Below are positions 1 to 64,000 of a stretch of DNA of 64,000 bases, one piece after another. Origin of the DNA: Pseudomonadota bacterium (lineage in GTDB: Bacteria; Pseudomonadota; Alphaproteobacteria; Rs-D84). The number at the start of each line of letters is the position of its first letter. Positions within the stretch are counted from its first letter, which is position 1. The translations under genes and the position numbers were made by a program. The notes beneath the pieces are model-generated. The model worked only from the letters and a program-made list of their open reading frames with translations, ran no database searches and had not been told where the DNA came from. Where the stretch lies: assembly GCA_023402015.1 (NCBI GenBank), contig JAEXCU010000015.1, positions 825 to 64,824 of the forward strand. Reading direction: 5' to 3'.

Positions 1-1
1 C

Positions 2-445
2 ATGCCCGATGAATACAAAAATCTGAAATATGTTGGGCGGTTGGATTTTAAAACGACCGGATTGTTGTTGATGACAAATGACGGCGAATTGGCGCGTAAA
101 CTAACGCTGCCTGATTCACATATTCCGCGTACATATATTGCGACGGTAAATGGTGGTGATTTATCTGGGCTGGAACGTGCGCGCGGTGGCATAACGGTGG
201 ACGGCATAAAATACCGGCCGATGAAAATAACCGTTATTTCTGCGACACCACATGGCGCAAATTTAAAGGTTGAAATCAGCGAAGGAAAAAAGAACGAAGT
301 CCGCATTGTTCTGGGTGAATGCGGCTGTCCGGTGCGCAAATTACATCGCGTATCATTTGGCCCGATTAAGTTGGGTGATTTGGCGGTTGGAAAAATTCGC
401 GCAGTATCACAGAAAACAATTGACGCGATGATAAAATCTCTCTAA
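2..445 (+). CDS. rRNA pseudouridine synthase, RsuA/RluB family (N-terminus outside window)
   Basis: ORF is open to the window edge. Motif GRLDFKTTGLLLMTNDGELA matches the catalytic-Asp loop of the RsuA/RluB/E/F family. Confidence 0.8.
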   Translation: MPDEYKNLKYVGRLDFKTTGLLLMTNDGELARKLTLPDSHIPRTYIATVNGGDLSGLERARGGITVDGIKYRPMKITVISATPHGANLKVEISEGKKNEVRIVLGECGCPVRKLHRVSFGPIKLGDLAVGKIRAVSQKTIDAMIKSL

Positions 446-472
446 TATCTGATTAAGGAAGGGAGATTTAGT

Positions 473-1483
473 ATGAAAAAAAATACCTCTAAGAAAAATT
501 CATCTGCCAAAAAGAATACGCGCACTGTGGTCGCCAAATCTGATGTGTGTTCCAACGAATGCAAACAGTGCTTTAATCCTTGGTCTTTGTCCATTTATGT
601 TTATTGGTTTATAATTTTATTCTTTATTGCGGCAACGTTTTACATTTTGGGGCGCAGCCACAACGTGTTGTCAACACCTGCAAATGAAAACACTGGCAAT
701 GTTGAAATAACCGAAGAAGCATTAATCCAACCATCGGAATATTTTGAGGCCGGCAAAACAAAATTGCTGACCGGAAATATAGAAGAGGCAATTACCGATT
801 TAAACGCGGCGGTTGATGCCAATACAGATGACGTAAATGCATTAATCCTGCGGGGCGAGGCATATATGCAATCCGCAAATTATCGTGCGGCATTGGCGGA
901 TTTCAATTCTGTGATAGACAAAGATCCGGTTAACGCAGTGGCATATTATGACCGCGCGTTGTTAAACACACGCCTGGAAGATTATTCTGCGGCATTAAAT
1001 GACATAAATAATGCATTGGCGGCGCAAAGCGCACGCCCCAGCGAAGTTTTGCAATTGCGTGATTTGTATGCAAAACGTGGCCAGTTAAATCTGTGGTTAA
1101 AGAATTGGGAAGGTGCAATTGCCGATTACACAAATTCCCTGGCACGTCCAGACGGCGCAGTCAGCCCCAGTGTTTATGCCGAACGGGCCGAGGCATACAC
1201 CGCCGTTGGCAACTATGCCGATGCAATTAATGATTATACATCTGCGGTTCGCGTAATTTCTGAACAAATTCAGGGGGCAACAACGGCCGAAGAACGCGAA
1301 GCATTGTCCAGCCGTGCAATGTCATATTTTGAAAAATCTGCGGCATTGAATTTAAGCATGGGCAACATCGCATCTGCGCGCAGTGATTTGGAATCTGCAT
1401 ACACAATTGCCGCGGCCTTGGCAGACAGCGACAGCATGAATAGATTACAGGGTTTGGTTGCATCACTGCCTGAACAACAATAA
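473..1483 (+). CDS. TPR-repeat protein with N-terminal membrane anchor
   Basis: Lys-rich N-tail, one hydrophobic helix (WFIILFFIAATFYIL), then repeated 34-aa TPR-like units (for example ALILRGEAYMQSANYRAALADFNSVIDKDPVNAVAYYDRA). Confidence 0.7.
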   Translation: MKKNTSKKNSSAKKNTRTVVAKSDVCSNECKQCFNPWSLSIYVYWFIILFFIAATFYILGRSHNVLSTPANENTGNVEITEEALIQPSEYFEAGKTKLLTGNIEEAITDLNAAVDANTDDVNALILRGEAYMQSANYRAALADFNSVIDKDPVNAVAYYDRALLNTRLEDYSAALNDINNALAAQSARPSEVLQLRDLYAKRGQLNLWLKNWEGAIADYTNSLARPDGAVSPSVYAERAEAYTAVGNYADAINDYTSAVRVISEQIQGATTAEEREALSSRAMSYFEKSAALNLSMGNIASARSDLESAYTIAAALADSDSMNRLQGLVASLPEQQ

Positions 1484-1497
1484 TAAAAAACACATAC

Positions 1498-1530
1498 AAA
1501 AAAATCCCCCGGTTGGGGGATTTTTATTTT
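1498..1530. terminator. bidirectional rho-independent terminator between convergent genes
   Basis: aaaaaaatcccccggttgggggatttttatttt: GC stem flanked by an A-run and a T-run. Confidence 0.6.
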
Positions 1531-1805
1531 GGTATTGCGTACATTAAATTTTCACTGCGGATAAAATGCATTGCGCGGGTATATTCATGCTGAATATTAC
1601 GGGCACGCAGCATTAAATACCCCATACTGATAATCATTTGCATCATTTCGCGCGGAATATCCGCGGTTCCTTTTTCGTATGCTGACAGTTCTTTTTCCGA
1701 TATATGCAACGCGTTCGCAACATCCGCCGTTGCAAAAAACAAACGGCGACGGGACGCAATCATTGCCATACGCAGACCGGGACTGGATATATAGTTTTCT
1801 TTCAT
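1524..1805 (-). CDS. XRE/Cro-type helix-turn-helix protein (paralog of 44921..45232)
   Basis: 93-aa ORF. Segment ADVANALHISEKELSAYEKGTADIP fits an XRE HTH. RBS gagagg lies upstream. It shares L..M...RR....D.A..LHI....L..YEKG...IP with the second copy. Confidence 0.6.
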   Translation of the reverse strand: MKENYISSPGLRMAMIASRRRLFFATADVANALHISEKELSAYEKGTADIPREMMQMIISMGYLMLRARNIQHEYTRAMHFIRSENLMYAIPK

Positions 1806-1895
1806 GTTTTTTTCCTCTCTGTTTTCTTTCCCCGCCGATGGCGGGATTTATGGATCGCCATCCGTCCCCACTTCGTGGGGCCGCGACGTACACCC

Positions 1896-1960
1896 TTCGC
1901 AATGACAGCGATTTGTCATTGCGAGCAAGTGCGTCAGCACGCAGTGCGGCAATCCAGTTA
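1896..1960. repeat. palindromic interspersed repeat unit (GTCATTGCGAG...GGCAATCC family)
   Basis: ttcgcaatgacagcgatttgtcattgcgagcaagtgcgtcagcacgcagtgcggcaatccag. It is inserted between the structured leader and the HTH ORF. Confidence 0.8.
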
Positions 1961-1995
1961 ATAATCCCGCGCCGCCACAGGCTGTGCAGGACAAG

Positions 1996-2168
1996 AAAAA
2001 CCGCCGTGATTAAGGGCGGTTGGAGGTTAAGAACTATCAGATAATAGTGCTGCTTATTGTGCGCGAACGCATTATTCACAGCCCTCCAACCAGGTTGGAG
2101 TAAATATTTAATGTCATTTCTGACAATCTGAGAGGTTCTTACACCCCGCACTGGTAATCAACCAATGC
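1996..2168 (-). ncRNA. structured leader/sRNA, copy A (promoter TTGAAT-17-TATAAT at 2203..2175, terminator at 2020..1996)
   Basis: Reverse complement aligns with 44748..44898. It has the same promoter, 5' hairpin (gcattggttgattaccagtgc), CTCCAACC-loop-GGTTGGAG hairpin and the 3' end gttcttaacctccaaccgcccttaatcacggcgg plus a T-run. Confidence 0.45.
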
Positions 2169-2219
2169 GAATGAATTATACAATGAATATTTACACAATT
2201 CAATAATAAACAGAGCCTT

Positions 2220-2646
2220 TGTCATTGCGAGCAAGTGCGTCAGCACGCAGCGTGGCAATCCATAAATAAAGCGGAAAAGTTCATTAATTAACTGGATTGC
2301 TTCGTCCCTATGGTCCTCGCAATGACAGATATGATGTGCGCAGTGGTTTGGATTGCACGGCACTGACGTGGCTCGCAATGACAGCGGTGAAAATTTGCGC
2401 ACTCTTTTGTCATTCCAGCTTTCCACTTTGTAATACCAGCGTTCCCGTTTGTCATTCCCGCCCCCCCCCATTTGTCATTGCGAGGGAGTGTAAACGACTG
2501 CGGCAATCCAGTTAATTAATGAACTTTGCCGCTTTATATGTGGATTGCCACGTCATCCGTCGCAAATGCGCCGGATTCCTCGCAATGACAGATATGATGT
2601 GCGCAGTGGTTTGGATTGCACGGCACTGACGTGGCTCGCAATGACA
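2220..2646. repeat. array of palindromic GTCATTGCGAG...GGCAATCC units, including a perfect 69-bp direct repeat
   Basis: Full about 108-bp unit at 2220..2327 (left arm tgtcattgcgag..ggcaatcca, right arm ggattgc..ctcgcaatgaca). Segments 2315..2383 and 2578..2646 are identical. Confidence 0.85.
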
Positions 2647-2658
2647 AAAGTAAGAAGT

Positions 2659-2688
2659 CGTATCATGTTTCACGCACCACGTATCACG
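2659..2688 (-). repeat. CGTGATACG-type motif directly 3' of the fabZ terminator
   Basis: Minus strand reads ...gggcggttttttcgtgatacgtggtgcgtgaaacatgatacg. The same motif follows terminators at 22176, 44521 and 58785. Confidence 0.7.
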
Positions 2689-2717
2689 AAAAAACCGCCC
2701 AAACGGGCGGTTTTTTT
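2689..2717 (-). terminator. rho-independent terminator of lpxD-fabZ
   Basis: aaccgcccaaacgggcggtt stem with a T-run on the minus strand, starting at the fabZ stop codon. Confidence 0.75.
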
Positions 2718-3153
2718 AAGCGTCGCGCGGTTCCATAATTGCGGAAAATGTTGCCTCGGCCACTTTTTTGCCGCCAACCATCGCAATGCCATGGAATTTG
2801 TACAGGCGCATCTTACTCATTAACAATTCTACGTGCAATTCCAATACATCGCCCGGCATTACCATGTGCGAAAATTTGATTTTTTCCATTGTGGTGAAAT
2901 AACCCAATGTTTTGCCGTCTGTGGCCCCCATTTTGGTCAGCGCGATAAAGCATGCGGTTTGGGCCAATGCCTCAATCTGTAAAACGCCGGGCATGACCGG
3001 TTTGCCCGGGAAATGTCCCGCACACCAAAATTCGTCATCGCGGACGTATTTAATACCAACGCCACTGTTTTCATTAAATTCACGGATTTCATCAACCAAT
3101 CGCATATGACCGCGATGTGGAATTACTTTTTCAATACCTGCTGCATCTACCAT
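2716..3153 (-). CDS. fabZ: 3-hydroxyacyl-ACP dehydratase FabZ
   Basis: Hot-dog dehydratase signature GHFPGKPVMPGVLQIEALAQ. Lies immediately downstream of lpxD. Confidence 0.9.
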   Translation of the reverse strand: MVDAAGIEKVIPHRGHMRLVDEIREFNENSGVGIKYVRDDEFWCAGHFPGKPVMPGVLQIEALAQTACFIALTKMGATDGKTLGYFTTMEKIKFSHMVMPGDVLELHVELLMSKMRLYKFHGIAMVGGKKVAEATFSAIMEPRDA

Positions 3154-3169
3154 TGTAGCCCCCTTGTCA

Positions 3170-4213
3170 TTATCCTTTTACTTGTTTTTTTATCCATGCA
3201 TAATGGCGCATAAATTCGGTGCCCGGACCGGCCGGGTATCCCATGTGTTTCTGGCCGTCCGGGACATTGCGGAAAACACCACTGTTGGCGCCAACCTCGG
3301 CATCGTTGCCAATATGCACACCGTTTGCAATTCCAACGTGCCCCGCCAATAATGCGCGGTCGCCAATAACAACGCCGCCCGCCAATCCAACGCCAGATGC
3401 CAAAAAGCATTCGCGCCCAATAATAACCCCGTGTGCAATCTGGCACAGGTTATCAATTTTTGTACCGTCGCCCACCGTTGTATCTGTCATGGCGCCGCGG
3501 TCAATGCATGTGTTTGCACCAACCGAAACCCGGTCGCCCAAAACAACACGGCCCGTGTGCGGAATGAAAATGTTATGGCCGTCTTGGCGTGTGTATCCAA
3601 AACCGTCTTTGCCAATAACTGCGCCGGCATTAATTACGCAATCTGCACCGATTGTTGCATTTTCAATATGCGCGCCACTGTGCACAACTGTGCCGCGACC
3701 CAATGTTGTATTGCGGCCAATATATGCGCCGGGGTATATTTTTACATCCGGTTCAATAACGGCGCCACGTTCAATGGTTGCATATTGGCCGACATAAACA
3801 CTGCGTTTATTGCGAAAGAACACACCGCGTGCAATTGTTGCGTCGTGTGAAATGCCAAATCGTGGCTTTTCCCGATATATTTCGCCCAATATTTTTACAA
3901 TATTTCCGCGCGGACTGGGGGTAATCAGTAATGTTGCCCCACTGGGTGCATTGGGCACCTGTTCCGGTTGCAGCAATATAACACTGGCCCGGGTGTTTTT
4001 CAAAACATCTATGGGCAGGATTTTAAACGCTGCACTGTTTTGTTCGGTGGAATAAAATGCCAATTGGCCTGGTTTTGCGTCCGCAATGGGTGCAACGCCC
4101 GATACCGGTGTTGACGCATCGCCACGCAGTTCCAAACCAAATTGTTCGGCCAATTCGCCGGCTGTTGTTTTCGTTGCCGCCGGCGCCAGCAATGATTTTA
4201 TTATTTTTAACAT
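3170..4213 (-). CDS. lpxD: UDP-3-O-acylglucosamine N-acyltransferase LpxD
   Basis: Left-handed beta-helix hexapeptide repeats across the C-terminal two thirds. skp-lpxD-fabZ synteny. Start placed at MLKIIKS (ATG 4213) rather than the longest ORF (4240). Confidence 0.9.
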   Translation of the reverse strand: MLKIIKSLLAPAATKTTAGELAEQFGLELRGDASTPVSGVAPIADAKPGQLAFYSTEQNSAAFKILPIDVLKNTRASVILLQPEQVPNAPSGATLLITPSPRGNIVKILGEIYREKPRFGISHDATIARGVFFRNKRSVYVGQYATIERGAVIEPDVKIYPGAYIGRNTTLGRGTVVHSGAHIENATIGADCVINAGAVIGKDGFGYTRQDGHNIFIPHTGRVVLGDRVSVGANTCIDRGAMTDTTVGDGTKIDNLCQIAHGVIIGRECFLASGVGLAGGVVIGDRALLAGHVGIANGVHIGNDAEVGANSGVFRNVPDGQKHMGYPAGPGTEFMRHYAWIKKQVKG

Positions 4214-4256
4214 GCCGGGATTATACCCAAAAAAAATCAAATTAAAAGCAGAAAGT

Positions 4257-4282
4257 AAAAACCGCCCAAAATGGGCGGTTGG
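4257..4282 (-). terminator. rho-independent terminator after skp
   Basis: Minus strand reads aaccgcccattttgggcggttttt. Confidence 0.6.
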
Positions 4283-4301
4283 GAATTAATAACCGTGAAA
4301 A

Positions 4302-4976
4302 TTAGAAACCTTTGGGTTTTTCCATTTTTACAGACGACACTTTTTTATTCAATGCAGAAACAACTTCGTCTGTGATATCCAGGTTTTGTGCATTTGCACC
4401 CGTACGCGCAAAGCGGCCGTCAATTACCAAAGACAAATTCTTTTTGGCAATGATGCCTTCTATGACCGGGTCCAAATGTTTGGCCTGTACTTCGTTCAGG
4501 GCCTTTTGAAACGCCACCTCGATGCTTTGGGCGCGTTCTGTCAAATCACGTTGCAATTTTGTAACGCGGTTTTGATAATCCACAACGCGGCGCTGTAATG
4601 CATCACGGGATAAAACATCCTGGGATTTTTCAATTTCGGCCTTTTCTTTTTCCAATTCTTTTTGGGTTGCGGTCAATTCATTACGCAGTTTTTCTTCGTA
4701 CGATTCTTTCTGTTTGCGCAGGTCTTTTAATGCCGTTGCGTCGTTTTGAATCGCATCCATACGGATAACCGCAATACGCAGGTTTGCACCGTTTGCCGCA
4801 TCGGTCGTAATGGTTTCCATTACTTCTTCAACAGATGCGCCACCGGAACGCGCAGACCCCAGTGCCCATACCCCCAATGCCGCGACCGCAATAACCGCCG
4901 CAACGATGATACCGCCGCGTGCATATTTTTTTGCCGCGGATTTTTCTGATTGTTTGTTGTTTGCCATATTTTCCAT
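4302..4976 (-). CDS. skp: OmpH/Skp-like periplasmic chaperone
   Basis: N-terminal hydrophobic segment followed by a long K/E/Q-rich coiled coil. Conserved position upstream of lpxD. Confidence 0.7.
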   Translation of the reverse strand: MENMANNKQSEKSAAKKYARGGIIVAAVIAVAALGVWALGSARSGGASVEEVMETITTDAANGANLRIAVIRMDAIQNDATALKDLRKQKESYEEKLRNELTATQKELEKEKAEIEKSQDVLSRDALQRRVVDYQNRVTKLQRDLTERAQSIEVAFQKALNEVQAKHLDPVIEGIIAKKNLSLVIDGRFARTGANAQNLDITDEVVSALNKKVSSVKMEKPKGF

Positions 4977-5044
4977 CCTTTTGTATGTTCTGGTCGCAGT
5001 ATAGCAATAAAAAAATGAAATGAAAAGGGAAACTTGTCGTGATA

Positions 5045-5725
5045 TTAACGCGCCGGCGCCAATCTGATTTCCACACGACGATTGGTTAGGCGACCAATGT
5101 CATCCTGGGCCGCGATTGGGCGCGCCGCACCCCGGCCAACAATAAACATCCGGGCGGTGTTAACACCATGCTGGGATAAATAAACACCAACACGCTGGGC
5201 CATGTCCAACGACAATGCATTTGATGCGTTGGTATTTGTCATTGCGTCGGTATAACCCGCAATTTCAACAAATGTTGCGTCGTATTTCTTTAATATCTTG
5301 GCAATGGTGTTCAGTGTGTCGTCGCCGGTCGCAGAAATATCGGCCACATTTAATTCCATTATTGCGTCCCGCACCAATATAATAACAACATCTGTTCCTG
5401 CGCGCTGAACAGAAATGCCGGGTTTGCGCAATGCATCATACAATGCGTATTCCAGGTTTGCCATATAGTGCACAGATAAAATATTATCATTTGTTGCTTT
5501 GTCGCCATATTCCAGTTTTGCAGGTGCATTTTCACCGGTAATTAATTTACCGCCGGCCCCCAGGTAAACAGGCCGCTTGGCCACACGGGCGGGTTCAGAC
5601 ATATCAGAAAAACTGGCGCCGGATAAATACCCAGACCATGTGTTGCGTGCAGGGCTGTGATACGGGGTGCATGCGGTTATTGTGCATGTTATAAATATTG
5701 CCAAGATTAATTTTGTTATATCCAT
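5045..5725 (-). CDS. OmpA/MotB-domain lipoprotein
   Basis: Lipobox-like ITAC. C-terminal OmpA-type peptidoglycan-binding domain (IAGYTDAM..SNALSLDMAQRVGVYL...NRRVEIRL). Confidence 0.8.
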   Translation of the reverse strand: MDITKLILAIFITCTITACTPYHSPARNTWSGYLSGASFSDMSEPARVAKRPVYLGAGGKLITGENAPAKLEYGDKATNDNILSVHYMANLEYALYDALRKPGISVQRAGTDVVIILVRDAIMELNVADISATGDDTLNTIAKILKKYDATFVEIAGYTDAMTNTNASNALSLDMAQRVGVYLSQHGVNTARMFIVGRGAARPIAAQDDIGRLTNRRVEIRLAPAR

Positions 5726-5728
5726 TAA

Positions 5729-6187
5729 TTATTTCACGATAAATGAAACCTGGTTTGTTGCAGATGAAAAACAATGTGATTCAGGCGATGTTTCATATCC
5801 ATTAACAATGATTGTTGTCGCCCATTTTGGAACCGCGGTTGTAAAATAATTACATTCGCCCTGGGTTAAATTAACCAGATTAATTGAAAAAAACGATGTA
5901 TCAGTGGTGGGACCAACCGTCCAATCTGGACCACCAATTGGTGCGGCGGATGATTTTAATGCGCCGGCCTTGATTAAATAATCCACCGACAGGCCCGTAT
6001 AATCACCACGCATTTCCATCAGTAATTTTGTATTTTTTGCAATTTCTTGTAATTGCGCAGATGCGATTTGACGTGTTTGATTGCGACGTATGACAGAATA
6101 AACACCAATTGCACTGGCCGTCATCAGACCGGCAATTGCCAAAACGCCAATTACTTCTATCATAGAACGACCGGATTCATGTTTCAT
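5729..6187 (-). CDS. type IV pilin-like protein
   Basis: Class III signal MKHESG|RSMIEVIGVLAIAGLM (Gly at -1, Glu at +5, hydrophobic helix). Two C-terminal Cys. Stop lies 3 nt before the OmpA-domain gene start. Confidence 0.65.
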   Translation of the reverse strand: MKHESGRSMIEVIGVLAIAGLMTASAIGVYSVIRRNQTRQIASAQLQEIAKNTKLLMEMRGDYTGLSVDYLIKAGALKSSAAPIGGPDWTVGPTTDTSFFSINLVNLTQGECNYFTTAVPKWATTIIVNGYETSPESHCFSSATNQVSFIVK

Positions 6188-6208
6188 TTGATTTTCCTTG
6201 GGTTATGA

Positions 6209-7753
6209 TTATTTGGTCAAACCGATGATTTCGGCGTTTTCAAATAAACTCATTGCGCTGGCAACCATGGGGTCGGATTCCAATTCGGATTGATTTTGTT
6301 CGGCAACCGTTGCGACATGTTGGGATTCTGTGGCGCGTTCCAATGTCCACGTTTTGCCCGTTTTATCTGTCAACCATGCGGACAGGCGTGGCGGGAAATC
6401 TGCGTCGCCTTTGCGGTCATAATATTTGATTGTGCCATTTCCAAATTCAACGATTTCAATATTACTGCTGTAATAAGAAAACAGTAATATTTCCTTGGTT
6501 TCCTGTAATGCGGCAGCCAAATCTGCGGCAGATTTTAATTCACGAAACTTGGGTTTTTGGGCCACCACATCCGGTTTTTTCGTTGCGGCGATGGTTGGCT
6601 TGGGGCCAGCCGCCTGTTGTTTCAGTATTTCAGAAACCGGTGGCATATCCGCAATGTGCATTAATCGCACGATTAACATATCAAAGCATTGCTTTTGATT
6701 GCCGGCCGATTGCATTTCACCAACAGATGCAACCATAACCTGCCATATGCGCGACAGGGTATTCAAAGAAACCTTTTCATTTATATTACGAATTTGTTCA
6801 CGCTGGTCCGCGGTGTATGGGGAATTTATTGCGTCCCCCGCGTGCAGGGCCGGATGCATACGCGTCGCCCAATGTGTCCATTCCATCATATCGCCCAATA
6901 ACATGGATAAATCCGCGCCATTGGTATAAATTTCATCTGATTTTTCCAATGCGGTTGCAACATCGCCCGACAACAGTGTTTTCATAAATTCAACAACCAC
7001 GCCGCGGTCGGCGCGTTTTAACATATCCATAACGGCGGCTTCGTCCACATGACCACCGGTTTGGGCAATTGCCTGATCCAACAGGGATAATCCATCGCGC
7101 ACAGATCCGTCTGCCGCGCGGGCCAACAATTCATTTGCAGCATCCGTCAGTTGGATTTTTTCTTGGTCTGCAATCCATGCGAAATGTTTTTTCAGGGTTT
7201 CAACCGGAACGCGGACCAAATCAAAACGCTGGCACCGGGATAAAATGGTAACAGGCACTTTGCGAATTTCGGTTGTGGCCAAAATAAATATTACGTGTGC
7301 TGGCGGTTCTTCCAATGTTTTCAGCAATGCGTTAAATGCAGATGTGGACAGCATGTGCACTTCGTCAATTATATAAACCTTGTACCGGCCATTGGTTGGT
7401 CTGTATTGCGATGCATCCAAAATGTCGCGCATATTGTCCACACCCGTATGCGATGCGGCGTCAATTTCCAAAACGTCAATGTGTTGACCTGCGGCGATTG
7501 CACGACAATTTTCACATTTACCACATGGCGTTGCAGTTGCGCGGTCAGATGATTGGCAATTTAATGCCTTGGCCAGAATGCGCGCAGTACTGGTTTTTCC
7601 GGTACCGCGAATTCCGGTAAAAATATATGCATGCGCAATGCGCGATGTGTTGATTGCGGTGGTCAGTGTTTTTACCAAAACGTCCTGGCCGATAAGTGAT
7701 TGAAAATCTTGGCTGCGATATTTTCGTGCTAAAACTGTGTAATTGCTGTCCAT
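6209..7753 (-). CDS. dnaX: DNA polymerase III subunit gamma/tau
   Basis: Walker A GIRGTGKTS, Zn module CGKCENC, VYIIDEVHMLS, sensor LSRCQRF. Start set to MDSNYTVLARKYR (ATG 7753). Confidence 0.9.
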   Translation of the reverse strand: MDSNYTVLARKYRSQDFQSLIGQDVLVKTLTTAINTSRIAHAYIFTGIRGTGKTSTARILAKALNCQSSDRATATPCGKCENCRAIAAGQHIDVLEIDAASHTGVDNMRDILDASQYRPTNGRYKVYIIDEVHMLSTSAFNALLKTLEEPPAHVIFILATTEIRKVPVTILSRCQRFDLVRVPVETLKKHFAWIADQEKIQLTDAANELLARAADGSVRDGLSLLDQAIAQTGGHVDEAAVMDMLKRADRGVVVEFMKTLLSGDVATALEKSDEIYTNGADLSMLLGDMMEWTHWATRMHPALHAGDAINSPYTADQREQIRNINEKVSLNTLSRIWQVMVASVGEMQSAGNQKQCFDMLIVRLMHIADMPPVSEILKQQAAGPKPTIAATKKPDVVAQKPKFRELKSAADLAAALQETKEILLFSYYSSNIEIVEFGNGTIKYYDRKGDADFPPRLSAWLTDKTGKTWTLERATESQHVATVAEQNQSELESDPMVASAMSLFENAEIIGLTK

Positions 7754-7832
7754 GCTAAATCTTCCTTTGGCCCCAGGATAGCAAAACAACACCAAATTTC
7801 AACAATTAAAGTATGAAAATCGCAGCGTTAAT

Positions 7833-8123
7833 TTATTTTAAATCTGTAATAAAATCCGGGAAAGATGCATCGTCGTCATCGGATGTGTCGGCCGGTTCAG
7901 TGATTGGTTGATTTTTTTCTTTGGGGTCGCGTGTGGAATCAATTTTTCCCTGTTCTGCACTGACGATGCGACCGTAATGTTCCGCCGCCTGCATCAGACG
8001 TTCGCGTTCAATTTCGTCCGGTGTTTGTCGCGCCTGGTCCATGTATTGTTTTCTTTTTTGGCGCCATTTATGACAACGCTGAATCATCAGCCCGACAGAC
8101 GATTGGTTTTTCTTATTTTGCAT
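7833..8123 (-). CDS. small basic/acidic protein, DUF4167-like
   Basis: Core ...YMDQARQTPDEIERERLMQAAEHYGRI resembles the alphaproteobacterial DUF4167 motif (..AR...D.vEaEn..QHAEHY.R.), recalled from memory. Confidence 0.45.
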   Translation of the reverse strand: MQNKKNQSSVGLMIQRCHKWRQKRKQYMDQARQTPDEIERERLMQAAEHYGRIVSAEQGKIDSTRDPKEKNQPITEPADTSDDDDASFPDFITDLK

Positions 8124-8266
8124 TTGTTTTCTTTTTTCAGGAAGTCATTTCAGACGGCAATAATTTTATCGCCATCGCTTGTCAACATTTGGAATAATAA
8201 ATCATCTTAAAACTGATTGCAATAATTTTTTTCAATTGCTATGCTGAACCACGTAGGAGGGCTGTC

Positions 8267-9622
8267 TTGCAAAGGCAAAGTGGAAATTTTTTATTGCAGG
8301 CTTTGTTGTCGCTGACCCTGATATTTGCCTTCGTTCCATATTTTGCAACGCGGCTGGCGGCGCGCGATATGGATTCACAAATGCATGCTGCGTCCCGACA
8401 AATTGAATCTGCACAAACTGCCGCGCGCATTTTTATTCGCGAAACCGCATCTGAATTGCCATATGATGTCAGTGTTATTTCTGGCAATGCGTTTGCCGAT
8501 ACGTTGGAACCATATGGATTGCCGTTGGGGTTTGTTCCGCGTACCGCATTGGGCCAGGATATTTCATTGGTTATAAATAAAACACCCCTGGCGGTCAGTG
8601 CGTATTTAAAACTGTCCGGTGGCGGATTATCACAACTGGAATTGGCGGAATTGGCACGCAGAATTGGTTTTTATGCCAGTGCGGATGGCGATGGTATTAT
8701 TGTTGGATTGGCGTTGGATGATGTCTATTCAGATATTGTTCGCCGCAATGAAACGAATTTGGATAACAGTGCATTTTTAACAGATTTAGATATGGGTGGT
8801 TTTGTTTTTGACAATGCCGGAAATGTAATGGCGCGTCGCGGTGAATTTGATTCGGCAGAGTTTGGAACACTGTCCGTTGTTGGAACAGAATCCGGACGAA
8901 AACAAAAAAATGACATCAAAAGTATATTAACCGACAAGGCGGTCTTTCAAACAAAAACAGGTGAATCTGCATTATCGTTAACACGTGGTGGATTGGTTGT
9001 GGAAATGGTAAATGCCAAAACGGTTTCGCGATATGGTGATACGGGCAATTTAACCGCCGGCGCGGCATCTGTGTACGATTTCGCAATGACCGCGGGGCGC
9101 ACCAGTTTTACCGGCCCGTCTAAATGGAATGTCCGGGGCAGTGTTATCACAGATAAAATAAATTTTAGCATAGAAAGATTAGAAGTGGATTCTTTTATTA
9201 ATGCCGCCCGGGGCCAGGACGTTTATATAAATCCAGATGATTTGGAATATTCCACCCGCAGCGGCATAGAAGTCAATTCCATTGCCGCGTCCAATATTAC
9301 TGTGCGCGACCAGACATCAGATGCCCTGTCCCATGGTGAAACCGGTGCTGTTATTTTGGACATTCGTCCCGCCGGCACATCTGTGATGCCAGACGTGTTG
9401 GTTAATGGCATTGATAATAATGCAATTGCAATCATTGCGGCGCCAGGGGACAATGACGGTAAAACCGTTGATTGTAAATCCATAATTAACAAATATGACG
9501 GACGCTATAATCAAAAATCTTTGGCCCAGTATATCATATGCCAATATGTTTATTGGCAACGCCTGGAAAAAAGAATAAATATAAAAAAATGTTTGCTGGA
9601 TGGTAAAAGTGGCTGCGTATAA
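8267..9622 (+). CDS. large prepilin-like protein 1 (451 aa)
   Basis: TTG start 8 nt after a strong SD (aggagg). N-terminus MQRQSG|NFLLQALLSLTLIFAFVPYF is pilin-like, with Gln instead of Glu at +5. The C-terminal half is paralogous to the next two ORFs. Confidence 0.5.
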   Translation: MQRQSGNFLLQALLSLTLIFAFVPYFATRLAARDMDSQMHAASRQIESAQTAARIFIRETASELPYDVSVISGNAFADTLEPYGLPLGFVPRTALGQDISLVINKTPLAVSAYLKLSGGGLSQLELAELARRIGFYASADGDGIIVGLALDDVYSDIVRRNETNLDNSAFLTDLDMGGFVFDNAGNVMARRGEFDSAEFGTLSVVGTESGRKQKNDIKSILTDKAVFQTKTGESALSLTRGGLVVEMVNAKTVSRYGDTGNLTAGAASVYDFAMTAGRTSFTGPSKWNVRGSVITDKINFSIERLEVDSFINAARGQDVYINPDDLEYSTRSGIEVNSIAASNITVRDQTSDALSHGETGAVILDIRPAGTSVMPDVLVNGIDNNAIAIIAAPGDNDGKTVDCKSIINKYDGRYNQKSLAQYIICQYVYWQRLEKRINIKKCLLDGKSGCV

Positions 9623-10814
9623 AACAAAAATCTTTGACGATTATTCCCGTGGCGCCAGCATGACCGAGGTTTTGCTGTCCATGGCAATTGTTGCGGTTAT
9701 TGCGCCTTTGCTGTACACGCAAATTTCAGATGCAAATCACAATATTCGTGATATGGCCGTGGCCCAGAATATTGTTAATATGCGCGGCGATGTGGCGAAT
9801 TTTGTTCGCCTGCACCAAGATAAATGGCCCGACGTTGCCCAGATAAAATTGGCCGATGATGAATTGGATGATATATCACAAATGCCGGTTGCAGGATTTA
9901 TTGATAAGTACATGGTTCGCGGCGCGACAATTACGGATGTTTACCTGGCATTTGATTTGGACCGTTCATTGATGCGTACCGCGCGCGTGGCAAATCATAT
10001 TGGTGATGATGCGGCCGTTGTTGGGGATGACGGCATTGCATACGGTCGTGATTGGGCGGTTTCTGCGCCGGATTTTAAACCCGGTAATTTAATATACAGA
10101 ATTTCGCGCGATATTTCCGGCGAAGATAAATCAAAATACCTGCATCGTGGCACGGCCAGCGAAGACAACCTGAACGTGATGCAGCGCGATTTAAATATGG
10201 GCAACCAAAATGTTTATAATGTCGGCGGCATAGCCGCAAAATCGGCCCAGATAAAAAATGGATCTGCAACATTTATTGCGACAAATAATCTGGTCGCAAA
10301 TACGGTATATTTTTCAGATGGGGCAAATCTGGACGGGGCAAATGCGGTTATTGGAAATTTACGGGTTTCGGGTGATATATCGGGATTTCGCAATATTTAT
10401 GCCGACAACATTAACGGCCGGGGATTTACCACAAATGGTCGCATTATAACCGACCGCGCATCTGTTTCCAATTCTGTCAATGTTGCCAATGATATGATAT
10501 TAAAATCCGATACCGTGCGCACGGTCAGTGGTTTTACCGGAATATCTGTTAATTCTGTTAACACATCATATTTATCCAGCGAAGAAATCATATTTTATGA
10601 TAATTTTGGACTGACTGTATCGGGCGAATTGCTGATGTCAACGACGGCGCCGTTGAAAATTGGTTCATGGACATTTCCAACAACAAACCCGCCACGGTTT
10701 AATGAAATATTCTTTACACGCGCATCCATACCTGAACCGCCGGTCAAGGGTGAATTTGGTCCGTTATTAATCAGTGGATGGCAATCCATAATGCCCCAGG
10801 ATATTATAAAATGA
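9600..10814 (+). CDS. large prepilin-like protein 2 (404 aa)
   Basis: ...SRG|ASMTEVLLSMAIVAVIAPLLY (Gly -1, Glu +5). Overlaps the upstream ORF by 23 nt. C-terminal region is rich in short V/I-x-G/N/S beta-strand-like repeats. Confidence 0.55.
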   Translation: MVKVAAYKTKIFDDYSRGASMTEVLLSMAIVAVIAPLLYTQISDANHNIRDMAVAQNIVNMRGDVANFVRLHQDKWPDVAQIKLADDELDDISQMPVAGFIDKYMVRGATITDVYLAFDLDRSLMRTARVANHIGDDAAVVGDDGIAYGRDWAVSAPDFKPGNLIYRISRDISGEDKSKYLHRGTASEDNLNVMQRDLNMGNQNVYNVGGIAAKSAQIKNGSATFIATNNLVANTVYFSDGANLDGANAVIGNLRVSGDISGFRNIYADNINGRGFTTNGRIITDRASVSNSVNVANDMILKSDTVRTVSGFTGISVNSVNTSYLSSEEIIFYDNFGLTVSGELLMSTTAPLKIGSWTFPTTNPPRFNEIFFTRASIPEPPVKGEFGPLLISGWQSIMPQDIIK

Positions 10815-12136
10815 TGAAACATACGCGTATTTTTAACCAGTGTTGTGGCGAATCCGCACAGCGGGGCGGGATGCTGGTGGAATTATTGTTGTCGGTTGCG
10901 CTGGTTGCGATTATTTTGCCATTTATATTTGGATATCAGCAACGTGCCATAACCCGCGCAGAAAGTATTGCCATTACACATCAAATGGAAAATATTCAAT
11001 CTGCGTTGGAAAAATATATCATCGCCAACCGCCAGGAATTATTGACCACCGTTGGCAAAAACATTACCCGTGTCGCATTGGCAGATTTAGGCGAATATGG
11101 GATTAATCCTGATATTGTCGCGAATGCGGCGGATAAATATCAATTGCGCATTTTAAAATCAAATGATAATCGGGGACACGCCACTTTGCAGGGCGTAATT
11201 GTTATGACAGATCCCGATATTACCCCATTGCGCACACGTGAAATTGTTGGCCTGGGCGGGACGCAAATGGGATTTATTGAGGGCAACCGTGCATACGGTA
11301 CATTTGGGGCATGGCGCGCAGATACGGTTGATTTGGGTCTGAACGTTCGTAATGGAATCATAGAAACAACAAATGTTAATCGCGACAATGCGTTGTACCT
11401 GTGGCGTATTCCATCCACGGATGCAACGGATGCGACAATGATGTCTGCATTAAATTTGGGAAATCATGATATTCGCGGGGCGGCATTCTTTAATGCGGCC
11501 GGGGCCCAATTTGATGAAACATTAACTTTATCAGAAACTGTTGCACGTGATGTAATTTTTCAAAACAGAACCACAATCAGCAATAAATTTACGGCCGCCA
11601 ATGCATCTATTGCGGGAATATTATCATCTGATTCCCGTAATATGGAAGTTGCCGGTTCGTTTAATTTAAACGACACCGGAAAATTTACCAGTTTTACCGT
11701 GGACGATTTATGGGTTGGCAATTTGACATTGGCCGGGTTATCCATATACGATGACGGCGCTGCATCTGTGTTAAAGATTAATCGCGCGTTGGACATGACA
11801 TCAGGCCGAATTGACGCAATGTTTATCACGGTCAGTTTTGCCGGTTCCATAACACCACGCCTGGTTGTGCGCAACAGAATAGAAGATTCAATCAATCCCG
11901 ATTATTTTTGGGATGCGGATATTGGTATTGCACATTTTATGGATATGACGTTAATGGAATTGAATCATATGGCACCATTGGCGGTGCGTGGTGAACGTGG
12001 CGGTGATACCGTCGCGGCCCAGGATTTTGGCGCCGTTGCGGCAAATAAAAATGCCACTGTTTCCGATTACATGAACGCAATAACAGAAATTCAGAACAAA
12101 GTCCGCGCCAAATATCGCCAGTTGAATTTAGATTAA
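10811..12136 (+). CDS. large prepilin-like protein 3 (441 aa)
   Basis: ATGA start/stop overlap with the upstream gene. ...QRG|GMLVELLLSVALVAIILPFIFGY (Gly -1, Glu +5). C-terminal repeats are paralogous to proteins 1 and 2. Confidence 0.55.
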   Translation: MMKHTRIFNQCCGESAQRGGMLVELLLSVALVAIILPFIFGYQQRAITRAESIAITHQMENIQSALEKYIIANRQELLTTVGKNITRVALADLGEYGINPDIVANAADKYQLRILKSNDNRGHATLQGVIVMTDPDITPLRTREIVGLGGTQMGFIEGNRAYGTFGAWRADTVDLGLNVRNGIIETTNVNRDNALYLWRIPSTDATDATMMSALNLGNHDIRGAAFFNAAGAQFDETLTLSETVARDVIFQNRTTISNKFTAANASIAGILSSDSRNMEVAGSFNLNDTGKFTSFTVDDLWVGNLTLAGLSIYDDGAASVLKINRALDMTSGRIDAMFITVSFAGSITPRLVVRNRIEDSINPDYFWDADIGIAHFMDMTLMELNHMAPLAVRGERGGDTVAAQDFGAVAANKNATVSDYMNAITEIQNKVRAKYRQLNLD

Positions 12137-12156
12137 TTTATGGTATAAACGTTATT

Positions 12157-12666
12157 ATGAAAATAGTATGTGATTTTTGCAAAACAGAATATTCATGCGA
12201 TGCCGTGCCGACAATGCCGGTCAAATGTGCCGTGTGTGGAAATACATGGACGGTTCAGCGCCCCCCGCGCAAGAATGCGTTTTTGGTATTTATTGCGGCG
12301 ACGTGCGCATTGTTGGCGGCGATTGTATTTACCGTTGTTATAATTACCCGGCACCAGGTTGAAAATGTTGCAAATAATCCATTGGTACCCGCTGTTACGT
12401 CTGTGTCCACAGTTGTGGATGCGTCGGGCGTTGCGCACTTTGTGGTGAATGGTTATGTTCAAAACCGGTCTGATGAAATATACGGTGTGCCGGATTTAAT
12501 AATTATTTCATGGGATGGCGATGGAAATATTGTCGCACAACAAAAATTTATGCCGTCGGCAACATTGCTGGATGCGGGCGGGGCGACATCTTTTACGCAT
12601 ACTTTATCGTCGCCCACGGCGGGGGTAAAAAAGATAACTGCAAAATTGCAAAACGGGGGTAATTAA
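12157..12666 (+). CDS. MJ0042-type zinc-ribbon membrane protein (DUF3426-like C-terminus)
   Basis: CDFC...CAVC zinc ribbon at the N-terminus, one TM helix (FLVFIAATCALLAAIVFTVVII), then a small beta-rich domain. Confidence 0.6.
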   Translation: MKIVCDFCKTEYSCDAVPTMPVKCAVCGNTWTVQRPPRKNAFLVFIAATCALLAAIVFTVVIITRHQVENVANNPLVPAVTSVSTVVDASGVAHFVVNGYVQNRSDEIYGVPDLIIISWDGDGNIVAQQKFMPSATLLDAGGATSFTHTLSSPTAGVKKITAKLQNGGN

Positions 12667-13185
12667 ATGAAACGAATTTTAATGATTTTATTAATGATGA
12701 TTACCGTGCCGGCGTTTTCCGCAGACAGCACCACCACGCCGCCCCCCCATACAATCCCGGCACCAAATCCAAAACCAGGTGATAAGCCAGCGCCCACGCC
12801 AAAACGTATCAGTATTTTTTCCACCAGTACAGATTGGGAGGGTTTAACCGGTCTGCAATTGGCACAATACAGTGGTGAATTTATCCATGATTCCAAATTA
12901 ATCGGCAAAGGATTGGTTTTGTATTATCTGGACGGATTTCCATGCTATGGCCTGGGGTACGGGGTGCGTGTATGGCTGGGGCCTGGGAAAAAGCATGATG
13001 GTGATTTGCATATTGCATGTCTGTATCCACCAACTGAATTAAAATTTACATGGCGAAATGCCCTGCGTGATGCGGACGAAGCGGTCAGCACGGGCATTTT
13101 AACTTGTCCGGTCAGTGGCGACCGACATCTGATTATTGATTTGTCCAAATGCACCAAGGGCAAAGATTGGTCAGAATACAAATAG
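12667..13185 (+). CDS. secreted protein with Pro-rich linker
   Basis: Signal peptide MKRILMILLMMITVPAFSA, then TTTPPPHTIPAPNPKPGDKPAPTPK. The ATG directly abuts the upstream stop (taaATG). Confidence 0.5.
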   Translation: MKRILMILLMMITVPAFSADSTTTPPPHTIPAPNPKPGDKPAPTPKRISIFSTSTDWEGLTGLQLAQYSGEFIHDSKLIGKGLVLYYLDGFPCYGLGYGVRVWLGPGKKHDGDLHIACLYPPTELKFTWRNALRDADEAVSTGILTCPVSGDRHLIIDLSKCTKGKDWSEYK

Positions 13186-13196
13186 GTTTATAATTT

Positions 13197-14156
13197 ATGT
13201 CTGAAAATCGTGAATTTGTTATTGCACCAGAATCCGCCGGCATGCGTTTGGATAAATATCTGGCCGAAAAAATGCCGGAATTTTCACGCAGTGAAATTCA
13301 GCGTTTCGCCGTTTCGCAAAATGGTGCGCCGGTAAAATTTTCCCGTCCCCTGCGTGCGGGCGAAATTTATAATGTTGAAATTCCCGATGCACCGACCGAT
13401 GTTGCATCGGAAAATATATCTGCGGATTTTCATTTAGATATCATATACGAAGATGACGATATTATCGTTATAAATAAACCGCGTGGCGTTGTTATGTACC
13501 CGTCGGCGGGGAATAAAACCGGAACATTGGTTCAAAATGTTTTGGCGCATACGCATTTATCTGCGCTGGGTGGGGCCACGCGGCCCGGCGTGGTGCATCG
13601 TCTGGACAAAGATACCAGTGGCGTTATGGTATTTGCCAAATCAGACCCGGCATATCGGGGTTTGGTGAAAACATTTTCTGCGCATGATTTAACACGCAAA
13701 TATGTCGCATTTGTATGGGGTGTTCCCAATTGGGAAAGTGCGGATATCACCGGCAATATTGCACGGTCTTCGCGTAATCGTCAAAAAATGACAATGGTTA
13801 AAACGGGGGGCAAATCCGCCCAGACCGAGGTTTCGGTCATGAACGTATGGACGCGCGTCGGGGTTTGCCAATTGCGGTGCAATTTATTAACCGGACGCAC
13901 GCATCAAATTCGCGTTCACCTGTCCGCCCATGGATTTCCTGTGCTGTGCGACCCGGTTTATGGGCGCGGGACAAATCGTCTGGGGGCGGTCCGGAACCCA
14001 GATTTATTGGAATTTCTAAAAACGCACAACGGTCAAATGCTGCATGCCGAATATCTGGAATTTGCCCACCCAATTACGGGGGAAATGATGCAGTTTAAAA
14101 CCCATTTGCCCGACGATATGCTGGAATTGAAATGCATTTTGAACGAAACGTTGTAA
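13197..14156 (+). CDS. rluD: 23S rRNA pseudouridine synthase, RluA/RluD family
   Basis: N-terminal S4-like domain (RLDKYLAE...SRSEIQR) and catalytic motif HRLDKDTSGVMVFAK. Confidence 0.85.
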   Translation: MSENREFVIAPESAGMRLDKYLAEKMPEFSRSEIQRFAVSQNGAPVKFSRPLRAGEIYNVEIPDAPTDVASENISADFHLDIIYEDDDIIVINKPRGVVMYPSAGNKTGTLVQNVLAHTHLSALGGATRPGVVHRLDKDTSGVMVFAKSDPAYRGLVKTFSAHDLTRKYVAFVWGVPNWESADITGNIARSSRNRQKMTMVKTGGKSAQTEVSVMNVWTRVGVCQLRCNLLTGRTHQIRVHLSAHGFPVLCDPVYGRGTNRLGAVRNPDLLEFLKTHNGQMLHAEYLEFAHPITGEMMQFKTHLPDDMLELKCILNETL

Positions 14157-14270
14157 ATATAAAAATACCCCGGTAAAAACCGGGGTAAAAAGAATTCTTT
14201 TTCGCATATTTTTCCTTTATTCAACCCTGATTTTATGTTATACTGAAATAATAAATAATGGAGTCAGGGA

Positions 14271-17200
14271 ATGAGTCTGCTGAAAAAAACATTTGGTTTT
14301 ATTGCGATTATGGGCGTTTTGCCGGCGGCATCGGCGTTAACATCGCGTCTGGGATATGTCGGAAATGCGTCCACGCGTATGCCGACAATGACGACATATA
14401 TCACAAACCCAACGGCAACGGTCGCAACGACATCTGCATTACTGGCAAACGCAGAATGCATTGATGCGTATACTTCCTGTATGAAAGGCGCAGATGTCTG
14501 TGGTCCAGATTTTGAAGAATGCACGACCAAGGTTTTGTTTCATGGCAAAATGCCACAATGTATCAGCACACTGGCCCAATGTAATACGGCCGGTATAACC
14601 TCGCTGTTTGGGATTGGAACGACAACGTCTTTGGGCGCGGTTGCAACCAAGAATTCATATGGTGAAATCACAGATTACACATACCCAACCGACGGCAGTG
14701 TTTTGGGACAAATGATTTCCGGCGCGGCGATTTCCAATAGATTAGATACATCCAGTTGTATTAAAAAATATACATCATGCCTGAAAAGAAGCACCAACTG
14801 TGGCAATGATTTTGAATTATGCACCACGAACCAGGAATTCAAACGACAAATGGTTAACTGTGCATCTACGTTGGCATTGTGCGACAGCGAAGGCAAAATA
14901 GAACTGTTTGGTTCGGTTAATACAACAACCACCCCTGCGGCATCCAGCCGTATCGGTGAAATGATCAGCGAAGGCGCAGCCTTGGCGGCGATTAATTCTG
15001 TTTCTACATGCTACAAGGTTGTTGACCAATGCATCCTGACGGCCTGTGCGGAAAATCCGTATAAATGTATGGAAAATTCATCCCAGGCAACGGTTGATTT
15101 GGCACAAACAATCGCCAGTGGTACAGAAGGCACCGGCACAGAAATCATTACTGATACAATCACAAATTCTGCAATTGCAGGATATATCAGAAATTCTTGC
15201 CGTGATGTAATTGGTGCAAACAAATATTGTTATGCAACATTTGTCGGCAATGGCGCAATGCCAACCGCCGCCCAGTTGCGCGACGAAGACAACCAGGACG
15301 AAGTCTTTGACGAAGCGTATGGCGCCCGCATGAATTCTGCGATGAAGGCGAAAATCAGTGAATTGGTTGATAAATTTGATACCAAAGCCAAAGAAAAATG
15401 CACGGAAACAATCCGGGAATGCGCAATGCGCGTTTGCGGTGGTGGTTCCGGTGCGGCGTGTTATTCCCAGGTGTATGGCAACAAAGATAAATCAATTAAT
15501 AATTCCGTCAGTTGGAATGAAATTAAAACCGGCTGCGCGGCAATTGTTAATACAGATGCCAACTGTAAATATGCGGCGGCAAATCCGAATGCATCTGGCC
15601 CGTATTCTTATGCATATATAAATAATGATGCGTTTGACACATTGTTCCCAGAATACGAAGAAGGTGGCATGGACCCAATTGGTGTTGTTGCGGCATTAAA
15701 TGCAAATTTGGCAAATTCGTACAGCGATGCAGCAATCGCCCAAATGAAACGCCAGTGCCAGGCCGTTGCGACATCATGCGTAAAATCCATGTGCGGAAAC
15801 GATTACATGAATTGCTATCGCAACCGTACGGATATATATTCCAATCTGACCGATACGGGAAATATGTCATTTGACAAATCTATGAACAAGGTCGGTGGTG
15901 TTCTGGATTACACAATTGTTTTGGGGCTGTGTTTGGATACGGTAAAAAATGCGGCCGTATGTGAAGAACACCTGGCAATTGAACAAAATAAACTGAAATT
16001 GGCAAATGCGGCGTCCAGTGCGTCATCATGGGGTGATGCGGGCAGTGTTCGTACCGGTTGGATTGACGCCGGCAAGGCAACAACGGTGGCCGCGGAAACA
16101 GAACAGGTTGCGGCGGTTGATGAAAATGGCAACCAACTGTGCAGTGCCAAAGACGGCAGCCAAGGCGTATGCTATTCCGTGGATGCCAACGGTAATATTT
16201 ATGACCAACCTGTATATATTTCTTATACGACATATATCCAGTCCCAGGCGGCCAGTTCGCTGTTCAAAGACCTGATTTATGATTTGGAAAAAGAAGCCCA
16301 GGCCAAGTACAACGCCAAATTGACCAAAGAACAAAATATGTGTATGTCGGCCAACAGTGGTGGTGTAATGGGGAAAAAAGACATGGGCAGCACATATATG
16401 TGGGCGAAACTGAAATCGCAAAAGGTTCCGGCAAACTATTCCGTAAATGGTTTGAAACCGAACCAATTTGTGGCCAGCAATGATTTGTATGGTTCATTCT
16501 GCCGCATCCGCATAACGTTGCAATCTGATGATAAACGGATTCAAGAAGCAATCCGCAACGGCAGTGATTGGTCCACGGCATACTTCGCGGTCGGTGATAC
16601 ATTCACCTGTGGCAGTTGGATACCGTCCAGTGCATTGGAAGAAATTGCCAACGCTGTTGCAGACAAAGCAACCGAAGGACAAGAGGCCAGCCAGAAACGT
16701 ACACGTACATGGTTAACAACATTGGGTGCGTTGGGTGGTACCGTTGGTGGTGCATATCTGGGCAGTGGCATTCAGAACGGAACGGTCTTTGGTGGACTGA
16801 CCGGATTGGGCGACGGCGGCAAAAAGAACAATAATGCAAAAAGCGCCGTTCAAAACTGCATTGATTATGCCGAACAGGCACCAAAAGAATCAGATTTTGA
16901 ACAGATGCGTACTTATGCCAATGCTGCAATAGAACGCGCCAAAGCCGCAGGGGTTAGCGTATCGTCTTCGGTTAATGATGCGGTTAATAACCTGTCCAAG
17001 GTTTCTGCGGGTGATAATGATAACACAGAATATGACATTGGTGGTGTCAAAAAGAAAAAGTCTGACTTAGTATCTGCCGCCAAAACTGCAATGGGCACTT
17101 TAAAAACGGCGTGCGAACTGAAAAAAGATGACAGTGGGCAAACCAAAAAAGGAAAAAATAATGCCTGGGTTGGTTCAACCATTGGGGCGGTTACAACCGG

Positions 17201-17381
17201 ATTGGCGGGTGGATTCTTGGTTAACAAAATTACCAAGGATATCCAGGATTCCAATCTGGACAGCGCGCAAAAGGCCGCGTACGAAGAATGGATGAACAAT
17301 GTTGGTAAACATATTCAGTGTTATATCGGTGGGGACGAGGCCGGTGAATATGGCGACATAATCACAACCAGCATTGAATAA
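14271..17381 (+). CDS. 1036-aa secreted Cys-rich protein with C-terminal glycine-zipper segments
   Basis: Signal peptide. Tandem 6-Cys module C-x6-C-x6-C-x6-C-x12-C-x6-C occurs twice, followed by three C-x6-C-x4-C-x6/7-C units. Gly-rich hydrophobic segments WLTTLGALGGTVGGAYLGSGI and WVGSTIGAVTTGLAGGFLV lie near the C-terminus. Confidence 0.7.
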   Translation: MSLLKKTFGFIAIMGVLPAASALTSRLGYVGNASTRMPTMTTYITNPTATVATTSALLANAECIDAYTSCMKGADVCGPDFEECTTKVLFHGKMPQCISTLAQCNTAGITSLFGIGTTTSLGAVATKNSYGEITDYTYPTDGSVLGQMISGAAISNRLDTSSCIKKYTSCLKRSTNCGNDFELCTTNQEFKRQMVNCASTLALCDSEGKIELFGSVNTTTTPAASSRIGEMISEGAALAAINSVSTCYKVVDQCILTACAENPYKCMENSSQATVDLAQTIASGTEGTGTEIITDTITNSAIAGYIRNSCRDVIGANKYCYATFVGNGAMPTAAQLRDEDNQDEVFDEAYGARMNSAMKAKISELVDKFDTKAKEKCTETIRECAMRVCGGGSGAACYSQVYGNKDKSINNSVSWNEIKTGCAAIVNTDANCKYAAANPNASGPYSYAYINNDAFDTLFPEYEEGGMDPIGVVAALNANLANSYSDAAIAQMKRQCQAVATSCVKSMCGNDYMNCYRNRTDIYSNLTDTGNMSFDKSMNKVGGVLDYTIVLGLCLDTVKNAAVCEEHLAIEQNKLKLANAASSASSWGDAGSVRTGWIDAGKATTVAAETEQVAAVDENGNQLCSAKDGSQGVCYSVDANGNIYDQPVYISYTTYIQSQAASSLFKDLIYDLEKEAQAKYNAKLTKEQNMCMSANSGGVMGKKDMGSTYMWAKLKSQKVPANYSVNGLKPNQFVASNDLYGSFCRIRITLQSDDKRIQEAIRNGSDWSTAYFAVGDTFTCGSWIPSSALEEIANAVADKATEGQEASQKRTRTWLTTLGALGGTVGGAYLGSGIQNGTVFGGLTGLGDGGKKNNNAKSAVQNCIDYAEQAPKESDFEQMRTYANAAIERAKAAGVSVSSSVNDAVNNLSKVSAGDNDNTEYDIGGVKKKKSDLVSAAKTAMGTLKTACELKKDDSGQTKKGKNNAWVGSTIGAVTTGLAGGFLVNKITKDIQDSNLDSAQKAAYEEWMNNVGKHIQCYIGGDEAGEYGDIITTSIE

Positions 17382-17393
17382 CCAATAAAAAAT

Positions 17394-17421
17394 AAAATGC
17401 CCCAAACGGGGCATTTTTTTA
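17394..17421 (+). terminator. rho-independent terminator
   Basis: aaaatgccccaaacggggcattttttta. Confidence 0.7.
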
Positions 17422-17485
17422 TTTCTGTGCGCGCCAAACGTCCAACAATTCCATATTCACCCCATGGTCGGCAATAATGTGCGTG

Positions 17486-19279
17486 TTAACGTGTGCGTAT
17501 TTTATTATTTAAAAAATCTATTTTTGCGCGAATTCGGGCATGATGTGGAATATTGTCCACCAATCGCGCAGAAATAAATTCTGTGGCGGCGGCAATTTGT
17601 GGGGCGGTGTATTTTCGTAAAACAATACTTAAATCATCCCAGCCCTGATAAATTACCGTGTTAACAATTTTCGTCATATATGAATGTGACCAGTGTTGAT
17701 AATTTATTCGTATTGCCCCACAATCTGTCAGTGTGTTTCCATTGCAATTACCGCCACTTTCAAAATCAAACATTTGATATCGTTTAAAACAACCATACGG
17801 GTCGCGTGGTGTCGCAGATTGGGTTCCGTCTGAATATGGATAAATCAGATATTTTTCACCACGCTGGTGGCTGATACCGGCGGTGGCCATTTTACGAAAA
17901 TGTATTTTACCGTGGTATTTTTTTCCACCCACCAAGAACGAATTTTGCAATTCTGTGTCATGTGCCCATGATTTTAAATAACCTGTGCCGCGGTCGCAGT
18001 GATAAATTTTCCATACGTAATCCGGCGCGCCGGGGACGATGATACGATATGCCTTGGTAAAATTCCCGGAACCCAAATACCCAATTTTTACCGGTTGCTT
18101 TATCAATTTTTGGATGTTTGTCGCCAATGTTTTTAACTCGCCCTGGAACATTTCCGCAATTTCATTGCGATTGTCGGGCGAATACATCCGCGTCGTGGCA
18201 TTGCGAAAATATTCGTGCAGTTTTTTTGTTATTGCACCGCGTTGTGATTTTGGTACGGTGCGCAGCCAGTCATACGGAAATGCACCGGGATTTTTATAGT
18301 TCGCCGCAACAATTGCATACATATAATCGTTGTTAATCGGTTTATGTTTCAGCAATTTTGTACACGACCCAAATTCATTCGCCGTCGCATTTGTTATTGG
18401 CATAACAATCCGGGCCAGTTCGCCCAGGGACAATTGGGTTAATTCCCATGGTGTGGTGCAGATATTATATTTCTTTAAATATGCCTTTATTCCCGAAACA
18501 AACATTGGAATTTGTTCGCAATATTGTGCCATTTGGCGCCGCACGGCGGGCGATATTGTCTTGGCCCCAGATAATGAACATTGCGCCGCATCAGATAAAA
18601 CTTGTTCTATGTCCGATTGTGATATTGTGGATGTTCCGCGAATATTTTGTATCCACAATTCGCGCCGAAAATTAAACAGTAATGCGCCCCGACGGGCACT
18701 GTCCATTGCGGTTTGCGGGGTGGATTCCACATATGTGTGGTTGTGGAATTGAATGCCCGTATAATTGCGACCACAAATGCCGTTTTCGTTAAACTTTAAT
18801 GATACCAGGTTTAATATTTTAATCCCTGCAATACTTCGGCGCCCCAGTTCATGATAATGTTTTCCGCGATATTGACTTACCGGATAAATTTGCGGCATGC
18901 CGTCCGCACCACACCGAATAATTGTGGTCAGATTTGGTCCGACACCCGGCATAAATGGCAAAATCTGATGCCAAGCAGACGGTATTTGCAATGTACGTAT
19001 ATTTGGGCACATGGAAAATGCAGAATTTTTTATGGTGGTCAGCCCACGCCCCAGGCACAGTGTGTCTAGGTCCGGGTTATTACAAAATATATCGCCATTG
19101 ATTTTATTCATAGAATCTGGCAAATACACCGCGCGCAATCCCGGCAATGCATTCCCCACGCCGTCTGCAATGTGTTTTATGCCGTCGGGAATGCGCAAAG
19201 TACCACGCGCATCTAAATCTGTTTCATTTACGGATAAAAGTGTGTCGCCGTTAATAATCATACCTGTATAATTGCACAA
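17486..19279 (-). CDS. BspA-type leucine-rich-repeat protein with C-terminal kinase-like region
   Basis: N-terminus LRIPDGIKHIADGVGNALPGLRAVYLPDSMNKINGDIFCNNPDLDTLCLGRGLTTIKNSAFSMCPNIRTLQIP fits LRR_5/BspA periodicity. The C-terminus has LGSGNFTKAY (G-loop-like), VWKIY (Lys), FDFESGGNCNGN and TDCG (catalytic/DFG-like). Confidence 0.55.
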   Translation of the reverse strand: MCNYTGMIINGDTLLSVNETDLDARGTLRIPDGIKHIADGVGNALPGLRAVYLPDSMNKINGDIFCNNPDLDTLCLGRGLTTIKNSAFSMCPNIRTLQIPSAWHQILPFMPGVGPNLTTIIRCGADGMPQIYPVSQYRGKHYHELGRRSIAGIKILNLVSLKFNENGICGRNYTGIQFHNHTYVESTPQTAMDSARRGALLFNFRRELWIQNIRGTSTISQSDIEQVLSDAAQCSLSGAKTISPAVRRQMAQYCEQIPMFVSGIKAYLKKYNICTTPWELTQLSLGELARIVMPITNATANEFGSCTKLLKHKPINNDYMYAIVAANYKNPGAFPYDWLRTVPKSQRGAITKKLHEYFRNATTRMYSPDNRNEIAEMFQGELKTLATNIQKLIKQPVKIGYLGSGNFTKAYRIIVPGAPDYVWKIYHCDRGTGYLKSWAHDTELQNSFLVGGKKYHGKIHFRKMATAGISHQRGEKYLIYPYSDGTQSATPRDPYGCFKRYQMFDFESGGNCNGNTLTDCGAIRINYQHWSHSYMTKIVNTVIYQGWDDLSIVLRKYTAPQIAAATEFISARLVDNIPHHARIRAKIDFLNNKIRTR

Positions 19280-19390
19280 ATCGTTGTTTTGTCAATAAAT
19301 TATAGGTGCGCGAAATCAAAAATTATTGCGCGATGATTTTTATCTTTCCAGTGGACAATTTTTATGTTAAAATTGTACCTAAGAGAGAAT

Positions 19391-21349
19391 ATGAAACATC
19401 TGGCCAGATTTTTATTATTTGCGATTGCATTGGTGTCTGCGGACGGCTTTGCGTCGCCTGTTCCATCCACATTGGGCAGTAATTTAACCGCATACAACGG
19501 CGGGTCCGGCGCAACCAACAATAACAATTGGAATACATTAATGAACAACCGCACTGGCGGCGCAAACGCGCCCACGGCGGATTTTGGTAATTGTAATGCA
19601 TTAATTTTGCGGTGCGCACAACCAAAATGTGCAACCGGTGGATGTACCAGTATGGATGTTGCGCGCCCAATCGTTTCCGGTTGCGTACAATCCAATGAAA
19701 CATGCAAACAATATGGTAATGATTTAATAGAATATATTTCTGCGCAATTGGTGGCCAGTTCAACGGCCAAGGCCAATGCCCAGAACGCCGCCGCGCAAAA
19801 TGCGGCCGCCCAGGCCGCGGCCCAACAAAGCGCCCAGCAATTGCAACAAATGCAGGCCCAGATGCAGCAAATGCAATCACAGATGGCCCAGCAAAACGCC
19901 GAAACCGTTGCCCAGTTGCAAAGCGCACTGGAAGAACAAAAACAATTAACGGCCCAGGCCATTGCCGATGCAAACACCGTGGCCCAGCAGACGGCGGGTG
20001 CCCAAGATATTGCCGCAACGGCAATTGACGGATTAACGGGCGCACAAACATCGGCGGCGGCATCTGGGGTGTCGGCCGATGTTTTGGCACGTGAACAAAT
20101 TTCCGGCCAAATATTGTCCAAATTGGAAAATGCCCAAACGGCATTAAAGACATTGCAGGCCGCAATGAACAACACGTTTGAATATGCGGGTTGTGATAAA
20201 AATGGTGATAACTGCGCCGGGCCAAAGCGGGTGAAAGCGTTTAAAAACCGTGCGATGCAGTTCTTTGAACCATATAACGATGTGTTGGATGAATTATATG
20301 ATGCATTAATAATGGCCCAATCATTGGGTGTTGATATTACGGATATTTACATGATGCTGAACGGAACATGCAACGCATGGGCCCAGTATTTATGTGGTCC
20401 CGGCCAGGTTATGCATTACACAACGGCCAATTGCAAAAATGGTCGCAGTGTGCCCGAGGCCGTACCGTCATCATACACAGCCGAACAAAGAAGGAGTTTT
20501 GGAACCGTTCGCGGTGGTGCCCGTTGTGAAATCGGCCAGGTTGTACCAATGAGCGACGGTGGATGCCAGTTGGCCAAAATGTTAACCAGTGATGAAGAGG
20601 TTCGTCGTGATTGGTTGTACCCCGACGAAGGTACCCAACCGGGTGTAGAGGTTCGTGTTGGTTGCGCGTCCGAGGCATTGGAAAATTCCGCATTATTCCG
20701 CAACCGTAAAAAACAGGCAACAATTGACATTGAAACATTGCAACGCATTATTGAACAGGATGCGCCCGCCGTATATGGCACCAGCAGACTCAGCAACGGC
20801 ACAAAACCCAATCCAGATGGGGTAAAATTCTGCGCGGTAAATGCGGACAGCCTGCAAGAATTACAAAAATCGGTCAGTTTAAAACAATTGCCCAAGAAAG
20901 TCTGTGTGAATGATGATTATTTAAAAAGAACATGGGAAAACAATGGTGCGATTACGATTGCAACGGCATCGGGCACAACATCGTCATCACAATCAACATC
21001 ATCCGGTTTGGCAATTTTGGATTGCACCAGTTCATTATGGAAAAATTCTGATGAATGCAAATGTCGCGTTTCTGGTGGCAGTTGGTGGGGTACGGGATGT
21101 TCATGTCCACAGTTTTATAAACTTGTTAATAACGAATGCCAGTTCCAATTGGGCAGTAATTATAATTTTGGAACCAGTGATAGTTTAAATTCAATGACGT
21201 CTGGTGTACCAAAAAACGTTGACTTTATGCAACAGACTTGTGAACAAAAGAATGGCACGTATCGTGATGGTAAATGTTATTGCGGTGAGAACGTAATGAC
21301 AATTGGAACATGTGAATTTCAAGGATTAAAAAAAGTCATAAGATTATAA
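19391..21349 (+). CDS. 652-aa secreted Cys-rich protein with Q/A-rich coiled coil
   Basis: Start at MKHLARF after RBS aagagag. Signal peptide. NCNALILRCAQPKCATGGC (C-x6-C-x4-C-x4-C). AQNAAAQNAAAQAAAQQSAQQLQQMQAQMQQMQSQMAQQ tract. EGF-like Cys spacing at the C-terminus. Confidence 0.7.
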   Translation: MKHLARFLLFAIALVSADGFASPVPSTLGSNLTAYNGGSGATNNNNWNTLMNNRTGGANAPTADFGNCNALILRCAQPKCATGGCTSMDVARPIVSGCVQSNETCKQYGNDLIEYISAQLVASSTAKANAQNAAAQNAAAQAAAQQSAQQLQQMQAQMQQMQSQMAQQNAETVAQLQSALEEQKQLTAQAIADANTVAQQTAGAQDIAATAIDGLTGAQTSAAASGVSADVLAREQISGQILSKLENAQTALKTLQAAMNNTFEYAGCDKNGDNCAGPKRVKAFKNRAMQFFEPYNDVLDELYDALIMAQSLGVDITDIYMMLNGTCNAWAQYLCGPGQVMHYTTANCKNGRSVPEAVPSSYTAEQRRSFGTVRGGARCEIGQVVPMSDGGCQLAKMLTSDEEVRRDWLYPDEGTQPGVEVRVGCASEALENSALFRNRKKQATIDIETLQRIIEQDAPAVYGTSRLSNGTKPNPDGVKFCAVNADSLQELQKSVSLKQLPKKVCVNDDYLKRTWENNGAITIATASGTTSSSQSTSSGLAILDCTSSLWKNSDECKCRVSGGSWWGTGCSCPQFYKLVNNECQFQLGSNYNFGTSDSLNSMTSGVPKNVDFMQQTCEQKNGTYRDGKCYCGENVMTIGTCEFQGLKKVIRL

Positions 21350-21357
21350 AAATAATA

Positions 21358-22125
21358 ATGAATAAAAAAAATAAAATCTTTGCTGGAATTTACACAATCA
21401 CAAAACAAATGCGATTTGCATTTTTCGTTATTTGTTTGTGTGCGGTATCGGGTAATGTTTATGCGGCGGATAATGGTTGTATGGATGAAGATAATGACCG
21501 CATAACACCGGAATTGGCGTTATGCAGCACCCATGTTTTTAATATCGGCGATGTCAGCAATCCGGCCAATGATAACGACAAACAATTAATGCGCGACGTT
21601 GTTGCGTTAAAGACAACCGTCATGACGCAACAGATGAAAAAGCAATATGATTATCTTGAGGCCACAATTCGTCGCTTTAAGACCCAGTTGGAAAAGGCGA
21701 TTCTGACCACCAAATTACAGGCCGCGGGTGCCACGGATGATAATTCCGGTGGCGGGGCCAGTGCATCGCGCGATAAAAATGTTGTTTTAATTGGCGCAGA
21801 AAATTGCATGCTGAAAAGTTCTACGTCCGCGGGTCTGACATGTATCCAAAGTAATATTCGTATTGTTTTACAGGCCGTCAGTGCCGGCAACGTAGGCGAG
21901 GCATATCGTCAATTGCAAAAAGATTTGGGCTTTGCCAACAGTTATGGCGTTAAATGCGGTGGCAATCAATGCGATACATATGAAAAATGCAAAGATTTAC
22001 GCGCCAACCGCGAAAAAGTAAACGATTGCGCATATCAGTTGAATATTGCCGTTATGCAAAAGATAGAAGAGGCATCGCGCCAGCAACAAAATAATCGCCA
22101 GAATGGCAATAACATGTTTCAGTAA
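21358..22125 (+). CDS. secreted hypothetical protein (255 aa)
   Basis: Hydrophobic signal-like segment FAFFVICLCAVSGNVYA, scattered Cys, Q/N-rich tail. Starts 9 nt after the upstream gene, so likely co-transcribed. Confidence 0.55.
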   Translation: MNKKNKIFAGIYTITKQMRFAFFVICLCAVSGNVYAADNGCMDEDNDRITPELALCSTHVFNIGDVSNPANDNDKQLMRDVVALKTTVMTQQMKKQYDYLEATIRRFKTQLEKAILTTKLQAAGATDDNSGGGASASRDKNVVLIGAENCMLKSSTSAGLTCIQSNIRIVLQAVSAGNVGEAYRQLQKDLGFANSYGVKCGGNQCDTYEKCKDLRANREKVNDCAYQLNIAVMQKIEEASRQQQNNRQNGNNMFQ

Positions 22126-22146
22126 TACACAGAATAATCAGGTGTC

Positions 22147-22175
22147 AAAATCCCCGCCATACGCGGGGATTTTTT
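22147..22175 (+). terminator. rho-independent terminator
   Basis: aaaatccccgccatacgcggggattttt. Confidence 0.75.
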
Positions 22176-22505
22176 CGTGATACGTGAAACGTGATACGTT
22201 TTCCCCCATTGTCATTGCGAGCCACGATAGTGGCGTGGCAATCAATATATAAAGTTGCAAAGTTCATTAAATGACTGGATTGCTTCACTACGTTCGCAAT
22301 GACAATGTTGGCACGTAAATATCTTCTCTGTCATTGCGAGGGACGCCAGTCCCGTGGCAATCCATAAATAAAGCGGCACAATTCATTAAATAACTGGATT
22401 GCTTCACTTCGTTCGCAATGACAAGGGGGACCAAAACATATCTACTATGTCATTACGGGCGCACATGTCGCGGCCACACAAAGTGTGGTCGGACGGCAAT
22501 CCAGC
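22176..22505. repeat. repeat island: CGTGATACG motif followed by 95-bp palindromic GTCATTGCGAG units
   Basis: cgtgatacgtgaaacgtgatacg at 22176..22198. Full units at 22210..22304 and 22329..22423. Degenerate half unit at about 22448..22505. Confidence 0.85.
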
Positions 22506-22567
22506 CCCGGCAACATTTATACCAGATTTTAATGGAATTGTTTCCGGAATTCGTGTATAATATGTCA

Positions 22568-22985
22568 GAATCCATAGGGATATGGATTCGGGGCCTTCAA
22601 AAAGCCTACCTAGTACGGTGCGAAAGTATCGTTATCCGATGTAATTGGTGCCATTCGCACCGTTATATCCCCGCACATAAATGGTCGGGGAGCCATTGGT
22701 TATAAAACACGGGCAACCGAAAGACCAATGGGGTCATTACTAGGTGATTTTTTGAACTCCCCGACCGCCCAGGTTCTCTCCCGGCGGTCTTTTCATTGGG
22801 AAATACGGGCACAACTGAAAGAAACAGAATAACAGAAATACTTCGTTGCCTGATTTCCCAGCCTATGCGGGGTTTGGTCAGATTCCTAATCAGCAAATTG
22901 TTTCTTTTCCTGCCCCGCACTTTTTTTATGGGGACAATTAAATACGGTGCGCAAAACACGACTAAGGTATTTGTCCCCCACCGGG
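22568..22985 (+). ncRNA. structured RNA of unknown class, copy 1 (5' core 22568..22794 plus conserved 3' domain)
   Basis: Putative promoter tggaat-17-tataat (-10 at 22556..22561). Helices: 22568-76/22581-89 (GGGA loop), 22615-24/22654-63, 22683-92/22757-66, 22693-700/22724-31, terminator-like 22763-89, and 22797-811/22847-60. All are preserved in copy 2 with compensatory changes. Confidence 0.6.
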
Positions 22986-22996
22986 TTATCGCCCAT

Positions 22997-23383
22997 TGTC
23001 ATTGCCCACCCGATAGTGGCGTGGCAATTCAAAAGTAAAGCACCTAAGTTTATTAATTATCTGGATTGCCACGGTCGTTGCACTCCCTCGCAATGACAAA
23101 GATGTGTATGAGTGTTCTTCTCTGTCATTGCGAGCCACGATAGTGGCGTGGCAATCCACAAGTAAAGCAACAAAGTTTATTAATTATCTGGATTGCCACG
23201 GTCGTTGCACTCCCTCGCAATGACAAAGAAAAGGCGCGAAAATTAATTAGAATATATGAAAACAAGCGCAGCGCAGTTTAAATATGTACCAAGGATACGC
23301 GCAGGCACAAAGTGCCCAGCGACAATGGCAGCATGTAAATATCTTCTCTGTCATTGCGAGCCACGATAGTGGCGTGGCAATCT
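22997..23383. repeat. repeat island: palindromic GTCATTGCGAG...GGCAATCC units
   Basis: Units at 22997..23098 and 23123..23225 (about 102 bp, near-identical). Half unit at 23349..23383. Confidence 0.85.
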
Positions 23384-23427
23384 AGAAAAATGTTTCATTG
23401 GGGGCGCTGGGTTTGCAAACCGTGGAA

Positions 23428-24084
23428 TTATGGTTTTATCAATTCGCCACCTTCGATAATTTCACCACCACCGATTCCGCCACCCAGGATACTGTATTTG
23501 CAATCGTCTGTTAATTGGTATGTGCCCGTGTCATCAGAATATTCGCATGTCTTGCCCAACATGTCAGGTTTGGCGACCTGATAACAATCTGTTATGCCGT
23601 TCGCACCATAATTTAAACTGGCCGAACCGCAATTTTTAAATTCAAATGTATCCGGGTCATAAACCCCGCTGTCGGTTTTTGTATTCCCGGGACATGCCAC
23701 GCATCCATAACCATCGTGATACCAACCACTGCGGCATTTTATTTTTTCACATTCGCATGTTTCTTCATTCAGTGTATTTCCCGCCATACACATCATGGCG
23801 CCGCAGCCAATGCATTCGCATGTGTCCGGATCTTGGTCGCCCATGCATATGTTGGGGCATACGCATTCCCCATTCTGATATACTTTTGGGTCTGCGCATT
23901 CAAATCCTACGCAATAACTGGAATCATAAACGCATCCGTTCGGCAGGCATCCGCCCGCAGGTGCCGGATTTGCACAACGATAACAATCCAAACATTCTGG
24001 GTAAATCATCTGGGCGGCATATGAATTTGTGCCCCATGCCATTGCAATTACCGCGGAATATAAACCGACGTTTGTATTAGGCAT
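23428..24084 (-). CDS. small secreted Cys-rich protein (furin/VSP-like C-x2-G-[YW]..C-x2-C repeats)
   Basis: Signal peptide, about 30 Cys in 218 aa, CRSGWYHDGYGCVACPGNT module, C-terminal DDTGTYQLTDDCKY motif shared with 33486, 35413 and 35743. Confidence 0.65.
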   Translation of the reverse strand: MPNTNVGLYSAVIAMAWGTNSYAAQMIYPECLDCYRCANPAPAGGCLPNGCVYDSSYCVGFECADPKVYQNGECVCPNICMGDQDPDTCECIGCGAMMCMAGNTLNEETCECEKIKCRSGWYHDGYGCVACPGNTKTDSGVYDPDTFEFKNCGSASLNYGANGITDCYQVAKPDMLGKTCEYSDDTGTYQLTDDCKYSILGGGIGGGEIIEGGELIKP

Positions 24085-24305
24085 AAATTCGGAGGATTAA
24101 ATATGAGAGTTTCTGGGATTTTTAAACTTTACATAATGCCAATAATAAACGTCCCTTTGGATTCGGCATTGTGTAATACTGTGTATGCAATAAATTATAT
24201 CGTTATGGGCATGTTTATGCAACATTTTTGTTCATTAACGTGCAGAATTTGCCGCATATAACAAACGCCCCGTGTGGGGCGTTTAATTACGTATTATTGC
24301 GAACA

Positions 24306-25613
24306 CTATGGACACAGGGCCAATTGGTTCAGCACATTCTGAATATCTGTGTTGACAGATACTGTGATTTCACGTTGCAGGCCGTCTGTGTATGTATAAA
24401 AGAACTTTTCATTCGCAAATTCCGGCAGTGTCTGGTAAACCTGTTGGAATGGGGCCAGCATTGCCGTAAACCATTGACGGCCACGGCACAAACATCCATT
24501 GCGAACATCGGCCGCAACCGCCGCCGTTGCCGTATTTGGATATTTTGTATCCAGTTCTGTGTCCGACATCATCAGGCAACGTGCGCCAAATCCATAAAAG
24601 TTCGCATCGTCGGCCATAAATTTGTAAACCAATCCGTCGGATGCGCCCGCCCGTTTCAGCGAATAAACCATTCCGTCGGTGCAACATGCATTTGCCGAAT
24701 TCATCAGCATTTTGTACCGCGCCAGCAATGGTGCCGCCGCCGGATCATTTGCAGTGATGTCCGGATTGCAACGCGCCGCCGCAATAAATACATCCATATT
24801 ATCGGTACGGATTTTTGGACTGCGCGGGGATACGGTTTCGCGGACAATCGGTTTTCTGCGCCAAATTTCGCATTCTGTTTCAGATTCAAACGGGCAACCG
24901 TCTGCGGCCCCAAATGTTATCTGGACCACCTGGGTCATATCCTGGGCGGTGTATTCTGGGCGTGGCGCCGGCAACGACGGTGTTGCCGTTGGTTGTGACG
25001 CGGCCAATGTTGGCGTATTTACCCATAAATTTTCAGATGGTTTTTGCGGGTTCAGTAATTCTTCAATTCTTTCGCGCGTTGCGGCGGCATCTGCCATATT
25101 TTGATTGTATATGGCGACCATGCTGTCTTCGCGGGCAATTTCCACGGGCGTGGTTGACATGGCCGGTACGTCCGCGTCGCGGATATATAATTCATCCATT
25201 GGTTCCAAGAACCAATCACTGAAATCTTTGCTTTTATAACTGACGATTGAATCATCCCAAATCGGCACGCCGTCGCGCCAATCAACCGTTTTGTCGTATC
25301 CGCGCGGTTTGTAATTGTTGCCCGTTCCGTCCCATACCGGTGCGCGATTGTCGGCCGGCACAGGTTTAATGGATAACAATTTCATCTGGCGCATTGGAAT
25401 CTGGTCGGCATAAACGTATTCCGACGGCATCGCATAATTCATCGCCGCAGGTGCGACGGACGGCGCCGTTATTACATCCACAACCGTTGCGTCTGTTATA
25501 ATCGGCTGTGCAATTGGGGCAATGTTGCATCCCGCACCAATGCAATCAGATGCATGACCTGGAATCCCGCACAAACACAGCAGTGAAGAAAATATAGCAA
25601 TTTTAGTTTTCAT
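24306..25613 (-). CDS. secreted hypothetical protein (435 aa)
   Basis: Start at MKTKIAIFSSLLCLCGIPGHA (ATG 25613). Pro/Thr-rich middle and Cys-containing C-terminal domain. No family recognised. Confidence 0.6.
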   Translation of the reverse strand: MKTKIAIFSSLLCLCGIPGHASDCIGAGCNIAPIAQPIITDATVVDVITAPSVAPAAMNYAMPSEYVYADQIPMRQMKLLSIKPVPADNRAPVWDGTGNNYKPRGYDKTVDWRDGVPIWDDSIVSYKSKDFSDWFLEPMDELYIRDADVPAMSTTPVEIAREDSMVAIYNQNMADAAATRERIEELLNPQKPSENLWVNTPTLAASQPTATPSLPAPRPEYTAQDMTQVVQITFGAADGCPFESETECEIWRRKPIVRETVSPRSPKIRTDNMDVFIAAARCNPDITANDPAAAPLLARYKMLMNSANACCTDGMVYSLKRAGASDGLVYKFMADDANFYGFGARCLMMSDTELDTKYPNTATAAVAADVRNGCLCRGRQWFTAMLAPFQQVYQTLPEFANEKFFYTYTDGLQREITVSVNTDIQNVLNQLALCP

Positions 25614-25698
25614 AATACGAATCATATCATAAAAATACTGTCTTTGAAAATACAAAATTAATTCGGCATTTATTCATTTTGCGCAATTTTCAGTATTC

Positions 25699-26550
25699 TT
25701 GTATCGTTATTCGTGGCGGGGAAAGAAATTGAGAAAATTTTTTGCATCTTTTTTAATTATCACCGTTTCATTATCTGCGCGGAAATCATATGGCCTGGCG
25801 GGATTGCAATTGGGCGTTGGTGCATCGGCAACCGGCGGGGTAAATGTTATTGCGGGATACGCCAATCGCAATTCAGACGCATGGTTTTGGCGAAAATTTG
25901 GGTTCAGGGCGGATTTTTCATCCACCACGCCCGTTAAATCAACAATGAACGCGGTGGTTCGCGCCGTTATGGGCGACGGTGTGCATGCCGGAACAGGACT
26001 GGAAATATACCAAGGCGAAATTTATTCGCGCAGTGCGGCCGCATTGGTGGACTTTTATCCCGTGGCCGGCGGTAAATTCTGGCGCGGGTTTCGTTTAACG
26101 GGCGGATTTGCGGGCGGTGTTTTATCATTAAATACAAAATTAACCGGCCCATATCATGCCGCACCACCCGATGCATTTGTTTTTAAGATATTTGGTACAT
26201 ACTATTATTACGCGGGCAATGTTGTAAATGGCACGGCGAAAATAGATTGGAATTATTCTGGGGCGTACTTTGGTATGGGCTATGAAACGGGATTTTGGAA
26301 CAATTTCGCCATTTATTTGGATGTTGGCGCGGTTTTCAGTGGCCGGGCGGCGCATTTATCACTGAATATGCCCTTTAAAAACCTGTACCAATATGATGAA
26401 CAGACGGGAACCTGGCAAAGTGTTAACAGTCCTCAATTACAAAGAACCGTAGATAAAATAAAAAATCAGGCGGTTATGGATGCCAATGATGAATTATCCC
26501 GAAAAAAGATATTGCCCGTGGTGAAAATTGGCTTTCTGTATCGGTTTTAA
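25699..26550 (+). CDS. outer-membrane beta-barrel-like protein
   Basis: Signal-like FFASFLIITVSLSA, alternating Gly/aromatic beta-strand pattern, terminal ...IGFLYRF ending in Phe. True start may be the in-frame TTG at 25729. Confidence 0.55.
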   Translation: MYRYSWRGKKLRKFFASFLIITVSLSARKSYGLAGLQLGVGASATGGVNVIAGYANRNSDAWFWRKFGFRADFSSTTPVKSTMNAVVRAVMGDGVHAGTGLEIYQGEIYSRSAAALVDFYPVAGGKFWRGFRLTGGFAGGVLSLNTKLTGPYHAAPPDAFVFKIFGTYYYYAGNVVNGTAKIDWNYSGAYFGMGYETGFWNNFAIYLDVGAVFSGRAAHLSLNMPFKNLYQYDEQTGTWQSVNSPQLQRTVDKIKNQAVMDANDELSRKKILPVVKIGFLYRF

Positions 26551-26755
26551 TGTGCGAATCGGTGAAAAAGCGCACCGGGCGCATCAAATCCGAATCATAT
26601 TTTGGTGCCATCCGAATCATTTTTGGGCCCCAAAAAGAAAAAAAACGAAAAAAAATGAAAATTATTTTATTTTGTAAAAATGGCGGAAATCCGGCGTTTT
26701 TCCTATTGTTTTGGTGGCGGGACAAATTATTTTAAATTTATTTTTTAAAAAGCGC

Positions 26756-26784
26756 TTGACTTTTTCCTGGTTCCAGTTCATACT
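26756..26784 (+). promoter_or_regulatory. candidate rRNA promoter (TTGACT-17-CATACT) with A/T-rich UP region
   Basis: gcgcttgact at 26752..26761 is nearly identical to acgcttgact upstream of rplU. A long A/T tract lies at 26630..26750. Confidence 0.45.
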
Positions 26785-27147
26785 AAGCGGGCTTTCAAGT
26801 TGGGAACAAATTAAAAATAACTCTCAACCCCTGAAATTCTGCGGTTTACGGGATGACCAATGAAAAAGGGTATCCTCTAAATACGCAAACATTGTGAATA
26901 AAAGCAGCTCATCAAAGATTTTTGATGCAAATCAAAAATTAATTTCAAGAAGGGATATGCAGACAGTTGAATTTGGAATTATCCAAACTTTGACTAAGTC
27001 AAAAGTGCATATCCTAGACAGGTAGTAGGTTTACATAAAATTAAACCTCGTTAAAAACTTGTCTTGCGAATATAAATATGTAAAGACGAACTGATTATTA
27101 TGTCAGCTTTGTTTTATGTGCACGGGACTTAAACAACAAGTTTTTAT

Positions 27148-28651
<1,504 letters not shown>

Positions 28652-28786
28652 TAGAGAATACCGTTTACACGAAAACGGTCAAATCCAAACGCGACTGTCT
28701 GAATATCTCTTTTTGAAATGGCGAATAATTCTGGTATCAGCGGAACTATTGAATAAAAGATATTTTCGTAAAATCAGAAATAATCT

Positions 28787-28863
28787 GGGTCAGTAGTTCA
28801 GTTGGTTAGAATGCCGCTCTGATACAGCGGAGGTCGAAGATTCGAGTTCTTCCTGACCCACCA
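28787..28863 (+). tRNA. tRNA-Ile (anticodon GAT), CCA encoded
   Basis: Cloverleaf: acceptor gggtcag/ctgaccc, anticodon stem ccgct/agcgg with loop ctGATac, T-arm gaaga-ttcgagt-tcttc. Confidence 0.9.
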
Positions 28864-29118
28864 CTTAATTTGATGAGGTTGGAATCAGAAACAAGTGATT
28901 GTTTTTGATTCCAGATGTTCCAGTAATATCTTCGGAATCTGCTTTTATAGCAATACATTGTGAATCGGTTTATATGTCGCAAATTAAAATTTATAGAAAT
29001 ATAAAACTTTGATTTGTTGAACATCGTATAATAATCTCAAAAATCTTTCTAAAATTTAAGAGTAATCACGAAAGTGATAATTCAATTAGAAAACAAGAAT
29101 CAACTGAAAATGCTTAAA

Positions 29119-29148
29119 AGACGTTTAACAAACGTCTGCTCATTTAAG
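29119..29148 (+). promoter_or_regulatory. boxB-like hairpin plus boxA-like element in the 16S-23S spacer
   Basis: Hairpin agacgtt-taaca-aacgtct followed by tgctcatttaag (compare E. coli boxA tgctctttaaca). Confidence 0.3.
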
Positions 29149-29195
29149 TTCTTTTATTAAGTGCCAGAAGACATTCTCTTCAAGCATAAGATAAA

Positions 29196-31935
<2,740 letters not shown>

Positions 31936-32039
31936 TTTATCTTATCGTTTGACTTTATGTCAGACGAATGCTTGAAGAGAACGTTGACAATTGATTCTTA
32001 TTGATTATAATGATGTTCGCTGGATTTATTCTGGTGATT

Positions 32040-32143
32040 ATTGAGCGGGAGCCACCCTCTGTTCCATCCCGAACCAGACAGGGAAACCCCGTATCGCCGA
32101 TGGTACTTTGGCTTAAGCCACGGAAGAGTAGGTCGTCGCCAGA
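32040..32143 (+). rRNA. rrf: 5S ribosomal RNA
   Basis: tctggtg...ccgaac...cgccgatggtactt...agagtaggtcgtcgccaga. The terminal stem is extended by ggatttatt/aataaatcc. Confidence 0.9.
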
Positions 32144-32178
32144 ATAAATCCAGTTTACGACATATAAACCGAATTTAA

Positions 32179-32205
32179 AACCGCCCCATGTGGGCGGTTT
32201 TTTAT
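32179..32205 (+). terminator. rRNA operon terminator
   Basis: aaaaccgccccatgtgggcggtttttta. Confidence 0.75.
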
Positions 32206-32255
32206 TATGTTTTAATTATAATCGTATTATAATAATCTTGTGATAATATGAATTA

Positions 32256-32525
32256 TTGGATACTGATATGAAATATGTAAAAACAGGCAAGTTTACCACC
32301 CAACAGATGAGCATTGATGAAACAATCACCGAACTGGAAGATGTTATCGCGATTGCCAAGGATATTTTAGGCTCACCGGATGTTCCACAGGATGTTCGCA
32401 AGAACATTGCATCTGCCTTGATATATCTAAAAGAAGCAGAAAGTTATACTCCATATATTCGTGAAAAAGTAAAGATTGCTATGGAATATGTCCCTGAGGA
32501 TATTCAGCAACAACAATACCTGTGA
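32256..32525 (+). CDS. hypothetical protein (89 aa)
   Basis: ORF followed by terminator ctgccccatgtgggcggttttta (32531..32553). Acidic helical composition. No family recognised. Confidence 0.4.
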   Translation: MDTDMKYVKTGKFTTQQMSIDETITELEDVIAIAKDILGSPDVPQDVRKNIASALIYLKEAESYTPYIREKVKIAMEYVPEDIQQQQYL

Positions 32526-32588
32526 TAACACTGCCCCATGTGGGCGGTTTTTATTTGTATCGCATGTTTTATAATGTATAATAAAAAC

Positions 32589-33161
32589 ATGGTTGCAACA
32601 GAACAAAAAATCCAACGGGTATTAAACGAAATTCATAAAATTTTTCGCAATGCAATTGGTCCCCGAAATCGCCGCGAATATATGCGTGAAAATAATATAA
32701 ATGGCGGTATAGATTGGTCATTTTCTTTGTCTACGGATGTTATTGTGAATAATAAAATTCCTGCATCTGTTATTGGTTGTACAGGAATTGCCAAGGTATT
32801 TTGCACGTATGCGGCGAATTCAGGATTAGAATGCTGGGTCATTGCGACGGCAGAGTATAATGATTGGCAACGTGCCAAGGCGGGTGAAAACAATATTATA
32901 AATGGTCATCAAATAATCGCGGTTAAAATAAATGGTAAATTGTGCGCATTTGATCCGGGGCGTCCGGAATTAACATTGATTGACGGCGAGATTGCCCCAG
33001 GACGCTTTCTAAAAGCGGTACAGGGTCGTCCGGCATATCTGGTTTGTGGGATTATACCACGTGATGAATTTGCACATTGTGATACGTATCAGAAATTAAG
33101 AAATTTGTATGCCAGTGGGTCAATGGATAATTCAGATTTTCTAATAACGCCCCAGATTTAA
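32589..33161 (+). CDS. hypothetical protein, possible transglutaminase-like Cys-His-Asp fold
   Basis: Start moved to MVATEQ because the longer ORF overlaps the upstream terminator. Ordered GCTGIAKVF ... INGHQIIAV ... CAFDPG resembles a C/H/D catalytic arrangement. Confidence 0.4.
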   Translation: MVATEQKIQRVLNEIHKIFRNAIGPRNRREYMRENNINGGIDWSFSLSTDVIVNNKIPASVIGCTGIAKVFCTYAANSGLECWVIATAEYNDWQRAKAGENNIINGHQIIAVKINGKLCAFDPGRPELTLIDGEIAPGRFLKAVQGRPAYLVCGIIPRDEFAHCDTYQKLRNLYASGSMDNSDFLITPQI

Positions 33162-33485
33162 CACACGCGTAGTCAAGGATAATAAATGCAAAATGCAATA
33201 ATATTGTCATGACGTCAAAAACAAAAAGTGTCTTAACAGATGGCACGCCTCCTCTGTACGCATCGTATTGTCATTTATGTGGGGCGCCATTATAATGACA
33301 ATATATTAAACGAATTATTTGACCGCATTATTGTGATATTTTTGGCTTGAAAAAAATTCATAAAACCGTTAATTTATAAGGCATAAAGGCATCAAAATAT
33401 ATGCCGAAAACAAACCACCGATTAAATTGGCGGTTTTTTTTCTTATAAAATTCCCGAAATTCTGCATATCTTAACCCTTTGATTT

Positions 33486-34181
33486 TTGCCGAATCTAATC
33501 GGTCATTTGGGCATGGCAGGGATTATTGTTGGCTTTATGGGGCTGATTTTTACAACCCGTGCATTTGGGGCCAGTTGCATAAGTTGTACCAATTCAATCA
33601 CCGGTGCATGCACCACAACAGGCCCAAACTGTTGCGCCCCATGCACCAGTGGTGGCACCATAACCCCAACATCATGCCCAGATGATTGTCCCAGCACATC
33701 GTTTTTTTCCCAAGTTTCCGGCACGAATTATGAGGCCAAGTGTGTTGATAGTACATTTAGTGGTAAAATCTGCAAATACCAATGCATAGATGGATATTTC
33801 AATTATAATGGCGGTGTTGGTAATTTAAATGGCACCCCAACGTGTTATAAATGCCCGACCGCAAATGTTCAATCATGTACCCGAACAAAACTTACCTGTA
33901 AAAGTGGATATTTTCATTTTACCCGCAGTCATAACTGCGTTGCATGCGTTGAAAATGCAACGTGCACGGATGGCGAAAATTTTAATTGCAAAATCGGGTA
34001 TTACCAATCCAACACACTGGCCTGCGCGCAATGCCCGTATGATTCCGAAACAAAACAATATGGTACCACCAGTGCCCCAGGCGCAACATCAGAAAATCAA
34101 TGCTATGTACCGGCTGATATTTCTGTTTCTGACACAACAGGTGTTTGGACGTATATTGAAAATTGCCAATATACAGGGTAA
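33486..34181 (+). CDS. small secreted Cys-rich protein (furin/VSP-like repeats)
   Basis: Signal-like GIIVGFMGLIFTTRAFGA. Modules CIDGYFNY..CYKCP, CKSGYFHF..CVAC and CKIGYYQS..CAQCP. C-terminal SDTTGVWTYIENCQY motif. Confidence 0.65.
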   Translation: MPNLIGHLGMAGIIVGFMGLIFTTRAFGASCISCTNSITGACTTTGPNCCAPCTSGGTITPTSCPDDCPSTSFFSQVSGTNYEAKCVDSTFSGKICKYQCIDGYFNYNGGVGNLNGTPTCYKCPTANVQSCTRTKLTCKSGYFHFTRSHNCVACVENATCTDGENFNCKIGYYQSNTLACAQCPYDSETKQYGTTSAPGATSENQCYVPADISVSDTTGVWTYIENCQYTG

Positions 34182-34182
34182 A

Positions 34183-34207
34183 AAATCCCCGAATGGGGAT
34201 TTTTATT
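34183..34207 (+). terminator. rho-independent terminator
   Basis: aaaaaatccccgaatggggattttta. Confidence 0.7.
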
Positions 34208-34252
34208 CATTAAAGATTTTTCAGGCGCATTTAATTTATACTGGACAATAAT

Positions 34253-34744
34253 TTAAATCTGCACCCCCAAGAAGTATTTTGCCGCCTGGCCAATTATAAA
34301 TGATGCAACAGATACCCCCAGGCATACCCCCAACATTTCCCAAAACGCCCGCCACCATGGGCGTTTGTTTATTTGGCCAATGCACCAATTAAACGCAAAA
34401 ACAATCGCAACCACAACGCCGCCCATTATGCCCAATGCCCAAAACCTGTTGGGGATAATGCAAAACGGTATCAGTAATGCAACGCTGGTGCCGACATACA
34501 TTATTCCGGTGTACATCGCACTGACCCATGCATCTGGTTTACCGTCGGCCCGTTGTGCCATATAATTTGCGGCCGCCATAGACAGACTGGCCGCGACGGT
34601 GGCAATTGCACCGGTCATGATGATTATACGATTGCTGGCAATTGCAAATGTGAGCCCCGCGATAATACCGGTCAGTTCCACCAATGCGTCATGCATCCCC
34701 AAAACCATTGCGCCGGTGTATTTAAATTTGCATGGATTATTCAC
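34253..34744 (-). CDS. VIT1/CCC1-family membrane protein (membrane domain only)
   Basis: GMHDALVELTGIIAGLT..., SMAAANYMAQRADG, and several Gly-rich TM helices typical of VIT family proteins. Confidence 0.65.
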   Translation of the reverse strand: MNNPCKFKYTGAMVLGMHDALVELTGIIAGLTFAIASNRIIIMTGAIATVAASLSMAAANYMAQRADGKPDAWVSAMYTGIMYVGTSVALLIPFCIIPNRFWALGIMGGVVVAIVFAFNWCIGQINKRPWWRAFWEMLGVCLGVSVASFIIGQAAKYFLGVQI

Positions 34745-34918
34745 GATTATTGTCCCTGATTATTTGCCACGAATTTTAACATAATTGTCATCCAGATGCG
34801 TCAGGAATCAGATCTGATTTTACCGGTTGTTTTTGATTGACTTCTGTGGGCGCCGCAATACAATTACATAACGCATGGGGGCGCGAAGAGAATATAACAA
34901 AAATAACAAGGCATATAC

Positions 34919-35398
34919 ATGCAAAAAAATGAATCCCTGATAATCATTGATGCCAATGGCGTCAAAACCAAAGATTCCAAAGGAAATGAATATTATCGTG
35001 GCGTGCGCTTAAATAATGTTGCGATGACAATCAGATATTTTCAAATTGCCCAGGAATTTTGGAAAACACAAAATGTTAATGGCCAACCTGTGGAATTAAA
35101 TAAAATTCAGGTTATGACCGCCGCAAACAGTGTGGTTCCATACAACGCGCCGTCTAAAAAGTTGGTTGCACCATTGGAAAGCCCGGTACAAATGAACAAT
35201 CGTATTGCGTGGTACACCGCAGAATTTATTATTAATGGCCGCGCAGTTAAAACACCATGGTTGTGCCACAGTTTACATGAAACATCGTTCAAGGCATCGC
35301 AATCTGCGGCCAGTGGGGTTGCATACGATTTTGCATATGCGGATGCGTTGCATCGTGGTGTTTATGCGGCATTGGCGGACCAGGTCAAGGTACACTAA
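34919..35398 (+). CDS. hypothetical protein (159 aa)
   Basis: Isolated ORF with ordinary composition. No recognisable motif. Confidence 0.4.
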   Translation: MQKNESLIIIDANGVKTKDSKGNEYYRGVRLNNVAMTIRYFQIAQEFWKTQNVNGQPVELNKIQVMTAANSVVPYNAPSKKLVAPLESPVQMNNRIAWYTAEFIINGRAVKTPWLCHSLHETSFKASQSAASGVAYDFAYADALHRGVYAALADQVKVH

Positions 35399-35412
35399 AA
35401 CATCCGGAATTA

Positions 35413-35721
35413 TCAATATGTACATTTATCGTTGGTGGCGTTTGTTATAACGTATGTTCCGCTGTCATCGTTATATGTACCGTCGGGCGCCCAGCATGTT
35501 GCAACGGCGCCCGTGTTATAATCAGGCGACGTGCCATAAATGTTATTGCCGGATGCATCTGTTCCAACGGCGGGACATTGCACGCATTTTTTTGTCAGTA
35601 TTGTGCCGCCCATATAATAACCCGGTTTGCAAGAAACGTACGTTTGTGTTGTTGCCACGCAATCTGCATTGACGATGCGTGCGGTTGTGATAATTGCGAT
35701 TATCAAAATTAATTTTTTCAT
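35413..35721 (-). CDS. small secreted Cys-rich protein (102 aa)
   Basis: Signal peptide MKKLILIIAIITTARIVNA, CKPGYYMGG..CVQCP module, C-terminal DDSGTYVITNATNDKCTY. Confidence 0.6.
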   Translation of the reverse strand: MKKLILIIAIITTARIVNADCVATTQTYVSCKPGYYMGGTILTKKCVQCPAVGTDASGNNIYGTSPDYNTGAVATCWAPDGTYNDDSGTYVITNATNDKCTY

Positions 35722-35742
35722 TTATTTTCCCCCATTCTGGAT

Positions 35743-36180
35743 TTAATTAAGGTTAATACATCCTTTGCAATAGTGTCTGCCACCACTGTCTGTTTTATTG
35801 GTTGTGCTGATTTCATATAAATATTCTTTGGTGGTTTTTATCGTTGGACTGCACGATCCATAATTTTGTTTCAGATATCCTGTATCATCACTGGCAACAA
35901 TAATATTGTCTGTACGTGTGCACAGTGTTGTTTCTGTGCCGTTCAGGTTTGTTTGTGTTGTCATGCTCCAGCCCGCCGGGCATGTTTCAGATGATGTTTC
36001 CAGATAACAAATCGGGCAGCAGTATTGACCAGATTTGCATTGCGCATTGCATTCGGTTTGGGTTAGTCCCTGGGTTTCACTGAAACACATTAGATTGGTT
36101 GGATCCAATTTACTGACCGCCATGGATGCATTTGATGTGGTAATCATTGCAATGATTATAAGAAATTTTGTTTGTTTCAT
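35743..36180 (-). CDS. small secreted Cys-rich protein (145 aa)
   Basis: Start at MKQTKFLIIIAMITT (ATG 36180). CKSGQYCCPIC, DDTGYLKQNYGSC motif. Confidence 0.55.
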   Translation of the reverse strand: MKQTKFLIIIAMITTSNASMAVSKLDPTNLMCFSETQGLTQTECNAQCKSGQYCCPICYLETSSETCPAGWSMTTQTNLNGTETTLCTRTDNIIVASDDTGYLKQNYGSCSPTIKTTKEYLYEISTTNKTDSGGRHYCKGCINLN

Positions 36181-36490
36181 AATTTTCGTCCCCGATAAAG
36201 TCAAATAAAAAACCGTCATAGGAATGACGGTCGGGGATTGAAAAATCATATTGTGGAATGATCCTGCGGCCTTTGGGCATGCCCTGTTTTATAACCGCAG
36301 ATCCCCGACATATAATCGGGTGATAAAACATACGGCGCAAACCGCGCCGACATTTTCAGTCGGATTACAACGCCGAAATCAGCGCTGCCACAATACGGGA
36401 TTTTTCAGTTCCCTGAGCCAACATCCCTGTTGATTCATTTAAGATTATAAAAAAGTGGCGCCCACAACACAAGTGTTTTATCATTGCATT

Positions 36491-37030
36491 ATGATTTTAA
36501 AACGCGATTTTTATTTACAGGACCCATTTGACGCCGTACGCGGTTTGCTGGGGGCGTATTTATGTCGCACAATGGATGACGGCACAATCATTCGCGCCCG
36601 TATTGCAGAGGTGGAATTATACCACCAATCCGAACGCGCATGTCATGCGTTTGGCGGCCGATGCACCACCCGCAATGACGCAATGTTTATGGCAGGCGGT
36701 CATGCATATGTTTATTTATGTTATGGTTTGCATAATATGTTAAACATTGTTCTGGGGCCGGCCGATACGGCAATGGCGGCATTGGTGCGTGCGGTGGAAA
36801 TTCCGGGCGGAAATGGTCCGGGAAAATTATGCGCCACAATGGGAATAACGCGCGCGGATAACAAATTGGATTTAACGCTGGGGCAAAAAATGTGGATTGC
36901 GCCGCGTGATACCACCCCAGAAATTATTACTGGTCCCCGTATTGGTGTGGATTACGCTGGAACGGATGCAAAACTGCCCTGGCGATTTGCAATCGCAGAC
37001 AGTGTGTATATCAGCAAACCATTTAATTAA
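36491..37030 (+). CDS. mpg: DNA-3-methyladenine glycosylase (Mpg/AAG family)
   Basis: LLGAYLCR...IAEVELYHQSERACHAFGGRCTTRNDAMFMAGGHAYVYLCYGLHNMLNIV is characteristic of the PF02245 family. Start set to MILKRDF. Confidence 0.85.
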   Translation: MILKRDFYLQDPFDAVRGLLGAYLCRTMDDGTIIRARIAEVELYHQSERACHAFGGRCTTRNDAMFMAGGHAYVYLCYGLHNMLNIVLGPADTAMAALVRAVEIPGGNGPGKLCATMGITRADNKLDLTLGQKMWIAPRDTTPEIITGPRIGVDYAGTDAKLPWRFAIADSVYISKPFN

Positions 37031-37032
37031 TT

Positions 37033-37617
37033 TTATAAATCAATTACGACCGCGCCTTGGCGCACAATATTAATTGCATTCCCGGTCAGTATTGCAACCG
37101 TGCTGGGGGCGCCGCCCATTTTTTCAGTTGCATTATTTACAACGATAATATCGGGAAATTGTGCGCGGATTTCATCTGCGCTGGTTAAAACCGGCTGGCC
37201 AGAAATATTTGCAGACGTTGTGGCCAGGCAATGTCCATCAATCACGCCACATAATTCCTGAAACGGTTTGTAATTCGGCACGCGAACCGCGCCAAACGAC
37301 ATTGTATCTGTTTCTGCCACCGGAATACCGATTGTCAGTGCGCCGGGCCAGTATTTTTCGGCCAATTCCATTGCGCGCGACGGATATTGTGTCATATACG
37401 GTTTTATATGGTCCAATGTGTCGGACATTATTATTAAATGCTTTTCCCGGGGACGCTGTTTTATTTCAAACAATGCATCCGCCCCGCGGCGTGTCGGCAA
37501 TGCCCCCAGGCCCCAAACGGTATCTGTTGGAAACGCAATAACGCCGCCATTGTTCAGGTGAATATTTAATTTTTTTATAAATTCATATGTCATACCAAAC
37601 AACGTATTATTATTCAT
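37033..37617 (-). CDS. tsaC: L-threonylcarbamoyladenylate synthase (TsaC/YrdC family)
   Basis: FPTDTVWGLGA, KQRPREKHLIIM, TSANISGQP motifs. Confidence 0.85.
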   Translation of the reverse strand: MNNNTLFGMTYEFIKKLNIHLNNGGVIAFPTDTVWGLGALPTRRGADALFEIKQRPREKHLIIMSDTLDHIKPYMTQYPSRAMELAEKYWPGALTIGIPVAETDTMSFGAVRVPNYKPFQELCGVIDGHCLATTSANISGQPVLTSADEIRAQFPDIIVVNNATEKMGGAPSTVAILTGNAINIVRQGAVVIDL

Positions 37618-37734
37618 ATGAACTGTAAAGATAAAAAAACGATTAAAATAATGTTTTTTCTGATATTTTCTGCTTGCATTTACGAATGTTTTTGCCCAGA
37701 ATTCCTAAGCATTTTTTAATTCAAAGGAGAAACC

Positions 37735-40392
37735 ATGAGCAACAAATGGGTATATACTTTCGGCAACGGTGCGGCCGAAGGACGTGCAGATATGAAAAAT
37801 CTGCTGGGTGGCAAGGGTGCAAACTTGGCGGAAATGAATTTGGTTGGTTTGCCTGTTCCTGCTGGCTTTACCGTTACAACAGACGTGTGCACGTATTATT
37901 ACGGAAATAATCAAACATATCCGAACGATTTAATGGACCAAGTGCGCGCGGGTATTGCGCATATTGAATCCATTATGGGCAAAAAGTTTGCAGATACTGA
38001 AAACCCGTTGTTGGTTTCTGTGCGCAGTGGTGCGCGTGTTTCTATGCCGGGTATGATGGACACTGTTTTGAACCTGGGCTTGAACGATGAAACGGTAAAA
38101 GCGTTGGCAAAAATTTCTGGTAATGAACGTTTTGCGTATGATTCATATCGCCGCTTTATTATGATGTTTTCTGACGTTGTGTTGGGTGCGGATATTGATT
38201 TGTTTGAACACACCCTGGAACGTATGAAAGAAGACAAAGGGTACAAAGTTGACACCGAAATGACGGCCGACGACCTGAAAGAACTGGTTGAAAAGTTCAA
38301 AGAAATCGGTGTTAAAATTGGCAAAGTATTCCCCCAGGATCCATGGGAACAATTAAAACTGGGTATCGGCGCCGTGTTTGGCAGTTGGATGTCCAAAAAG
38401 GCAATTACATATCGTAAATTAAATAATATCCCGGGTGATTGGGGCACGGCGGTAAATGTCCAGGCAATGGTATTTGGTAATTCTGGCGATGACAGTGCAA
38501 CCGGCGTTTGTTTCAGCCGCGACCCAGCAACCGGTGAAAATAAATATTATGGTGAATATCTGATTAACGCCCAGGGCGAAGACGTTGTTGCGGGTATCCG
38601 TACACCACAACCGATGAGCAAAGATGGTTCCGGTCGCCTGTCGCTGGAAGAAGCGATGCCGGCCGTATACCAGGAACTGTGCGATGTTCGTCAAAAACTG
38701 GAACAACACTACAAAGATATGCAGGACATGGAATTCACCATTGAACATGGAAAATTGTGGATGCTGCAATGCCGCAATGGAAAACGCACTGCGGCCGCGG
38801 CCGTTCGCATGGCGGTTGAAATGGTTGAAGAAGGTTTGCTGACCAAGGAAGAGGCAATCCTGCGCGTTGGTGCGGACCAGTTAAATCACCTGTTGCATCC
38901 GATGTTGGATCCGGCGGCGGAAAAGAAAGTTATTGCGGTCGGTTTGCCTGCGTCCCCGGGCGCGGCCGTTGGCCAGGCAGTATTTAATGCCGAAGATGCC
39001 GAAAAATGGGCGGCTTCGGGCAAGAAAGTAATGCTGATACGTATTGAAACATCACCCGAAGACATTGCGGGTATGAACGCGGCCCAGGGTGTTATAACGG
39101 CGCGCGGTGGTATGACATCGCATGCGGCGGTGGTTGCACGTGGTATGGGAACACCATGCGTATCTGGTTCGCCTGATATCAAGATTGATTACGAAACCAA
39201 AACAATGAAAACAACCGGCGGCGCAATTATCCGCGAAGGCGACTGGGTTTCCATTGACGGTGCCAAAGGCCAGATTATCGAAGGCCAGGTTCCAACCGTT
39301 TCTGTTGAACTGACCGGTAATTTTGGAACATTGATGAAATGGGTTGACGAAATCAAAACCCTGACGGTCAAGGCAAATGCCGAAACACCCAAAGATGCCA
39401 AACAGGCGCGTGATTTCGGTGCCGAAGGTATTGGTTTGGCGCGTACGGAACACATGTTCTTTGACCCGTCCCGTATCCAGGATATGCGCGAAATGATTTT
39501 GGCCGATGACGAAGCCGGTCGTCGCGCGGCACTGGCGAAATTGTTGCCGTATCAAAAGGCAGACTTTGTTGAACTGTTCAAAATTATGGACGGTCTGCCG
39601 GTTACAATTCGTTTGATTGACCCACCGTTGCATGAATTCTTGCCACATACTGATGCGGACATGATTGAATTGGCAAATCATATCGGCAAACCATTGGAAT
39701 TCGTCAAGGCACGTGCCGAAGCATTGCATGAACAAAACCCAATGTTGGGCCATCGCGGTTGCAGATTGGCAATCACATATCCGGAAATTTGCGAAATGCA
39801 GACACGCGCAATTTTGTCTGCGGCAATTGAATGCAAAAACGCGGGTATTCGTGTTTATCCGGAAATAGAGGTTCCATTGGTTGGTTCCAAAAAAGAAGTG
39901 GATATCGTCAAAGCCGTTATAGAAGCCAGTGCAGATTCATTGTTTGCCGAAACCGGCGACAGTGTTGAATACACCGTGGGTTCCATGATTGAATTGCCGC
40001 GCGCGGCGGTTCTGGCCGATGAAATCGCGGACAGTTGCGAATTCTTTGAATTCGGAACAAACGATTTAACCCAGACAACATTGGGTATGTCGCGCGATGA
40101 TACTGCGAAAATCTTGGACGAATATCGTGCCCGTGGCGTATATGTCGCAGACCCATTTGCATCTGTTGACCAATTGGGTGTTGGATTGTTGATAAAAGAT
40201 GCGGTTGAAAAGGCACGTCGCACCAAGGGTGATAACATTCATCTGGGGGTATGCGGTGAACACGGTGGTGATCCGGAATCAATTGAATTCTTTCATAAAC
40301 TGGGATTCAATTCCGTATCGTGCAGTCCGTTCCGCGTGCCAATTGCACGTTTGGCGGCGGCCCAGGCGGCGGTTAAATTCCCGCGCAAATAA
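37735..40392 (+). CDS. ppdK: pyruvate, phosphate dikinase
   Basis: 885 aa. GGKGANLAEM ATP-grasp N-terminus, phospho-His motif GGMTSHAAVVARG, PEP-utilising C-terminal TIM barrel (GTNDLTQ, CGEHGGDP). Confidence 0.95.
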   Translation: MSNKWVYTFGNGAAEGRADMKNLLGGKGANLAEMNLVGLPVPAGFTVTTDVCTYYYGNNQTYPNDLMDQVRAGIAHIESIMGKKFADTENPLLVSVRSGARVSMPGMMDTVLNLGLNDETVKALAKISGNERFAYDSYRRFIMMFSDVVLGADIDLFEHTLERMKEDKGYKVDTEMTADDLKELVEKFKEIGVKIGKVFPQDPWEQLKLGIGAVFGSWMSKKAITYRKLNNIPGDWGTAVNVQAMVFGNSGDDSATGVCFSRDPATGENKYYGEYLINAQGEDVVAGIRTPQPMSKDGSGRLSLEEAMPAVYQELCDVRQKLEQHYKDMQDMEFTIEHGKLWMLQCRNGKRTAAAAVRMAVEMVEEGLLTKEEAILRVGADQLNHLLHPMLDPAAEKKVIAVGLPASPGAAVGQAVFNAEDAEKWAASGKKVMLIRIETSPEDIAGMNAAQGVITARGGMTSHAAVVARGMGTPCVSGSPDIKIDYETKTMKTTGGAIIREGDWVSIDGAKGQIIEGQVPTVSVELTGNFGTLMKWVDEIKTLTVKANAETPKDAKQARDFGAEGIGLARTEHMFFDPSRIQDMREMILADDEAGRRAALAKLLPYQKADFVELFKIMDGLPVTIRLIDPPLHEFLPHTDADMIELANHIGKPLEFVKARAEALHEQNPMLGHRGCRLAITYPEICEMQTRAILSAAIECKNAGIRVYPEIEVPLVGSKKEVDIVKAVIEASADSLFAETGDSVEYTVGSMIELPRAAVLADEIADSCEFFEFGTNDLTQTTLGMSRDDTAKILDEYRARGVYVADPFASVDQLGVGLLIKDAVEKARRTKGDNIHLGVCGEHGGDPESIEFFHKLGFNSVSCSPFRVPIARLAAAQAAVKFPRK

Positions 40393-40410
40393 ATGCACCG
40401 CGCATAAAAA

Positions 40411-40440
40411 TAACAGCCACCCGATTGGGTGGCTGTTATT
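40411..40440 (+). terminator. rho-independent terminator after ppdK
   Basis: taacagccacccgattgggtggctgttatttatt. Confidence 0.65.
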
Positions 40441-40506
40441 TATTGACAAAAAATTAAATCGGTTTATTATTGGGCAACAAAATTTATATAAAGTACGGAA
40501 ATAAAA

Positions 40507-40827
40507 ATGACCATTAATACGCGATTTGCAATTGTTATTCAGCCTGCGACAATAAAAGATAATACATTTGTTCCGGCGCAATTTCGCTTTGTGCAAAGTG
40601 AAACGTGCCCATTGGGCAATACAAAATGCAGTTTTCACAGTGCCAATATTACCCATTGCGTTCGTGGCGGAACAGATGGCATTCACACCGTATGTTTATG
40701 CAAGCCCGTTGGTCATCTGCGCGAAAATGATGTGTCATATTTTTACAATCAAATCCGTCAAATCGGCGGTGAAGTCATGCTGTCCCAGATACGGGCGCAA
40801 CTGCGCAATAATGTGCGTCGTGGTTAA
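40507..40827 (+). CDS. hypothetical Cys/His-containing protein (106 aa)
   Basis: Only sizeable ORF in this gap. It ends overlapping the convergent PagL-like gene by 4 nt. No motif recognised. Confidence 0.3.
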   Translation: MTINTRFAIVIQPATIKDNTFVPAQFRFVQSETCPLGNTKCSFHSANITHCVRGGTDGIHTVCLCKPVGHLRENDVSYFYNQIRQIGGEVMLSQIRAQLRNNVRRG

Positions 40828-41381
40828 AAACTGAAATTCACAGCAAACCCGGTAAAATTAAATCCCAGGTTGGTATCTGTAAAATTGCCGTTGGAAAAAT
40901 GCTGGGTAAACCATTCTATACGCCAACGGTCTGAAACATCTTTGCCGATAAAGAACCGTTCACCAAATACCAGACGGCTGTCAACATACCTGTCGCGGGA
41001 ATCGCGCATATATGGCCCCACACCAAATCCCAAATAAAATCCATTCCATGACAACAGGGCGATATCCCATGAAACGCCGATTGCAAAGAAAGACAGGCCC
41101 CTGTCGTGTTCGTATCCGAAATTTTGAACCAGGTTAAAGTTTATTCGCGACGGCAGGCGAAATATTTCCATTGGTTGGCTGTACTGAAAATTAAAATTGG
41201 TCATTGATTGGAATTCCCACAAAATGGGGTCAACCAATTTGAACAGTGTTCCCGAACCGGTACCCTGACTGGCATATATCGCGACAGAATTTATACACCC
41301 GTCGCAAAACATCGGGTTTTCGTCCGCGCGTGCAGACAATGGCAATGCAATTAACGATAACAGGGCGATAAATTTTTTCAT
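40824..41381 (-). CDS. lipid A deacylase / acyloxyacyl hydrolase (PagL-like) outer-membrane protein
   Basis: Start at MKKFIALLSLIALPLSARA (ATG 41381). Beta-barrel pattern, HFSNG motif near the C-terminus, terminal Phe. Confidence 0.6.
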   Translation of the reverse strand: MKKFIALLSLIALPLSARADENPMFCDGCINSVAIYASQGTGSGTLFKLVDPILWEFQSMTNFNFQYSQPMEIFRLPSRINFNLVQNFGYEHDRGLSFFAIGVSWDIALLSWNGFYLGFGVGPYMRDSRDRYVDSRLVFGERFFIGKDVSDRWRIEWFTQHFSNGNFTDTNLGFNFTGFAVNFSF

Positions 41382-41569
41382 GGTGCCATTATATCTTAAA
41401 TCCATGTAATCGGCAAACAGTAAAAAGTCTTTTCTGGGCGCCCTGGTTTTCTTATTTACACAGGTTTTCAAAAATGTTATAATTAGACAAAGTATATATG
41501 CCAATGGCATGCATGCGCGCTGTAAAACAGCGGGTTTTCCGGCCCACCCCGGATACAGGAGAGTATTTT

Positions 41570-43681
41570 ATGAAAAGCCGTAATTTCGCAGATTTTTGCA
41601 AAAATGCAATGGGTACAGTGTTTTTATTGGCCGGTGCATTTTTCGTTTGTTCTACGTTGGTATCAATGCGGGCGGTTTTCGCAGACCCAATCGCACCTGC
41701 GGCAATAACCGCGCAATCGGGACGCGCCGGCGCCACCGGGCGCAGTAATGCGACCCCGCGCAATGCAACAAACACGGTATCCCGCGCAACCGGCACCACA
41801 ACCGCGGCGACCCCGTCGCGCAGTGTTGCGTCGCGCGCCAATGCCGCAAATTCTTCGCGCGTAACAACGGCAAATTCATCCCGCGCAACAACGGCGGCCA
41901 CCACAACAAATAATGCATCACGTGGTGTTGCATCGCGCAACGTTGTTTCCCGCACGGGTACCACAAATGCATCGCGCAGTACGGGTGCAACAACCGCACG
42001 CAGTGTTCGCGCCCGCGCTGCCAATCCGTCCCGCGTTTCTTTGCAGGGCAGTGCAATCCGTGGGTCCAAGGCATCAACAAATACATACACGTATTTGTCA
42101 AACAAACTGTACACTGGCAATTATTCAAATATCATTGATTCATCCACTGGTTTGATTTCGGCCGATGCATACAACAATTGTATGGAATCATATTATGCAT
42201 GCATGGACGAAATCTGCACCGCACGTAATGCGGCCCAGCGTCGTTGCGCATGCGCCGGTCGTGTCAAAGCCTTTGCCGAGGCGGAAAGCCAACTGGAAAC
42301 GGCCAACGAAGAATTGATTAAGGTTTCTGGTGAATTGGCATTGCTGATTGCAACCAAGGGCAAAGATGTCAGCGAGGCATTTAAATTAACCGATGCAGAA
42401 AAGGTTATGAACTGCGTTTCCTGGCAAGAGGCCAGCAAGAAAGGCACCATTTCATCTGATGATTTCGGCGATTGGTGCGCACAACACGCGATTTATGACG
42501 GCACATGCAGTAATACAACCCCGCCGTCTTATTGTAAAGAAAATGGCAATTCATTCGGATTTGATGTCAGTGCCCTGGACGGCAGTGGCAGTGATATCTT
42601 GGCATCATTACAATCATGGGCCAATGCCAAGGAAAAAACCCTGACCATCATTTCTGATGATGAAAACAGCCTGACCAGTGCGTTTGACAATCTGTCCCAG
42701 GTGGTCAGTGGCCTGGCCGGAATTAATGGCGCGTTTTCCAACAGTGAAAATCTGAAAGATTCATTGGCAGAAACATGGGGATATGAATTGTTTGAATATG
42801 CCCACAACAATGTTTGCAACCGCGTTTTGGATTCCTGCTTTAACGGTATTTACGAGGCATGCGGTGCCCCACCGTCATCGGGTCGCAAATGCGGCAATGG
42901 TCAATCACAATGCCCGTACAATTATAACAGTGTTATCAGTGTTTCAAACACCGGTACATATGAATTGAACTTTGTTGAACCGAATACCGGTTATACTGCA
43001 TCCAATTCGGCAACATGCTTTGGTTATACATCTGCATCGGGCGACCCGTATTCAAACCTGCGTGGTCCGGTGGCCGATGCCCGCCGCAGCATTTTGCAGA
43101 AATATGCGCTGGATGCGAATGCGGACTGCGACGCATATGGCGACCAATTGCGTACAACCGCCCAGAATATCGGATATCAAAAGGTTGCCGCGCAACAGGC
43201 ACTGCAACAGAAACGTCTGGAATTTGCCCAGGATGAAAAACAATCTGTGCTGACCGATGCGATTACGGCGGGCACCAACTTTAACGAATGTATGAGCGAG
43301 ATTTTAGACTGTTATGAAACCCAGGCGAATTCACATGGCCCCGGTTCCAGCAGTGTGTGGTCTGATTCACGTATCAAAACATATTGTGCCCAGGTTGCAA
43401 ATGTTCCGCATTGCTATGAAACAATGATTTGCAATCCGTCATCTGCCCAGTTCAAGGCGGTTATTGACAAGGCCGACAGTGCACAATGCCTGAACAGCCA
43501 GGATTACACCAAGAACACATGCCGCAATATCGTTACATTGAACGAAATCTTGAATGGTACGGGCGCGGCAAAGCCGGGCAACATACCGTCTGAATCCAAT
43601 GGTGATTCTGCGGGTATGCGTGAACAATGCCTGTTGGATTCATTTGTTGATGAAATCCGTTCATGGAGTGCAAATAAATAA
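41570..43681 (+). CDS. 704-aa secreted Cys-rich protein with S/T/R-rich N-terminal tract
   Basis: RBS aggagag, start MKSRNF. About 150 aa of (S/T/N/A)n-SR repeats. NCMESYYACMDEICTARNAAQRRCAC is the same C-x6-C-x4-C-x9-C-x-C module as in 45394..47619. Confidence 0.7.
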   Translation: MKSRNFADFCKNAMGTVFLLAGAFFVCSTLVSMRAVFADPIAPAAITAQSGRAGATGRSNATPRNATNTVSRATGTTTAATPSRSVASRANAANSSRVTTANSSRATTAATTTNNASRGVASRNVVSRTGTTNASRSTGATTARSVRARAANPSRVSLQGSAIRGSKASTNTYTYLSNKLYTGNYSNIIDSSTGLISADAYNNCMESYYACMDEICTARNAAQRRCACAGRVKAFAEAESQLETANEELIKVSGELALLIATKGKDVSEAFKLTDAEKVMNCVSWQEASKKGTISSDDFGDWCAQHAIYDGTCSNTTPPSYCKENGNSFGFDVSALDGSGSDILASLQSWANAKEKTLTIISDDENSLTSAFDNLSQVVSGLAGINGAFSNSENLKDSLAETWGYELFEYAHNNVCNRVLDSCFNGIYEACGAPPSSGRKCGNGQSQCPYNYNSVISVSNTGTYELNFVEPNTGYTASNSATCFGYTSASGDPYSNLRGPVADARRSILQKYALDANADCDAYGDQLRTTAQNIGYQKVAAQQALQQKRLEFAQDEKQSVLTDAITAGTNFNECMSEILDCYETQANSHGPGSSSVWSDSRIKTYCAQVANVPHCYETMICNPSSAQFKAVIDKADSAQCLNSQDYTKNTCRNIVTLNEILNGTGAAKPGNIPSESNGDSAGMREQCLLDSFVDEIRSWSANK

Positions 43682-43700
43682 TTATCCCCATGATAAATAA

Positions 43701-43728
43701 AACCGCCCGATTGGGCGGTTTTTTATTA
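43701..43728 (+). terminator. rho-independent terminator
   Basis: aaaaccgcccgattgggcggtttttta. Confidence 0.75.
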
Positions 43729-43797
43729 TATGTTTACAATTTTGTGCATTTTTGATGCGTAAATGGGCCATTTTGTAGAAAACTTTGTGCAAAACGC

Positions 43798-43826
43798 TTG
43801 ACTTTGGGTAAAAAAATGTTATTTTT
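43798..43826 (+). promoter_or_regulatory. candidate promoter of rplU-rpmA (TTGACT, weak -10 TATTTT)
   Basis: acgcttgacttt resembles the rRNA promoter -35 context gcgcttgacttt. Confidence 0.35.
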
Positions 43827-43875
43827 GTATCAGTTTTAAACAAAATGAACAAGAACAAAACATAAGAGAAAGAAA

Positions 43876-44175
43876 ATGAGCAATTTTGCAATCTTTCAAA
43901 CCGGTGGCAAACAGTATCGCGTCAGTGTTGGTGATATTGTCAAGGTTGAAAAACTGAATGCCGACGGCAACGTTGAATTTGACCAGGTGTTGATGGTCGG
44001 CGACAAAGTCGGCAATCCGTTGGTTAATGGCGCCAAAGTCATGGCCCAGGTTATTGAACAAAAACGTGGGGACAAAATTTTGGTGTTCAAGAAAAAACGC
44101 CGTCAAAATTATCGCCGCACACGTGGTCATCGCCAGTATATTACTGTGTTGAAAATCACGGATATCAAAGGTTAA
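43876..44175 (+). CDS. rplU: 50S ribosomal protein L21
   Basis: [27 protein letters not shown]... is the canonical L21 N-terminus. Confidence 0.95.
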
Positions 44176-44224
44176 TTTCTGGTTATAAAAATCAGAAAAA
44201 TCAGAAATTAAAAGGAGTTTAATT

Positions 44225-44491
44225 ATGGCACATAAGAAAGCGGGTTCGGCAACAACGAACGGACGCGATTCAGCAGGACGCAGACTGGGTGTTAAAAAAT
44301 CCGGTGGCAGCCGTGTTATCCCAGGAAACATCATCATTCGCCAACGTGGTACATCCGTACATCCGGGCGCGAATGTTGGCATGGGCAAAGATCACACTAT
44401 ATTTGCCAAGGTCGCAGGCAAGGTTCAATTTAAAACCGGCCTGAATGATCGCAAGACCGTTTCCGTCGTTCCAGAAGAAGACGCGAAATAA
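44225..44491 (+). CDS. rpmA: 50S ribosomal protein L27
   Basis: [25 protein letters not shown]...[10 protein letters not shown] is canonical L27. Confidence 0.95.
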
Positions 44492-44493
44492 TA

Positions 44494-44520
44494 AAAAACC
44501 GCCCAATCGGGCGGTTTTTT
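44494..44520 (+). terminator. rho-independent terminator
   Basis: aaaaaaccgcccaatcgggcggtttttt. Confidence 0.8.
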
Positions 44521-44700
44521 CGTGATACGTGATACGACTTTCTCATTTGTCATTCCACTCTGCACTTCGTTTGCTCACAATGACAAAATTATTTATATTC
44601 GTTATCCGTAATACGTGAAACGTGATACGACTTCACCATTGTCATGGCGAGGCACGTCAGTGCCGTTGCAATCCTGCCGTCTTTGCAATGCAAAGCCGCG
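44521..44700. repeat. repeat island (CGTGATACG motifs plus degenerate GTCATT... units)
   Basis: cgtgatacgtgatacg at 44521..44536, ccgtaatacgtgaaacgtgatacg at 44606..44629, ttgtcatggcgaggcacgtcagtgccgttgcaatcc at 44639..44673. Confidence 0.75.
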
Positions 44701-44747
44701 CCATGTTTATTATTGAAATATGTAAATATTCATTGTATAATTCATTC

Positions 44748-44898
44748 GCATTGGCTGATTACCAATGCGGGGTGTAAGAACCTCCAATATAAAAATTCTC
44801 CAACCCGGTTGGAGGGTCGTGATATATTTGAATAAGCGACACTATTATATTGTAGTTCTTAACCTCCAACCGCCCTTAATCACGGCGGTGTTTTTTTA
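44748..44898 (+). ncRNA. structured leader/sRNA, copy B, directly upstream of an XRE gene
   Basis: Promoter TTGAAA-17-TATAAT (44713..44741). 5' hairpin gcattgg-ctgatta-ccaatgc, ctccaacccggttggag hairpin, terminator ccgcccttaatcacggcgg plus T8. The HTH ORF starts 23 nt later. Confidence 0.5.
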
Positions 44899-44920
44899 AC
44901 AAAAACAGCGAGGAAGAAAA

Positions 44921-45232
44921 ATGAATGACATACAATACAGTGCGAAATACCTGGGACAACTGATGCGCCAGGCCAGGCGCCAATATCACATACCGATTGG
45001 CGAAATGGCCGGTATTTTACACATACCAGCAGATACCTTGGACGGTTATGAAAAAGGGATTATCCAGATACCAATACCGATACTGGAAAGAATATTTGTG
45101 ATTGGGTTTGGCACAATGAGTTTAAAACGTAATGACCGTCATTACAGATACATGACCAAGGTTTATTTTAAACACGGGGTGTATAAATACATCCCTGTTC
45201 AAAAACCAGATGAAACCCCAGGGATAAATTGA
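44921..45232 (+). CDS. XRE/Cro-type helix-turn-helix protein (paralog of 1524..1805)
   Basis: RBS gaggaag. IGEMAGILHIPADTLDGYEKGIIQIP is HTH-like. Confidence 0.6.
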   Translation: MNDIQYSAKYLGQLMRQARRQYHIPIGEMAGILHIPADTLDGYEKGIIQIPIPILERIFVIGFGTMSLKRNDRHYRYMTKVYFKHGVYKYIPVQKPDETPGIN

Positions 45233-45257
45233 AATCCGCGCAGGGCTTCATCCCCAG

Positions 45258-45320
45258 CGATACGTATCACGTTTCAAGTATTACGTATCACGAAAAAATC
45301 CCCCACACGGGGGATTAATT
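45258..45320 (-). repeat. inverted copy of the terminator plus CGTGATACG unit
   Basis: Minus strand reads aatcccccgtgtgggggattttttcgtgatacgtaatacttgaaacgtgatacgtatcg. Confidence 0.6.
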
Positions 45321-45393
45321 GTATAAATCATCGCAATCGTGTGAATTTTAATCTTTTACCTGTTATGATGTTGTGTTATAATTAAACAAAGAA

Positions 45394-47619
45394 ATGAAAA
45401 AACTGTTCACGTGTTTTTTCGCATTGTTTTTATATGCGCCATGCGCCGTTGCGGCCGATGGTGCCGTTTCGCGTGTCGCGGGAAATAATGCCACAGATTC
45501 CACCGTGCGGGCGGATGCAAATGCGCGGTCCGGGACAAATCGTTCGGGCGTACGTGATTCATCAGATGACAATTCCACAACTGCGCGTGCGGCCCCACGC
45601 ACCACCACCGGTGCCGATGCGTCCACGTCCGTGCGCGGAAATGTTGCAGGTCGTGGAAATAATCAATCGCGGACAACAATTGCGGTTGGTGCCGCACGCG
45701 TTGCCGCAAACGAAGACAAACCGCACATTGTTTCACGCAGTGGTGCATCCAATTCTGCAACCGGCATGGCCGCGGAATCCAAAACCGCGCCGCGCCGTAC
45801 ACCAATAACAACGCGTTCATCTGCATCTGATTTGGGCAGTCGCATTCGTGCCCCGATTTCCAGTGCCAAGAACGCAAATCGCACAGCTGATACAGACAGT
45901 GAATCACGCAGTGTCAGCGCACGCGCCACCGCAACCCGCGAAACCATTGAAGAGGCGAAAAACCGCCTGGAACAAACGGCGGATTTAAATAAATCGTGCC
46001 AGGAACAATATAATGATTGCATGGACCAGTTCTGCGCGGTAATTGATGCCAATCAAAAACGTTGCAGTTGCAGTGCGAACCTGTCCAAATATACCAAGGT
46101 TGAATCCGCAGTCAAAGATGCCAACACGCAATTGAACGAAGTGGCCCAGCGTATCCGCTATGTCGGGTTATCGGCCGATGAAATCCGCGCCATTATGTCT
46201 GCGACCGAGGCCGAAGATGCCCTGACCGGTGCAACCGACAATACCGAAACCCGCAACATGTTGGAAGAAATTGAAAAGTTAATCAAAGACCCAACCAGTT
46301 CTACGTCTTATGCGGCCGATACGTATACGGGGCTGGACATGGATTTAGATTTCACCGCGGACAACAATGATTTATTTAATCTAGATTTTCTGAGCACCAA
46401 TTCAGGCAGTTTTTCAAACCTGCGTGGAACGGAACTGTACAACGCTGCGAAAAAACGCTGCAACACCATTCTGACCCAGTGTAAAGAGGTTGGCGCCACA
46501 TCACAACAGATTACGGGTAATTATGACCTGGCAATTGATAAAGATTGCATCGCGTATGAACAGGGCCTGACCAAGATGAATGAAACCCTGGTGTCCAACG
46601 TGCGCAGTGCGAACCGCATGCTGCAAAAGGCGCGTTTGGCCGTTTTGCAAAATAAAAATCAATACGATGCCAAGGGATGCATTGCCGCCCTGGATGCATG
46701 CATGACCGATGATATGGTTTGTGGCGCGGATTATACCAAGTGTCTGGACCCAACCAAAAAATACATCGATGAAAATGGCCAAGTCGTCCTGGGCCAGGAT
46801 ATTACCGATATAACCGATTTTATGGAAAACTTTGATAATGCAAAAATTTCATCATCGTTCTTGCAAAAATCGTATGGCATGGCAATTGGACCGGAAAAAT
46901 GTTCTGCCGCGGTCAGTGGCGACGGCGATGATGTTGGAAACAATGGTGCATGCGTTGTTAAATACCTGTTGCAGAAAATCGGTACCAAGCAAAAAATAAC
47001 CGACGAAGGTTTATGTCGCGCGGTTTTGGATAAATGCCAATCGTACACATATGATTCCAACGGAAATTATAAACCATATAACGATGTTGTTGTGAATTAT
47101 GTTCAGCGCGCCATGGTTAACATCAAGGCCGCCCAGCATCAGATTATTTCTGATTATGCGTCTTCGTGCATGGTAGATATCGCCGCATGTTATAACCAAC
47201 AGGTAACCCAGGTTAACGCATGGTCATCCACCGCCAGTGTCAACAGCGTTTACAACGTTATGCGTGGTGCGTGCCGCAATGTTGCATTAACATGTGCATA
47301 TGCCGTGTTTGACAAAGATGAATCCGGATTGTGCCCAGTGTCCAATGGCGCACACGACGATGCAAAATGCATAGACAGCATTTCTGAAATGTTCTATCAA
47401 TCGCTGTTGTGTCCGGATAATTCAACGTATCAAACAACCCAGGGAACCCCCGGTGTTGGCGGTTATGTCAATGAACGATGCAAATGTTTATCAGGATACG
47501 AAGTATTCGGTTCACAATGTTTGGTTGTGTGCCCGACAAATTCATCGCGTAATACATATGGAACATGTGTTTGCGCGTCCGGGTTCACAATGAAAAACAA
47601 CGTCTGCGTTGCGAATTAA
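45394..47619 (+). CDS. 741-aa secreted Cys-rich protein with S/T/R-rich tract and C-terminal furin/EGF-like modules
   Basis: Signal peptide MKKLFTCFFALFLYAPCAVA. SR-rich region of about 170 aa. SCQEQYNDCMDQFCAVIDANQKRCSC, GCIAALDACMTDDMVCGADYTKC. C-terminus CKCLSGYEVFGSQCLVVCP...CVCASGFTMKNNVC. Confidence 0.7.
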   Translation: MKKLFTCFFALFLYAPCAVAADGAVSRVAGNNATDSTVRADANARSGTNRSGVRDSSDDNSTTARAAPRTTTGADASTSVRGNVAGRGNNQSRTTIAVGAARVAANEDKPHIVSRSGASNSATGMAAESKTAPRRTPITTRSSASDLGSRIRAPISSAKNANRTADTDSESRSVSARATATRETIEEAKNRLEQTADLNKSCQEQYNDCMDQFCAVIDANQKRCSCSANLSKYTKVESAVKDANTQLNEVAQRIRYVGLSADEIRAIMSATEAEDALTGATDNTETRNMLEEIEKLIKDPTSSTSYAADTYTGLDMDLDFTADNNDLFNLDFLSTNSGSFSNLRGTELYNAAKKRCNTILTQCKEVGATSQQITGNYDLAIDKDCIAYEQGLTKMNETLVSNVRSANRMLQKARLAVLQNKNQYDAKGCIAALDACMTDDMVCGADYTKCLDPTKKYIDENGQVVLGQDITDITDFMENFDNAKISSSFLQKSYGMAIGPEKCSAAVSGDGDDVGNNGACVVKYLLQKIGTKQKITDEGLCRAVLDKCQSYTYDSNGNYKPYNDVVVNYVQRAMVNIKAAQHQIISDYASSCMVDIAACYNQQVTQVNAWSSTASVNSVYNVMRGACRNVALTCAYAVFDKDESGLCPVSNGAHDDAKCIDSISEMFYQSLLCPDNSTYQTTQGTPGVGGYVNERCKCLSGYEVFGSQCLVVCPTNSSRNTYGTCVCASGFTMKNNVCVAN

Positions 47620-47635
47620 ATTTATGATTAATTAA

Positions 47636-47666
47636 AAATCCCCGATTAATTCGGGGATTTTTTTAT
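47636..47666. terminator. bidirectional terminator between convergent genes
   Basis: aaaaatccccgattaattcggggattttttta. Confidence 0.7.
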
Positions 47667-48340
47667 GCGGTTATTTTTTCCATAAATGCCTGGTGCGCGG
47701 CCAATTCGTCCGCATGCGCGGGAAATTCACGGTGCGGGAAATTTGCACCAATCTTGGGATGTTTTAAAAATGCCGCGTGTTGGTCGGCGATTATCTCACT
47801 GACATCCGGGGCGGGCGCAGTGTTTTCCAATTCTTTGTAAACCTTGGCCAAGATTTCCGCGTCAATTAATGCGCCGTGGGCGTCTGCACGCGCGGTCAGT
47901 GATATTCCATACCATTTGGCCAATGCGTCCAACGAATAACTCTTGGGGCCAAAAACGCGATTGCGAGCGATTACAATTGAATCCAATTGTTGTTCACGTG
48001 GAATTTGATGCAGGCCCAACATTGCCAATTCATGGTTAATAAATGGAAAGTCAAAATCTGCGCCATTGTGTGCGACAATTGGACTGTCGCCGATAAATTC
48101 CAGAAACCGGGGCGCAATTTCAGACATTTTTGGTTTATCTTCCAAAAATGCATTGGAAATTTTATGAACCATATATGTTTCAGGCGGAATAATTTTACCT
48201 TCGGGATTGATATATTCATGAAAAGAATTATCTGTTATTTGCCCGTCAATCATTTCCACAGCACCGATTTCAATGCATCGGTCGCCGCGCATGTATTCAA
48301 ATCCGGTGGTTTCAATATCAAAGCAAATAACACGTTTCAT
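47663..48340 (-). CDS. dnaQ: DNA polymerase III epsilon subunit (DnaQ-type 3'-5' exonuclease)
   Basis: Exo motifs VICFDIETTGF (Exo I), VAHNGADFDFPFI (Exo II), HGALIDAEILAKVY (Exo III epsilon). Confidence 0.85.
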   Translation of the reverse strand: MKRVICFDIETTGFEYMRGDRCIEIGAVEMIDGQITDNSFHEYINPEGKIIPPETYMVHKISNAFLEDKPKMSEIAPRFLEFIGDSPIVAHNGADFDFPFINHELAMLGLHQIPREQQLDSIVIARNRVFGPKSYSLDALAKWYGISLTARADAHGALIDAEILAKVYKELENTAPAPDVSEIIADQHAAFLKHPKIGANFPHREFPAHADELAAHQAFMEKITA

Positions 48341-48380
48341 TTTAATATTCCCAAAATAATGTTTTTGATTAGCAAACTTT

Positions 48381-50510
48381 GTGTATTATAATGAAATGGT
48401 GAATTTAATGCTAGAAAATCTTAACGCAGAACAAAAATTAGCGGTTGAAACGACCGAAGGCCCGCTGTTGGTGCTGTCTGGGGCGGGAACAGGTAAAACG
48501 CGCGTACTGACGACGCGGATTGCATACATATTAAACCATGGCTTGGCGATGCCGTGGCAAATTTTGGCCCTGACATTTACCAACAAGGCGGCAAATGAAA
48601 TGAAATCGCGTATCGCCGCGTTTGCAGATGATGGCGCCGGATGGTATGCGGGGGACCTGTGGTGCGGGACATTTCATTCAATTTGTTTGCGCATTTTGCG
48701 CACAAATGCCGAGCGTGCGGGCCTGCGGCGTGATTTCCTGATATATGGCGAAGATGAACAGAAAACCGTTTTGAAAAACGTCCTGGGCGAAATGGGATTG
48801 GATATCAAGGATTACAACCCGGGCGACTGGGTGGAACGCATTTCTGGTATAAAAGACAAAGGTATCGGTTTTGATGCAGAATTCAGCCCGGTACAAACAA
48901 AAATATTAAATGCATACAATGCAGAACTGGCGCGGTTAAATGCGGTTGATTTTGGTGATATTATATTAAAGGTTTTGGAACTGTTTAACTCCGCCCCCGA
49001 TATTTTGGAAAAATATCAGAATCAGTTTAAATATATTTTGGTTGATGAGTTTCAGGATACAAACCATGCCCAGATGCAATTTTTGGAAATGTTAACGCGT
49101 GGTATTACTGCGCCCAATATATGCTGTGTGGGTGATGATGACCAATCCATTTATTCTTGGCGTGGGGCGGAAATAAAACACATTTTGAACTTTGAAAACA
49201 GTTTTCAAGATGCTCAGATAATTCGCCTGGAAACAAATTACCGCAGTACGCCAAATATTTTGGGTGCGGCAAATTCCCTGATACGCCATAACCAGGGACG
49301 TTTGGGCAAAGACCTGCGCAGTGCGCCGGGAATTGGTGATGGTGAACCGGTGTATGTTTTAACCGTGCCGACCGATTGGGACGAAGCGCGTCTGATTGCG
49401 GACACGATTATGCGCAAAGATGATGCGACGCCATACAGTAATTTTGCAATACTTATCCGCGCAGGCAGTTTGTCGCGTTTGTTTGAAGAAGAATTTGCGG
49501 CCCGCGGGTTGCCATATAAATTAATTGGTGCGACCAAGTTCTATGACAGAATGGAAATCCGCGATGCAATTGCATATCTGCGATTAATGGTGTATCCGTT
49601 TGACGATTTATCGTTTGCACGCGTTATTGCCAAACCGCGTCGCGGTTTTGGACCAACCGCATTGGCAAAACTGCGTGCGGCGGGTGAAAATTTATTTACG
49701 GGTTTAAAAAACGCAAAACTGACCGGCAAACAACGCACGTTGGCCGATGAGTTTTTGGTCGCGTTTGATTTTGACTGGGGCGCAATGACCCCGGCGGATG
49801 CGGCGCAAAACCTGTTGGAAAAATCGGGATATTTAAAAATGTGGCGCGAATCCAAAGATGCGGACGCCCCAGCACGATTGGATAATATCAAAGAATTAAT
49901 AACAAACGTTATTGCAAAATACGATACTTTGCCGGAATTTTTGGAACATGCGGCATTGATGATGACCGATGATAACGATGCGCTGGATGCGGCCGGCAAT
50001 AATGACGCAGTCAGCATTATGACAATTCATGCCGCCAAAGGCTTGGAATACGACACAGTGTTTTTACCCGCATGGGAAGATAAAATATTTCCCAACGAAA
50101 TGGCAATCGAGGCAGACGGTCTGGAAGAAGAACGGCGCCTGGCATACGTTGCAATAACGCGCGCGCGCAAACGCGCCATTATTATAAACGCAATGTCGCG
50201 CATGGTATTTGGCCAGCGTCAATATAATTCCCCCAGTCGTTTTATCGCAGAAATGGATGCAAAATATCTGGAATTTCAGGGGGGAATGCAACCGCGCACC
50301 TATCGTAATGTTCCAACGTCTTATTCATCCGCGCCGCGCATCCGCCCGCGCGAAAAATTGCCAGAAAGAATGGTTGGAAAACTGGTTTCGCATTCTGAAA
50401 TGGGGCGTGGCACAGTCATAGAAGAAAACGGCGACATTTTAACAATTGCATTCGGGTCGCGCGGAATCAAAAACGTTGCGCGTCAATATATTACGATTTG
50501 TGATAAATAA
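48381..50510 (+). CDS. uvrD: UvrD/Rep/PcrA-family ATP-dependent DNA helicase
   Basis: LNAEQKLAV, Walker A GAGTGKT, DEFQDTN, TIHAAKGLEYD, YVAITRAR. True start may be M at 48396 or 48408. Confidence 0.85.
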   Translation: MYYNEMVNLMLENLNAEQKLAVETTEGPLLVLSGAGTGKTRVLTTRIAYILNHGLAMPWQILALTFTNKAANEMKSRIAAFADDGAGWYAGDLWCGTFHSICLRILRTNAERAGLRRDFLIYGEDEQKTVLKNVLGEMGLDIKDYNPGDWVERISGIKDKGIGFDAEFSPVQTKILNAYNAELARLNAVDFGDIILKVLELFNSAPDILEKYQNQFKYILVDEFQDTNHAQMQFLEMLTRGITAPNICCVGDDDQSIYSWRGAEIKHILNFENSFQDAQIIRLETNYRSTPNILGAANSLIRHNQGRLGKDLRSAPGIGDGEPVYVLTVPTDWDEARLIADTIMRKDDATPYSNFAILIRAGSLSRLFEEEFAARGLPYKLIGATKFYDRMEIRDAIAYLRLMVYPFDDLSFARVIAKPRRGFGPTALAKLRAAGENLFTGLKNAKLTGKQRTLADEFLVAFDFDWGAMTPADAAQNLLEKSGYLKMWRESKDADAPARLDNIKELITNVIAKYDTLPEFLEHAALMMTDDNDALDAAGNNDAVSIMTIHAAKGLEYDTVFLPAWEDKIFPNEMAIEADGLEEERRLAYVAITRARKRAIIINAMSRMVFGQRQYNSPSRFIAEMDAKYLEFQGGMQPRTYRNVPTSYSSAPRIRPREKLPERMVGKLVSHSEMGRGTVIEENGDILTIAFGSRGIKNVARQYITICDK

Positions 50511-51818
50511 TTATTTCTTGTCGCCGCCCGTTCGTATTGTCTTTATCCAATCGCGCGCAGTGCCGTATGTTCTGTTCCACAATTTTTGAACATCGGATTT
50601 TACCTGATTACTAAAACTGTCATTTATACTGCCGCCCAGGGATTTGGCAATTTTATCGGTACTGTTTGCCAGATATGCAACCAATGCGCCTGTCAGCAAT
50701 GTCATAATAAAGTTTGCGTTATTTAATGACGGAATTTCCGATGCCAGATTTGCATCAACCACACCCGACAACAATGCCCCACACAGTGCGACCACAATTG
50801 ATAATGATACAAAATAAATGGCGGCGTTAACAAATCGCTGAATCTGGGCGGATAATGATTCAACCTTGAACAATCCCAGGAATCCGTTAAATATATCGCC
50901 GGCAATTCCTTTGTACGTTGTTTTGCCAATTGTTTCTGCGATTGCGGTAAATGGCAACATTAAAACGGCCAAAAACAAATCCGTAATCACCCCCAATGCC
51001 ATAAACGCAAATTTAAACGCGGTGTAAATAAATAATACGATAAATGCCGCCCCCACCAGGAATGTAAACGCACTGGTCCCAATTCCGGCCAGCATCCATT
51101 TAAACCCGGCCGCAACGGCGGTATAGAAAAATCCAGACAGGCGCGTCGGCACGCACAACATATCGGCCGCCGCGTTCGCATCCACCAACATACGTGCAGA
51201 TGTATGCGCGTCGGCATATGCATGAATTGCGGCGCATGTGTCGGGAATTTGTGCACCGGACGCATTTGCAACGGCGTTCAGTATTAAATCAGACAAATAT
51301 GTGCCAACGGTTATAATCGGTCCCATTACCCACATAAATACCTGGGCCGGGCCCTGTTCCAGGATGATAATCCATATGGCCAGAATGGCGCCTTTTTTAA
51401 TTATGTTTTCAACCAGTGCGCGTGCGCTGGTACCGGCGGTCATCATCTGATATGCTTCAAAAATAATCCAGAATGCATACGCAACAATTAAAAATATTAC
51501 GACAAATCGCACCAGGGAATTATCCAACACATCGCCCACCAACGACAATGCATTCATGAATGCCAGGCCGGCCTTGGCTTCTATCGGGACATAATCTGCG
51601 ACCAATTGGTTTGCCTGAAATTCTGATTGAAACTGGGTCAGGTCGGTTGTGATTTCAGATTTAAATACGTCCAAATTATGCTGGGTCGTCCATGCGCCAT
51701 TGTCGCCAATATCACCCAGTGGCATGTTTGTTGCCGCGTTCGCAATTGGTATAATTATTACCACCGCTGCAATCGCGCACATAATAATTTTTGATAAAAA
51801 TTTAATACATTTTTTCAT
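50511..51818 (-). CDS. VirB6/TrbL-like polytopic membrane protein, paralog 1 (435 aa)
   Basis: Start MKKCIKF (ATG 51818) overlaps the upstream stop by 1 nt. Signal-like N-terminus, about 100-aa loop, then at least 6 hydrophobic helices and a hydrophilic tail. The segment YAFWIIFEAYQMMTAG...AILAIWIIIL recalls A. tumefaciens VirB6 TLWIIVQGILVIRG...VTIVVALIV, from memory. Confidence 0.5.
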   Translation of the reverse strand: MKKCIKFLSKIIMCAIAAVVIIIPIANAATNMPLGDIGDNGAWTTQHNLDVFKSEITTDLTQFQSEFQANQLVADYVPIEAKAGLAFMNALSLVGDVLDNSLVRFVVIFLIVAYAFWIIFEAYQMMTAGTSARALVENIIKKGAILAIWIIILEQGPAQVFMWVMGPIITVGTYLSDLILNAVANASGAQIPDTCAAIHAYADAHTSARMLVDANAAADMLCVPTRLSGFFYTAVAAGFKWMLAGIGTSAFTFLVGAAFIVLFIYTAFKFAFMALGVITDLFLAVLMLPFTAIAETIGKTTYKGIAGDIFNGFLGLFKVESLSAQIQRFVNAAIYFVSLSIVVALCGALLSGVVDANLASEIPSLNNANFIMTLLTGALVAYLANSTDKIAKSLGGSINDSFSNQVKSDVQKLWNRTYGTARDWIKTIRTGGDKK

Positions 51819-53254
51819 CAACTGTTCTTCCCAAACGCCTTGGACATGGCGCCAAATATTTGTTGTGGTGCATCCCAAATCTTTTTACCCAAATCTTTGG
51901 TCCATGCGCCAAAGTCAAATTGTTCTTTGCTGCCTTTGCCAAGTATTGCATCAACCTTGGGTGATACTGCATAGAAATACAGCAAGAATAAAAAGAACAT
52001 TAACAACAGGAAATCCCAACCGTCCGACATAAAGTCAAATGCGCCCGGGTATTGGCGTTCAACGGCCGCCCGCTGCGCGGTAAAGCAATTACGGAATTTA
52101 TCTGCGTCCATTTCGCCGTTTGTTATGGCAACACGTTCGCATGTGGAAAATACGTTCATTACCGATAATGTTTGTGCATCCGGATTTTTTACTGTCTGAC
52201 CCATCATGGGCGGTAAAATCGCACTGTACCCGTCGTTGGGGCCGGGAAAGAATTCGTCTGCGGCAAATGAAACGGTTGCGTAAATTATCAGAATCTTTAA
52301 TGTAATCGCGATAATTTGTACCGCAGATTTAACCAGCATGTTTATCGCGCCTTTGACCACACCGTCGGCCAATTTCCATGTTTTTTCAAATGCCGCCGCC
52401 GCCAGCAGTAATGGTAAAAATATTATCAGGAACACCAATTTAAACACAACAGACAAAACCTGAAAGAACAAATCAAATCCGATTATTAAAAACATTAATA
52501 CCAATGCCAGGCCCGCAATCCACGTAAACGCGCCGCCACCCATCCCCAGCCATGCGTAATTCATTAATGCAAATCCGCCTGCGGCGCCGGCCAACATAAC
52601 ACTGTTTAAATTGCCCATTACGCACATAAACGGTTGCAACACAGGATTTAAAATATCATCACTGTCCGCCGCATTCATTGCCCCGCATGTTGCCGCGTCT
52701 GACACGCCCGTTGCGGCCATTGATAATTCCGCGCCCACAAACATCACAGGGGTTATTGTAATGTCTGCGACCGTCCGTAATGCGGCGGTGCCACCCATGC
52801 CCAATGCGCCCAATAACGCACCAACGATTAAAACGCGTGCGCCCTGGCGCCAAACTTTGTCAAACCAACCCTTGAATTCCAATTTTTTTTCTTTTGTATC
52901 CAATGTGGTTGTTTTCTTGGCGGCGTCAAAGATATATTGTGCACTGTACACGAACAGGAAAATTCCAAATCCCACCGCCAACAGAATCCAAATATTGTCA
53001 ACCATTGCGGTCCAAAACATTTCTGCCGCGCGTCCGATTACGCCAAATAATTCAGCGATATAACCGCAAAGAAAGCATCCGTTGGCGGTCGCAATATCAC
53101 CGTTTTGCACCCCAATCGCCGTCATGAAATTTCCCATACTGGTGTACGTCAGTGCAGCACCCCCAATAGAAGAAGACAAATACCAAATACCCAACCCCAG
53201 CGCGATTGCACCCATTATGAATTTTATGGCGATCATAATCAGTTTTGCTTTCAT
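51818..53254 (-). CDS. VirB6/TrbL-like polytopic membrane protein, paralog 2 (478 aa)
   Basis: 1-nt start/stop overlap at both ends. Same architecture as paralog 1. N-terminal-loop CxxC (NGCFLCGYIAELF). Confidence 0.5.
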   Translation of the reverse strand: MKAKLIMIAIKFIMGAIALGLGIWYLSSSIGGAALTYTSMGNFMTAIGVQNGDIATANGCFLCGYIAELFGVIGRAAEMFWTAMVDNIWILLAVGFGIFLFVYSAQYIFDAAKKTTTLDTKEKKLEFKGWFDKVWRQGARVLIVGALLGALGMGGTAALRTVADITITPVMFVGAELSMAATGVSDAATCGAMNAADSDDILNPVLQPFMCVMGNLNSVMLAGAAGGFALMNYAWLGMGGGAFTWIAGLALVLMFLIIGFDLFFQVLSVVFKLVFLIIFLPLLLAAAAFEKTWKLADGVVKGAINMLVKSAVQIIAITLKILIIYATVSFAADEFFPGPNDGYSAILPPMMGQTVKNPDAQTLSVMNVFSTCERVAITNGEMDADKFRNCFTAQRAAVERQYPGAFDFMSDGWDFLLLMFFLFLLYFYAVSPKVDAILGKGSKEQFDFGAWTKDLGKKIWDAPQQIFGAMSKAFGKNS

Positions 53255-54447
53255 TACTTACCGCCCGTCTTTTTTTCACCGCCACTGATGATTGTTTCAC
53301 CAACTTTTTTTGCGCTGTCCACTACGGCGGTGGTCAGTTTCATGGCATCGTTGGCCAATTGCTCGCTCAGTTGATTTTCTTCTTTTACATCAAACGCACC
53401 CAGGACCATTTCACTTACCTTGGGGATTTGGCCATAAATAAAGTTTAAAACGTATACCAAAATAACACTGCTGGCAATGGTCAGTGCCGCCAAGTTGTCG
53501 TCCGACAAATCTGCGGCGAAAACATCACCACTGGTTATCAGGTGCATAATTTCCGCAGCTGATGTTCCCGGTGTGGAAAAGAATTTCGCAATTATAACCA
53601 TTATAACGGTGTATGTTATAACGGCGGCGGCCAGTGATATTATCGCGCCAATTAATTTTTTAAATTGTCCCGTGCCCATGGATTTACCCAGACCCGACAT
53701 CCACCCCGGAACACCGTCCGCACCCTTAAACGAAATCAGAACCAGTGATAATGGGAAAAAGAACGCAAAGTACGTCATCGCAACAATAATGTCTGCAAAG
53801 TAAAAACAAAACTGCACGAATAATTTAAAGAAACCATAAAATAAATACAGTCCGATAAAGAACAACAAAATGTGTTTTATCAATGCCCCAATGCCCAGCA
53901 TCGCGCGCCACGTAAACGCACTGTCCATTACTGCAATTCCCAATTTCATATACGATTGGAATTGTGTAATTGTTGTCTTCATCAGCAATATGATTGTGTC
54001 GCGCAGTTCTGGGCGATAAAATCCATCATCCGACATTTTCATCGGAACGTATGAAACCTTTTCATTCACAATCGTGTCGTCGGTTTGCAACATGCTTTGC
54101 GTATATGTCAGTGCGATTTGCGCCGCCGGTTCAATTGTGATTGTTGTGATAAAACGTGGCAACACCACACCCATACTTAAAAACGTCAGTGCCAACAGCG
54201 CATTAATGAAAACAGGCTTAATTGATTTTTGATACCATGGGTCTTTCATCCCGCCTTTCATATTTTGCCAAAACGCGTTTAAAACAAAGAACGCGAATAA
54301 AATGCAAAACAGTATCGCGCAAAATATCGCAAATTGTTTGTACAATGCGCCGGCGGCGGTTGACACAATTTGAAATAATCTGTCAAACACCGGACAGCCC
54401 CAACACTGTACCGAAGAATCCACCAAAGAATTCATCCAATTGTTCAT
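53254..54447 (-). CDS. VirB6/TrbL-like polytopic membrane protein, paralog 3 (397 aa)
   Basis: ATGA overlap with the upstream gene. N-terminal CWGCPVFDRLF, then multiple TM helices. Confidence 0.5.
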   Translation of the reverse strand: MNNWMNSLVDSSVQCWGCPVFDRLFQIVSTAAGALYKQFAIFCAILFCILFAFFVLNAFWQNMKGGMKDPWYQKSIKPVFINALLALTFLSMGVVLPRFITTITIEPAAQIALTYTQSMLQTDDTIVNEKVSYVPMKMSDDGFYRPELRDTIILLMKTTITQFQSYMKLGIAVMDSAFTWRAMLGIGALIKHILLFFIGLYLFYGFFKLFVQFCFYFADIIVAMTYFAFFFPLSLVLISFKGADGVPGWMSGLGKSMGTGQFKKLIGAIISLAAAVITYTVIMVIIAKFFSTPGTSAAEIMHLITSGDVFAADLSDDNLAALTIASSVILVYVLNFIYGQIPKVSEMVLGAFDVKEENQLSEQLANDAMKLTTAVVDSAKKVGETIISGGEKKTGGK

Positions 54448-55742
54448 TTCTTTTTAATCAACCCCACGGCTTTGCCGATTTTGGCGCCCCAATCTTTGGC
54501 ACCGTTGTAAATGGTTTTGGAATCTTTCATAACCTGGCTGTGCAGTTTATCCATACCCGAACCCACATATGCATCCAATTGTTTGCGCGTTAATTCAAAT
54601 ATGCGCAGCATTAAATAAAAGGTTAATATTGCCGATAACCATAAAACAGAATGCTGGCCGAACCCAAGTGCAGAATTTGCAACCTGGGGGATATTGGACG
54701 ATGCGGCACCACCGGCGGCAACGACGAAAACAGACGAACTCCACTGAAACAAAGATTTTATAATTGCGATATTTATAAACAGAATAAATGCGCATGCAAT
54801 CATAGTTATAATCAGTTTTTGTAATGCCTTGGTAATGCCGGAAAATGCGGGCCAAATGTCAAACCATTTATCGCTGGGCTTTACGACATATGTCAAAACC
54901 TGAAACGGATATAAAATCAATGCCATGCCGAAATTAAATATTGCCTGGATAATCAGCAATGCCATAAACAAATTACTGGCCACAAAGGTAAAAACCAATA
55001 ATATTCCGGTTATTAAATTCAGAAAATCTTCGCCCCCATGCGGCACCAGTGTAATCAGCCCACGCAACCCACGGTCAATAAATTCAAAGCCGCGTTTAAT
55101 AATCTGGTTGTTGGCGTGCGAAATGTCCGCCACCGGTTGAACCAAGAATTCACAACTTTCCTGGGAAATCCAGCCCTGTTGAACGATTGATTCAGGACAC
55201 GTGATATGCGGTGCATTAACGCCTGTGTCGTTAATGGTTTCGGTTATGCTGTGTGTATAAATTGCCCCGAATTGCAGGAATGGATTAACCAACCATTCTG
55301 TTAAATATACCGGGCGAATCTGTAATAATACAACGGCCGCAATAATTGCGCGCAGTGCGGGCTTTAACATATTGGTTGCGATTGTTTCGGCGCTGGCTTT
55401 GCCGGCGGCCATTTCGCCACCACCGGAAAATCCAAAAAAAGACACCCAAACCTTGGGAAAATATAATTTTATTAAATACAGCGACATTGATATCGCCAAA
55501 AATCCCCAAACCAAAATGTAAATGATACCGTTTCCGTTGCCCACAAAAAATTCATACCCACCCGACGCAACGGCCATTAATGCATCCAAAATTATCGGAA
55601 CAAATGGCGCCAAATTAAAACTGTCAACAATACCCCATGCGGCCGCGGCCGGCTGTGGGGCCAAGAAAACCGCCACCAATACCACCACTGGCATAATGCG
55701 ACGCAAACGGGATAAAAAATAAGAATTAAAAAAATGCATCAT
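54444..55742 (-). CDS. VirB6/TrbL-like polytopic membrane protein, paralog 4 (432 aa)
   Basis: First gene of the four-gene minus-strand unit. Signal peptide ...VAVFLAPQPAAAAWG and multiple TM helices. Confidence 0.5.
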   Translation of the reverse strand: MMHFFNSYFLSRLRRIMPVVVLVAVFLAPQPAAAAWGIVDSFNLAPFVPIILDALMAVASGGYEFFVGNGNGIIYILVWGFLAISMSLYLIKLYFPKVWVSFFGFSGGGEMAAGKASAETIATNMLKPALRAIIAAVVLLQIRPVYLTEWLVNPFLQFGAIYTHSITETINDTGVNAPHITCPESIVQQGWISQESCEFLVQPVADISHANNQIIKRGFEFIDRGLRGLITLVPHGGEDFLNLITGILLVFTFVASNLFMALLIIQAIFNFGMALILYPFQVLTYVVKPSDKWFDIWPAFSGITKALQKLIITMIACAFILFINIAIIKSLFQWSSSVFVVAAGGAASSNIPQVANSALGFGQHSVLWLSAILTFYLMLRIFELTRKQLDAYVGSGMDKLHSQVMKDSKTIYNGAKDWGAKIGKAVGLIKKK

Positions 55743-55766
55743 CTGTTGTTAATTTATCTTTTCAAT

Positions 55767-55796
55767 TATATCACATTTAGGGCAAAATGTGATATA
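55767..55796. promoter_or_regulatory. perfect 12-bp inverted repeat (TATATCACATTT-N6-AAATGTGATATA) in the divergent promoter region
   Basis: Read directly: 55767..55778 is the exact reverse complement of 55785..55796. It lies between divergent VirB6-like genes (55742 and 55806). Confidence 0.5.
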
Positions 55797-55805
55797 GTTA
55801 AAACA

Positions 55806-57095
55806 ATGAATAGCCTAAAAAAGTTCTGGATTATTTTTTTATCTTTCCTGCCGTTTTCGGCCGGGGCGGTTGCACCATTGGTTGTGGGCGGAATCGCGGG
55901 GTTGGGCGTTATCGCAGGCTTTTCCATATATCGCACTGCGGCGCCGGTAAACATGGCCGACGCCATGAATTTTTTTTCAACGTGTTGGTCGTGCCAAATG
56001 TTTTCAGATATCATGGCGGCAATGTCGGGTTTACTGCCACGTGTGTACAGTGCAATTGGCACGGTGATTTTGCCGTTTGCCGCGGGTTTGACGGCCGTAT
56101 GGTTTGCATGGAAATTATTTTCCGGGTTTTTAAATGCCAAAGTGGAACAGCCATGGGCCCTGGCCGGCCAATTTGGAACACAATTAATTAAATTAACATT
56201 TGTTGGGGCGTTGTTGTTAATACCGTTGCCGCGATTACTAAGCGAAGTTGTGATTGAACCGGTGTTTAATATTGGGTTGTCATTAAATCGTGCGGTCGCA
56301 GGTAATGATGAATTTGCAAAATGCGTTGTTGCAACCGCAATTGCCGACCCGGTGTCAGTCAGTGAAAAATCTGCATCCGCCGGCGCGTATTCGCCAAAAC
56401 TGCGCCATAACTTGGCGTGCGAGGTTGCAAATGTCCACCAAATGACAGGCCTGGGGATGACGGTTGGTTGGACGATGCTGAATATGGCATTTAATGAACA
56501 ATACATGCATAAAATTATGTGGGACGTTCCGATTTTCCCAAACGTGCCAATTTTCTTTATGGGATTGTTAATATTGGTGCTGTTCTTTTTTGCGTTATTG
56601 CCCGTGCCACTGTATTTTTTGGAAGTATTTATAAAACTGACCATGGACCTGATAATGTTGCCGTTGATGCTGTTGTCATGGTTATTCAAGGGCTGGCCCA
56701 TATTCCCCAATGGCGGTAAAAATATTCAGGGCATTATAAATGATGTGGTTAAATCCACCGCCGGCATTGCAATGGTTGGGGTATTTGTTTCATTTGCGGT
56801 TATGTTTTTAAATGCGGTTTTTGGCCAGTGGCAGGGCGCGTCTATATTGGCCACGGCAATGCAACAAAACGATTCGCATGTTTTAATGGATGGGTTAATG
56901 ATGCGCAATGACAGTTTGATTACAATCATATTAATGGGAATATTTATCGCGATGTTTATGACAATGATACCGACATTGGTAAAAACATTGTTTGCAAATG
57001 TAAATATTCCCACGTCTTTCTGGGAAACGACCAAAAAGAATATAAATATTACATGGCAAAACCTGAAAAAATGGTATGCCGCAATAAAAAAATAA
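55806..57095 (+). CDS. VirB6/TrbL-like polytopic membrane protein, paralog 5 (429 aa), divergent
   Basis: Start MNSLKKFW (ATG 55806). CxxC motif TCWSCQMFSDIM, WFAWKLFSGFLN...LIKLTFVGALLLIPL, multiple TM helices. Confidence 0.5.
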   Translation: MNSLKKFWIIFLSFLPFSAGAVAPLVVGGIAGLGVIAGFSIYRTAAPVNMADAMNFFSTCWSCQMFSDIMAAMSGLLPRVYSAIGTVILPFAAGLTAVWFAWKLFSGFLNAKVEQPWALAGQFGTQLIKLTFVGALLLIPLPRLLSEVVIEPVFNIGLSLNRAVAGNDEFAKCVVATAIADPVSVSEKSASAGAYSPKLRHNLACEVANVHQMTGLGMTVGWTMLNMAFNEQYMHKIMWDVPIFPNVPIFFMGLLILVLFFFALLPVPLYFLEVFIKLTMDLIMLPLMLLSWLFKGWPIFPNGGKNIQGIINDVVKSTAGIAMVGVFVSFAVMFLNAVFGQWQGASILATAMQQNDSHVLMDGLMMRNDSLITIILMGIFIAMFMTMIPTLVKTLFANVNIPTSFWETTKKNINITWQNLKKWYAAIKK

Positions 57096-57163
57096 AAAAT
57101 CAAGTGCTTTATTTAACCTGGCCCCCTTTTTTGTGAATTCCGAATCTGATATAATTCTTATCA

Positions 57164-57679
57164 ATGAAACAGTTTCCGATTCTTTATTGGCCGCGCAAAA
57201 CAAACGGTGATAATGACTATCAACTGGCGCGCAAGGTTATAAATGGCGTCGCCGGTGTTATGCCCGATGTTGTGGGCGCGGATGCGGATTTAACGGCCAT
57301 TTTGGCCCAGCATCCAGATGCATCTGTATATTACCCGGTATTTTGTGAATCCACTGGTTGGTGGGGTGAATTATTGGGTGGCGATGCGGTTGTGGTTGAT
57401 AAATTAATCATATCGCCCGAATGCCAATTAATGGTGATTCAGGCGGGAAAATCTGCCCCCCGTCGGCGCAGTGGCCAGAATCAATTACTGGCGGCGGAAA
57501 TATACCCGACCAGTGGATTTTTCAAGAAAATGAATTCTGGCATTGCGACGGTTGCAGATATGCTGGCCACCGACGCGGGAACGATATTGGCATTATTTTC
57601 CGGCAAGAACCAGTCCCAGTTTATAAATATATTGGAATCCACGGGCAATTCATATTTGGGGTGCATTGGTCAATATTAA
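57164..57679 (+). CDS. hypothetical protein (171 aa)
   Basis: ORF downstream of paralog 5. No signal peptide or recognisable motif. Confidence 0.4.
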   Translation: MKQFPILYWPRKTNGDNDYQLARKVINGVAGVMPDVVGADADLTAILAQHPDASVYYPVFCESTGWWGELLGGDAVVVDKLIISPECQLMVIQAGKSAPRRRSGQNQLLAAEIYPTSGFFKKMNSGIATVADMLATDAGTILALFSGKNQSQFINILESTGNSYLGCIGQY

Positions 57680-57760
57680 GGTTAATGGTTGCGAATATTG
57701 CTTGCAAAACGGAAAAATCCTTGTATAATCTGCGGGCTAAAAAATCAAAAGGGTAATACG

Positions 57761-57973
57761 ATGAAAAAAGGAATTCATCCTGAATATCACGAAATCAACG
57801 TCACCAGAACAGATGGCAAGACAGTAAAAATGTATTCATCTGTTAAAAAAGACTTGGTTTTGTCCACAGATAATTTGAACCATTCCGCATGGACCGGCCA
57901 ACGCAGCAATGCCGGGGACAAAGGTCAACGTGCGGCCGAATACAAACGCAAGTTTGCAGGGTTTAATTTTTAA
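57761..57973 (+). CDS. rpmE: 50S ribosomal protein L31
   Basis: MKKGIHPEYHEINV... is the canonical L31 N-terminus. The longer ORF from 57689 was rejected. Confidence 0.9.
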   Translation: MKKGIHPEYHEINVTRTDGKTVKMYSSVKKDLVLSTDNLNHSAWTGQRSNAGDKGQRAAEYKRKFAGFNF

Positions 57974-58000
57974 TAAAAACGCCTGGGGCGGGCATTTACA

Positions 58001-58705
58001 ATGGAACTGTTGATAAAAGGTTCTTCGGAATTAAACAAAATGTTTATGGCGCTGGAACGGACCGCGTCCGGATTGCGTCGTGATTTTGGCGAAGTTGAAA
58101 ACCTGCAACAGTCTTTGCGTGGTGCGCGCGATTTTGTGCAAAAGGCGTCCGCCAGAATAGAAGAAAGCATATTATCAGATTTATTGCTGGTGCGGCCGGC
58201 GGCGGGATTATTAACGCCGAATATGTCGCGCACGGGCGACGGTCGCGATGAATTTGTGCTGTCTTTGTCTGGGGCGGCGAATTTTGTTCGCGCAAATCCG
58301 CATTTTGCGATTTCATTGGCACTGCGCAGCATGGACGAAACAAAAATCGCCCTGGTGTATTCGCCAATAGAAGAACGCCTGTATTATGCCGAAGCGGGCC
58401 AGGGCGCATACATGTTTTCTGCGTTTCATTCTGCCCGGGTCAAGGTATCTAACCTGACAAATCCGGCGGATTTAACCATTGCATACAATACGTCTGATGA
58501 CCGTAAAACCGTTGGCGATGTACGTCGCACCGGATGCCCGGCATTGGATTTGGCATGGGTTGCGGCGGGTAAATTTGATGCATTTGTATCCGACCCATTG
58601 GATTTTGCAGAAATCGCGGCCGGGGAATTGATGGTACGCGAGGCCGGCGGCAAGATTATCATGGGGGCGGATTTAATCGCCACCAACGGCAAATTGGATT
58701 ATTAA
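58001..58705 (+). CDS. inositol-monophosphatase-fold (SuhB-like) protein with degenerate active site
   Basis: C-terminal CPALDLAWVAAGKFDAFV...IAAGELMVREAGG is IMPase-like. The DPxDGT metal motif is replaced by LSLSGAANF, and WD(I)AAG by FAEIAAG. Confidence 0.6.
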   Translation: MELLIKGSSELNKMFMALERTASGLRRDFGEVENLQQSLRGARDFVQKASARIEESILSDLLLVRPAAGLLTPNMSRTGDGRDEFVLSLSGAANFVRANPHFAISLALRSMDETKIALVYSPIEERLYYAEAGQGAYMFSAFHSARVKVSNLTNPADLTIAYNTSDDRKTVGDVRRTGCPALDLAWVAAGKFDAFVSDPLDFAEIAAGELMVREAGGKIIMGADLIATNGKLDY

Positions 58706-58730
58706 AAAACCGCCCATCGGGCGGTTTTTT
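58706..58730 (+). terminator. rho-independent terminator
   Basis: aaaaaccgcccatcgggcggtttttt. Confidence 0.8.
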
Positions 58731-58784
58731 CTTTCCCGCCCGCGGTGGGGTGTCAGCATGACGGGGAGAGTTATTGTTTATCTT

Positions 58785-58875
58785 CGTGATACGTAATACG
58801 TGAAACGTGATACGATTTTTCTTTGTCATTCCCGAGCTTTTTTTTGTCATTCCTGCGCAGGCAGGAATAGGGCCT
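58785..58875. repeat. CGTGATACG motif plus GTCATTCC hairpin repeats (left flank of GIY-YIG gene)
   Basis: cgtgatacgtaatacgtgaaacgtgatacg at 58785..58814, tttgtcattcccgagc, and tgtcattcctgcgcaggcaggaatagggcc (hairpin attcctgc/gcaggaat). Confidence 0.8.
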
Positions 58876-58932
58876 AAAAAACAAAGAACTATGACCTTGA
58901 ATCTAATCACATAGGTATTTAAAATCCTGGGT

Positions 58933-59262
58933 ATGAAAGAATACAATTTTTGGGTTTATATTTTGTTTAATGAACGTGCCCAAGCGACGTACATAGGTAT
59001 TACAAATAATCTGGAACGCCGCATGTACGAACATAAAATGGGATTAGATAAAGGATATACCCGTCAGCATAATATTCATAAACTGGGGTATTTTGAACAT
59101 TATAAATACGTAAACAACGCCATTGCCCGTGAAAAAGAATTAAAGAAATGGAAACGTGCATGGAAATATCGTTTGATAGAAACAATGAACCCGGAATGGA
59201 AAGATTTGGCGGATGATTTGGAACAAAATATTCAGTACTGGAAAAATAAACAAACTGCATAG
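58933..59262 (+). CDS. GIY-YIG nuclease-family protein (UPF0213/YhbQ-like)
   Basis: WVYILFNERAQATYIGITNNLERRMYEH (GIY...YIG...R...H) followed by REKELKKW (catalytic Glu region). Confidence 0.8.
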   Translation: MKEYNFWVYILFNERAQATYIGITNNLERRMYEHKMGLDKGYTRQHNIHKLGYFEHYKYVNNAIAREKELKKWKRAWKYRLIETMNPEWKDLADDLEQNIQYWKNKQTA

Positions 59263-59335
59263 ACCCTATTCCTGCCTTATCCACCCCATAAAAACATACG
59301 TTTTTACGGGGGCCCCGGGCGCAGGAATGACAAAA
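59262..59335. repeat. right-flank hairpin repeat of the GIY-YIG gene
   Basis: gaccctattcctgcc...gggcgcaggaatgaca is the reverse complement of the left-flank unit, with an insert of about 45 nt. Confidence 0.75.
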
Positions 59336-59375
59336 AAGTATGGAATTGTTTCCAATATTGGTGTATAATATGCCG

Positions 59376-59800
59376 GAATTCACAGCGATGTGGGTTCGGG
59401 GCTTTAGAAAGCCCGGCAAAACCGGTGCAGAAATGTACCGTTATCTAAACTGATTGCGGTGTCAACTGCACCGTTATCTCCCGGACTTATATGGTCGGGG
59501 AGCCGTTGGTTATATAACAGGGTTCGCCCAAAGACCAACGGAGTCGCTAAGTTTTGCCGATTTTCTAACTCCCCGACCGCCATCTTCTCTGGGCGGTCTT
59601 TTTGTTGGGAAACGGGTGAAAAAAATAAAATTAGCAATAAAAAATTCAGGCACCTGTTTCCCCGACCATGCGGGGGTTGTTTTCATACCTCATCCACACA
59701 TACTTGTATGAAAACACCCCGCACTTTGCATGGGGGCAATTATATAATTTTATATTGGTGCGCAAGACACTACTGAGTGAATTGTCCCCGCCCTGTTTCC
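59376..59800 (+). ncRNA. structured RNA of unknown class, copy 2 (5' core 59376..59603 plus conserved 3' domain)
   Basis: Putative promoter tggaat-17-tataat (-10 at 59364..59369). Helices: 59376-84/59389-97 (GCGA loop, two G.U pairs), 59423-30/59466-73, 59493-502/59569-78, 59503-10/59534-41, terminator-like 59575-98, and 59607-18/59651-62. Confidence 0.6.
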
Positions 59801-59915
59801 CCATATTATCCGCAATGACAAAGGAGTGGAAATGCCGGGGCCGCAATGACAAGGGCAAAATTCCACAAATAACAAACTTGCAAAGTGGTAATATTTATCT
59901 TAAAATTTACAGATA

Positions 59916-61955
59916 ATGAAATTTAAGAAAATTTTGCGTGTTTTGCTGAACATAATCTTTTGGGCGTTTGTCGCAGGTATCGCGGCATTGGCCGTGTTGG
60001 TTATGGTTTACGGCAACGATTTGCCCGATTATAAAAAATTGGCCACATATGCGCCACCCGTGGCAACACGCCTGTATGCATCCGACGGGTCGTTATTAAT
60101 TGAATACGCCGAAGAACGCCGCGTATTTATTGACTTTGTGGATTTGCCACCGCAATTGGTTAATGCATTTATCGCGGCCGAAGACCAAAATTTCTGGACG
60201 CATCCCGGCATTGATGTCCAGGGTATAACCCGCGCCGTTATAAACAATGGGGCGCGTATGTTGGGGTTTGATACGAATTTTTCCGGGGCGTCCACCATTA
60301 CCCAACAGGTGGCCAAGAATTTCTTCCTGACATCGGAACGCAGTTTATCGCGCAAGATTAAAGAGGCGATATTGGCCCTGCGTCTGGAACGCACATTTTC
60401 CAAACAGCATATTTTAACCCTGTATTTAAATCAGATTTTCTTGGGGGCGCGCGCATATGGTGTGGGGTCCGCGGCATTAATGTATTTCAATAAACCGGTA
60501 TCTGAATTAACCCTGGCGGAATGTGCGTTTTTGGCATCCCTGCCCAAGGCACCAAATAACCGCGACCGTGCGGTGGAACGTCGCAACTATGTTTTGCGTC
60601 GTATGGTGGACGAAGGATTTATAACGCAGGCGGATGCCGATGCCGCCGCGGCCGAAGAATTAAATATCAACAGTGGATTTACCGCCCAAATGGAAGAAGA
60701 TTTTCAGTACTTTGCCGAAGATGTTCGTCGGCAATTATTGACCACAATCGGGCGCGACACATTGTACAACGACGGGTTGTATATAAAAACCACCATTGTC
60801 CCAGAATTTCAGCGTGCGGCCGCCGCGGCATTGAACAAAGAACTGGATGCGTATAACGCCGGGCGCACTGAAAAATTACAGGGCGCAATTATCGCCATGA
60901 ATCCCCACACAGGCCGAATTGTCGCGATGACAGGCGGACGTTCTTTTAACGAAAGTTCGTTTAACCGTGCGACCCAGGCCATGCGTCAAATCGGGTCCAC
61001 GATAAAACCGTTTGTTTATTTGGCCGCGTTGGAACGTGGGGCATCGCCGGAAATGTTAATTCTGGATGCACCAATTGTTGGTTGGCGCGAAGACAACACG
61101 TTATGGAAACCTGAAAATTACGATAAAAAATTCTTGGGCGATGTGCCGTTGCGTTTGGCGTTGGAAACATCGCGCAATGTTCCGGCGGTGCGTTTGGTTG
61201 AACAAATCGGCGTTAATAATGCGATTGAGGCCGCCCAGCGTTTCGGTGTTTATCCGGCCGAACTGCGCAATATTAACCTGTCCCTGGCGTTGGGGTCGGG
61301 TGAAACAACGTTGGCAAAATTGGTATCTGGGTATTCTGCGTTTGTAAATGGCGGCCATGTTATTCAGCCAAAATTGGTTGATTACATAGAAGACAGATAT
61401 GGTCGCGTTATCGGTGGCGCCGCGCCAGAAATAATTGAATGGCGCGATGATTTATTGCCGCCCGAAACCACTGTTGGTACCGAACCATTGTCCGACCCAC
61501 AAAGTCTGTATCAAATTGTGTCTATATTACAGGGCGCGGTTGAACGCGGCACCGGGAAACAGGCGCGCGTTCCGGGCCACACCATTGCGGGTAAAACCGG
61601 AACCACCAATGATGTCAAGGACGTGTGGTTTGTCGGATTTTCCAAGAACTTAATCGCGGGTGTATATTTGGGATACGACACGCCAAAACCATTGGGACGT
61701 GGCGCGGGCAGTCATATGGCCGCGCGCGTGTTTGCGGATTTTATGACCGTTGCATTGGGCGCGGAAAAAAATCAACCATTTGCGGTTCCCGACGGCATGA
61801 CATTTATGCGTGTTAACCGTCGCAGTGGCGCGGCCGCATCCGCAGACCCCACGGGAATGATTATTTTAGAGGCATTTAAGCCCGGTCAAACCCCGAACCC
61901 GGCACCGCGTGCCAAATCTGCGGAATCTGGTCCTGTGGTGGGCGGCGTATTTTAA
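59916..61955 (+). CDS. mrcA: penicillin-binding protein 1A (bifunctional transglycosylase/transpeptidase)
   Basis: GT51 motifs EDQNFWTHPGID and GASTITQQ. Transpeptidase motifs STIKP, SRN, KTGTT. Confidence 0.9.
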   Translation: MKFKKILRVLLNIIFWAFVAGIAALAVLVMVYGNDLPDYKKLATYAPPVATRLYASDGSLLIEYAEERRVFIDFVDLPPQLVNAFIAAEDQNFWTHPGIDVQGITRAVINNGARMLGFDTNFSGASTITQQVAKNFFLTSERSLSRKIKEAILALRLERTFSKQHILTLYLNQIFLGARAYGVGSAALMYFNKPVSELTLAECAFLASLPKAPNNRDRAVERRNYVLRRMVDEGFITQADADAAAAEELNINSGFTAQMEEDFQYFAEDVRRQLLTTIGRDTLYNDGLYIKTTIVPEFQRAAAAALNKELDAYNAGRTEKLQGAIIAMNPHTGRIVAMTGGRSFNESSFNRATQAMRQIGSTIKPFVYLAALERGASPEMLILDAPIVGWREDNTLWKPENYDKKFLGDVPLRLALETSRNVPAVRLVEQIGVNNAIEAAQRFGVYPAELRNINLSLALGSGETTLAKLVSGYSAFVNGGHVIQPKLVDYIEDRYGRVIGGAAPEIIEWRDDLLPPETTVGTEPLSDPQSLYQIVSILQGAVERGTGKQARVPGHTIAGKTGTTNDVKDVWFVGFSKNLIAGVYLGYDTPKPLGRGAGSHMAARVFADFMTVALGAEKNQPFAVPDGMTFMRVNRRSGAAASADPTGMIILEAFKPGQTPNPAPRAKSAESGPVVGGVF

Positions 61956-62009
61956 TTTCAAATTAATTTTTTATGTGGTAAAATACAATTCAGCAATGGG
62001 GGGATTGTT

Positions 62010-62297
62010 ATGAAGAAATTTTTTGTATTAACGTTGGTTTTATTGTCGTTGGCCGCATGCAAAAAACAGGAAAATGTTTTCGTTTGTGGCGATTATAACG
62101 TACAGATTACTATGAGTCAGGACGGCGAAAAAATGAACGCGGTTATTAACGGCGATGAATTGGAATTGGTGCATGCCATTTCTGCATCCGGGGCGCGTTA
62201 TGTTGGCGTACTGAATGACACAAACGTGGAATTATGGAACAAAGGCAAAGACTGGACAATGTTTTTAAACGAAGAAGAACCAATCTTTTGCAAATAA
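62010..62297 (+). CDS. mliC: MliC-family lysozyme-inhibitor lipoprotein
   Basis: Lipobox LSLAAC and SASGARY motif typical of MliC. 95 aa. Confidence 0.7.
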   Translation: MKKFFVLTLVLLSLAACKKQENVFVCGDYNVQITMSQDGEKMNAVINGDELELVHAISASGARYVGVLNDTNVELWNKGKDWTMFLNEEEPIFCK

Positions 62298-62361
62298 TAC
62301 CTAAAATCGTTTATTTTAAAATATCTTTGTGATAAAATGTCAGCATAAGAAGGAGATTTTT

Positions 62362-63450
62362 ATGCTGACTGATTTTTTTCGGGCCCATGGTGCAACATTC
62401 TTTGCCAGTGGATGGATGCAATTTGCCGCCGCATTTGGATTGGCGTTTTTAATTATGCTGATATTCGGCCGTCCATTTATTAATGCCATGCACCGCATGC
62501 AGAAAAAGGGCCAACCAATCAGTGAAAATGTACCCGCCGCGCATCGGCAAAAGGCCGGAACACCAACCATGGGTGGAATACTGGTACTGATTGCGATTAT
62601 TATCCCCGGCATTTTATTCATGCCCATGAAAAATCCCACCGGGTGGATTGCGTTGTTGTCGCTGGTGATGTTTGGCTTAATCGGATTCGCTGATGACTAT
62701 AAAAAAGTGCGCAGTCAATCCAAAAAGGCGGCCAATGGTTTGTCGCCAATGTTGCGCCTGGGGATTGAGGCCGTATGTGTTATTATTTTGGCGTATTTAA
62801 TTAATTTAACGATGCCACCGTATATTCCGGAATATTCCCTGGCGCTGCCATTTGGGATTATTTTGCCATTGGGTATATTTTATTACGTGTTTGCGTATTT
62901 TGTTATCTGTGGTTCGGCAAATGCAACAAATATCACCGACGGGTTGGACGGGATGTTGGTTAAATTATATATGCCGGTGTTGATTGTTCTGGTGGTTGCA
63001 TTATATGGCGCAACCCGCATTGGATTTATGGATACGGTTATGTTCCTGCCCCAGGCATCGGGGTTGTACGCTGTGTTGGGCGCGGCATTTGGCGCAGTAT
63101 TGGGATTTTTGTGGTATAACGGTAAACCGGCCGCAATATTTATGGGCGACGTTGGGTCGTTGGCATTGGGCGGATTTATGGGTACGGTCGCCATGTTATT
63201 AAAATCAGAAATTATTATGGGAATTGCCGCCGGAATGATGGTATTGATATTGTTGTCTTCGTTTATTCAGACAATGTATTTCAAGGCAACCCGTATTGCA
63301 ACCGGAACCGGCCGGCGGGTTTTCCTGCGCGCGCCATTGCATCACCATTTTGAAGAACTGGGATGGTCAGAAACCAAAATCGTGGAACGGTTTTTCATAA
63401 TTTCGGTGCTGTTTTCCGGATTGGCATTGGTACTGTTGAAATTCGCATAA
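62362..63450 (+). CDS. mraY: phospho-N-acetylmuramoyl-pentapeptide transferase
   Basis: RBS aaggag. KAGTPTMGG, NATNITDGLDG, GDVGSLALGG, APLHHHFE motifs. Confidence 0.92.
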   Translation: MLTDFFRAHGATFFASGWMQFAAAFGLAFLIMLIFGRPFINAMHRMQKKGQPISENVPAAHRQKAGTPTMGGILVLIAIIIPGILFMPMKNPTGWIALLSLVMFGLIGFADDYKKVRSQSKKAANGLSPMLRLGIEAVCVIILAYLINLTMPPYIPEYSLALPFGIILPLGIFYYVFAYFVICGSANATNITDGLDGMLVKLYMPVLIVLVVALYGATRIGFMDTVMFLPQASGLYAVLGAAFGAVLGFLWYNGKPAAIFMGDVGSLALGGFMGTVAMLLKSEIIMGIAAGMMVLILLSSFIQTMYFKATRIATGTGRRVFLRAPLHHHFEELGWSETKIVERFFIISVLFSGLALVLLKFA

Positions 63451-63456
63451 ATTTGG

Positions 63457-63477
63457 GCCCGGGAAACCGGGCTTTTA
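63457..63477 (+). terminator. weak hairpin/terminator after mraY
   Basis: gcccgggaaaccgggctttta. Confidence 0.4.
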
Positions 63478-63534
63478 TATAAAATATTTTTCCGCAGTAT
63501 ATTTTCTTAAAAAAGATGATATAATATTTGCGAA

Positions 63535-64000
63535 ATGTTTAAACGAACCGAAGAAAGCAAACTTACCAGTTGGTATTTTGAAATTGATCGCCCGTTGTTG
63601 GGGTGTCTGGTCGTGCTGATATTCACGGGCATGCTGTTTATGGTGTCCGCCGGGTCGGTCGCCGCGGAACGTATTGGGCAACCGTGGCACTTTTTTATCA
63701 TGAAGGCATTGCCGTTTTATATTATTGGTTTGGCGACATTGTTCGGGGCCAGTATGCTGAATAAAAAATGGGTGCTGGGGATATCTGGGGTCAATGTTGC
63801 GGTCGGGTTGTTATTATTACTGATTACACTTGTTGCGCCCCATGTGATTAAGGGGTCCGCGCGTTTTGTTGCGCTGGGGCCATTTAATGTTATGCCGTCT
63901 GATATTATGAAGCCCGGTTTTATCATAATGACGGCGTGGTTCTTGGCCCAGATGAAGGCCCGATATGGCACGGATATATTTTTTAACAAAGATGCATGGC
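63535..64000 (+). CDS. ftsW: SEDS-family protein FtsW/RodA (C-terminus outside window)
   Basis: The frame from ATG 63535 stays open to the window end and is not in the supplied ORF track. It reads MFKRTEESKLTSWYFEIDRPLL...LIFTGMLFMVSAGS...VMPSDIMKPGFII, the typical SEDS N-terminus, and lies downstream of mraY. Confidence 0.7.
   Translation, partial: MFKRTEESKLTSWYFEIDRPLLGCLVVLIFTGMLFMVSAGSVAAERIGQPWHFFIMKALPFYIIGLATLFGASMLNKKWVLGISGVNVAVGLLLLLITLVAPHVIKGSARFVALGPFNVMPSDIMKPGFIIMTAWFLAQMKARYGTDIFFNKDAW

Follow-up and report, generated by a model that had tools for sequence, protein, structure and literature searches.

In the window (the whole 64-kb stretch of DNA that was analysed), five closely spaced genes on the forward strand encode three large prepilin-like proteins (A, B and C), a zinc-ribbon membrane protein (D) and a secreted protein (E), all of them hypothetical in the existing annotation, and are followed by an rluD-type gene (Table 1). 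The A and B genes overlap by 23 nt, or by 14 nt if B begins at GTG 9609 as in the homologue P0121, the B/C junction is an ATGA overlap, C and D are separated by 20 nt, D and E are translationally abutted at TAAATG, and 11 nt lie between E and rluD. The open reading frame of C codes for 452 aa, and its start at 10811 was set by homologues. The coordinates, overlaps and gaps given in the original prediction were all recovered. Promoter and terminator scans at the locus stayed at background level apart from one strong hairpin, the only one found, at 14166-14187, 3' of rluD; rluD, a housekeeping gene outside the system, probably shares a transcript with the operon. The surroundings (dnaX, rluD and skp-lpxD-fabZ) are housekeeping genes, and the GC content is 0.44 in the operon and 0.45 around it.

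Table 1. Genes of the prepilin-like locus, with positions in the window
Feature	Position	Strand	Description
Protein A	8267..9622	+	451 aa, TTG start, AGGAGG 7 nt upstream; prepilin-like
Protein B	9600..10814	+	404 aa (401 aa with GTG start at 9609); PilV-like prepilin
Protein C	10811..12136	+	441 aa; PilV-like prepilin
Protein D	12157..12666	+	169 aa; zinc ribbon, TM segment, DUF3426-like; ZitP architecture
Protein E	12667..13185	+	172 aa; signal peptide, Pro-rich linker, 4-Cys domain
rluD-type pseudouridine synthase	13197..14156	+	Pfam PseudoU_synth_2 9e-28
Small prepilin	5729..6187	-	152 aa, MKHESG/RSMIE; weakly PilS-like
OmpA-domain lipoprotein	5045..5725	-	Pfam OmpA 5.6e-14

A small prepilin, absent from the original prediction, is encoded about 2 kb upstream of the trio on the opposite strand, and this upstream placement is conserved in 78 loci. 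Among 21 of its orthologues, Pfam PilS was matched below threshold in 17 (best 2e-4) and N_methyl in 11; in public records they bear names such as 'type II secretion system protein' and 'Tfp pilus assembly protein PilE'. C112 and C139, the usual pilin C-terminal (D-region-like) Cys pair, are invariant. The term PilS-like is tentative, because the match to the PilS of a bona fide pilV locus (L092) was weak (hhalign probability 16%). This protein is a candidate for the major filament subunit. The OmpA lipoprotein gene lies directly downstream of it after a gap of 3 nt, in the same order in loci L001-L006, and only its position connects it with the system.

Protein D carries a cytoplasmic CxxC-x15-CxxC zinc ribbon (PF13717/PF13719), an invariant Trp31, a TM segment at 38-68 and a periplasmic DUF3426-like domain (PF11906). 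The protein of the window itself matched Zn_ribbon_4 at E 0.011 and gave no DUF3426 match, while its orthologues matched Zn_ribbon_4 in 28 of 28 cases (best 4.5e-8) and DUF3426 in 20 of 28 (best 2.3e-5), confirming at the family level the earlier description of an MJ0042-type zinc-ribbon/DUF3426-like membrane protein. The same architecture is found in ZitP of Caulobacter crescentus, also an alphaproteobacterium, in which an N-terminal CxxC...CxxC motif with a Trp behind its second pair precedes a single TM segment and a DUF3426 domain on the periplasmic side (PMC5182063, PMC5182065), and the DUF3426 domain of ZitP is needed for polar pilus biogenesis (PMC5182063). D is shorter than ZitP (169 against 311 aa), with a Cys-pair spacing of x15 against x19, and unlike ZitP, which serves a Tad/Cpa (type IVc) pilus, it is encoded together with pilins. 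Binding to PopZ, polar localisation and recruitment of CpaM belong to ZitP, and of the features bearing on these D shows only the invariant Trp31 behind its second CxxC. Protein E, described earlier as a Pro-rich secreted protein, does have a signal peptide, and its Pro-rich stretch is a variable linker within the poorly conserved N-terminal part; the conserved 4-Cys domain matches no known family. E follows D in 86 of the 92 loci compared.

A scan of GTDB genomes gave 201 matching stretches. In the proposed survey of relatives (92 loci from ~85 related genomes), the gene order was retained in ~84 loci, at the same chromosomal site between dnaX and rluD, and the trio was also present in four distant lineages. 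The host belongs to Candidatus Enterousia (order Rs-D84), an uncultured lineage that is widespread in the gut and has genomes of 0.75-1.0 Mb; the lineage is without respiration, parts of glycolysis and standard transporters and is thought to depend on partners (PMC12306168). The operon has been retained in this lineage despite a genome of less than 1 Mb.

Prepilin signals and homology to PilV

A, B and C each have a single hydrophobic segment, located at the N-terminus and directly preceded by Gly. The leader of A comprises 6 residues (MQRQSG/NFLLQ), that of B 15-18 residues (...KxKIFxDxxRG/ASMTE), and that of C ends in ...RIF......QRG/GMLVE, so that residue +5 is Gln in A and Glu in B and C, as it also is in the small pilin. 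Among the 46 ORFs scanned in the window, the class III motif was present only in A, B, C and the small pilin. The motif of Gly-1 and Glu/Gln+5 was kept in ~85 Enterousia species and also in relatives less than 25% identical, with motif-bearing distant relatives reaching 1236 aa, and this deep conservation bears out the class III (prepilin) reading of the N-termini. In the HMM search proposed with that reading, none of A, B and C reached the gathering score of Pfam N_methyl (PF07963): B scored E 0.087, with 12.9 bits where 21.2 are required, neither A nor C was matched, and 12 of 23 B orthologues matched below threshold, the best E among orthologues being 0.002. Of the Gsp models of NCBIfam, only GspK at E 0.08 and GspH at E 0.13 appeared.

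The N-terminal motif of A was found in 74 of 84 orthologues, with Gln in every case, and Gln5 recurs in the protein encoded first in the distant trios of loci L009 and L091. Most systems have exactly one minor pilin without Glu5, which has been proposed to be the first subunit (PMC5207764), and A is a candidate first (tip) subunit because it is the only trio member that lacks Glu5.

When A, B, C and E were scanned directly with Pfam and NCBIfam, no match was significant, and Pfam Shufflon_N (PF04917) gave no match to A, B or C at E ≤ 1. The profile of the C family, in turn, retrieved bona fide Shufflon_N proteins, including P0344, the gene of which is located in a pilR-pilS-ATPase-pilV cluster (locus L092), and with P0344 as the phmmer query C was found at E 4e-11. 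Against PilV, hhalign gave 99.5% (E 4e-23) for C and 97.4% (E 1e-11) for B, and with the alpha1 helix removed the values were still 98.7% (E 2e-16) and 94.5% (E 8e-8). At the level of sequence profiles, C and B are thus homologous to PilV whether or not the pilin helix is included. A reached 88% (E 3e-6) against the PilV set with alpha1 and 8% without it, and appears to be a weaker third member of the PilV superfamily. The suggestion of a minor-pilin tip complex was right in kind, because C and B are homologous to PilV; a position at the tip is what we infer beyond this kinship. The clear homology to a characterised minor-pilin set also weakens the other reading offered originally, a distinct type IV filament-like structure, and points to a derived type IVb-like set instead of a new class.

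The C-terminal halves of A, B and C had been described as mutually similar. In BLASTP and hhalign comparisons, the similarity was confined to the N-terminal ~240 residues, including the LDMGG motif, and the motifs quoted for the C-terminal halves fall at the end of the N-terminal domain (~173-186 in A, ~195-208 in B and ~225-238 in C). The trimmed C-terminal halves gave no mutual profile match (hhalign probability <3%), and paralogous C-terminal beta-solenoids were rejected on this result. The C-terminal halves are nevertheless as well conserved among orthologues as the N-terminal domain, at 0.6-0.7 identity. A is the most divergent of the trio: it matched the C family at 93.5% (E 2e-7, hhalign), only the A-B match (66%) persisted once its alpha1 helix was removed, and its globular part can hardly be aligned with C or with PilV. 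A also has four invariant C-terminal Cys (403, 425, 442 and 450).

Structure model and comparison with known minor pilins

The AF2 model of C alone showed a 55-residue N-terminal helix (18-72), an alpha/beta domain and a helical C-terminus, at pLDDT 80.5. The alignment with 56 close orthologues gave a pLDDT of 46.5, which rose to 80.5 when representatives of ≤50% identity were added. The alpha1 helix and the alpha/beta domain were modelled at pLDDT >90 up to ~residue 190, and the beta-rich region 226-329 at just 55-70. An extended alpha1 helix of ~53 residues packed on a beta-sheet is typical of type IV pilins, and the model of C conforms to this. When the model was compared with PDB and BFVD by Foldseek, nothing reached E ≤ 0.001; weak resemblances to a left-handed beta-helix, a bactofilin and a tail-fibre were seen and are not relied on. 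A PDB sequence and profile search matched the alpha1 helix of geopilin alone (E 0.01), and neither CofB (4QS4) nor TcpB.

PilV, known from the type IVb thin pilus of the IncI1/I2 plasmids R64, R721 and TP114 and as PilV2 of PAPI-1, is both a minor pilin and an adhesin. The trio shares with it the prepilin signal, a size of ~430-475 aa, a ~240-residue N-terminal constant region with LYR...N.M...(D/N)MGG, homologous by profile in C and B, a small PilS-like pilin alongside, and a pilin module at the N-terminus to which a dissimilar C-terminal module is joined. Unlike PilV, which is encoded by one gene, it consists of three tandem paralogues, with Gln5 in protein A, in a chromosomal housekeeping setting without an adjoining pilL-pilU machinery. 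PilV genes, in comparison, stand in a pil operon that also encodes the ATPase, platform, secretin and peptidase. There is also no shufflon or rci recombinase: Pfam scans of the window ORFs found no recombinase families, the genes run straight into D, and the C-termini are conserved instead of switched.

Large minor pilins with a pilin domain and a C-terminal beta-rich region are also represented by CofB, TcpB and LngB of the type IVb pili of ETEC and Vibrio cholerae, which, in what PMC9045228 and PMC5207764 relate on this point, start assembly at the tip, CofB being a homotrimer. An A-B-C heterotrimer would be the three-gene analogue of the CofB homotrimer. In contrast to the trio, CofB, TcpB and LngB are each the product of a single gene, retain Glu5 and are encoded inside the pilus operon. 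The GspI-GspJ-GspK tip resembles the trio as a minor-pilin set with exactly one Glu5-less member, proposed to come first (PMC5207764), and differs from it in that there is no detectable homology, all three proteins are large here, and GspK is the product of the last gene of its set, A of the first.

Proposed mechanism and alternative explanations

A, B and C are best read as diverged paralogues of a PilV-type large minor pilin, produced as prepilins that bear a class III signal, and we consider it somewhat probable that this chromosomal, triplicated, shufflon-less PilV-like minor-pilin set forms the heteromeric tip of a type IV filament. The three proteins would be made in near-equal amounts from their overlapping genes and cut after the conserved Gly by a prepilin peptidase whose gene would lie in another part of the ~0.9-Mb genome, and an assembly machinery is presumed to exist. 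Their N-terminal helices could then bundle together, and the heteromeric complex so formed would prime and cap the filament, with A, the sole Glu5-less member, as the first and outermost subunit, and the filament itself would be built from the 152-aa PilS-like pilin. The dissimilar C-terminal halves would form an exposed head, probably adhesive. Like ZitP in the case of the Caulobacter Cpa pilus, D may assist in positioning the apparatus in the envelope or in building it there, and E may act as a secreted or periplasmic accessory protein. Adhesin tips elsewhere are variable, and the evenly conserved C-terminal halves count against the proposal. The sub-threshold Pfam results for A, B and C, the poor alignability of A beyond its helix and the lack of a structural match to a solved pilin, CofB or TcpB also weigh against it.

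In the window, Pfam scans of the 46 ORFs found no T2SSE, T2SSF, secretin or peptidase_A24, in line with the earlier statement that no pilus machinery lies within 64 kb; phmmer, run over every ORF of the 92 loci with a T2SSE ATPase and a fragment of T2SSF as queries, found no homologues within ±10 kb, and no machinery was found beside six distant relatives. The bona fide pilV locus L092, in contrast, has an ATPase in its cluster. These results weigh against a filament tip and would suit exapted pilin-like envelope proteins, in which the pilus machine has been lost, A, B and C stay uncleaved and anchored in the inner membrane with a periplasmic or envelope function such as scaffolding together with D and E, and PilV ancestry is merely historical. 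The even conservation of the C-terminal halves, the housekeeping surroundings of the operon and a genome survey that gives type IV pili for another lineage and not for Rs-D84 point the same way. Such an exaptation is nevertheless judged unlikely: near-invariant Gly-1 and Glu+5 over deep divergence are hard to square with a plain anchor, selection usually disfavours a charged Glu within a membrane helix that has no use in pilin docking, and the separate small pilin, with its D-region-like Cys pair, has been preserved as well.

A type II secretion-like pseudopilus, in which the small pilin and A, B and C act as a short periplasmic piston expelling substrates such as Cys-rich secreted proteins, is quite improbable. 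It would fit the NCBI name of one small-pilin orthologue, the one large member without Glu5 (as in GspK), the many secreted Cys-rich proteins encoded in the window, and the fact that TCP-type T4b systems also secrete (PMC5207764); the homology, however, is to T4b PilV and not to GspH/I/J/K, for which only the NCBIfam values above were obtained, and no Gsp genes lie nearby, whereas T2SS genes normally form one operon. Conjugative plasmids and islands are the best-known sources of PilV and PilS, and the locus might accordingly be regarded as an integrated remnant of an IncI/PAPI-1-type mating pilus. This is highly improbable in view of the constant site between dnaX and rluD, the near-equal GC content, and Pfam scans of the window that revealed no recombinase, relaxase or T4SS family, with no shufflon; on synteny and composition, an origin from a mobile element was rejected as largely refuted.

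Beyond the preferred PilV-like tip, the trio, the small pilin, D and E might together constitute a lineage-specific adhesive organelle, with a heterotrimeric PilV-like head, a minimal type IV filament, ZitP-like positioning and a very reduced or non-canonical (possibly Tad-type) machine for attachment to a host or partner. We regard this wider scheme as speculative and rather doubtful; if true, the organelle would parallel the type IV pili of episymbiotic Patescibacteria.

For the protein family, a set previously without a family (341 clusters at 50% identity) is now tied to the PilV superfamily, and it may represent a naturally occurring counterpart, built from three genes, of the trimeric type IVb tip and a test case for the rule that the Glu5-less pilin comes first. 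For Enterousia, the PilV-like set offers a candidate apparatus for contact with partners. Since three PilV-like pilins and a ZitP-like protein take up ~5 kb of a tiny genome and their order is kept in ~84 of 92 loci, the locus is a concrete candidate for the attachment apparatus of this lineage.

Organization and conservation of the trio locus

The five ORFs A to E, which encode three large prepilin-like proteins (A, B and C, the trio), a zinc-ribbon membrane protein (D) and a secreted protein (E), are packed tightly on the plus strand. Their junctions are as the original prediction gave them (an A/B overlap, an ATGA overlap, a 20-nt gap, a TAAATG junction and an 11-nt gap), and A, B and C are co-translated from overlapping genes. 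One strand reads skp-ompA-small pilin-dnaX, and the opposite strand reads A-B-C-D-E-rluD.

Features of the window and their coordinates
Feature	Position (nt)	Strand	Length (aa)	Remark
OmpA-domain lipoprotein	5045-5725	-		3 nt downstream of small pilin
Small pilin	5729-6187	-	152	MKHESG|RSMIE
Basic protein	7833-8123	-	96	sub-threshold DUF4167 match (E 6e-4); highly conserved
A	8267-9622	+	451	
B	9600-10814	+	404	
C	ORF from 10778; start at 10811	+	452 (ORF); 441 (from 10811)	start set by homologues
D	12157-12666	+	169	
E	12667-13185	+	172	
rluD-type pseudouridine synthase	13197-14156	+		directly after E
Cys-rich protein	14271-17381		1036	hydrophobic C-terminal region
BspA-type leucine-rich-repeat protein	17486-19279	-		after Cys-rich 1036-aa protein
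Secreted Cys-rich paralogue	23428-24084	-	~220-230	no family
rRNA operon, complete	27149-32144			16S, tRNA-Ile(GAT), 23S, 5S
Secreted Cys-rich paralogue	33486-34181		~220-230	no family
Secreted paralogue	41498-43681		727	no family
Secreted paralogue	45394-47619		741	no family
Five adjacent paralogues	50511-57095	four -, one +	~400-480	hydrophobic N-termini; no Pfam family

The order A-B-C-D-E is intact in 84 of 92 loci, with the small pilin placed as in the window in 77 of these 84, and the GC content of the locus equals that of its surroundings. With gene order kept and composition equal, the trio locus is thus a chromosomal one passed on by vertical descent and does not belong to a mobile element.

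Several neighbouring features were also recorded. The gene of the 96-aa basic protein sits between dnaX and the trio, in a divergent promoter region. The adjacency of the OmpA-domain lipoprotein gene and the small pilin is kept in the relatives inspected (L001-L006); the best NCBIfam matches of the lipoprotein, all below cutoff, are YiaD/Pal-like and TssL/MotB-like peptidoglycan anchors, and it may be an envelope-machine anchor or simply a member of the skp-lpxD-fabZ envelope cluster. The Cys-rich 1036-aa protein directly follows rluD in relatives too, where it has 1033-1167 aa, and it and the BspA-type protein are candidate surface proteins. The rRNA operon spacer carries tRNA-Ile only, without tRNA-Ala. 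The four secreted paralogues make up two pairs, one of 727 and 741 aa and one of Cys-rich proteins. The five adjacent paralogues are apparently membrane proteins with weak mutual similarity (E 1e-4 to 3e-13), forming a tandem array inside a <1-Mb genome.

Prepilin-type N-termini and relationship to PilV

A, B and C each have one hydrophobic segment, located N-terminally and directly after Gly, with the N-terminal motifs MQRQSG|NFLLQ in A, ...YSRG|ASMTE in B and ...QRG|GMLVE in C. A scan of 46 window ORFs for G-x4-[EQ] followed by a hydrophobic helix matched only these three and the small pilin, which the original observation had missed. The class III N-termini originally predicted for the trio stand. 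Across ~85 species, A always has the motif G|(N/S)F(L/M)xQ and hence Gln at +5, and the motifs of B, C and the small pilin are G|(A/S/T)Sx(L/T/M)E, G|(S/G/N)ML(V/I)E and G|(R/A)S(L/M)(I/V)E, respectively. An exhaustive profile search with the C family returned only 341 clusters (50% identity) among 1.84 billion representatives, with relatives of ~400 to 1236 aa that have only the first ~250 positions in common; Gly-1 and Glu+5 were kept in every full-length relative inspected, e.g., QKG|SMMVEALAMLGL and RGAAG|FTLLEV. Type IV pilins are marked out by just such a charged residue, fixed at one position of a membrane helix over so wide a divergence; the prepilin signal of the trio is both real and ancient.

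Nothing significant was found in Pfam and NCBIfam scans of A, B and C. Among the proteins recovered with the C profile, several (E 1e-9 to 1e-12) belong to Shufflon_N proper (PF04917; E 1e-21 to 1e-69), a family that represents the N-terminal region of PilV that stays constant. P0344, one of these proteins, lies in a cluster with a T2SSF fragment, a PilS pilin and a T2SSE ATPase. In the type IVb thin pilus encoded by IncI plasmids, PilS is the major pilin, and PilV acts as minor pilin and as adhesin (PMC9045228). In profile-profile comparison with the PilV set, C matched at 99.5% (E 4e-23, 238 columns), B at 97.4% (E 1e-11, 230 columns) and A at 88% (E 3e-6, 190 columns). Because the N-terminal helix is common to all pilins, the comparison was repeated without it, giving 98.7% for C-PilV (E 2e-16) and 94.5% for B-PilV (E 8e-8), and 8% for A-PilV, 1% for A-C and 66% for A-B. 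C and B, whose matches to PilV persist without the helix, are thus homologous to PilV. A probably belongs with them as a third paralogue that has diverged much further, based on collinearity, equal size, the (L/I)(D/N)(L/M)GG motif and operon position; the statistics for A are not strong.

The original observation was largely correct, but the C-terminal halves it described as similar are mutually unlike in profile comparison (probability <3%). The motifs on which it drew (LDMGGFVFDNAGNV and others) are the PilV motif "LYR..P..N.M..(I/L)DMG.N.I.N", which marks the end of the common N-terminal domain.

The AlphaFold model of C failed with 56 close orthologues (pLDDT 46.5) and reached pLDDT 80.5 once the alignment had been deepened to 76 sequences. 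The latter model contains a 55-residue helix (18-72) matching pilin alpha1 in length, an alpha/beta domain to about residue 190 (pLDDT >90), regularly spaced strands at 226-329 (pLDDT 55-70 only) and a helical C-terminal part at 382-437 (pLDDT 80-93). At E ≤ 0.001 Foldseek matched neither a solved nor a viral structure, and the PDB profile search gave geopilin alpha1 matches only, indicating that the PilV-type head fold is unrepresented among solved structures; a beta-solenoid is not claimed.

Small pilin, D and E

Two Cys residues in the C-terminal part of the small pilin are invariant. The protein has 852 relatives, a few of which are named T2SS or Tfp pilins by public pipelines. It matched PF08805 in 17 of 21 orthologues, all sub-threshold (best E 2e-4), and thus appears weakly PilS-like.

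D, with one TM segment and invariant C5, C8, C24, C27, G28 and W31, is a zinc-ribbon/DUF3426-like membrane protein as proposed (Zn_ribbon_4 in 28/28 orthologues, DUF3426 in 20/28), and its architecture is that of Caulobacter ZitP. The periplasmic DUF3426 domain of ZitP is needed for polar Cpa pilus biogenesis and its zinc ribbon binds PopZ (PMC5182063, PMC5182065). D matched PDB entry 2nb9 at E 0.02, and the sequence of this entry agrees with the published ZitP CxxC-x19-CxxC spacing and W35. In E, a signal peptide and a variable linker accompany a conserved domain with four Cys, for which no family was found.

Proposed assembly, alternatives and host lineage

A prepilin peptidase would cut A, B and C after Gly. 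Their alpha1 helices would then hold the three proteins together in a heteromeric complex that primes the filament and forms its tip, a three-gene equivalent of the CofB homotrimer and of GspI-J-K. A, which alone in the trio has no Glu5, would be the subunit that comes first. Most systems have exactly one minor pilin without Glu5, and this pilin is proposed to start the filament because the subunit at the start follows no other N-terminus that would have to be neutralised (PMC5207764). In L009 and L091, which hold distant trios, the leading gene likewise encodes Gln5. The small pilin would polymerise below the tip complex, D would aid placing or assembly of the machine, and the exposed head would comprise the three unrelated C-terminal halves. 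These halves are evenly conserved, which argues for a conserved ligand or structural role and, in contrast to PilV, against shufflon-style variable receptor-matching.

As originally stated, pilus machinery is not nearby: T2SSE, T2SSF, secretin and Peptidase_A24 families were absent from Pfam scans of the 46 window ORFs (nearly all coding space), and phmmer searches with a T2SSE ATPase and a T2SSF fragment matched none of the ORFs in the 92 loci, ±10 kb each. A genome survey names type IV pili for another lineage and not for Rs-D84. Trios without adjacent machinery also occur in the distant lineages L009 (469/446/482 aa), L090, L091 and L007, the last being a metagenome contig with a much larger trio (3551-14143; 1236, 1083 and 1188 aa). 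Single family members of ~1080 aa are found in other gut alphaproteobacterial MAGs (L095, 10001-13255; L096, 10001-13222), where the gene is divergent, adjoins fliL-fliM and is preceded by a 225-235-aa protein starting directly with a hydrophobic helix.

Exaptation of the proteins in the absence of a filament, which the failure to detect machinery would favour, is unlikely: conservation of the Gly/Glu signal and retention of the small pilin speak against it. A secretion pseudopilus is less probable still, and a remnant of a conjugative element, which synteny and composition reject, is highly improbable. The interpretation of the trio as minor-pilin-like was right in kind. The three proteins do not form a new class: joined to a ZitP-like protein, they make up a chromosomal branch of the PilV superfamily in reduced-genome gut alphaproteobacteria, one that is triplicated, has diverged strongly and has no shufflon.

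The window derives from an alphaproteobacterium of the order Rs-D84, Candidatus Enterousia. A scan with one genome per GTDB species gave 201 stretches encoding a C relative, and the 80 loci kept from these lie in MAGs from the guts of animals and humans, under the names Ca. Enterousia, "uncultured Alphaproteobacteria" or "uncultured Rickettsiales". Enterousia genomes of 0.75-1.0 Mb are without respiration and standard transporters, their glycolysis is incomplete, and dependence on partner organisms is suspected (PMC12306168). The finding would gain greatly in significance with missing or non-canonical machinery, or with a role of the structure in attaching to partners.

Follow-up and report, generated by a model that had tools for sequence, protein, structure and literature searches.

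Two paralogous RNA segments in the window

The window referred to throughout is the whole stretch of DNA that was analyzed, 64,000 nucleotides of an alphaproteobacterial contig. Two related segments, copy 1 and copy 2, were located on its plus strand (Table 1). When each copy was searched against the window via blastn, positions 22532-22978 aligned with 59340-59789 at 70.45% identity over 467 columns (E 7.6e-47), which bore out the end-to-end alignment proposed in an earlier note. The promoter-like block ATGGAATTGTTTCC...GTGTATAATATG said to be common to the two copies was found in both sequences, as was hairpin H1 with its two U.G pairs in copy 2, and helices H3, H4, H5, and H6 were recovered as described by sequence reading and folds. 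The ORFs called in the two copies differed in frame and sequence, in agreement with the claim that they share none.

A strong hairpin followed by a U-run split each copy at the position listed as the terminator in Table 1. The ~235-nt leader that ends there is a self-contained unit with an intrinsic terminator at its end, and a ~190-nt 3' module follows it. The earlier interpretation, a pair of ~420-nt structured RNAs, was only partly right because the "420-nt RNA" was a composite: the paralogy and the helices stood, and the single RNA did not. Nor were there just two copies. Covariance models R1 and R2 located five related leaders in the window: three belong to type 1, and the other two to type 2, which is shorter.

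The cargo after the terminator in copies 1 and 2 is a three-hairpin RNA module and not an ORF. ORF calls and sequence reading found no conserved ORF in the module, and no leader peptide or conserved reading frame was found in the leader or the 3' module. Three sequences of the module are known in all. No homologs were found in 56 loci or in a metagenome scan with GGTGCGCAARACACNACTRAG, and the sole further module was an ortholog in L050, a second contig with an identical flanking protein. The L050 3' part was ~98% identical to that of copy 1 (by eye) and was joined to a different leader allele, with changes in X, Y, X', Y', and H5; therefore, the leader and the 3' module are separable. The 3' parts of copies 1 and 2 by themselves gave a blastn match of just 75 nt at 71% identity. 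The 3' module is confined to this species, and its evolution is independent of that of the leader.

A TATAAT-like hexamer was present at the matching place before H1 in most of 40 aligned leaders. Simple sigma-70 and terminator scanners made no call for the promoter or the terminator of copy 1 or 2. The promoter was missed because there is no good -35 element, and the terminators were missed because of their long loops (>8 nt in copy 1) and, in copy 1, a run of only four U's. The conserved UUAUAAAACA in the leaders could in principle serve as an internal -10 element.

As had been noted earlier, a GIY-YIG gene precedes copy 2 (ORF 58933-59262 matched Pfam GIY-YIG with an E value of 1.2e-17) and REP-like repeats flank both copies; the REP-like motif CATTGCGA/TCGCAATG occurred 25 times in the window. 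The suggested co-occurrence of the leaders with GIY-YIG genes or palindromic repeats was not observed, since neither was present at 40 other loci. We regarded this link as incidental; both were also missing at the syntenic PBP1A loci of relatives.

Table 1. Positions of the leaders, their parts, and neighboring features in the window
Feature	Position	Strand	Basis or remark
Copy 1 promoter-like TGTATAAT	22554..22561	+	TATAAT at 22556-22561; sequence reading
Copy 1 H1 hairpin	22568..22589	+	gaatccata GGGA tatggattc; covariation helix 1
Copy 1 H2 hairpin	22590..22607	+	arms covary (helix 2)
Copy 1 address block Y TTCAAAAA, H2 loop	22596-22603	+	complementary to Y'
Copy 1 address block X (CCTAGTA)	22609..22615	+	perfect complement of X'
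Copy 1 H3 domain	22616..22665	+	repeated CGGUGC/GCAUCG/CGGUGU/GCACCG segments; two alternative pairing schemes
Copy 1 seg1 (UCCCCG)	22668..22673	+	can pair with seg2; mimics seg3 sequence
Copy 1 sRNA-Xcc1/C4-like three-way junction	22683..22766	+	RF02221, 49.8 bits; helices 4-7 supported
Copy 1 junction, seg2 GGTCGGGGAG	22683-22692	+
Copy 1 junction, H5	22693-22731	+
Copy 1 junction, hairpin B, X' (TACTAGG)	22738-22744	+
Copy 1 junction, joiner Y' TTTTTGAA	22749-22756	+
Copy 1 junction, seg3 CTCCCCGACC	22757-22766	+
Copy 1 intrinsic terminator	22763..22793	+	GACCGCC, 13-nt loop, GGCGGTC, TTTT
Copy 1 3' module	22795..22985	+	three hairpins; fold z = -1.8
Copy 1 3' module, H6	22797-22860	+
Copy 1 3' module, H7	22868-22918	+	U-run after it, 22921-22927
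Copy 1 3' module, H8	22930-22978	+
Copy 2 promoter-like TGTATAAT	59362..59369	+	sequence; alignment with copy 1
Copy 2 leader	59372..59609	+	model R1, 189.7 bits; RF02221, 42.4 bits
Copy 2 H1	59376-59397	+	gaattcaca GCGA tgtgggttc
Copy 2 Y (TTAGAAA)	59404-59410	+
Copy 2 X GGCAAAAC	59415-59422	+
Copy 2 Xcc1-like domain	59493-59578	+
Copy 2 X'	59551-59558	+
Copy 2 Y'	59562-59568	+
Copy 2 terminator	59575-59603	+
Copy 2 3' module (H6, H7, H8)	59604..59800	+	fold z = -3.8; alignment
Third type-1 leader	36200..36441	-	model R1, 160 bits; without 3' module
ORF after third type-1 leader	start 36180	-	directly after the leader; Cys-rich protein
Type-2 leader	1987..2172	-	model R2, 178 bits
Type-2 leader	44744..44902	+	model R2, 153.8 bits; SD and ATG at 44922 downstream

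A leader family in gut and rumen Alphaproteobacteria

One pattern scan yielded 40 loci, nearly all of them in gut or rumen Alphaproteobacteria MAGs, and model R1 gave 45 hits with scores of 132-222 bits. The hosts were uncultured members of the Alphaproteobacteria from gut and rumen, namely, Candidatus Enterousia and its relatives. In the window, the third type-1 leader carried an X block (TATTGTGG) that pairs with its X' (CCACAATA); exact-protein look-ups around this copy found no record. In the type-2 leaders, X UCAGAU pairs with X' AUCUGA (1987..2172) and X CAAUAUAA pairs with X' UUAUAUUG (44744..44902). Assemblies of leader-bearing genomes tend to break at leaders, and the leader family explains such breaks.

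In about 33 of the 38 loci, an SD and an ORF were present 11-28 nt past the analyzed leader region, the end of which is a few bases beyond the U-run. This spacing leaves no space for a separate promoter, so transcription of the downstream gene has to come through the leader. An N-terminal hydrophobic segment was found in 20 of 32 downstream genes at a cut-off of 1.9; for the Cys-rich protein behind the third type-1 leader, the N-terminal hydrophobicity was 1.88 against this cut-off. The Pfam domains encoded downstream included GT2, LicD, Stealth, outer-membrane beta-barrel, and Listeria-Bacteroides repeat domains. Most of the downstream ORFs encode signal-peptide, outer-membrane, or surface-glycan proteins.

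Two other origins for the leaders were considered and rejected. In the case of a phage or plasmid origin, blastn searches against phage and plasmid collections gave no match, and the context of the leaders was chromosomal and beside envelope genes. A scan of viral contigs with the family pattern also gave no match. In the case of a MITE, reading the flanks by eye, without a repeat finder, revealed no terminal inverted repeats or target duplications, and the leader invariably preceded an ORF by a fixed short distance and in a single orientation. The results indicated that gut Alphaproteobacteria carry an unannotated, multi-copy leader family that is built like the C4 immunity RNA of phage P1.

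Address blocks, alternative folds, and a proposed attenuator

The claim that the copies are paralogous structured RNAs of the plus strand with real compensatory changes was borne out in silico by covariation over 37 homologs. In these homologs, 96.2% of the cells in the alignment paired, versus 32-48% with slid partners. Changes on both sides were seen in 28 of 45 pairs, and none of 500 shuffles reached the observed values. Helix 1 (H1) had 9 pairs, 8 of which had changed on both sides, and was 95.8% paired; the terminator (helix 8) had compensatory changes in 4 of its 6 pairs and was followed by a U-run in the family alignment. As for the H3 domain, the pairing proposed in the earlier note (88.7% paired) and an alternative with two local hairpins (91% and 89%) had about equal support. 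The junction domain of copy 1 folded in isolation into a three-way junction (z = -5.0).

Two short, hypervariable blocks in the 5' region of each leader, X and Y, are complementary to the blocks X' and Y' in the junction. Own X:X' pairing formed a perfect run of 6-9 nt in 40 of 40 leaders, versus a cross-locus median of 3, and the best own Y:Y' run averaged 6.2 nt, versus 3.07 across loci. There were 38 distinct X sequences among the 40 leaders, and the address codes differed between leaders within one genome. X diverged at 4-7 times the rate of the remaining leader sequence; where the flanks had diverged by 5%, X and X' each differed at 4 positions. This fast divergence could reflect relaxed constraint plus recombination between paralogs, as in the mosaic L050 allele, and not selection for orthogonality.

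Three further segments offer alternative pairings, since seg2 is complementary to both seg1 and seg3. The three changed together between the types, from UCCCUGAC / GGUCGGGGAG / CUCCCCGACC in type 1 to CUCCAACC / GGUUGGAGG / CCUCCAACC in type 2, the latter being those of the type-2 leader at 1987..2172, and a compensatory change in H4 (GGGAAG/CUUCCC) was observed at L002:4025. The search pattern held seg2 and the H5 motif fixed, which is why H4 was nearly invariant in type 1; because of this ascertainment, five type-2 sequences and a few variants provide most of the support for a switch. In minimum-energy folds, the seg1:seg2 hairpin was present in 35 of 39 leaders, the long-range helix between the 5' region and X'Y' in 37 of 39, and the terminator in 34 of 39. 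Forcing the junction cost 11.6 kcal/mol on average for these 39 leaders in a calculation that ignores pseudoknots. The 5' arm of the copy 1 terminator overlapped seg3 by 4 nt. The modeled layout in both types is that of an intrinsic-terminator attenuator, with helices 1:2, 2:3, and 3:4 predicted to be mutually exclusive; 3:4 is a GC hairpin and U-run directly upstream of the ORF, and the complementarities among the segments and the terminator were kept despite sequence change.

We favor a model, to which we assign a probability of roughly 0.55, in which the ~235-nt leader would act as a self-targeting antisense attenuator of the C4/CI/IsrK/sRNA-Xcc1 kind and would be a new variant of this kind. 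The transcript, which we infer is made, would run 5' to 3' from H1 through H2 with Y in its loop, X, the H3 domain, seg1, and the C4-like junction to the terminator. The junction would consist of seg2, H5, hairpin B with X' in its loop, the joiner Y', and seg3, and the terminator 5' arm would overlap seg3. In a closed fold, the 5' region (GGGG, Y, and X) would pair with X', Y', and the CCCC of seg3, and seg1 would pair with seg2; the terminator would then be free, and transcription would stop before the downstream gene. In an open fold, pairing of seg2 and seg3 would create the C4-like junction at the cost of four terminator pairs, and transcription would read through into the gene. The two folds would be mutually exclusive; termination would be conditional, and the open fold would be the permissive one.

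The Y/X and X'/Y' blocks differ between copies and match within a copy, from which it follows that each leader would recognize only itself. This self-recognition may occur in cis, or a leader's own short RNA, terminated or processed, may act in trans on nascent transcripts. P1/P7 C4, P4 CI, and Salmonella IsrK RNAs target their own transcription units in this manner. A broader and rather doubtful extension is that gut Alphaproteobacteria took over the phage immunity-RNA design (C4/CI type) and multiplied it, which would give each genome perhaps tens of chromosomal leaders. With a private address of two blocks in every leader, each surface-protein or glycan gene would be switched only by its own RNA. 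Such a locus-specific on/off switch, possibly bistable, would yield combinatorial surface variation without DNA rearrangement. If the mechanism holds, the family would also be a natural library of orthogonal RNA switches and thus material for engineering.

Three other explanations were weighed against the attenuator model. The leaders might be stand-alone genes for trans-acting C4-like antisense sRNAs, in which the junction is freed by RNase P and the leader's own terminator, the X'/Y' seed targets unlinked mRNAs such as those of mobile elements, upstream X and Y only mask the seed or guide precursor processing, and the adjacency to ORFs is a by-product of a compact genome. The core resembles sRNA-Xcc1, which was described as a trans-acting sRNA, C4 RNA is processed by RNase P, every copy has a predicted promoter and terminator of its own, the seeds are highly diverse, and no ORF follows copies 1 and 2. 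We nonetheless consider this explanation unlikely. It does not account for the same-strand SD and ORF so close behind most leaders that a promoter has no room, and a simple sRNA gene needs no seg1, which mimics seg3 in both types. Moreover, a search for other bipartite Y..X sites in the 64-kb window found none but the leaders themselves. A single ~420-nt structured RNA with halves that act together, as the earlier note had it, seemed very improbable in view of the 45 other leaders that lack the 3' part, the conserved hairpin and U-run between the halves, the mosaic L050 allele, and the short match between the 3' parts alone. The full-length alignment of the window copies, the 3' hairpins kept in both, and a 3' part that has no promoter of its own, and would hence be co-transcribed by read-through, speak for it.

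The remaining explanation is that the leader is a structured 5' UTR or RNA-stability module that works constitutively and keeps one fixed, pseudoknotted fold, in which X:X' and Y:Y' are loop contacts, there is no switching or self-recognition, and the variability is neutral compensatory drift. Because all helices covary, H2 and hairpin B included, a single fold with a loop contact between these two hairpins is topologically possible. In addition, the energy comparison is blind to pseudoknots, so a junction with an X:X' loop contact could be the native fold, and in that case no switch would be needed. Set against this are the conservation of seg1 as a second partner of seg2, the overlap of the terminator with seg3 in both types, the differences in X and X' at low flanking divergence, and the P1 group, in which such blocks set specificity. 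On balance, a fixed fold also appeared unlikely, and we retained the self-targeting attenuator as the preferred reading.

Comparison with known antisense RNA systems

No Rfam family reached its gathering score on copy 1 or 2, and no Rfam model of the riboswitch, T-box, RNase P, tmRNA, 6S, or SRP classes matched; the earlier note had likewise matched no consensus core of RNase P, tmRNA, 6S, SRP, or cobalamin/TPP riboswitches. Its further conclusion, that the class could not be named, was overturned by Rfam RF02221 matches and isolated folds, which identified the core as an sRNA-Xcc1/C4-like three-way junction. sRNA-Xcc1 (RF02221) matched over H4 and H5 with 49.8 bits in copy 1 (E 8e-8) and 42.4 bits in copy 2 (E 5e-6) at a cut-off of 53; the gathering score was reached by none of >20 leaders in 18 other loci, and copy 3 and type 2 gave no match at all. 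Thus, the present Rfam thresholds miss every leader, which leaves an annotation gap.

sRNA-Xcc1 was the best Rfam match of the leaders, with the full model (positions 1-87) aligned. Both have two hairpins inside an outer stem, the first hairpin with an A-rich internal loop and a GAAAG motif, and the three-way junction was found by model alignment, in the isolated fold, and in the covarying helices 4-7. The match covered only an 85-nt domain of the 235-nt leader unit. In Xanthomonas, sRNA-Xcc1 is located directly upstream of symE on the same strand (bioRxiv 10.1101/2025.06.18.660453), and multiple copies about 381 nt apart are found in Xylella (PMC12189769). It is known from Xanthomonas integron cassettes and Xylella islands, whereas the leaders show no integron context.

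In architecture, the leaders are close to C4 (immI) of phages P1 and P7, which is likewise a leader-embedded three-way junction; the Rfam C4 model (RF01695) gave 17.8 bits (E 1.4) in copy 2 only, at a cut-off of 45. In the P1 record, a1 and b1 are annotated as putative target sites of C4 that precede c4 in the same transcript, and a 77-nt C4 RNA is marked inside this transcript. In P1 C4, b' is in the hairpin-B loop and a' is in the 3' joiner, and X' and Y' occupy the matching places in the leaders; the upstream complementary blocks are in the same order, a1 and b1 in P1 and Y and X in the leaders. Nearly all differences among P1, P7, D6, and SJ46 were in a1, b1, a'/b', a2, and b2, and all were compensated in a 94%-identical scaffold. 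Fast-evolving compensated blocks in a conserved scaffold are thus common to the P1 group and the leaders. The a1/b1 sites of P1, which are annotated only as "putative", may be explained by the leader family, which has no targets other than its upstream sites and maintains these strictly.

P1 also has a2/b2 over the icd RBS, and no such second target set was found for the leaders. A search for an a2/b2-like target in the downstream 100-110 nt, RBS included, gave values for X' of 5.0 (own) versus 4.8 (cross), and X showed no enrichment against the downstream RBS region (own 4.6 versus cross 4.5). The complementarity of X to AAUGAAG at the start codon in two loci, L005 and L007, was attributed to chance, given that many ORFs start with ATGAAG. 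Unlike in P1, the junction of the leaders is followed by an intrinsic terminator, and the terminator and the outer stem overlap. The leaders also differ from P1 C4 in that they have H1 and H3 as an additional 5' domain and the seg1 decoy, and they are chromosomal, multi-copy, and placed before cell-envelope genes rather than an antirepressor.

Precedents for self-targeting on a transcription unit of one's own, as proposed for the leaders, are provided by P4 CI and IsrK (PMC4825925), which are likened to the leaders by mechanism and not by sequence similarity. Processed P4 CI leader RNA pairs with the upstream seqA in nascent transcripts, which terminate prematurely as a result. Salmonella Gifsy-1 IsrK is an sRNA that ends at a terminator of its own; read-through yields the mRNA, a long form on which the short one acts in trans (PMC4825925). 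P4 makes additional use of a downstream seqC, and IsrK controls translation and not termination. P4 CI and IsrK each occur in a single copy and serve as phage or prophage switches for immunity and induction, and C4, CI, and IsrK have so far been treated as one-off immunity devices of this kind. In contrast, the leaders present the same design as a large, multi-copy chromosomal family before outer-membrane, lipoprotein, secreted-protein, and surface-glycan genes.

Leader copies in the window and in other genomes

Reciprocal blastn of the two copies against the window aligned 22532-22978 with 59340-59789 at 70.45% identity over 467 columns (E 7.6e-47), so the end-to-end paralogy described in the earlier note was real. 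The promoter-like block at the start of both copies was as described, H1 with its GGGA and GCGA loops and H3, H4, H5, and H6 were all found as given, and no reading frame was shared between copies 1 and 2, in keeping with the statement that no ORF is conserved. An Rfam scan at curated thresholds returned no family on either copy, but E-value mode gave a full-model match to sRNA-Xcc1 (RF02221) in copy 1 (49.8 bits, E 8e-8) and copy 2 (42.4 bits, E 5e-6), both below the gathering score of 53 bits and coinciding exactly with H4 and H5. Overall, the observation was confirmed, and its interpretation was supported in part only.

A third type-1 leader, reached via a weak blastn match, shared the TATAAT box, H1, the three-way junction, and the terminator with copies 1 and 2 and had no counterpart of their last ~190 nt. 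Species-representative genomes were searched with the pattern TCGGGGA N4-8 GGTTATANAACA N8-12 AAAG. This single scan yielded 40 loci, nearly all in gut or rumen Alphaproteobacteria MAGs (several titled Candidatus Enterousia); one match was a chance occurrence in coding DNA. The unit started with a TATAAT box and ended with a GC hairpin and a U-run. The analysed leader region extended a few bases beyond the U-run, and an SD sequence and ORF began 11-28 nt past it in about 33 of 38 loci. A covariance model (R1) built from 37 sequences found 45 copies at 132-222 bits, and its weaker matches made up a set of shorter, type 2 leaders. R1 and the type-2 model, R2, each scored the other type at 18-41 bits. 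Because there were three type-1 copies and two R2-confirmed type-2 leaders, the window holds five leaders.

Coordinates of features in the window
Feature	Position	Strand	Remarks
Type-2 leader	1987-2172	minus	R1 weak match, confirmed by R2
RF02221 match, copy 1	22683-22774		
RF02221 match, copy 2	59493-59586		
rRNA operon	27149-32144		
Small Cys-rich ORF	35743-36180	minus	immediately downstream of third leader
Third type-1 leader	36200-36441	minus	
Methylpurine-DNA glycosylase gene	36455-37030		divergent from third leader
Type-2 leader	44744-44902	plus	R1 weak match, confirmed by R2; then SD, ATG at 44922
GIY-YIG ORF	58933-59262		neighbor of copy 2
REP-like palindromic repeats (GTCATTGCGAG...GGCAATCC)	e.g., 1900-1990, 22320-22430, 22990-23200, 44640-44700		dense

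The window is chromosomal, as it contains an rRNA operon. The PBP1A adjoining copy 2 was 85-91% identical to proteins of Alphaproteobacteria MAGs, and the source organism is an uncultured alphaproteobacterium. Around copy 1 (19364-26550) were several long ORFs without a Pfam match, one of which (661 aa) had a weak low-complexity match only.

In locus L023, a type-2 (6274-6456) and a type-1 leader (6572-6814) stood in tandem on one strand. Several leaders had a tRNA gene no more than a few hundred bases away (L014, 5206-5360; L010, 2308-2381; upstream of the leader in L005 and L013); the tRNA-plus-leader block was common to L005 and L013, and their downstream genes were unrelated. In six loci with identical flanking proteins, probably from the same species (L051-L056), the contigs ended inside or adjoining leaders, which suggests that leaders, as repeated elements, break short-read assemblies.

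Structure, address blocks, and alternative pairings

RNAalifold on an unfitted MAFFT alignment gave a consensus structure consisting of H1 and H2, H3 as a local hairpin, H4, H5 including its inner stem, hairpin B, and the terminator. In this structure, 96.2% of cells were paired, compared to 32-48% when the partners were slid; 28 of 45 pairs had changes on both sides, and the observed measures were reached by 0 of 500 shuffles. In one type-1 variant, H4 was GGGAAG/CUUCCC. The frequent G.U pairs fixed the strand. For H3, the long-range pairing proposed earlier was 88.7% paired and the alternative of two local hairpins 91% and 89%; both schemes are possible because the four segments involved are repeats of one another. 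As judged from sequence comparison, we regard the leader family and its predicted structure as solid.

The helices listed in the earlier note did not include two address pairs. X, a 7- to 9-nt segment immediately 5' of CGGUGC, had a perfect complement (X') in the hairpin B loop immediately 5' of UGAU, and Y, the H2 loop, was matched by Y' in the joiner 3' of UGAU. When fixed 11-nt windows from 40 leaders were compared, the own-locus X:X' perfect run was 6-9 nt in 40/40 leaders and the cross-locus median was 3, with only 11 of 1560 cross pairs reaching 7. The mean Y:Y' run was 6.2 nt within loci versus 3.07 across loci. X had 38 distinct sequences among the 40 leaders and diverged at 4-7 times the rate of the remaining leader sequence, and address codes were unlike among leaders within one genome. 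L005 and L013 were 95% identical over 692 bp up to the terminator, yet X and X' differed at four positions each.

A segment upstream of the junction, seg1, mimics seg3, and each is able to pair with seg2; seg3 also shares bases with the terminator's 5' arm. The three segments changed jointly from type 1 (UCCCUGAC, GGUCGGGGAG, and CUCCCCGACC) to type 2 (CUCCAACC, GGUUGGAGG, and CCUCCAACC). Both address pairs were found in type 2 as well, and both type-2 leaders in the window shared the address logic and the seg1/seg2/seg3/terminator logic of type 1. Of the single-sequence minimum-energy folds of 39 leaders, 37 contained a long interrupted helix (GGGG-Y-X paired with X'-Y'-CCCC), 35 the seg1:seg2 hairpin, and 34 the full terminator; for type 2, RNAalifold again gave the closed fold. 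Forcing the Xcc1-like junction had a mean cost of 11.6 kcal/mol in a calculation that leaves pseudoknots unscored.

Flanking sequences and downstream genes

In copies 1 and 2, the terminator was followed by a 3' module of ~190 nt with hairpins H6, H7 (terminator-like), and H8 and fold z-scores of -1.8 and -3.8. No conserved ORF was found in the module, and it was not found in any other locus examined or by a metagenome pattern scan. In contig L050, the flanking protein was identical and the module was about 98% identical (by eye) to that of copy 1, but X, Y, X', Y', and H5 differed and H1 resembled that of copy 2; L052 carried the window allele. Thus, a near-identical module with a different leader indicated that the two parts are separable and that leaders are exchanged or fast-evolving. 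We treat the module, known from three sequences only, as non-coding cargo reached by read-through. In L008 (about 1090-1240) and L028, ~150 nt of additional non-coding sequence with a hairpin followed the leader, and then an ORF starting MSRTAIKELTAAYRAVLKHAF; these were further cases of extra RNA placed between leader and gene.

The neighborhood of copy 2 was also as described, with a GIY-YIG gene (Pfam E 1.2e-17), and REP-like repeats lay on all sides of both copies. Co-occurrence of either with the RNA, a check proposed in the earlier note, was not borne out in other loci. The REP-like 8-mer occurred 25 times in the window and at most once per 8-kb locus of other genomes; the repeats are specific to the window's genome, without a link to the RNA family. 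Relatives (L047 and L048) had neither the GIY-YIG gene nor the copy-2 element in the syntenic Inositol_P-PBP1A gap, and relatives with 85-91% identical PBP1A had no type-1 leader and no 3' module at that locus. The L047 gap contained a type-2 leader instead, on the opposite strand (about 4700-4900). Different leaders seem to make repeated use of intergenic gaps.

Among 32 downstream ORFs, 20 had an N-terminal hydrophobic segment and 5 had a lipobox; Pfam matches were GT2, LicD, Stealth, outer-membrane beta-barrel (twice), and Listeria-Bacteroides repeat. The common theme of these genes is the cell surface.

Comparison with C4, CI, IsrK, and sRNA-Xcc1

The reading we favor for the leader is an antisense attenuator of the C4/CI/IsrK/Xcc1 kind that targets itself, has an address code of its own at each locus, and stands before surface genes; we put the probability of this reading slightly above even, at roughly 0.55. 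Regulation by the leader, its sign, and any action in trans are inferred. The family did not reach the thresholds of RF02221 or RF01695, and we rate it as a variant of this kind lying outside both by those thresholds.

In the P1 GenBank record, a1 and b1 are annotated as putative C4 RNA target sites on the c4 transcript, upstream of c4 itself; the functional a2/b2 sites are downstream, over the icd RBS. C4 folds into an outer stem with two hairpins; b' is located in the second hairpin loop, and the 3' joiner contains a'. The junction domain of the window leaders has an equivalent fold, in which X' and Y' occupy the b' and a' positions. When P1, P7, D6, and SJ46 were aligned, differences were confined almost entirely to a1, b1, b', a', a2, and b2, six blocks in which every change was compensated; the scaffold was 94% identical. 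Across these sampled immunity types, a1/b1 covaried with the C4 blocks and a2/b2, which argues that the "putative" sites are functional.

Further precedents are P4 CI RNA, which causes premature termination via pairing with seqA (upstream) and seqC (downstream), and IsrK, an sRNA whose own target mRNA is its read-through form (PMC4825925). sRNA-Xcc1 lies upstream of symE in Xanthomonas cassettes (bioRxiv 10.1101/2025.06.18.660453) and occurs in arrays in Xylella (PMC12189769). The P1 group and the leader family have in common the pattern of an address in a conserved scaffold. Unlike P1, the leader family lacks an a2/b2-type downstream site, has an additional 5' domain and a junction to which an intrinsic terminator is fused, and is multi-copy, chromosomal, and located beside envelope genes.

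Follow-up and report, generated by a model that had tools for sequence, protein, structure and literature searches.

Organization and conservation of the gene array

The 64-kb stretch of DNA analyzed here (hereafter, the window) belongs to Candidatus Enterousia, an uncultured gut alphaproteobacterium with a small, reduced genome of about 0.96 Mb, and contains an array of five genes for polytopic membrane proteins, designated paralogs A to E (Table 1). Candidatus Enterousia has been placed in the order Rs-D84, for whose members a dependence on partner cells has been predicted (PMC12306168); some NCBI records carry the title 'uncultured Rickettsiales'. Four of the genes form a minus-strand operon in which TGATG, TAATG and ATGA junctions give rise to overlaps of 1, 1 and 4 nt, and the fifth lies across a 63-nt spacer. 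The stop codon of paralog A abuts that of a convergent uvrD gene (50510), and on the other side the array is bounded by a gene for a 171-aa hypothetical protein and rpmE. The ORFs, lengths, junctions, divergent fifth gene and flanks are all as described in an earlier sequence-only reading of the window, and the same flanks were found in every Enterousia locus with a gene table inspected. The 171-aa protein, which matches no Pfam or NCBIfam model, may be co-transcribed with E. Among the other products of the window are three prepilin-type proteins and numerous Cys-rich secreted proteins of unknown function; a pseudopilin set is encoded 40 kb from the array.

Table 1. Features of the five-gene array and its immediate surroundings (window coordinates).
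Feature	Position	Strand	Remarks
Paralog A	50511..51818	-	435 aa from ATG; last gene of the D-C-B-A operon; TGATG junction
Paralog B	51818..53254	-	478 aa
Paralog C	53254..54447	-	397 aa
Paralog D	54444..55742	-	432 aa; heads the minus-strand operon
Shared divergent control region (predicted)	55743..55805	.	Consensus scan and conservation across orthologous loci
Predicted extended -10	55773-55765	-	TGATATAAT
Predicted extended -10	55790-55798	+	TGATATAGT
Paralog E	55806..57095	+	429 aa; transcribed divergently; exact protein P0001
171-aa hypothetical protein	57164..57679	+	Directly downstream of E, same strand; same position in relatives

Within the spacer, a consensus scan predicts two back-to-back extended -10 promoters, which jointly form an imperfect palindrome. 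Across about 60 orthologous loci their core, TCAATTATATCACATTT-N6-AAAATrTGrTATAcTT, hardly changes and the flanking spacer varies, a pattern consistent with promoter function for the divergent region.

Intact, syntenic copies of the five genes occur in 78-83 loci of about 80 Candidatus Enterousia species, with amino-acid identities of 41-87% (41-73% for A, over 79 loci; 55-82% for B; 55-87% for E), and gene order and overlaps are fixed across these species. With the whole set preserved intact and in synteny in so many loci, these are not chance ORFs. Such conservation also contradicts the notion that A-E are decaying and non-functional, left over from a conjugative element or T4SS that has been lost. 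The isolation of these genes from other T4SS genes and their extreme divergence from canonical VirB6 might be expected of remnants, but five unbroken ORFs, a nearly invariant promoter region and a GC content matching that of the surrounding genome are not, the less so in a host genome with some 90% coding sequence in about 0.9 Mb (PMC12306168), and we consider this explanation hardly credible.

The five proteins share only 20-28% pairwise identity, and their paralogy, as judged from profile comparisons, is real but very old. Alignment of ortholog profiles with hhalign links C-E (98%), A-D (97%), D-E (91%), A-E (90%), A-C (88%), B-E (65%) and A-B (56%), direct support being missing for the B-C (46%), C-D (19%) and B-D (0.4%) pairs. 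A hydropathy scan gives all five the polytopic architecture of TrbL/VirB6 proteins: at least five hydrophobic helices (5-7 segments per protein), a central loop that is large (74-91 aa), and a C-terminal tail of 32-75 aa that is hydrophilic and basic, being rich in Lys and Arg. The signal-like N-terminus that had been attributed to every copy holds for four of them, since in paralog C this hydrophobic segment is missing and the protein starts directly with the CxxC region, where the motif reads CWGC. Paralog E is the most conserved copy and the nearest to the family consensus, carrying a CWSC motif and two conserved cysteines in the central loop; B, the most divergent, combines the CxxC motif with an additional loop, about 80 aa long and containing Cys, that precedes the last helix. 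Both the CxxC motif and the pair of loop cysteines are family hallmarks absent from canonical VirB6.

Placement in the VirB6/TrbL superfamily

Proteins A-E are labeled 'hypothetical' in all the annotation sources checked and are missed by standard annotation. The sequence-only reading had proposed a VirB6/TrbL-like identity and had regarded a lack of significant similarity to this family as refuting it; taken literally, that is the outcome of a direct scan with PF04610 (TrbL/VirB6), which detected none of the five at E<=1. At E<=0.01, the same model recognized no protein of the window and none of about 80 A-E-type representatives; no NCBIfam model was matched by any of the five, and searches of PDB sequences with protein B and with an E-centred profile did not find VirB6.

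The proposed identity is nonetheless upheld by links that run through more distant relatives and through predicted structures. An exhaustive HMM search against 1.84 billion representatives gathered 929 family members at E<=1e-3, counted as representative clusters at 50% identity. PF04610 matches nine of 100 family representatives, all of them long out-group proteins and none an ortholog of A-E; two (P0262, 34.5 bits; P0252, 32.6 bits) lie above the gathering score of 25.9, and the other seven score 15.7-25.6 bits. In their source annotation, P0252 and P0393 are described as type IV secretion or VirB6-like proteins. The out-group profile aligns with every one of the five paralogs at 98.9-100% (A 99.5%, B 98.9%, C 99.8%, D 99.4%) and with TrwI-type VirB6 at 65% over 113 columns. 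Direct comparison with TrwI yields a weak alignment for the whole family (31%, E 5e-4), in which the invariant P286 helix falls on the invariant Gly-Pro helix of TrwI, and no significant alignment for single-paralog profiles (0.2-6%). Pfam, hhalign and family alignments all cover one and the same conserved core.

Structure prediction leads to the same family. The AlphaFold2 models of E (pLDDT 87.5, pTM 0.80) and B (pLDDT 82.4, pTM 0.79) have the TrwI/VirB6 chains of the R388 machine as their sole high-probability PDB matches in Foldseek. The top matches of E are 8rtd_L, 8rt9_F and 7o3v_J/G/F (probability 0.99-1.00, TM 0.43-0.55), followed outside VirB6 by yeast PNS1 at 0.47 and by transporters and GPCRs below 0.25 with TM of about 0.1; B retrieves five TrwI/VirB6 chains at 0.87-1.00, and all other targets at 0.28 or less. 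The match is moderate, with target-normalised TM of 0.40-0.55, E-values of 0.008-0.3 and rmsd of 8.5-14.6 A. On these models, E and B are predicted to adopt the VirB6 fold, a bundle of long, mostly hydrophobic alpha-helices as seen in R388 TrwI. In the hhalign alignment, Phe294 of E is paired with Trp189 of R388 TrwI; each window paralog has an aromatic residue here, Tyr in A and Phe in the other four, and B, D and E, though not A and C, have a Trp 3-4 residues further on. An essential conserved Trp after the core helix has been described for A. tumefaciens VirB6 (PMC2653234).

The absence of direct Pfam, NCBIfam and PDB sequence matches, the low hhalign values against TrwI and Foldseek E-values that never fall below 1e-3 would also suit polytopic helical membrane proteins of some unrelated family, for example transporters, whose likeness to VirB6 stems from hydrophobic composition and generic long-helix packing. 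We regard this as very improbable: out-group homologs with near-certain links to all five paralogs pass a curated PF04610 threshold, two independent models rank VirB6 chains first and well ahead of any transporter, three kinds of alignment converge on one core, and no transporter family was detected. Because transitive profile homology, structure models and a weak direct alignment to TrwI all point the same way, the placement of A-E in the VirB6/TrbL superfamily is supported, and they would represent very divergent, minimal-length members of it. This placement brings about 930 clusters of unannotated membrane proteins into the VirB6 superfamily, and the CxxC motif, P152, G221, G253 and the Leu-Pro at 286 (E numbering) constitute a candidate signature for a new profile.

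Comparison with other VirB6 systems and genomic context

Like R388 TrwI and A. tumefaciens VirB6, the Enterousia proteins are all-alpha and polytopic, with long hydrophobic helices and a core helix with an invariant proline that is followed by further helices. They differ from them in lacking a direct PF04610 match, in being 100-180 aa longer (TrwI has 342 aa), in their conserved cysteines, in the presence of five divergent copies instead of one, and in being encoded outside a virB operon with VirB5 and VirB8 neighbours. Several TrwI copies from single Bartonella genomes were also among the TrwI sequences retrieved, and in this respect the Trw locus of Bartonella, with its amplified trwJ-trwI-trwH units, resembles the array described here. 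The Bartonella copies, however, are recent, mutually similar, good PF04610 matches, and sit inside a complete trw T4SS locus. In the Dot/Icm type IVB system of Legionella, the part of VirB6 is ascribed to DotA, a polytopic protein whose pentamer makes up the central protochannel (review PMC12857230), but DotA is much larger than the Enterousia proteins, shows no evident sequence similarity to them and gives a negligible Foldseek match to the B model (9ngy, probability 0.14).

In copy number, divergence and domain length, the array is analogous to that of the rvh T4SS of the Rickettsiales. Rickettsia has five equally divergent VirB6 copies, with VirB6/TrbL domains averaging 413 aa (PMC2653234), which is close to the whole length of an Enterousia protein. 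RvhB6a-e of Rickettsia and VirB6-1 to -4 of the Anaplasmataceae likewise form tandem arrays of 4-5 paralogs, about 80% mutually divergent, that are kept in strongly reduced alphaproteobacterial genomes, and rvh genes are scattered over the chromosome (PMC2653234), a scatter that Enterousia would share. As the sequence-only reading had pointed out, the Rickettsiales array directly follows virB3-virB4 (PMC2653234), whereas that of Enterousia lies between uvrD and rpmE and has one copy inverted. The rvh system is further marked by duplicated VirB4, VirB8 and VirB9 and by the lack of a VirB5. Large hydrophilic extensions also bring Rvh proteins to 670-1150 aa. The Enterousia proteins, at 397-478 aa, amount by contrast to the bare domain, although sister-lineage copies of the family do attain 600-1018 aa (405-1018 aa for out-group relatives as a whole). 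Five-copy amplification of very divergent VirB6, regarded as a hallmark of rvh, is also found in gut alphaproteobacteria of another order, Rs-D84 and not Rickettsiales, that are extracellular or partner-dependent, and in Enterousia it is uncoupled from virB3-virB4.

The claim of the sequence-only reading that the window harbors no other T4SS gene proved correct: a scan of 42 window proteins (most of the ORFs of at least 150 aa) yielded no T4SS Pfam family, and no VirB2-5, VirB8-11 or VirD4 was found in the window, in the orthologous loci of about 80 species (up to ~21 kb each) or adjoining out-group arrays. In each of three sister lineages, the family is represented by exactly five genes in tandem; housekeeping genes flank the out-group arrays, and those designated L085 and L090 are preceded only by a small two-TM ORF of 86-91 aa.

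A putative VirB6 module

VirB6 is polytopic and, as a pentamer, builds the base of the T4SS stalk or channel in the inner membrane and periplasm. In the R388 machine, it has been found to be pentameric (PMC9259494). The reading that we favor, with a probability of roughly two in three, is that A-E serve a dispersed T4SS as its divergent VirB6 subunits and may assemble as a hetero-pentamer. One conserved bidirectional promoter region would drive all five genes, and the combination of a translationally coupled D-C-B-A operon with an opposing E would favor a balanced output of the five proteins. These might then work jointly as a VirB6 module, the other T4SS genes lying elsewhere in the ~0.96 Mb genome in an rvh-like scatter. 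Their joining into a single hetero-pentameric platform is suggested solely by the count of five distinct subunits. That exactly five distinct copies have repeatedly been kept in minimal genomes, together with the pentameric state of VirB6, makes the hetero-pentamer a concrete and testable hypothesis, and the Enterousia proteins lack the long rickettsial extensions and are therefore convenient subjects for such a test.

An alternative to a dispersed T4SS is that VirB6-like proteins have been coopted into a different envelope complex devoid of VirB4, VirB11, VirD4 and the outer-membrane core, be it a stand-alone periplasm-spanning conduit or a partner of the pseudopilin set or the Cys-rich secreted proteins. 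The array never lies beside virB3, virB4 or other T4SS genes in about 80 Enterousia species and three sister lineages; the cysteine motifs and the Phe paired with TrwI Trp189 set the family apart from canonical VirB6, and the three prepilin-type and many Cys-rich secreted proteins of the window would offer potential partners. Moreover, a T4SS is not mentioned in the accessible published genome descriptions, and, as weak negative evidence, the names and accession prefixes searched (UMGS, Enterousia, Rs-D84, URSG01 and DVJI01) do not appear in the supplementary files of an rvh-assembly survey (PMC11077975). On the other hand, VirB6 homologs are not known to function without VirB4. VirB6 has been described as conserved among all T4SSs (review PMC12857230), a scatter of T4SS genes is the norm in alphaproteobacteria with reduced genomes (PMC2653234), and absence from the ~7% of the genome seen here says little about the remainder. 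On balance, cooption seems unlikely, though it deserves consideration. Less probable still is a particular form of it, in which Enterousia and its sister lineages lack VirB4, VirB11 and VirD4 and the five subunits constitute a hetero-pentameric, periplasm-spanning conduit independent of secretion ATPases, which could act as a contact device for the exchange of material between these gut bacteria, metabolically crippled as they are, and their partner cells.

For the favored reading, a dispersed T4SS with A-E as its VirB6 subunits, a contact-dependent secretion or uptake machine would suit a partner-dependent host with a reduced genome. If the remaining T4SS is present, it would be a strong candidate for the way in which Enterousia depends on other cells. 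Enterousia itself, uncultured and with a reduced genome, is widespread in the gut communities of humans and livestock.

Organisation and conservation of the five genes

Four of the five paralogs (A to D) lie on the minus strand and overlap by 1, 1 and 4 nt (junctions TGATG, TAATG and ATGA), and the fifth, E, diverges from D across a spacer of 63 nt; both the list of ORFs and the sequences at the junctions bear out the array as described in the sequence-only reading. Gene A converges on the plus-strand uvrD, with stop codons on adjacent bases (50510/50511) and zero intergenic space, which leaves no room for a terminator between the two. On its 3' side E is followed by the gene for a 171-aa hypothetical protein and then by rpmE, suhB and the PBP1A gene, and the GC content of the array region equals that of the remainder of the window. 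In a hydropathy scan all five proteins show 5-7 hydrophobic segments; their central loop measures 74-91 aa, and the hydrophilic tail, rich in Lys and Arg, 32-75 aa. The signal-like N-terminus formerly attributed to all five does not extend to C, which lacks the N-terminal hydrophobic segment and carries a CWGC motif at its very start. CxxC motifs are present in B, C and E, and a central-loop Cys pair in A, B, D and E.

Pairwise identity among the five proteins is only 20-28% (BLASTP). Profiles built from ~80 orthologs of each paralog and compared by hhalign nonetheless yield collinear alignments for C-E (98%), A-D (97%), D-E (91%), A-E (90%) and A-C (88%), with weaker values for B-E (65%), A-B (56%), B-C (46%), C-D (19%) and B-D (0.4%). 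The profile of the out-group, the longer family members from sister lineages, strongly matches every paralog (E 100%, C 99.8%, A 99.5%, D 99.4%, B 98.9%), so that A-E constitute a single family of ancient duplication. In the family alignment (111 sequences) only the Pro of the Leu-Pro at E286 is invariant; P152, G221 and G253 are nearly so, and the consensus includes a CxxC near the N-terminus and two Cys within the central loop.

A scan that took a single genome for each species provided 80 loci from uncultured Alphaproteobacteria, "uncultured Rickettsiales UMGS..." and Candidatus Enterousia, the circular 958,618-bp MAG OZ007020.1 among them. Enterousia is assigned to the uncultured order Rs-D84, the genomes of which (~0.75-1.0 Mb) lack the TCA cycle, the respiratory chain and standard nutrient transporters, and a partner-dependent lifestyle has been predicted for it by the genome authors (PMC12306168). 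All five genes are found in these loci, with constant gene order and flanks wherever gene tables were inspected, and identity between orthologs spans 41-73% (A), 55-82% (B), 41-77% (C), 50-78% (D) and 55-87% (E). Such conservation marks the five, which occupy ~0.7% of a minimal genome, as functional genes under purifying selection instead of chance ORFs, and it excludes the extremely improbable reading of the array as decaying remnants.

The D/E spacer (55743-55805) holds two divergent extended -10 sites (TGnTATAAT on each strand) that together form an imperfect palindrome. Its core, TCAATTATATCACATTT-N6-AAAATrTGrTATAcTT, hardly varies across the ~60 orthologous loci inspected, unlike the remainder of the spacer. 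Promoter-like sites are not in excess across the whole region (23 found against 19.5 expected in shuffled sequence); the promoter argument rests on position and conservation, and these suggest that the spacer comprises two divergent promoters, for which transcription starts are predicted near 55758 (-) and 55805 (+). Because the plus-strand -10 ends 7 nt 5' of the E ATG and a Shine-Dalgarno is not evident, the E mRNA may be leaderless. One compact control region would then drive the D-C-B-A operon and E, and perhaps also the 171-aa gene, an arrangement that would suit balanced production of all five proteins.

Placement in the VirB6/TrbL superfamily

Searched against Pfam and NCBIfam, A-E match no family at E<=1, including PF04610 (TrbL/VirB6), the scan that the sequence-only reading had put forward as a check; only noise was returned, such as the below-threshold FAM70 and NucS shadow ORF entries. 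PDB sequence searches with protein B and an E-centred profile yielded no VirB6, their sole match being a chance one to a cysteine peptidase. A phmmer search with TrwI, the VirB6 of plasmid R388, produced nothing significant against 150 family representatives, and neither the E-only profile nor any single-paralog profile aligned significantly to TrwI-type VirB6 in hhalign.

Indirect evidence comes from an hmmsearch profile of E orthologs plus A-D, searched exhaustively against 1.84 billion cluster representatives, which gave 929 matches at E<=1e-3, of which 275 reach E<=1e-10. The best 150 are mostly orthologs of one of A-E, and longer family proteins (470-1018 aa) match several paralog profiles simultaneously. 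PF04610 is matched by 9 of 100 scanned representatives, all nine from the out-group; two of them, P0262 at 34.5 bits and P0252 at 32.6 bits, exceed its gathering score of 25.9, the other seven scoring 15.7-25.6 bits. The matched model positions (~80-210 of 215) correspond to E residues ~225-340, a hydrophobic hairpin with the invariant Pro and the helix that follows. P0252 is named "type IV secretion system protein" at NCBI, and P0393, a further family protein, "type IV secretory pathway VirB6-like protein" at JGI. Against an alignment of 31 TrwI-type VirB6 proteins from R388 (NC_028464) and relatives, the whole-family profile reaches 31% probability in hhalign (E 5e-4, 101 columns), with E P286 aligned to the invariant Gly-Pro181 of TrwI, and the out-group profile 65% (113 columns).

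AlphaFold2 models of E (pLDDT 87.5, pTM 0.80) and B (pLDDT 82.4, pTM 0.79) are confident and all-helical. Their only high-probability Foldseek targets in the PDB are TrwI/VirB6 chains of the R388 stalk (8rtd_L, 8rt9_F and 7o3v_F/G/J), with probabilities of 0.99-1.00 for E and 0.87-1.00 for B and target-normalised TM of 0.40-0.55. The highest non-VirB6 target is yeast PNS1 (0.47, for E), and ABC transporters, GPCRs and TTYH channels do not surpass 0.28 (TM ~0.1). E-values (0.008-0.3) and rmsd (8.5-14.6 A) are both modest: the predicted models resemble TrwI at the level of the fold without matching it closely.

Transitive homology, profile-profile comparison and structure together hence place A-E in the VirB6/TrbL superfamily, with a probability that we put at roughly 85%, as a distinct subfamily missed by current models. 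The VirB6-like interpretation of the sequence-only reading gains support from the profile alignment, from the intermediates that match PF04610 and from the two independent fold searches; these intermediates and fold searches also counter the improbable notion that A-E belong to some unrelated transporter family and resemble VirB6 spuriously.

Genomic setting and proposed working

Among 42 window proteins (most ORFs >=150 aa), Pfam identifies only housekeeping and envelope functions (including dnaX, LpxD, Skp, an OmpA-family protein, PPDK and MraY), besides many proteins with no match, and no T4SS family. Queries with R388 VirB2-B11 and VirD4 (phmmer) against 11,076 ORFs, taken from the window and from all the collected loci (1.8 Mb in total, for the most part one region sampled in 80 species), likewise found no true T4SS partner, and the window is, as first noted, devoid of other T4SS genes by both searches. 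The sole phmmer match, a weak one to VirB11 (E 0.002), is the AAA+ protein RarA/MgsA. We found no literature linking Enterousia or Rs-D84 to a T4SS; the Rs-D84 genome paper makes no mention of a secretion system (PMC12306168), and Enterousia/Rs-D84 names and accession prefixes are absent from the supplementary files of an assembly survey for hallmarks of rvh, the Rickettsiales vir homolog T4SS (PMC11077975). This silence and this absence are no more than weak hints that Enterousia lacks VirB4, VirB8-11 and VirD4.

Each out-group locus contains exactly five tandem family members, a count that recurs in at least four lineages, and all these arrays lie between housekeeping genes, none adjoining virB3/virB4. 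Those of L085 and L090 are the only clearly collinear pair, copy for copy, and the 644-692 aa copies of L086 and L093 are PF04610-positive; BLAST scores did not resolve one-to-one orthology between A-E and the five out-group copies. A small protein with two hydrophobic segments accompanies each of these arrays: its gene lies upstream of the array in L085/L090 and separates copy 4 from copy 5 in L086/L093. It might be a partner resembling VirB3 or VirB2, and the Enterousia array showed no counterpart of this ORF. The large hydrophilic proteins encoded divergently from the arrays, paired in L086/L093 with a companion of 234-238 aa, have no Pfam match and could be substrates, effectors or accessory factors. 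They are Cys-poor and devoid of signal peptides, and the suggested link between the array and Cys-rich secreted proteins thus finds no support.

In R388, VirB6 is a pentamer with two N-proximal helices in the inner membrane, while its other helices make up the base of a periplasmic stalk that bears the VirB5 pentamer and is a proposed pilus-assembly platform and part of the channel (PMC9259494; PMC12857230). The most likely explanation of the array is that A-E make up the VirB6 part of a T4SS, the remaining genes of which would be dispersed in the genome. The five subunits might assemble into one 1:1:1:1:1 hetero-pentamer, and the machine would presumably serve contact-dependent exchange with partner cells; for the epibiotic Saccharibacteria, whose genomes are reduced in a similar way, a T4SS is essential (PMC12857230). 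A VirB6-like complex operating independently of secretion is a possible, if clearly less likely, alternative to this dispersed T4SS.

Rickettsia possesses five VirB6 paralogs that are ~80% mutually divergent and whose VirB6/TrbL domains average 413 aa (PMC2653234); compared with these paralogs, A-E resemble the VirB6/TrbL domains without the extensions. In contrast to rvh, the five-fold amplification occurs here outside the Rickettsiales and is uncoupled from virB3-virB4. The array does not represent a novel type of system but a new, unannotated VirB6 variant of minimal structure, whose significance would rise markedly if the other T4SS genes proved missing from the genome or if A-E were shown to form one hetero-pentamer.

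Features of the window and of the out-group loci (window coordinates unless a locus is named)
Feature	Position	Strand	Remarks
Paralog A	50511-51818	-	435 aa counted from ATG
Paralog B	51818-53254	-	478 aa
Paralog C	53254-54447	-	397 aa
Paralog D	54444-55742	-	432 aa
Paralog E	55806-57095	+	429 aa
Extended -10, D/E spacer	55773-55765	-	TGATATAAT
Extended -10, D/E spacer	55790-55798	+	TGATATAGT
Three overlapping prepilin-type genes	8267-9622, 9600-10814, 10778-12136	+	404-452 aa
Zinc-ribbon/TM protein	12157-12666		after prepilin-type genes; then secreted 172-aa protein
Cys-rich proteins	14271-17381, 19364-21349, 21358-22125, 33486-34181, 41498-43681, 45394-47619		
Cys-rich proteins	23428-24084, 24306-25655	-	
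Protein with BspA-type leucine-rich repeat region (PF13306)	17486-19279	-	597 aa
Complete rRNA operon	27149-32144		16S, 23S, 5S
L085 array			copies of 770, 781, 857, 474, 650 aa; GC 30%
L090 array			copies of 640, 648, 405, 457, 763 aa; then rpsB-tsf
L086 and L093 arrays			copies of 644-692, 665-756, 774-962, 435-443 aa, then 70-72-aa protein, then 484-492 aa
Small out-group protein	L085:4967-5227, L090:7780-8055, L086:16603-16815, L093:15766-15984		70-91 aa
Large hydrophilic out-group proteins	L093:3446-7670, L086:3641-7785, L085:2895-4889, L090:5613-7694	-	664-1139 aa

Other features of the window

The 16S-23S spacer of the rRNA operon contains tRNA-Ile(GAT) alone; tRNA-Ala, its usual companion there, was not detected. 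The three unusually large prepilin-type proteins, with N-termini QSG|NFLLQ, SRG|ASMTE and QRG|GMLVE (position +5 being Glu or Gln), have no Pfam match and look like a set of giant pseudopilins of a type IV filament or T2SS-like system. The Cys-rich proteins are strikingly numerous; they contain 3-10% Cys, reach 1036 aa and mostly have a signal-like N-terminus, and the largest has a C-terminal hydrophobic anchor. Those scanned have no above-threshold Pfam match (none at E<=0.001 for 33486-34181), and the group may serve this partner-dependent bacterium as surface or adhesin proteins. The BspA-type leucine-rich repeat family, represented by one protein in the window, is common in host- or partner-associated microbes.
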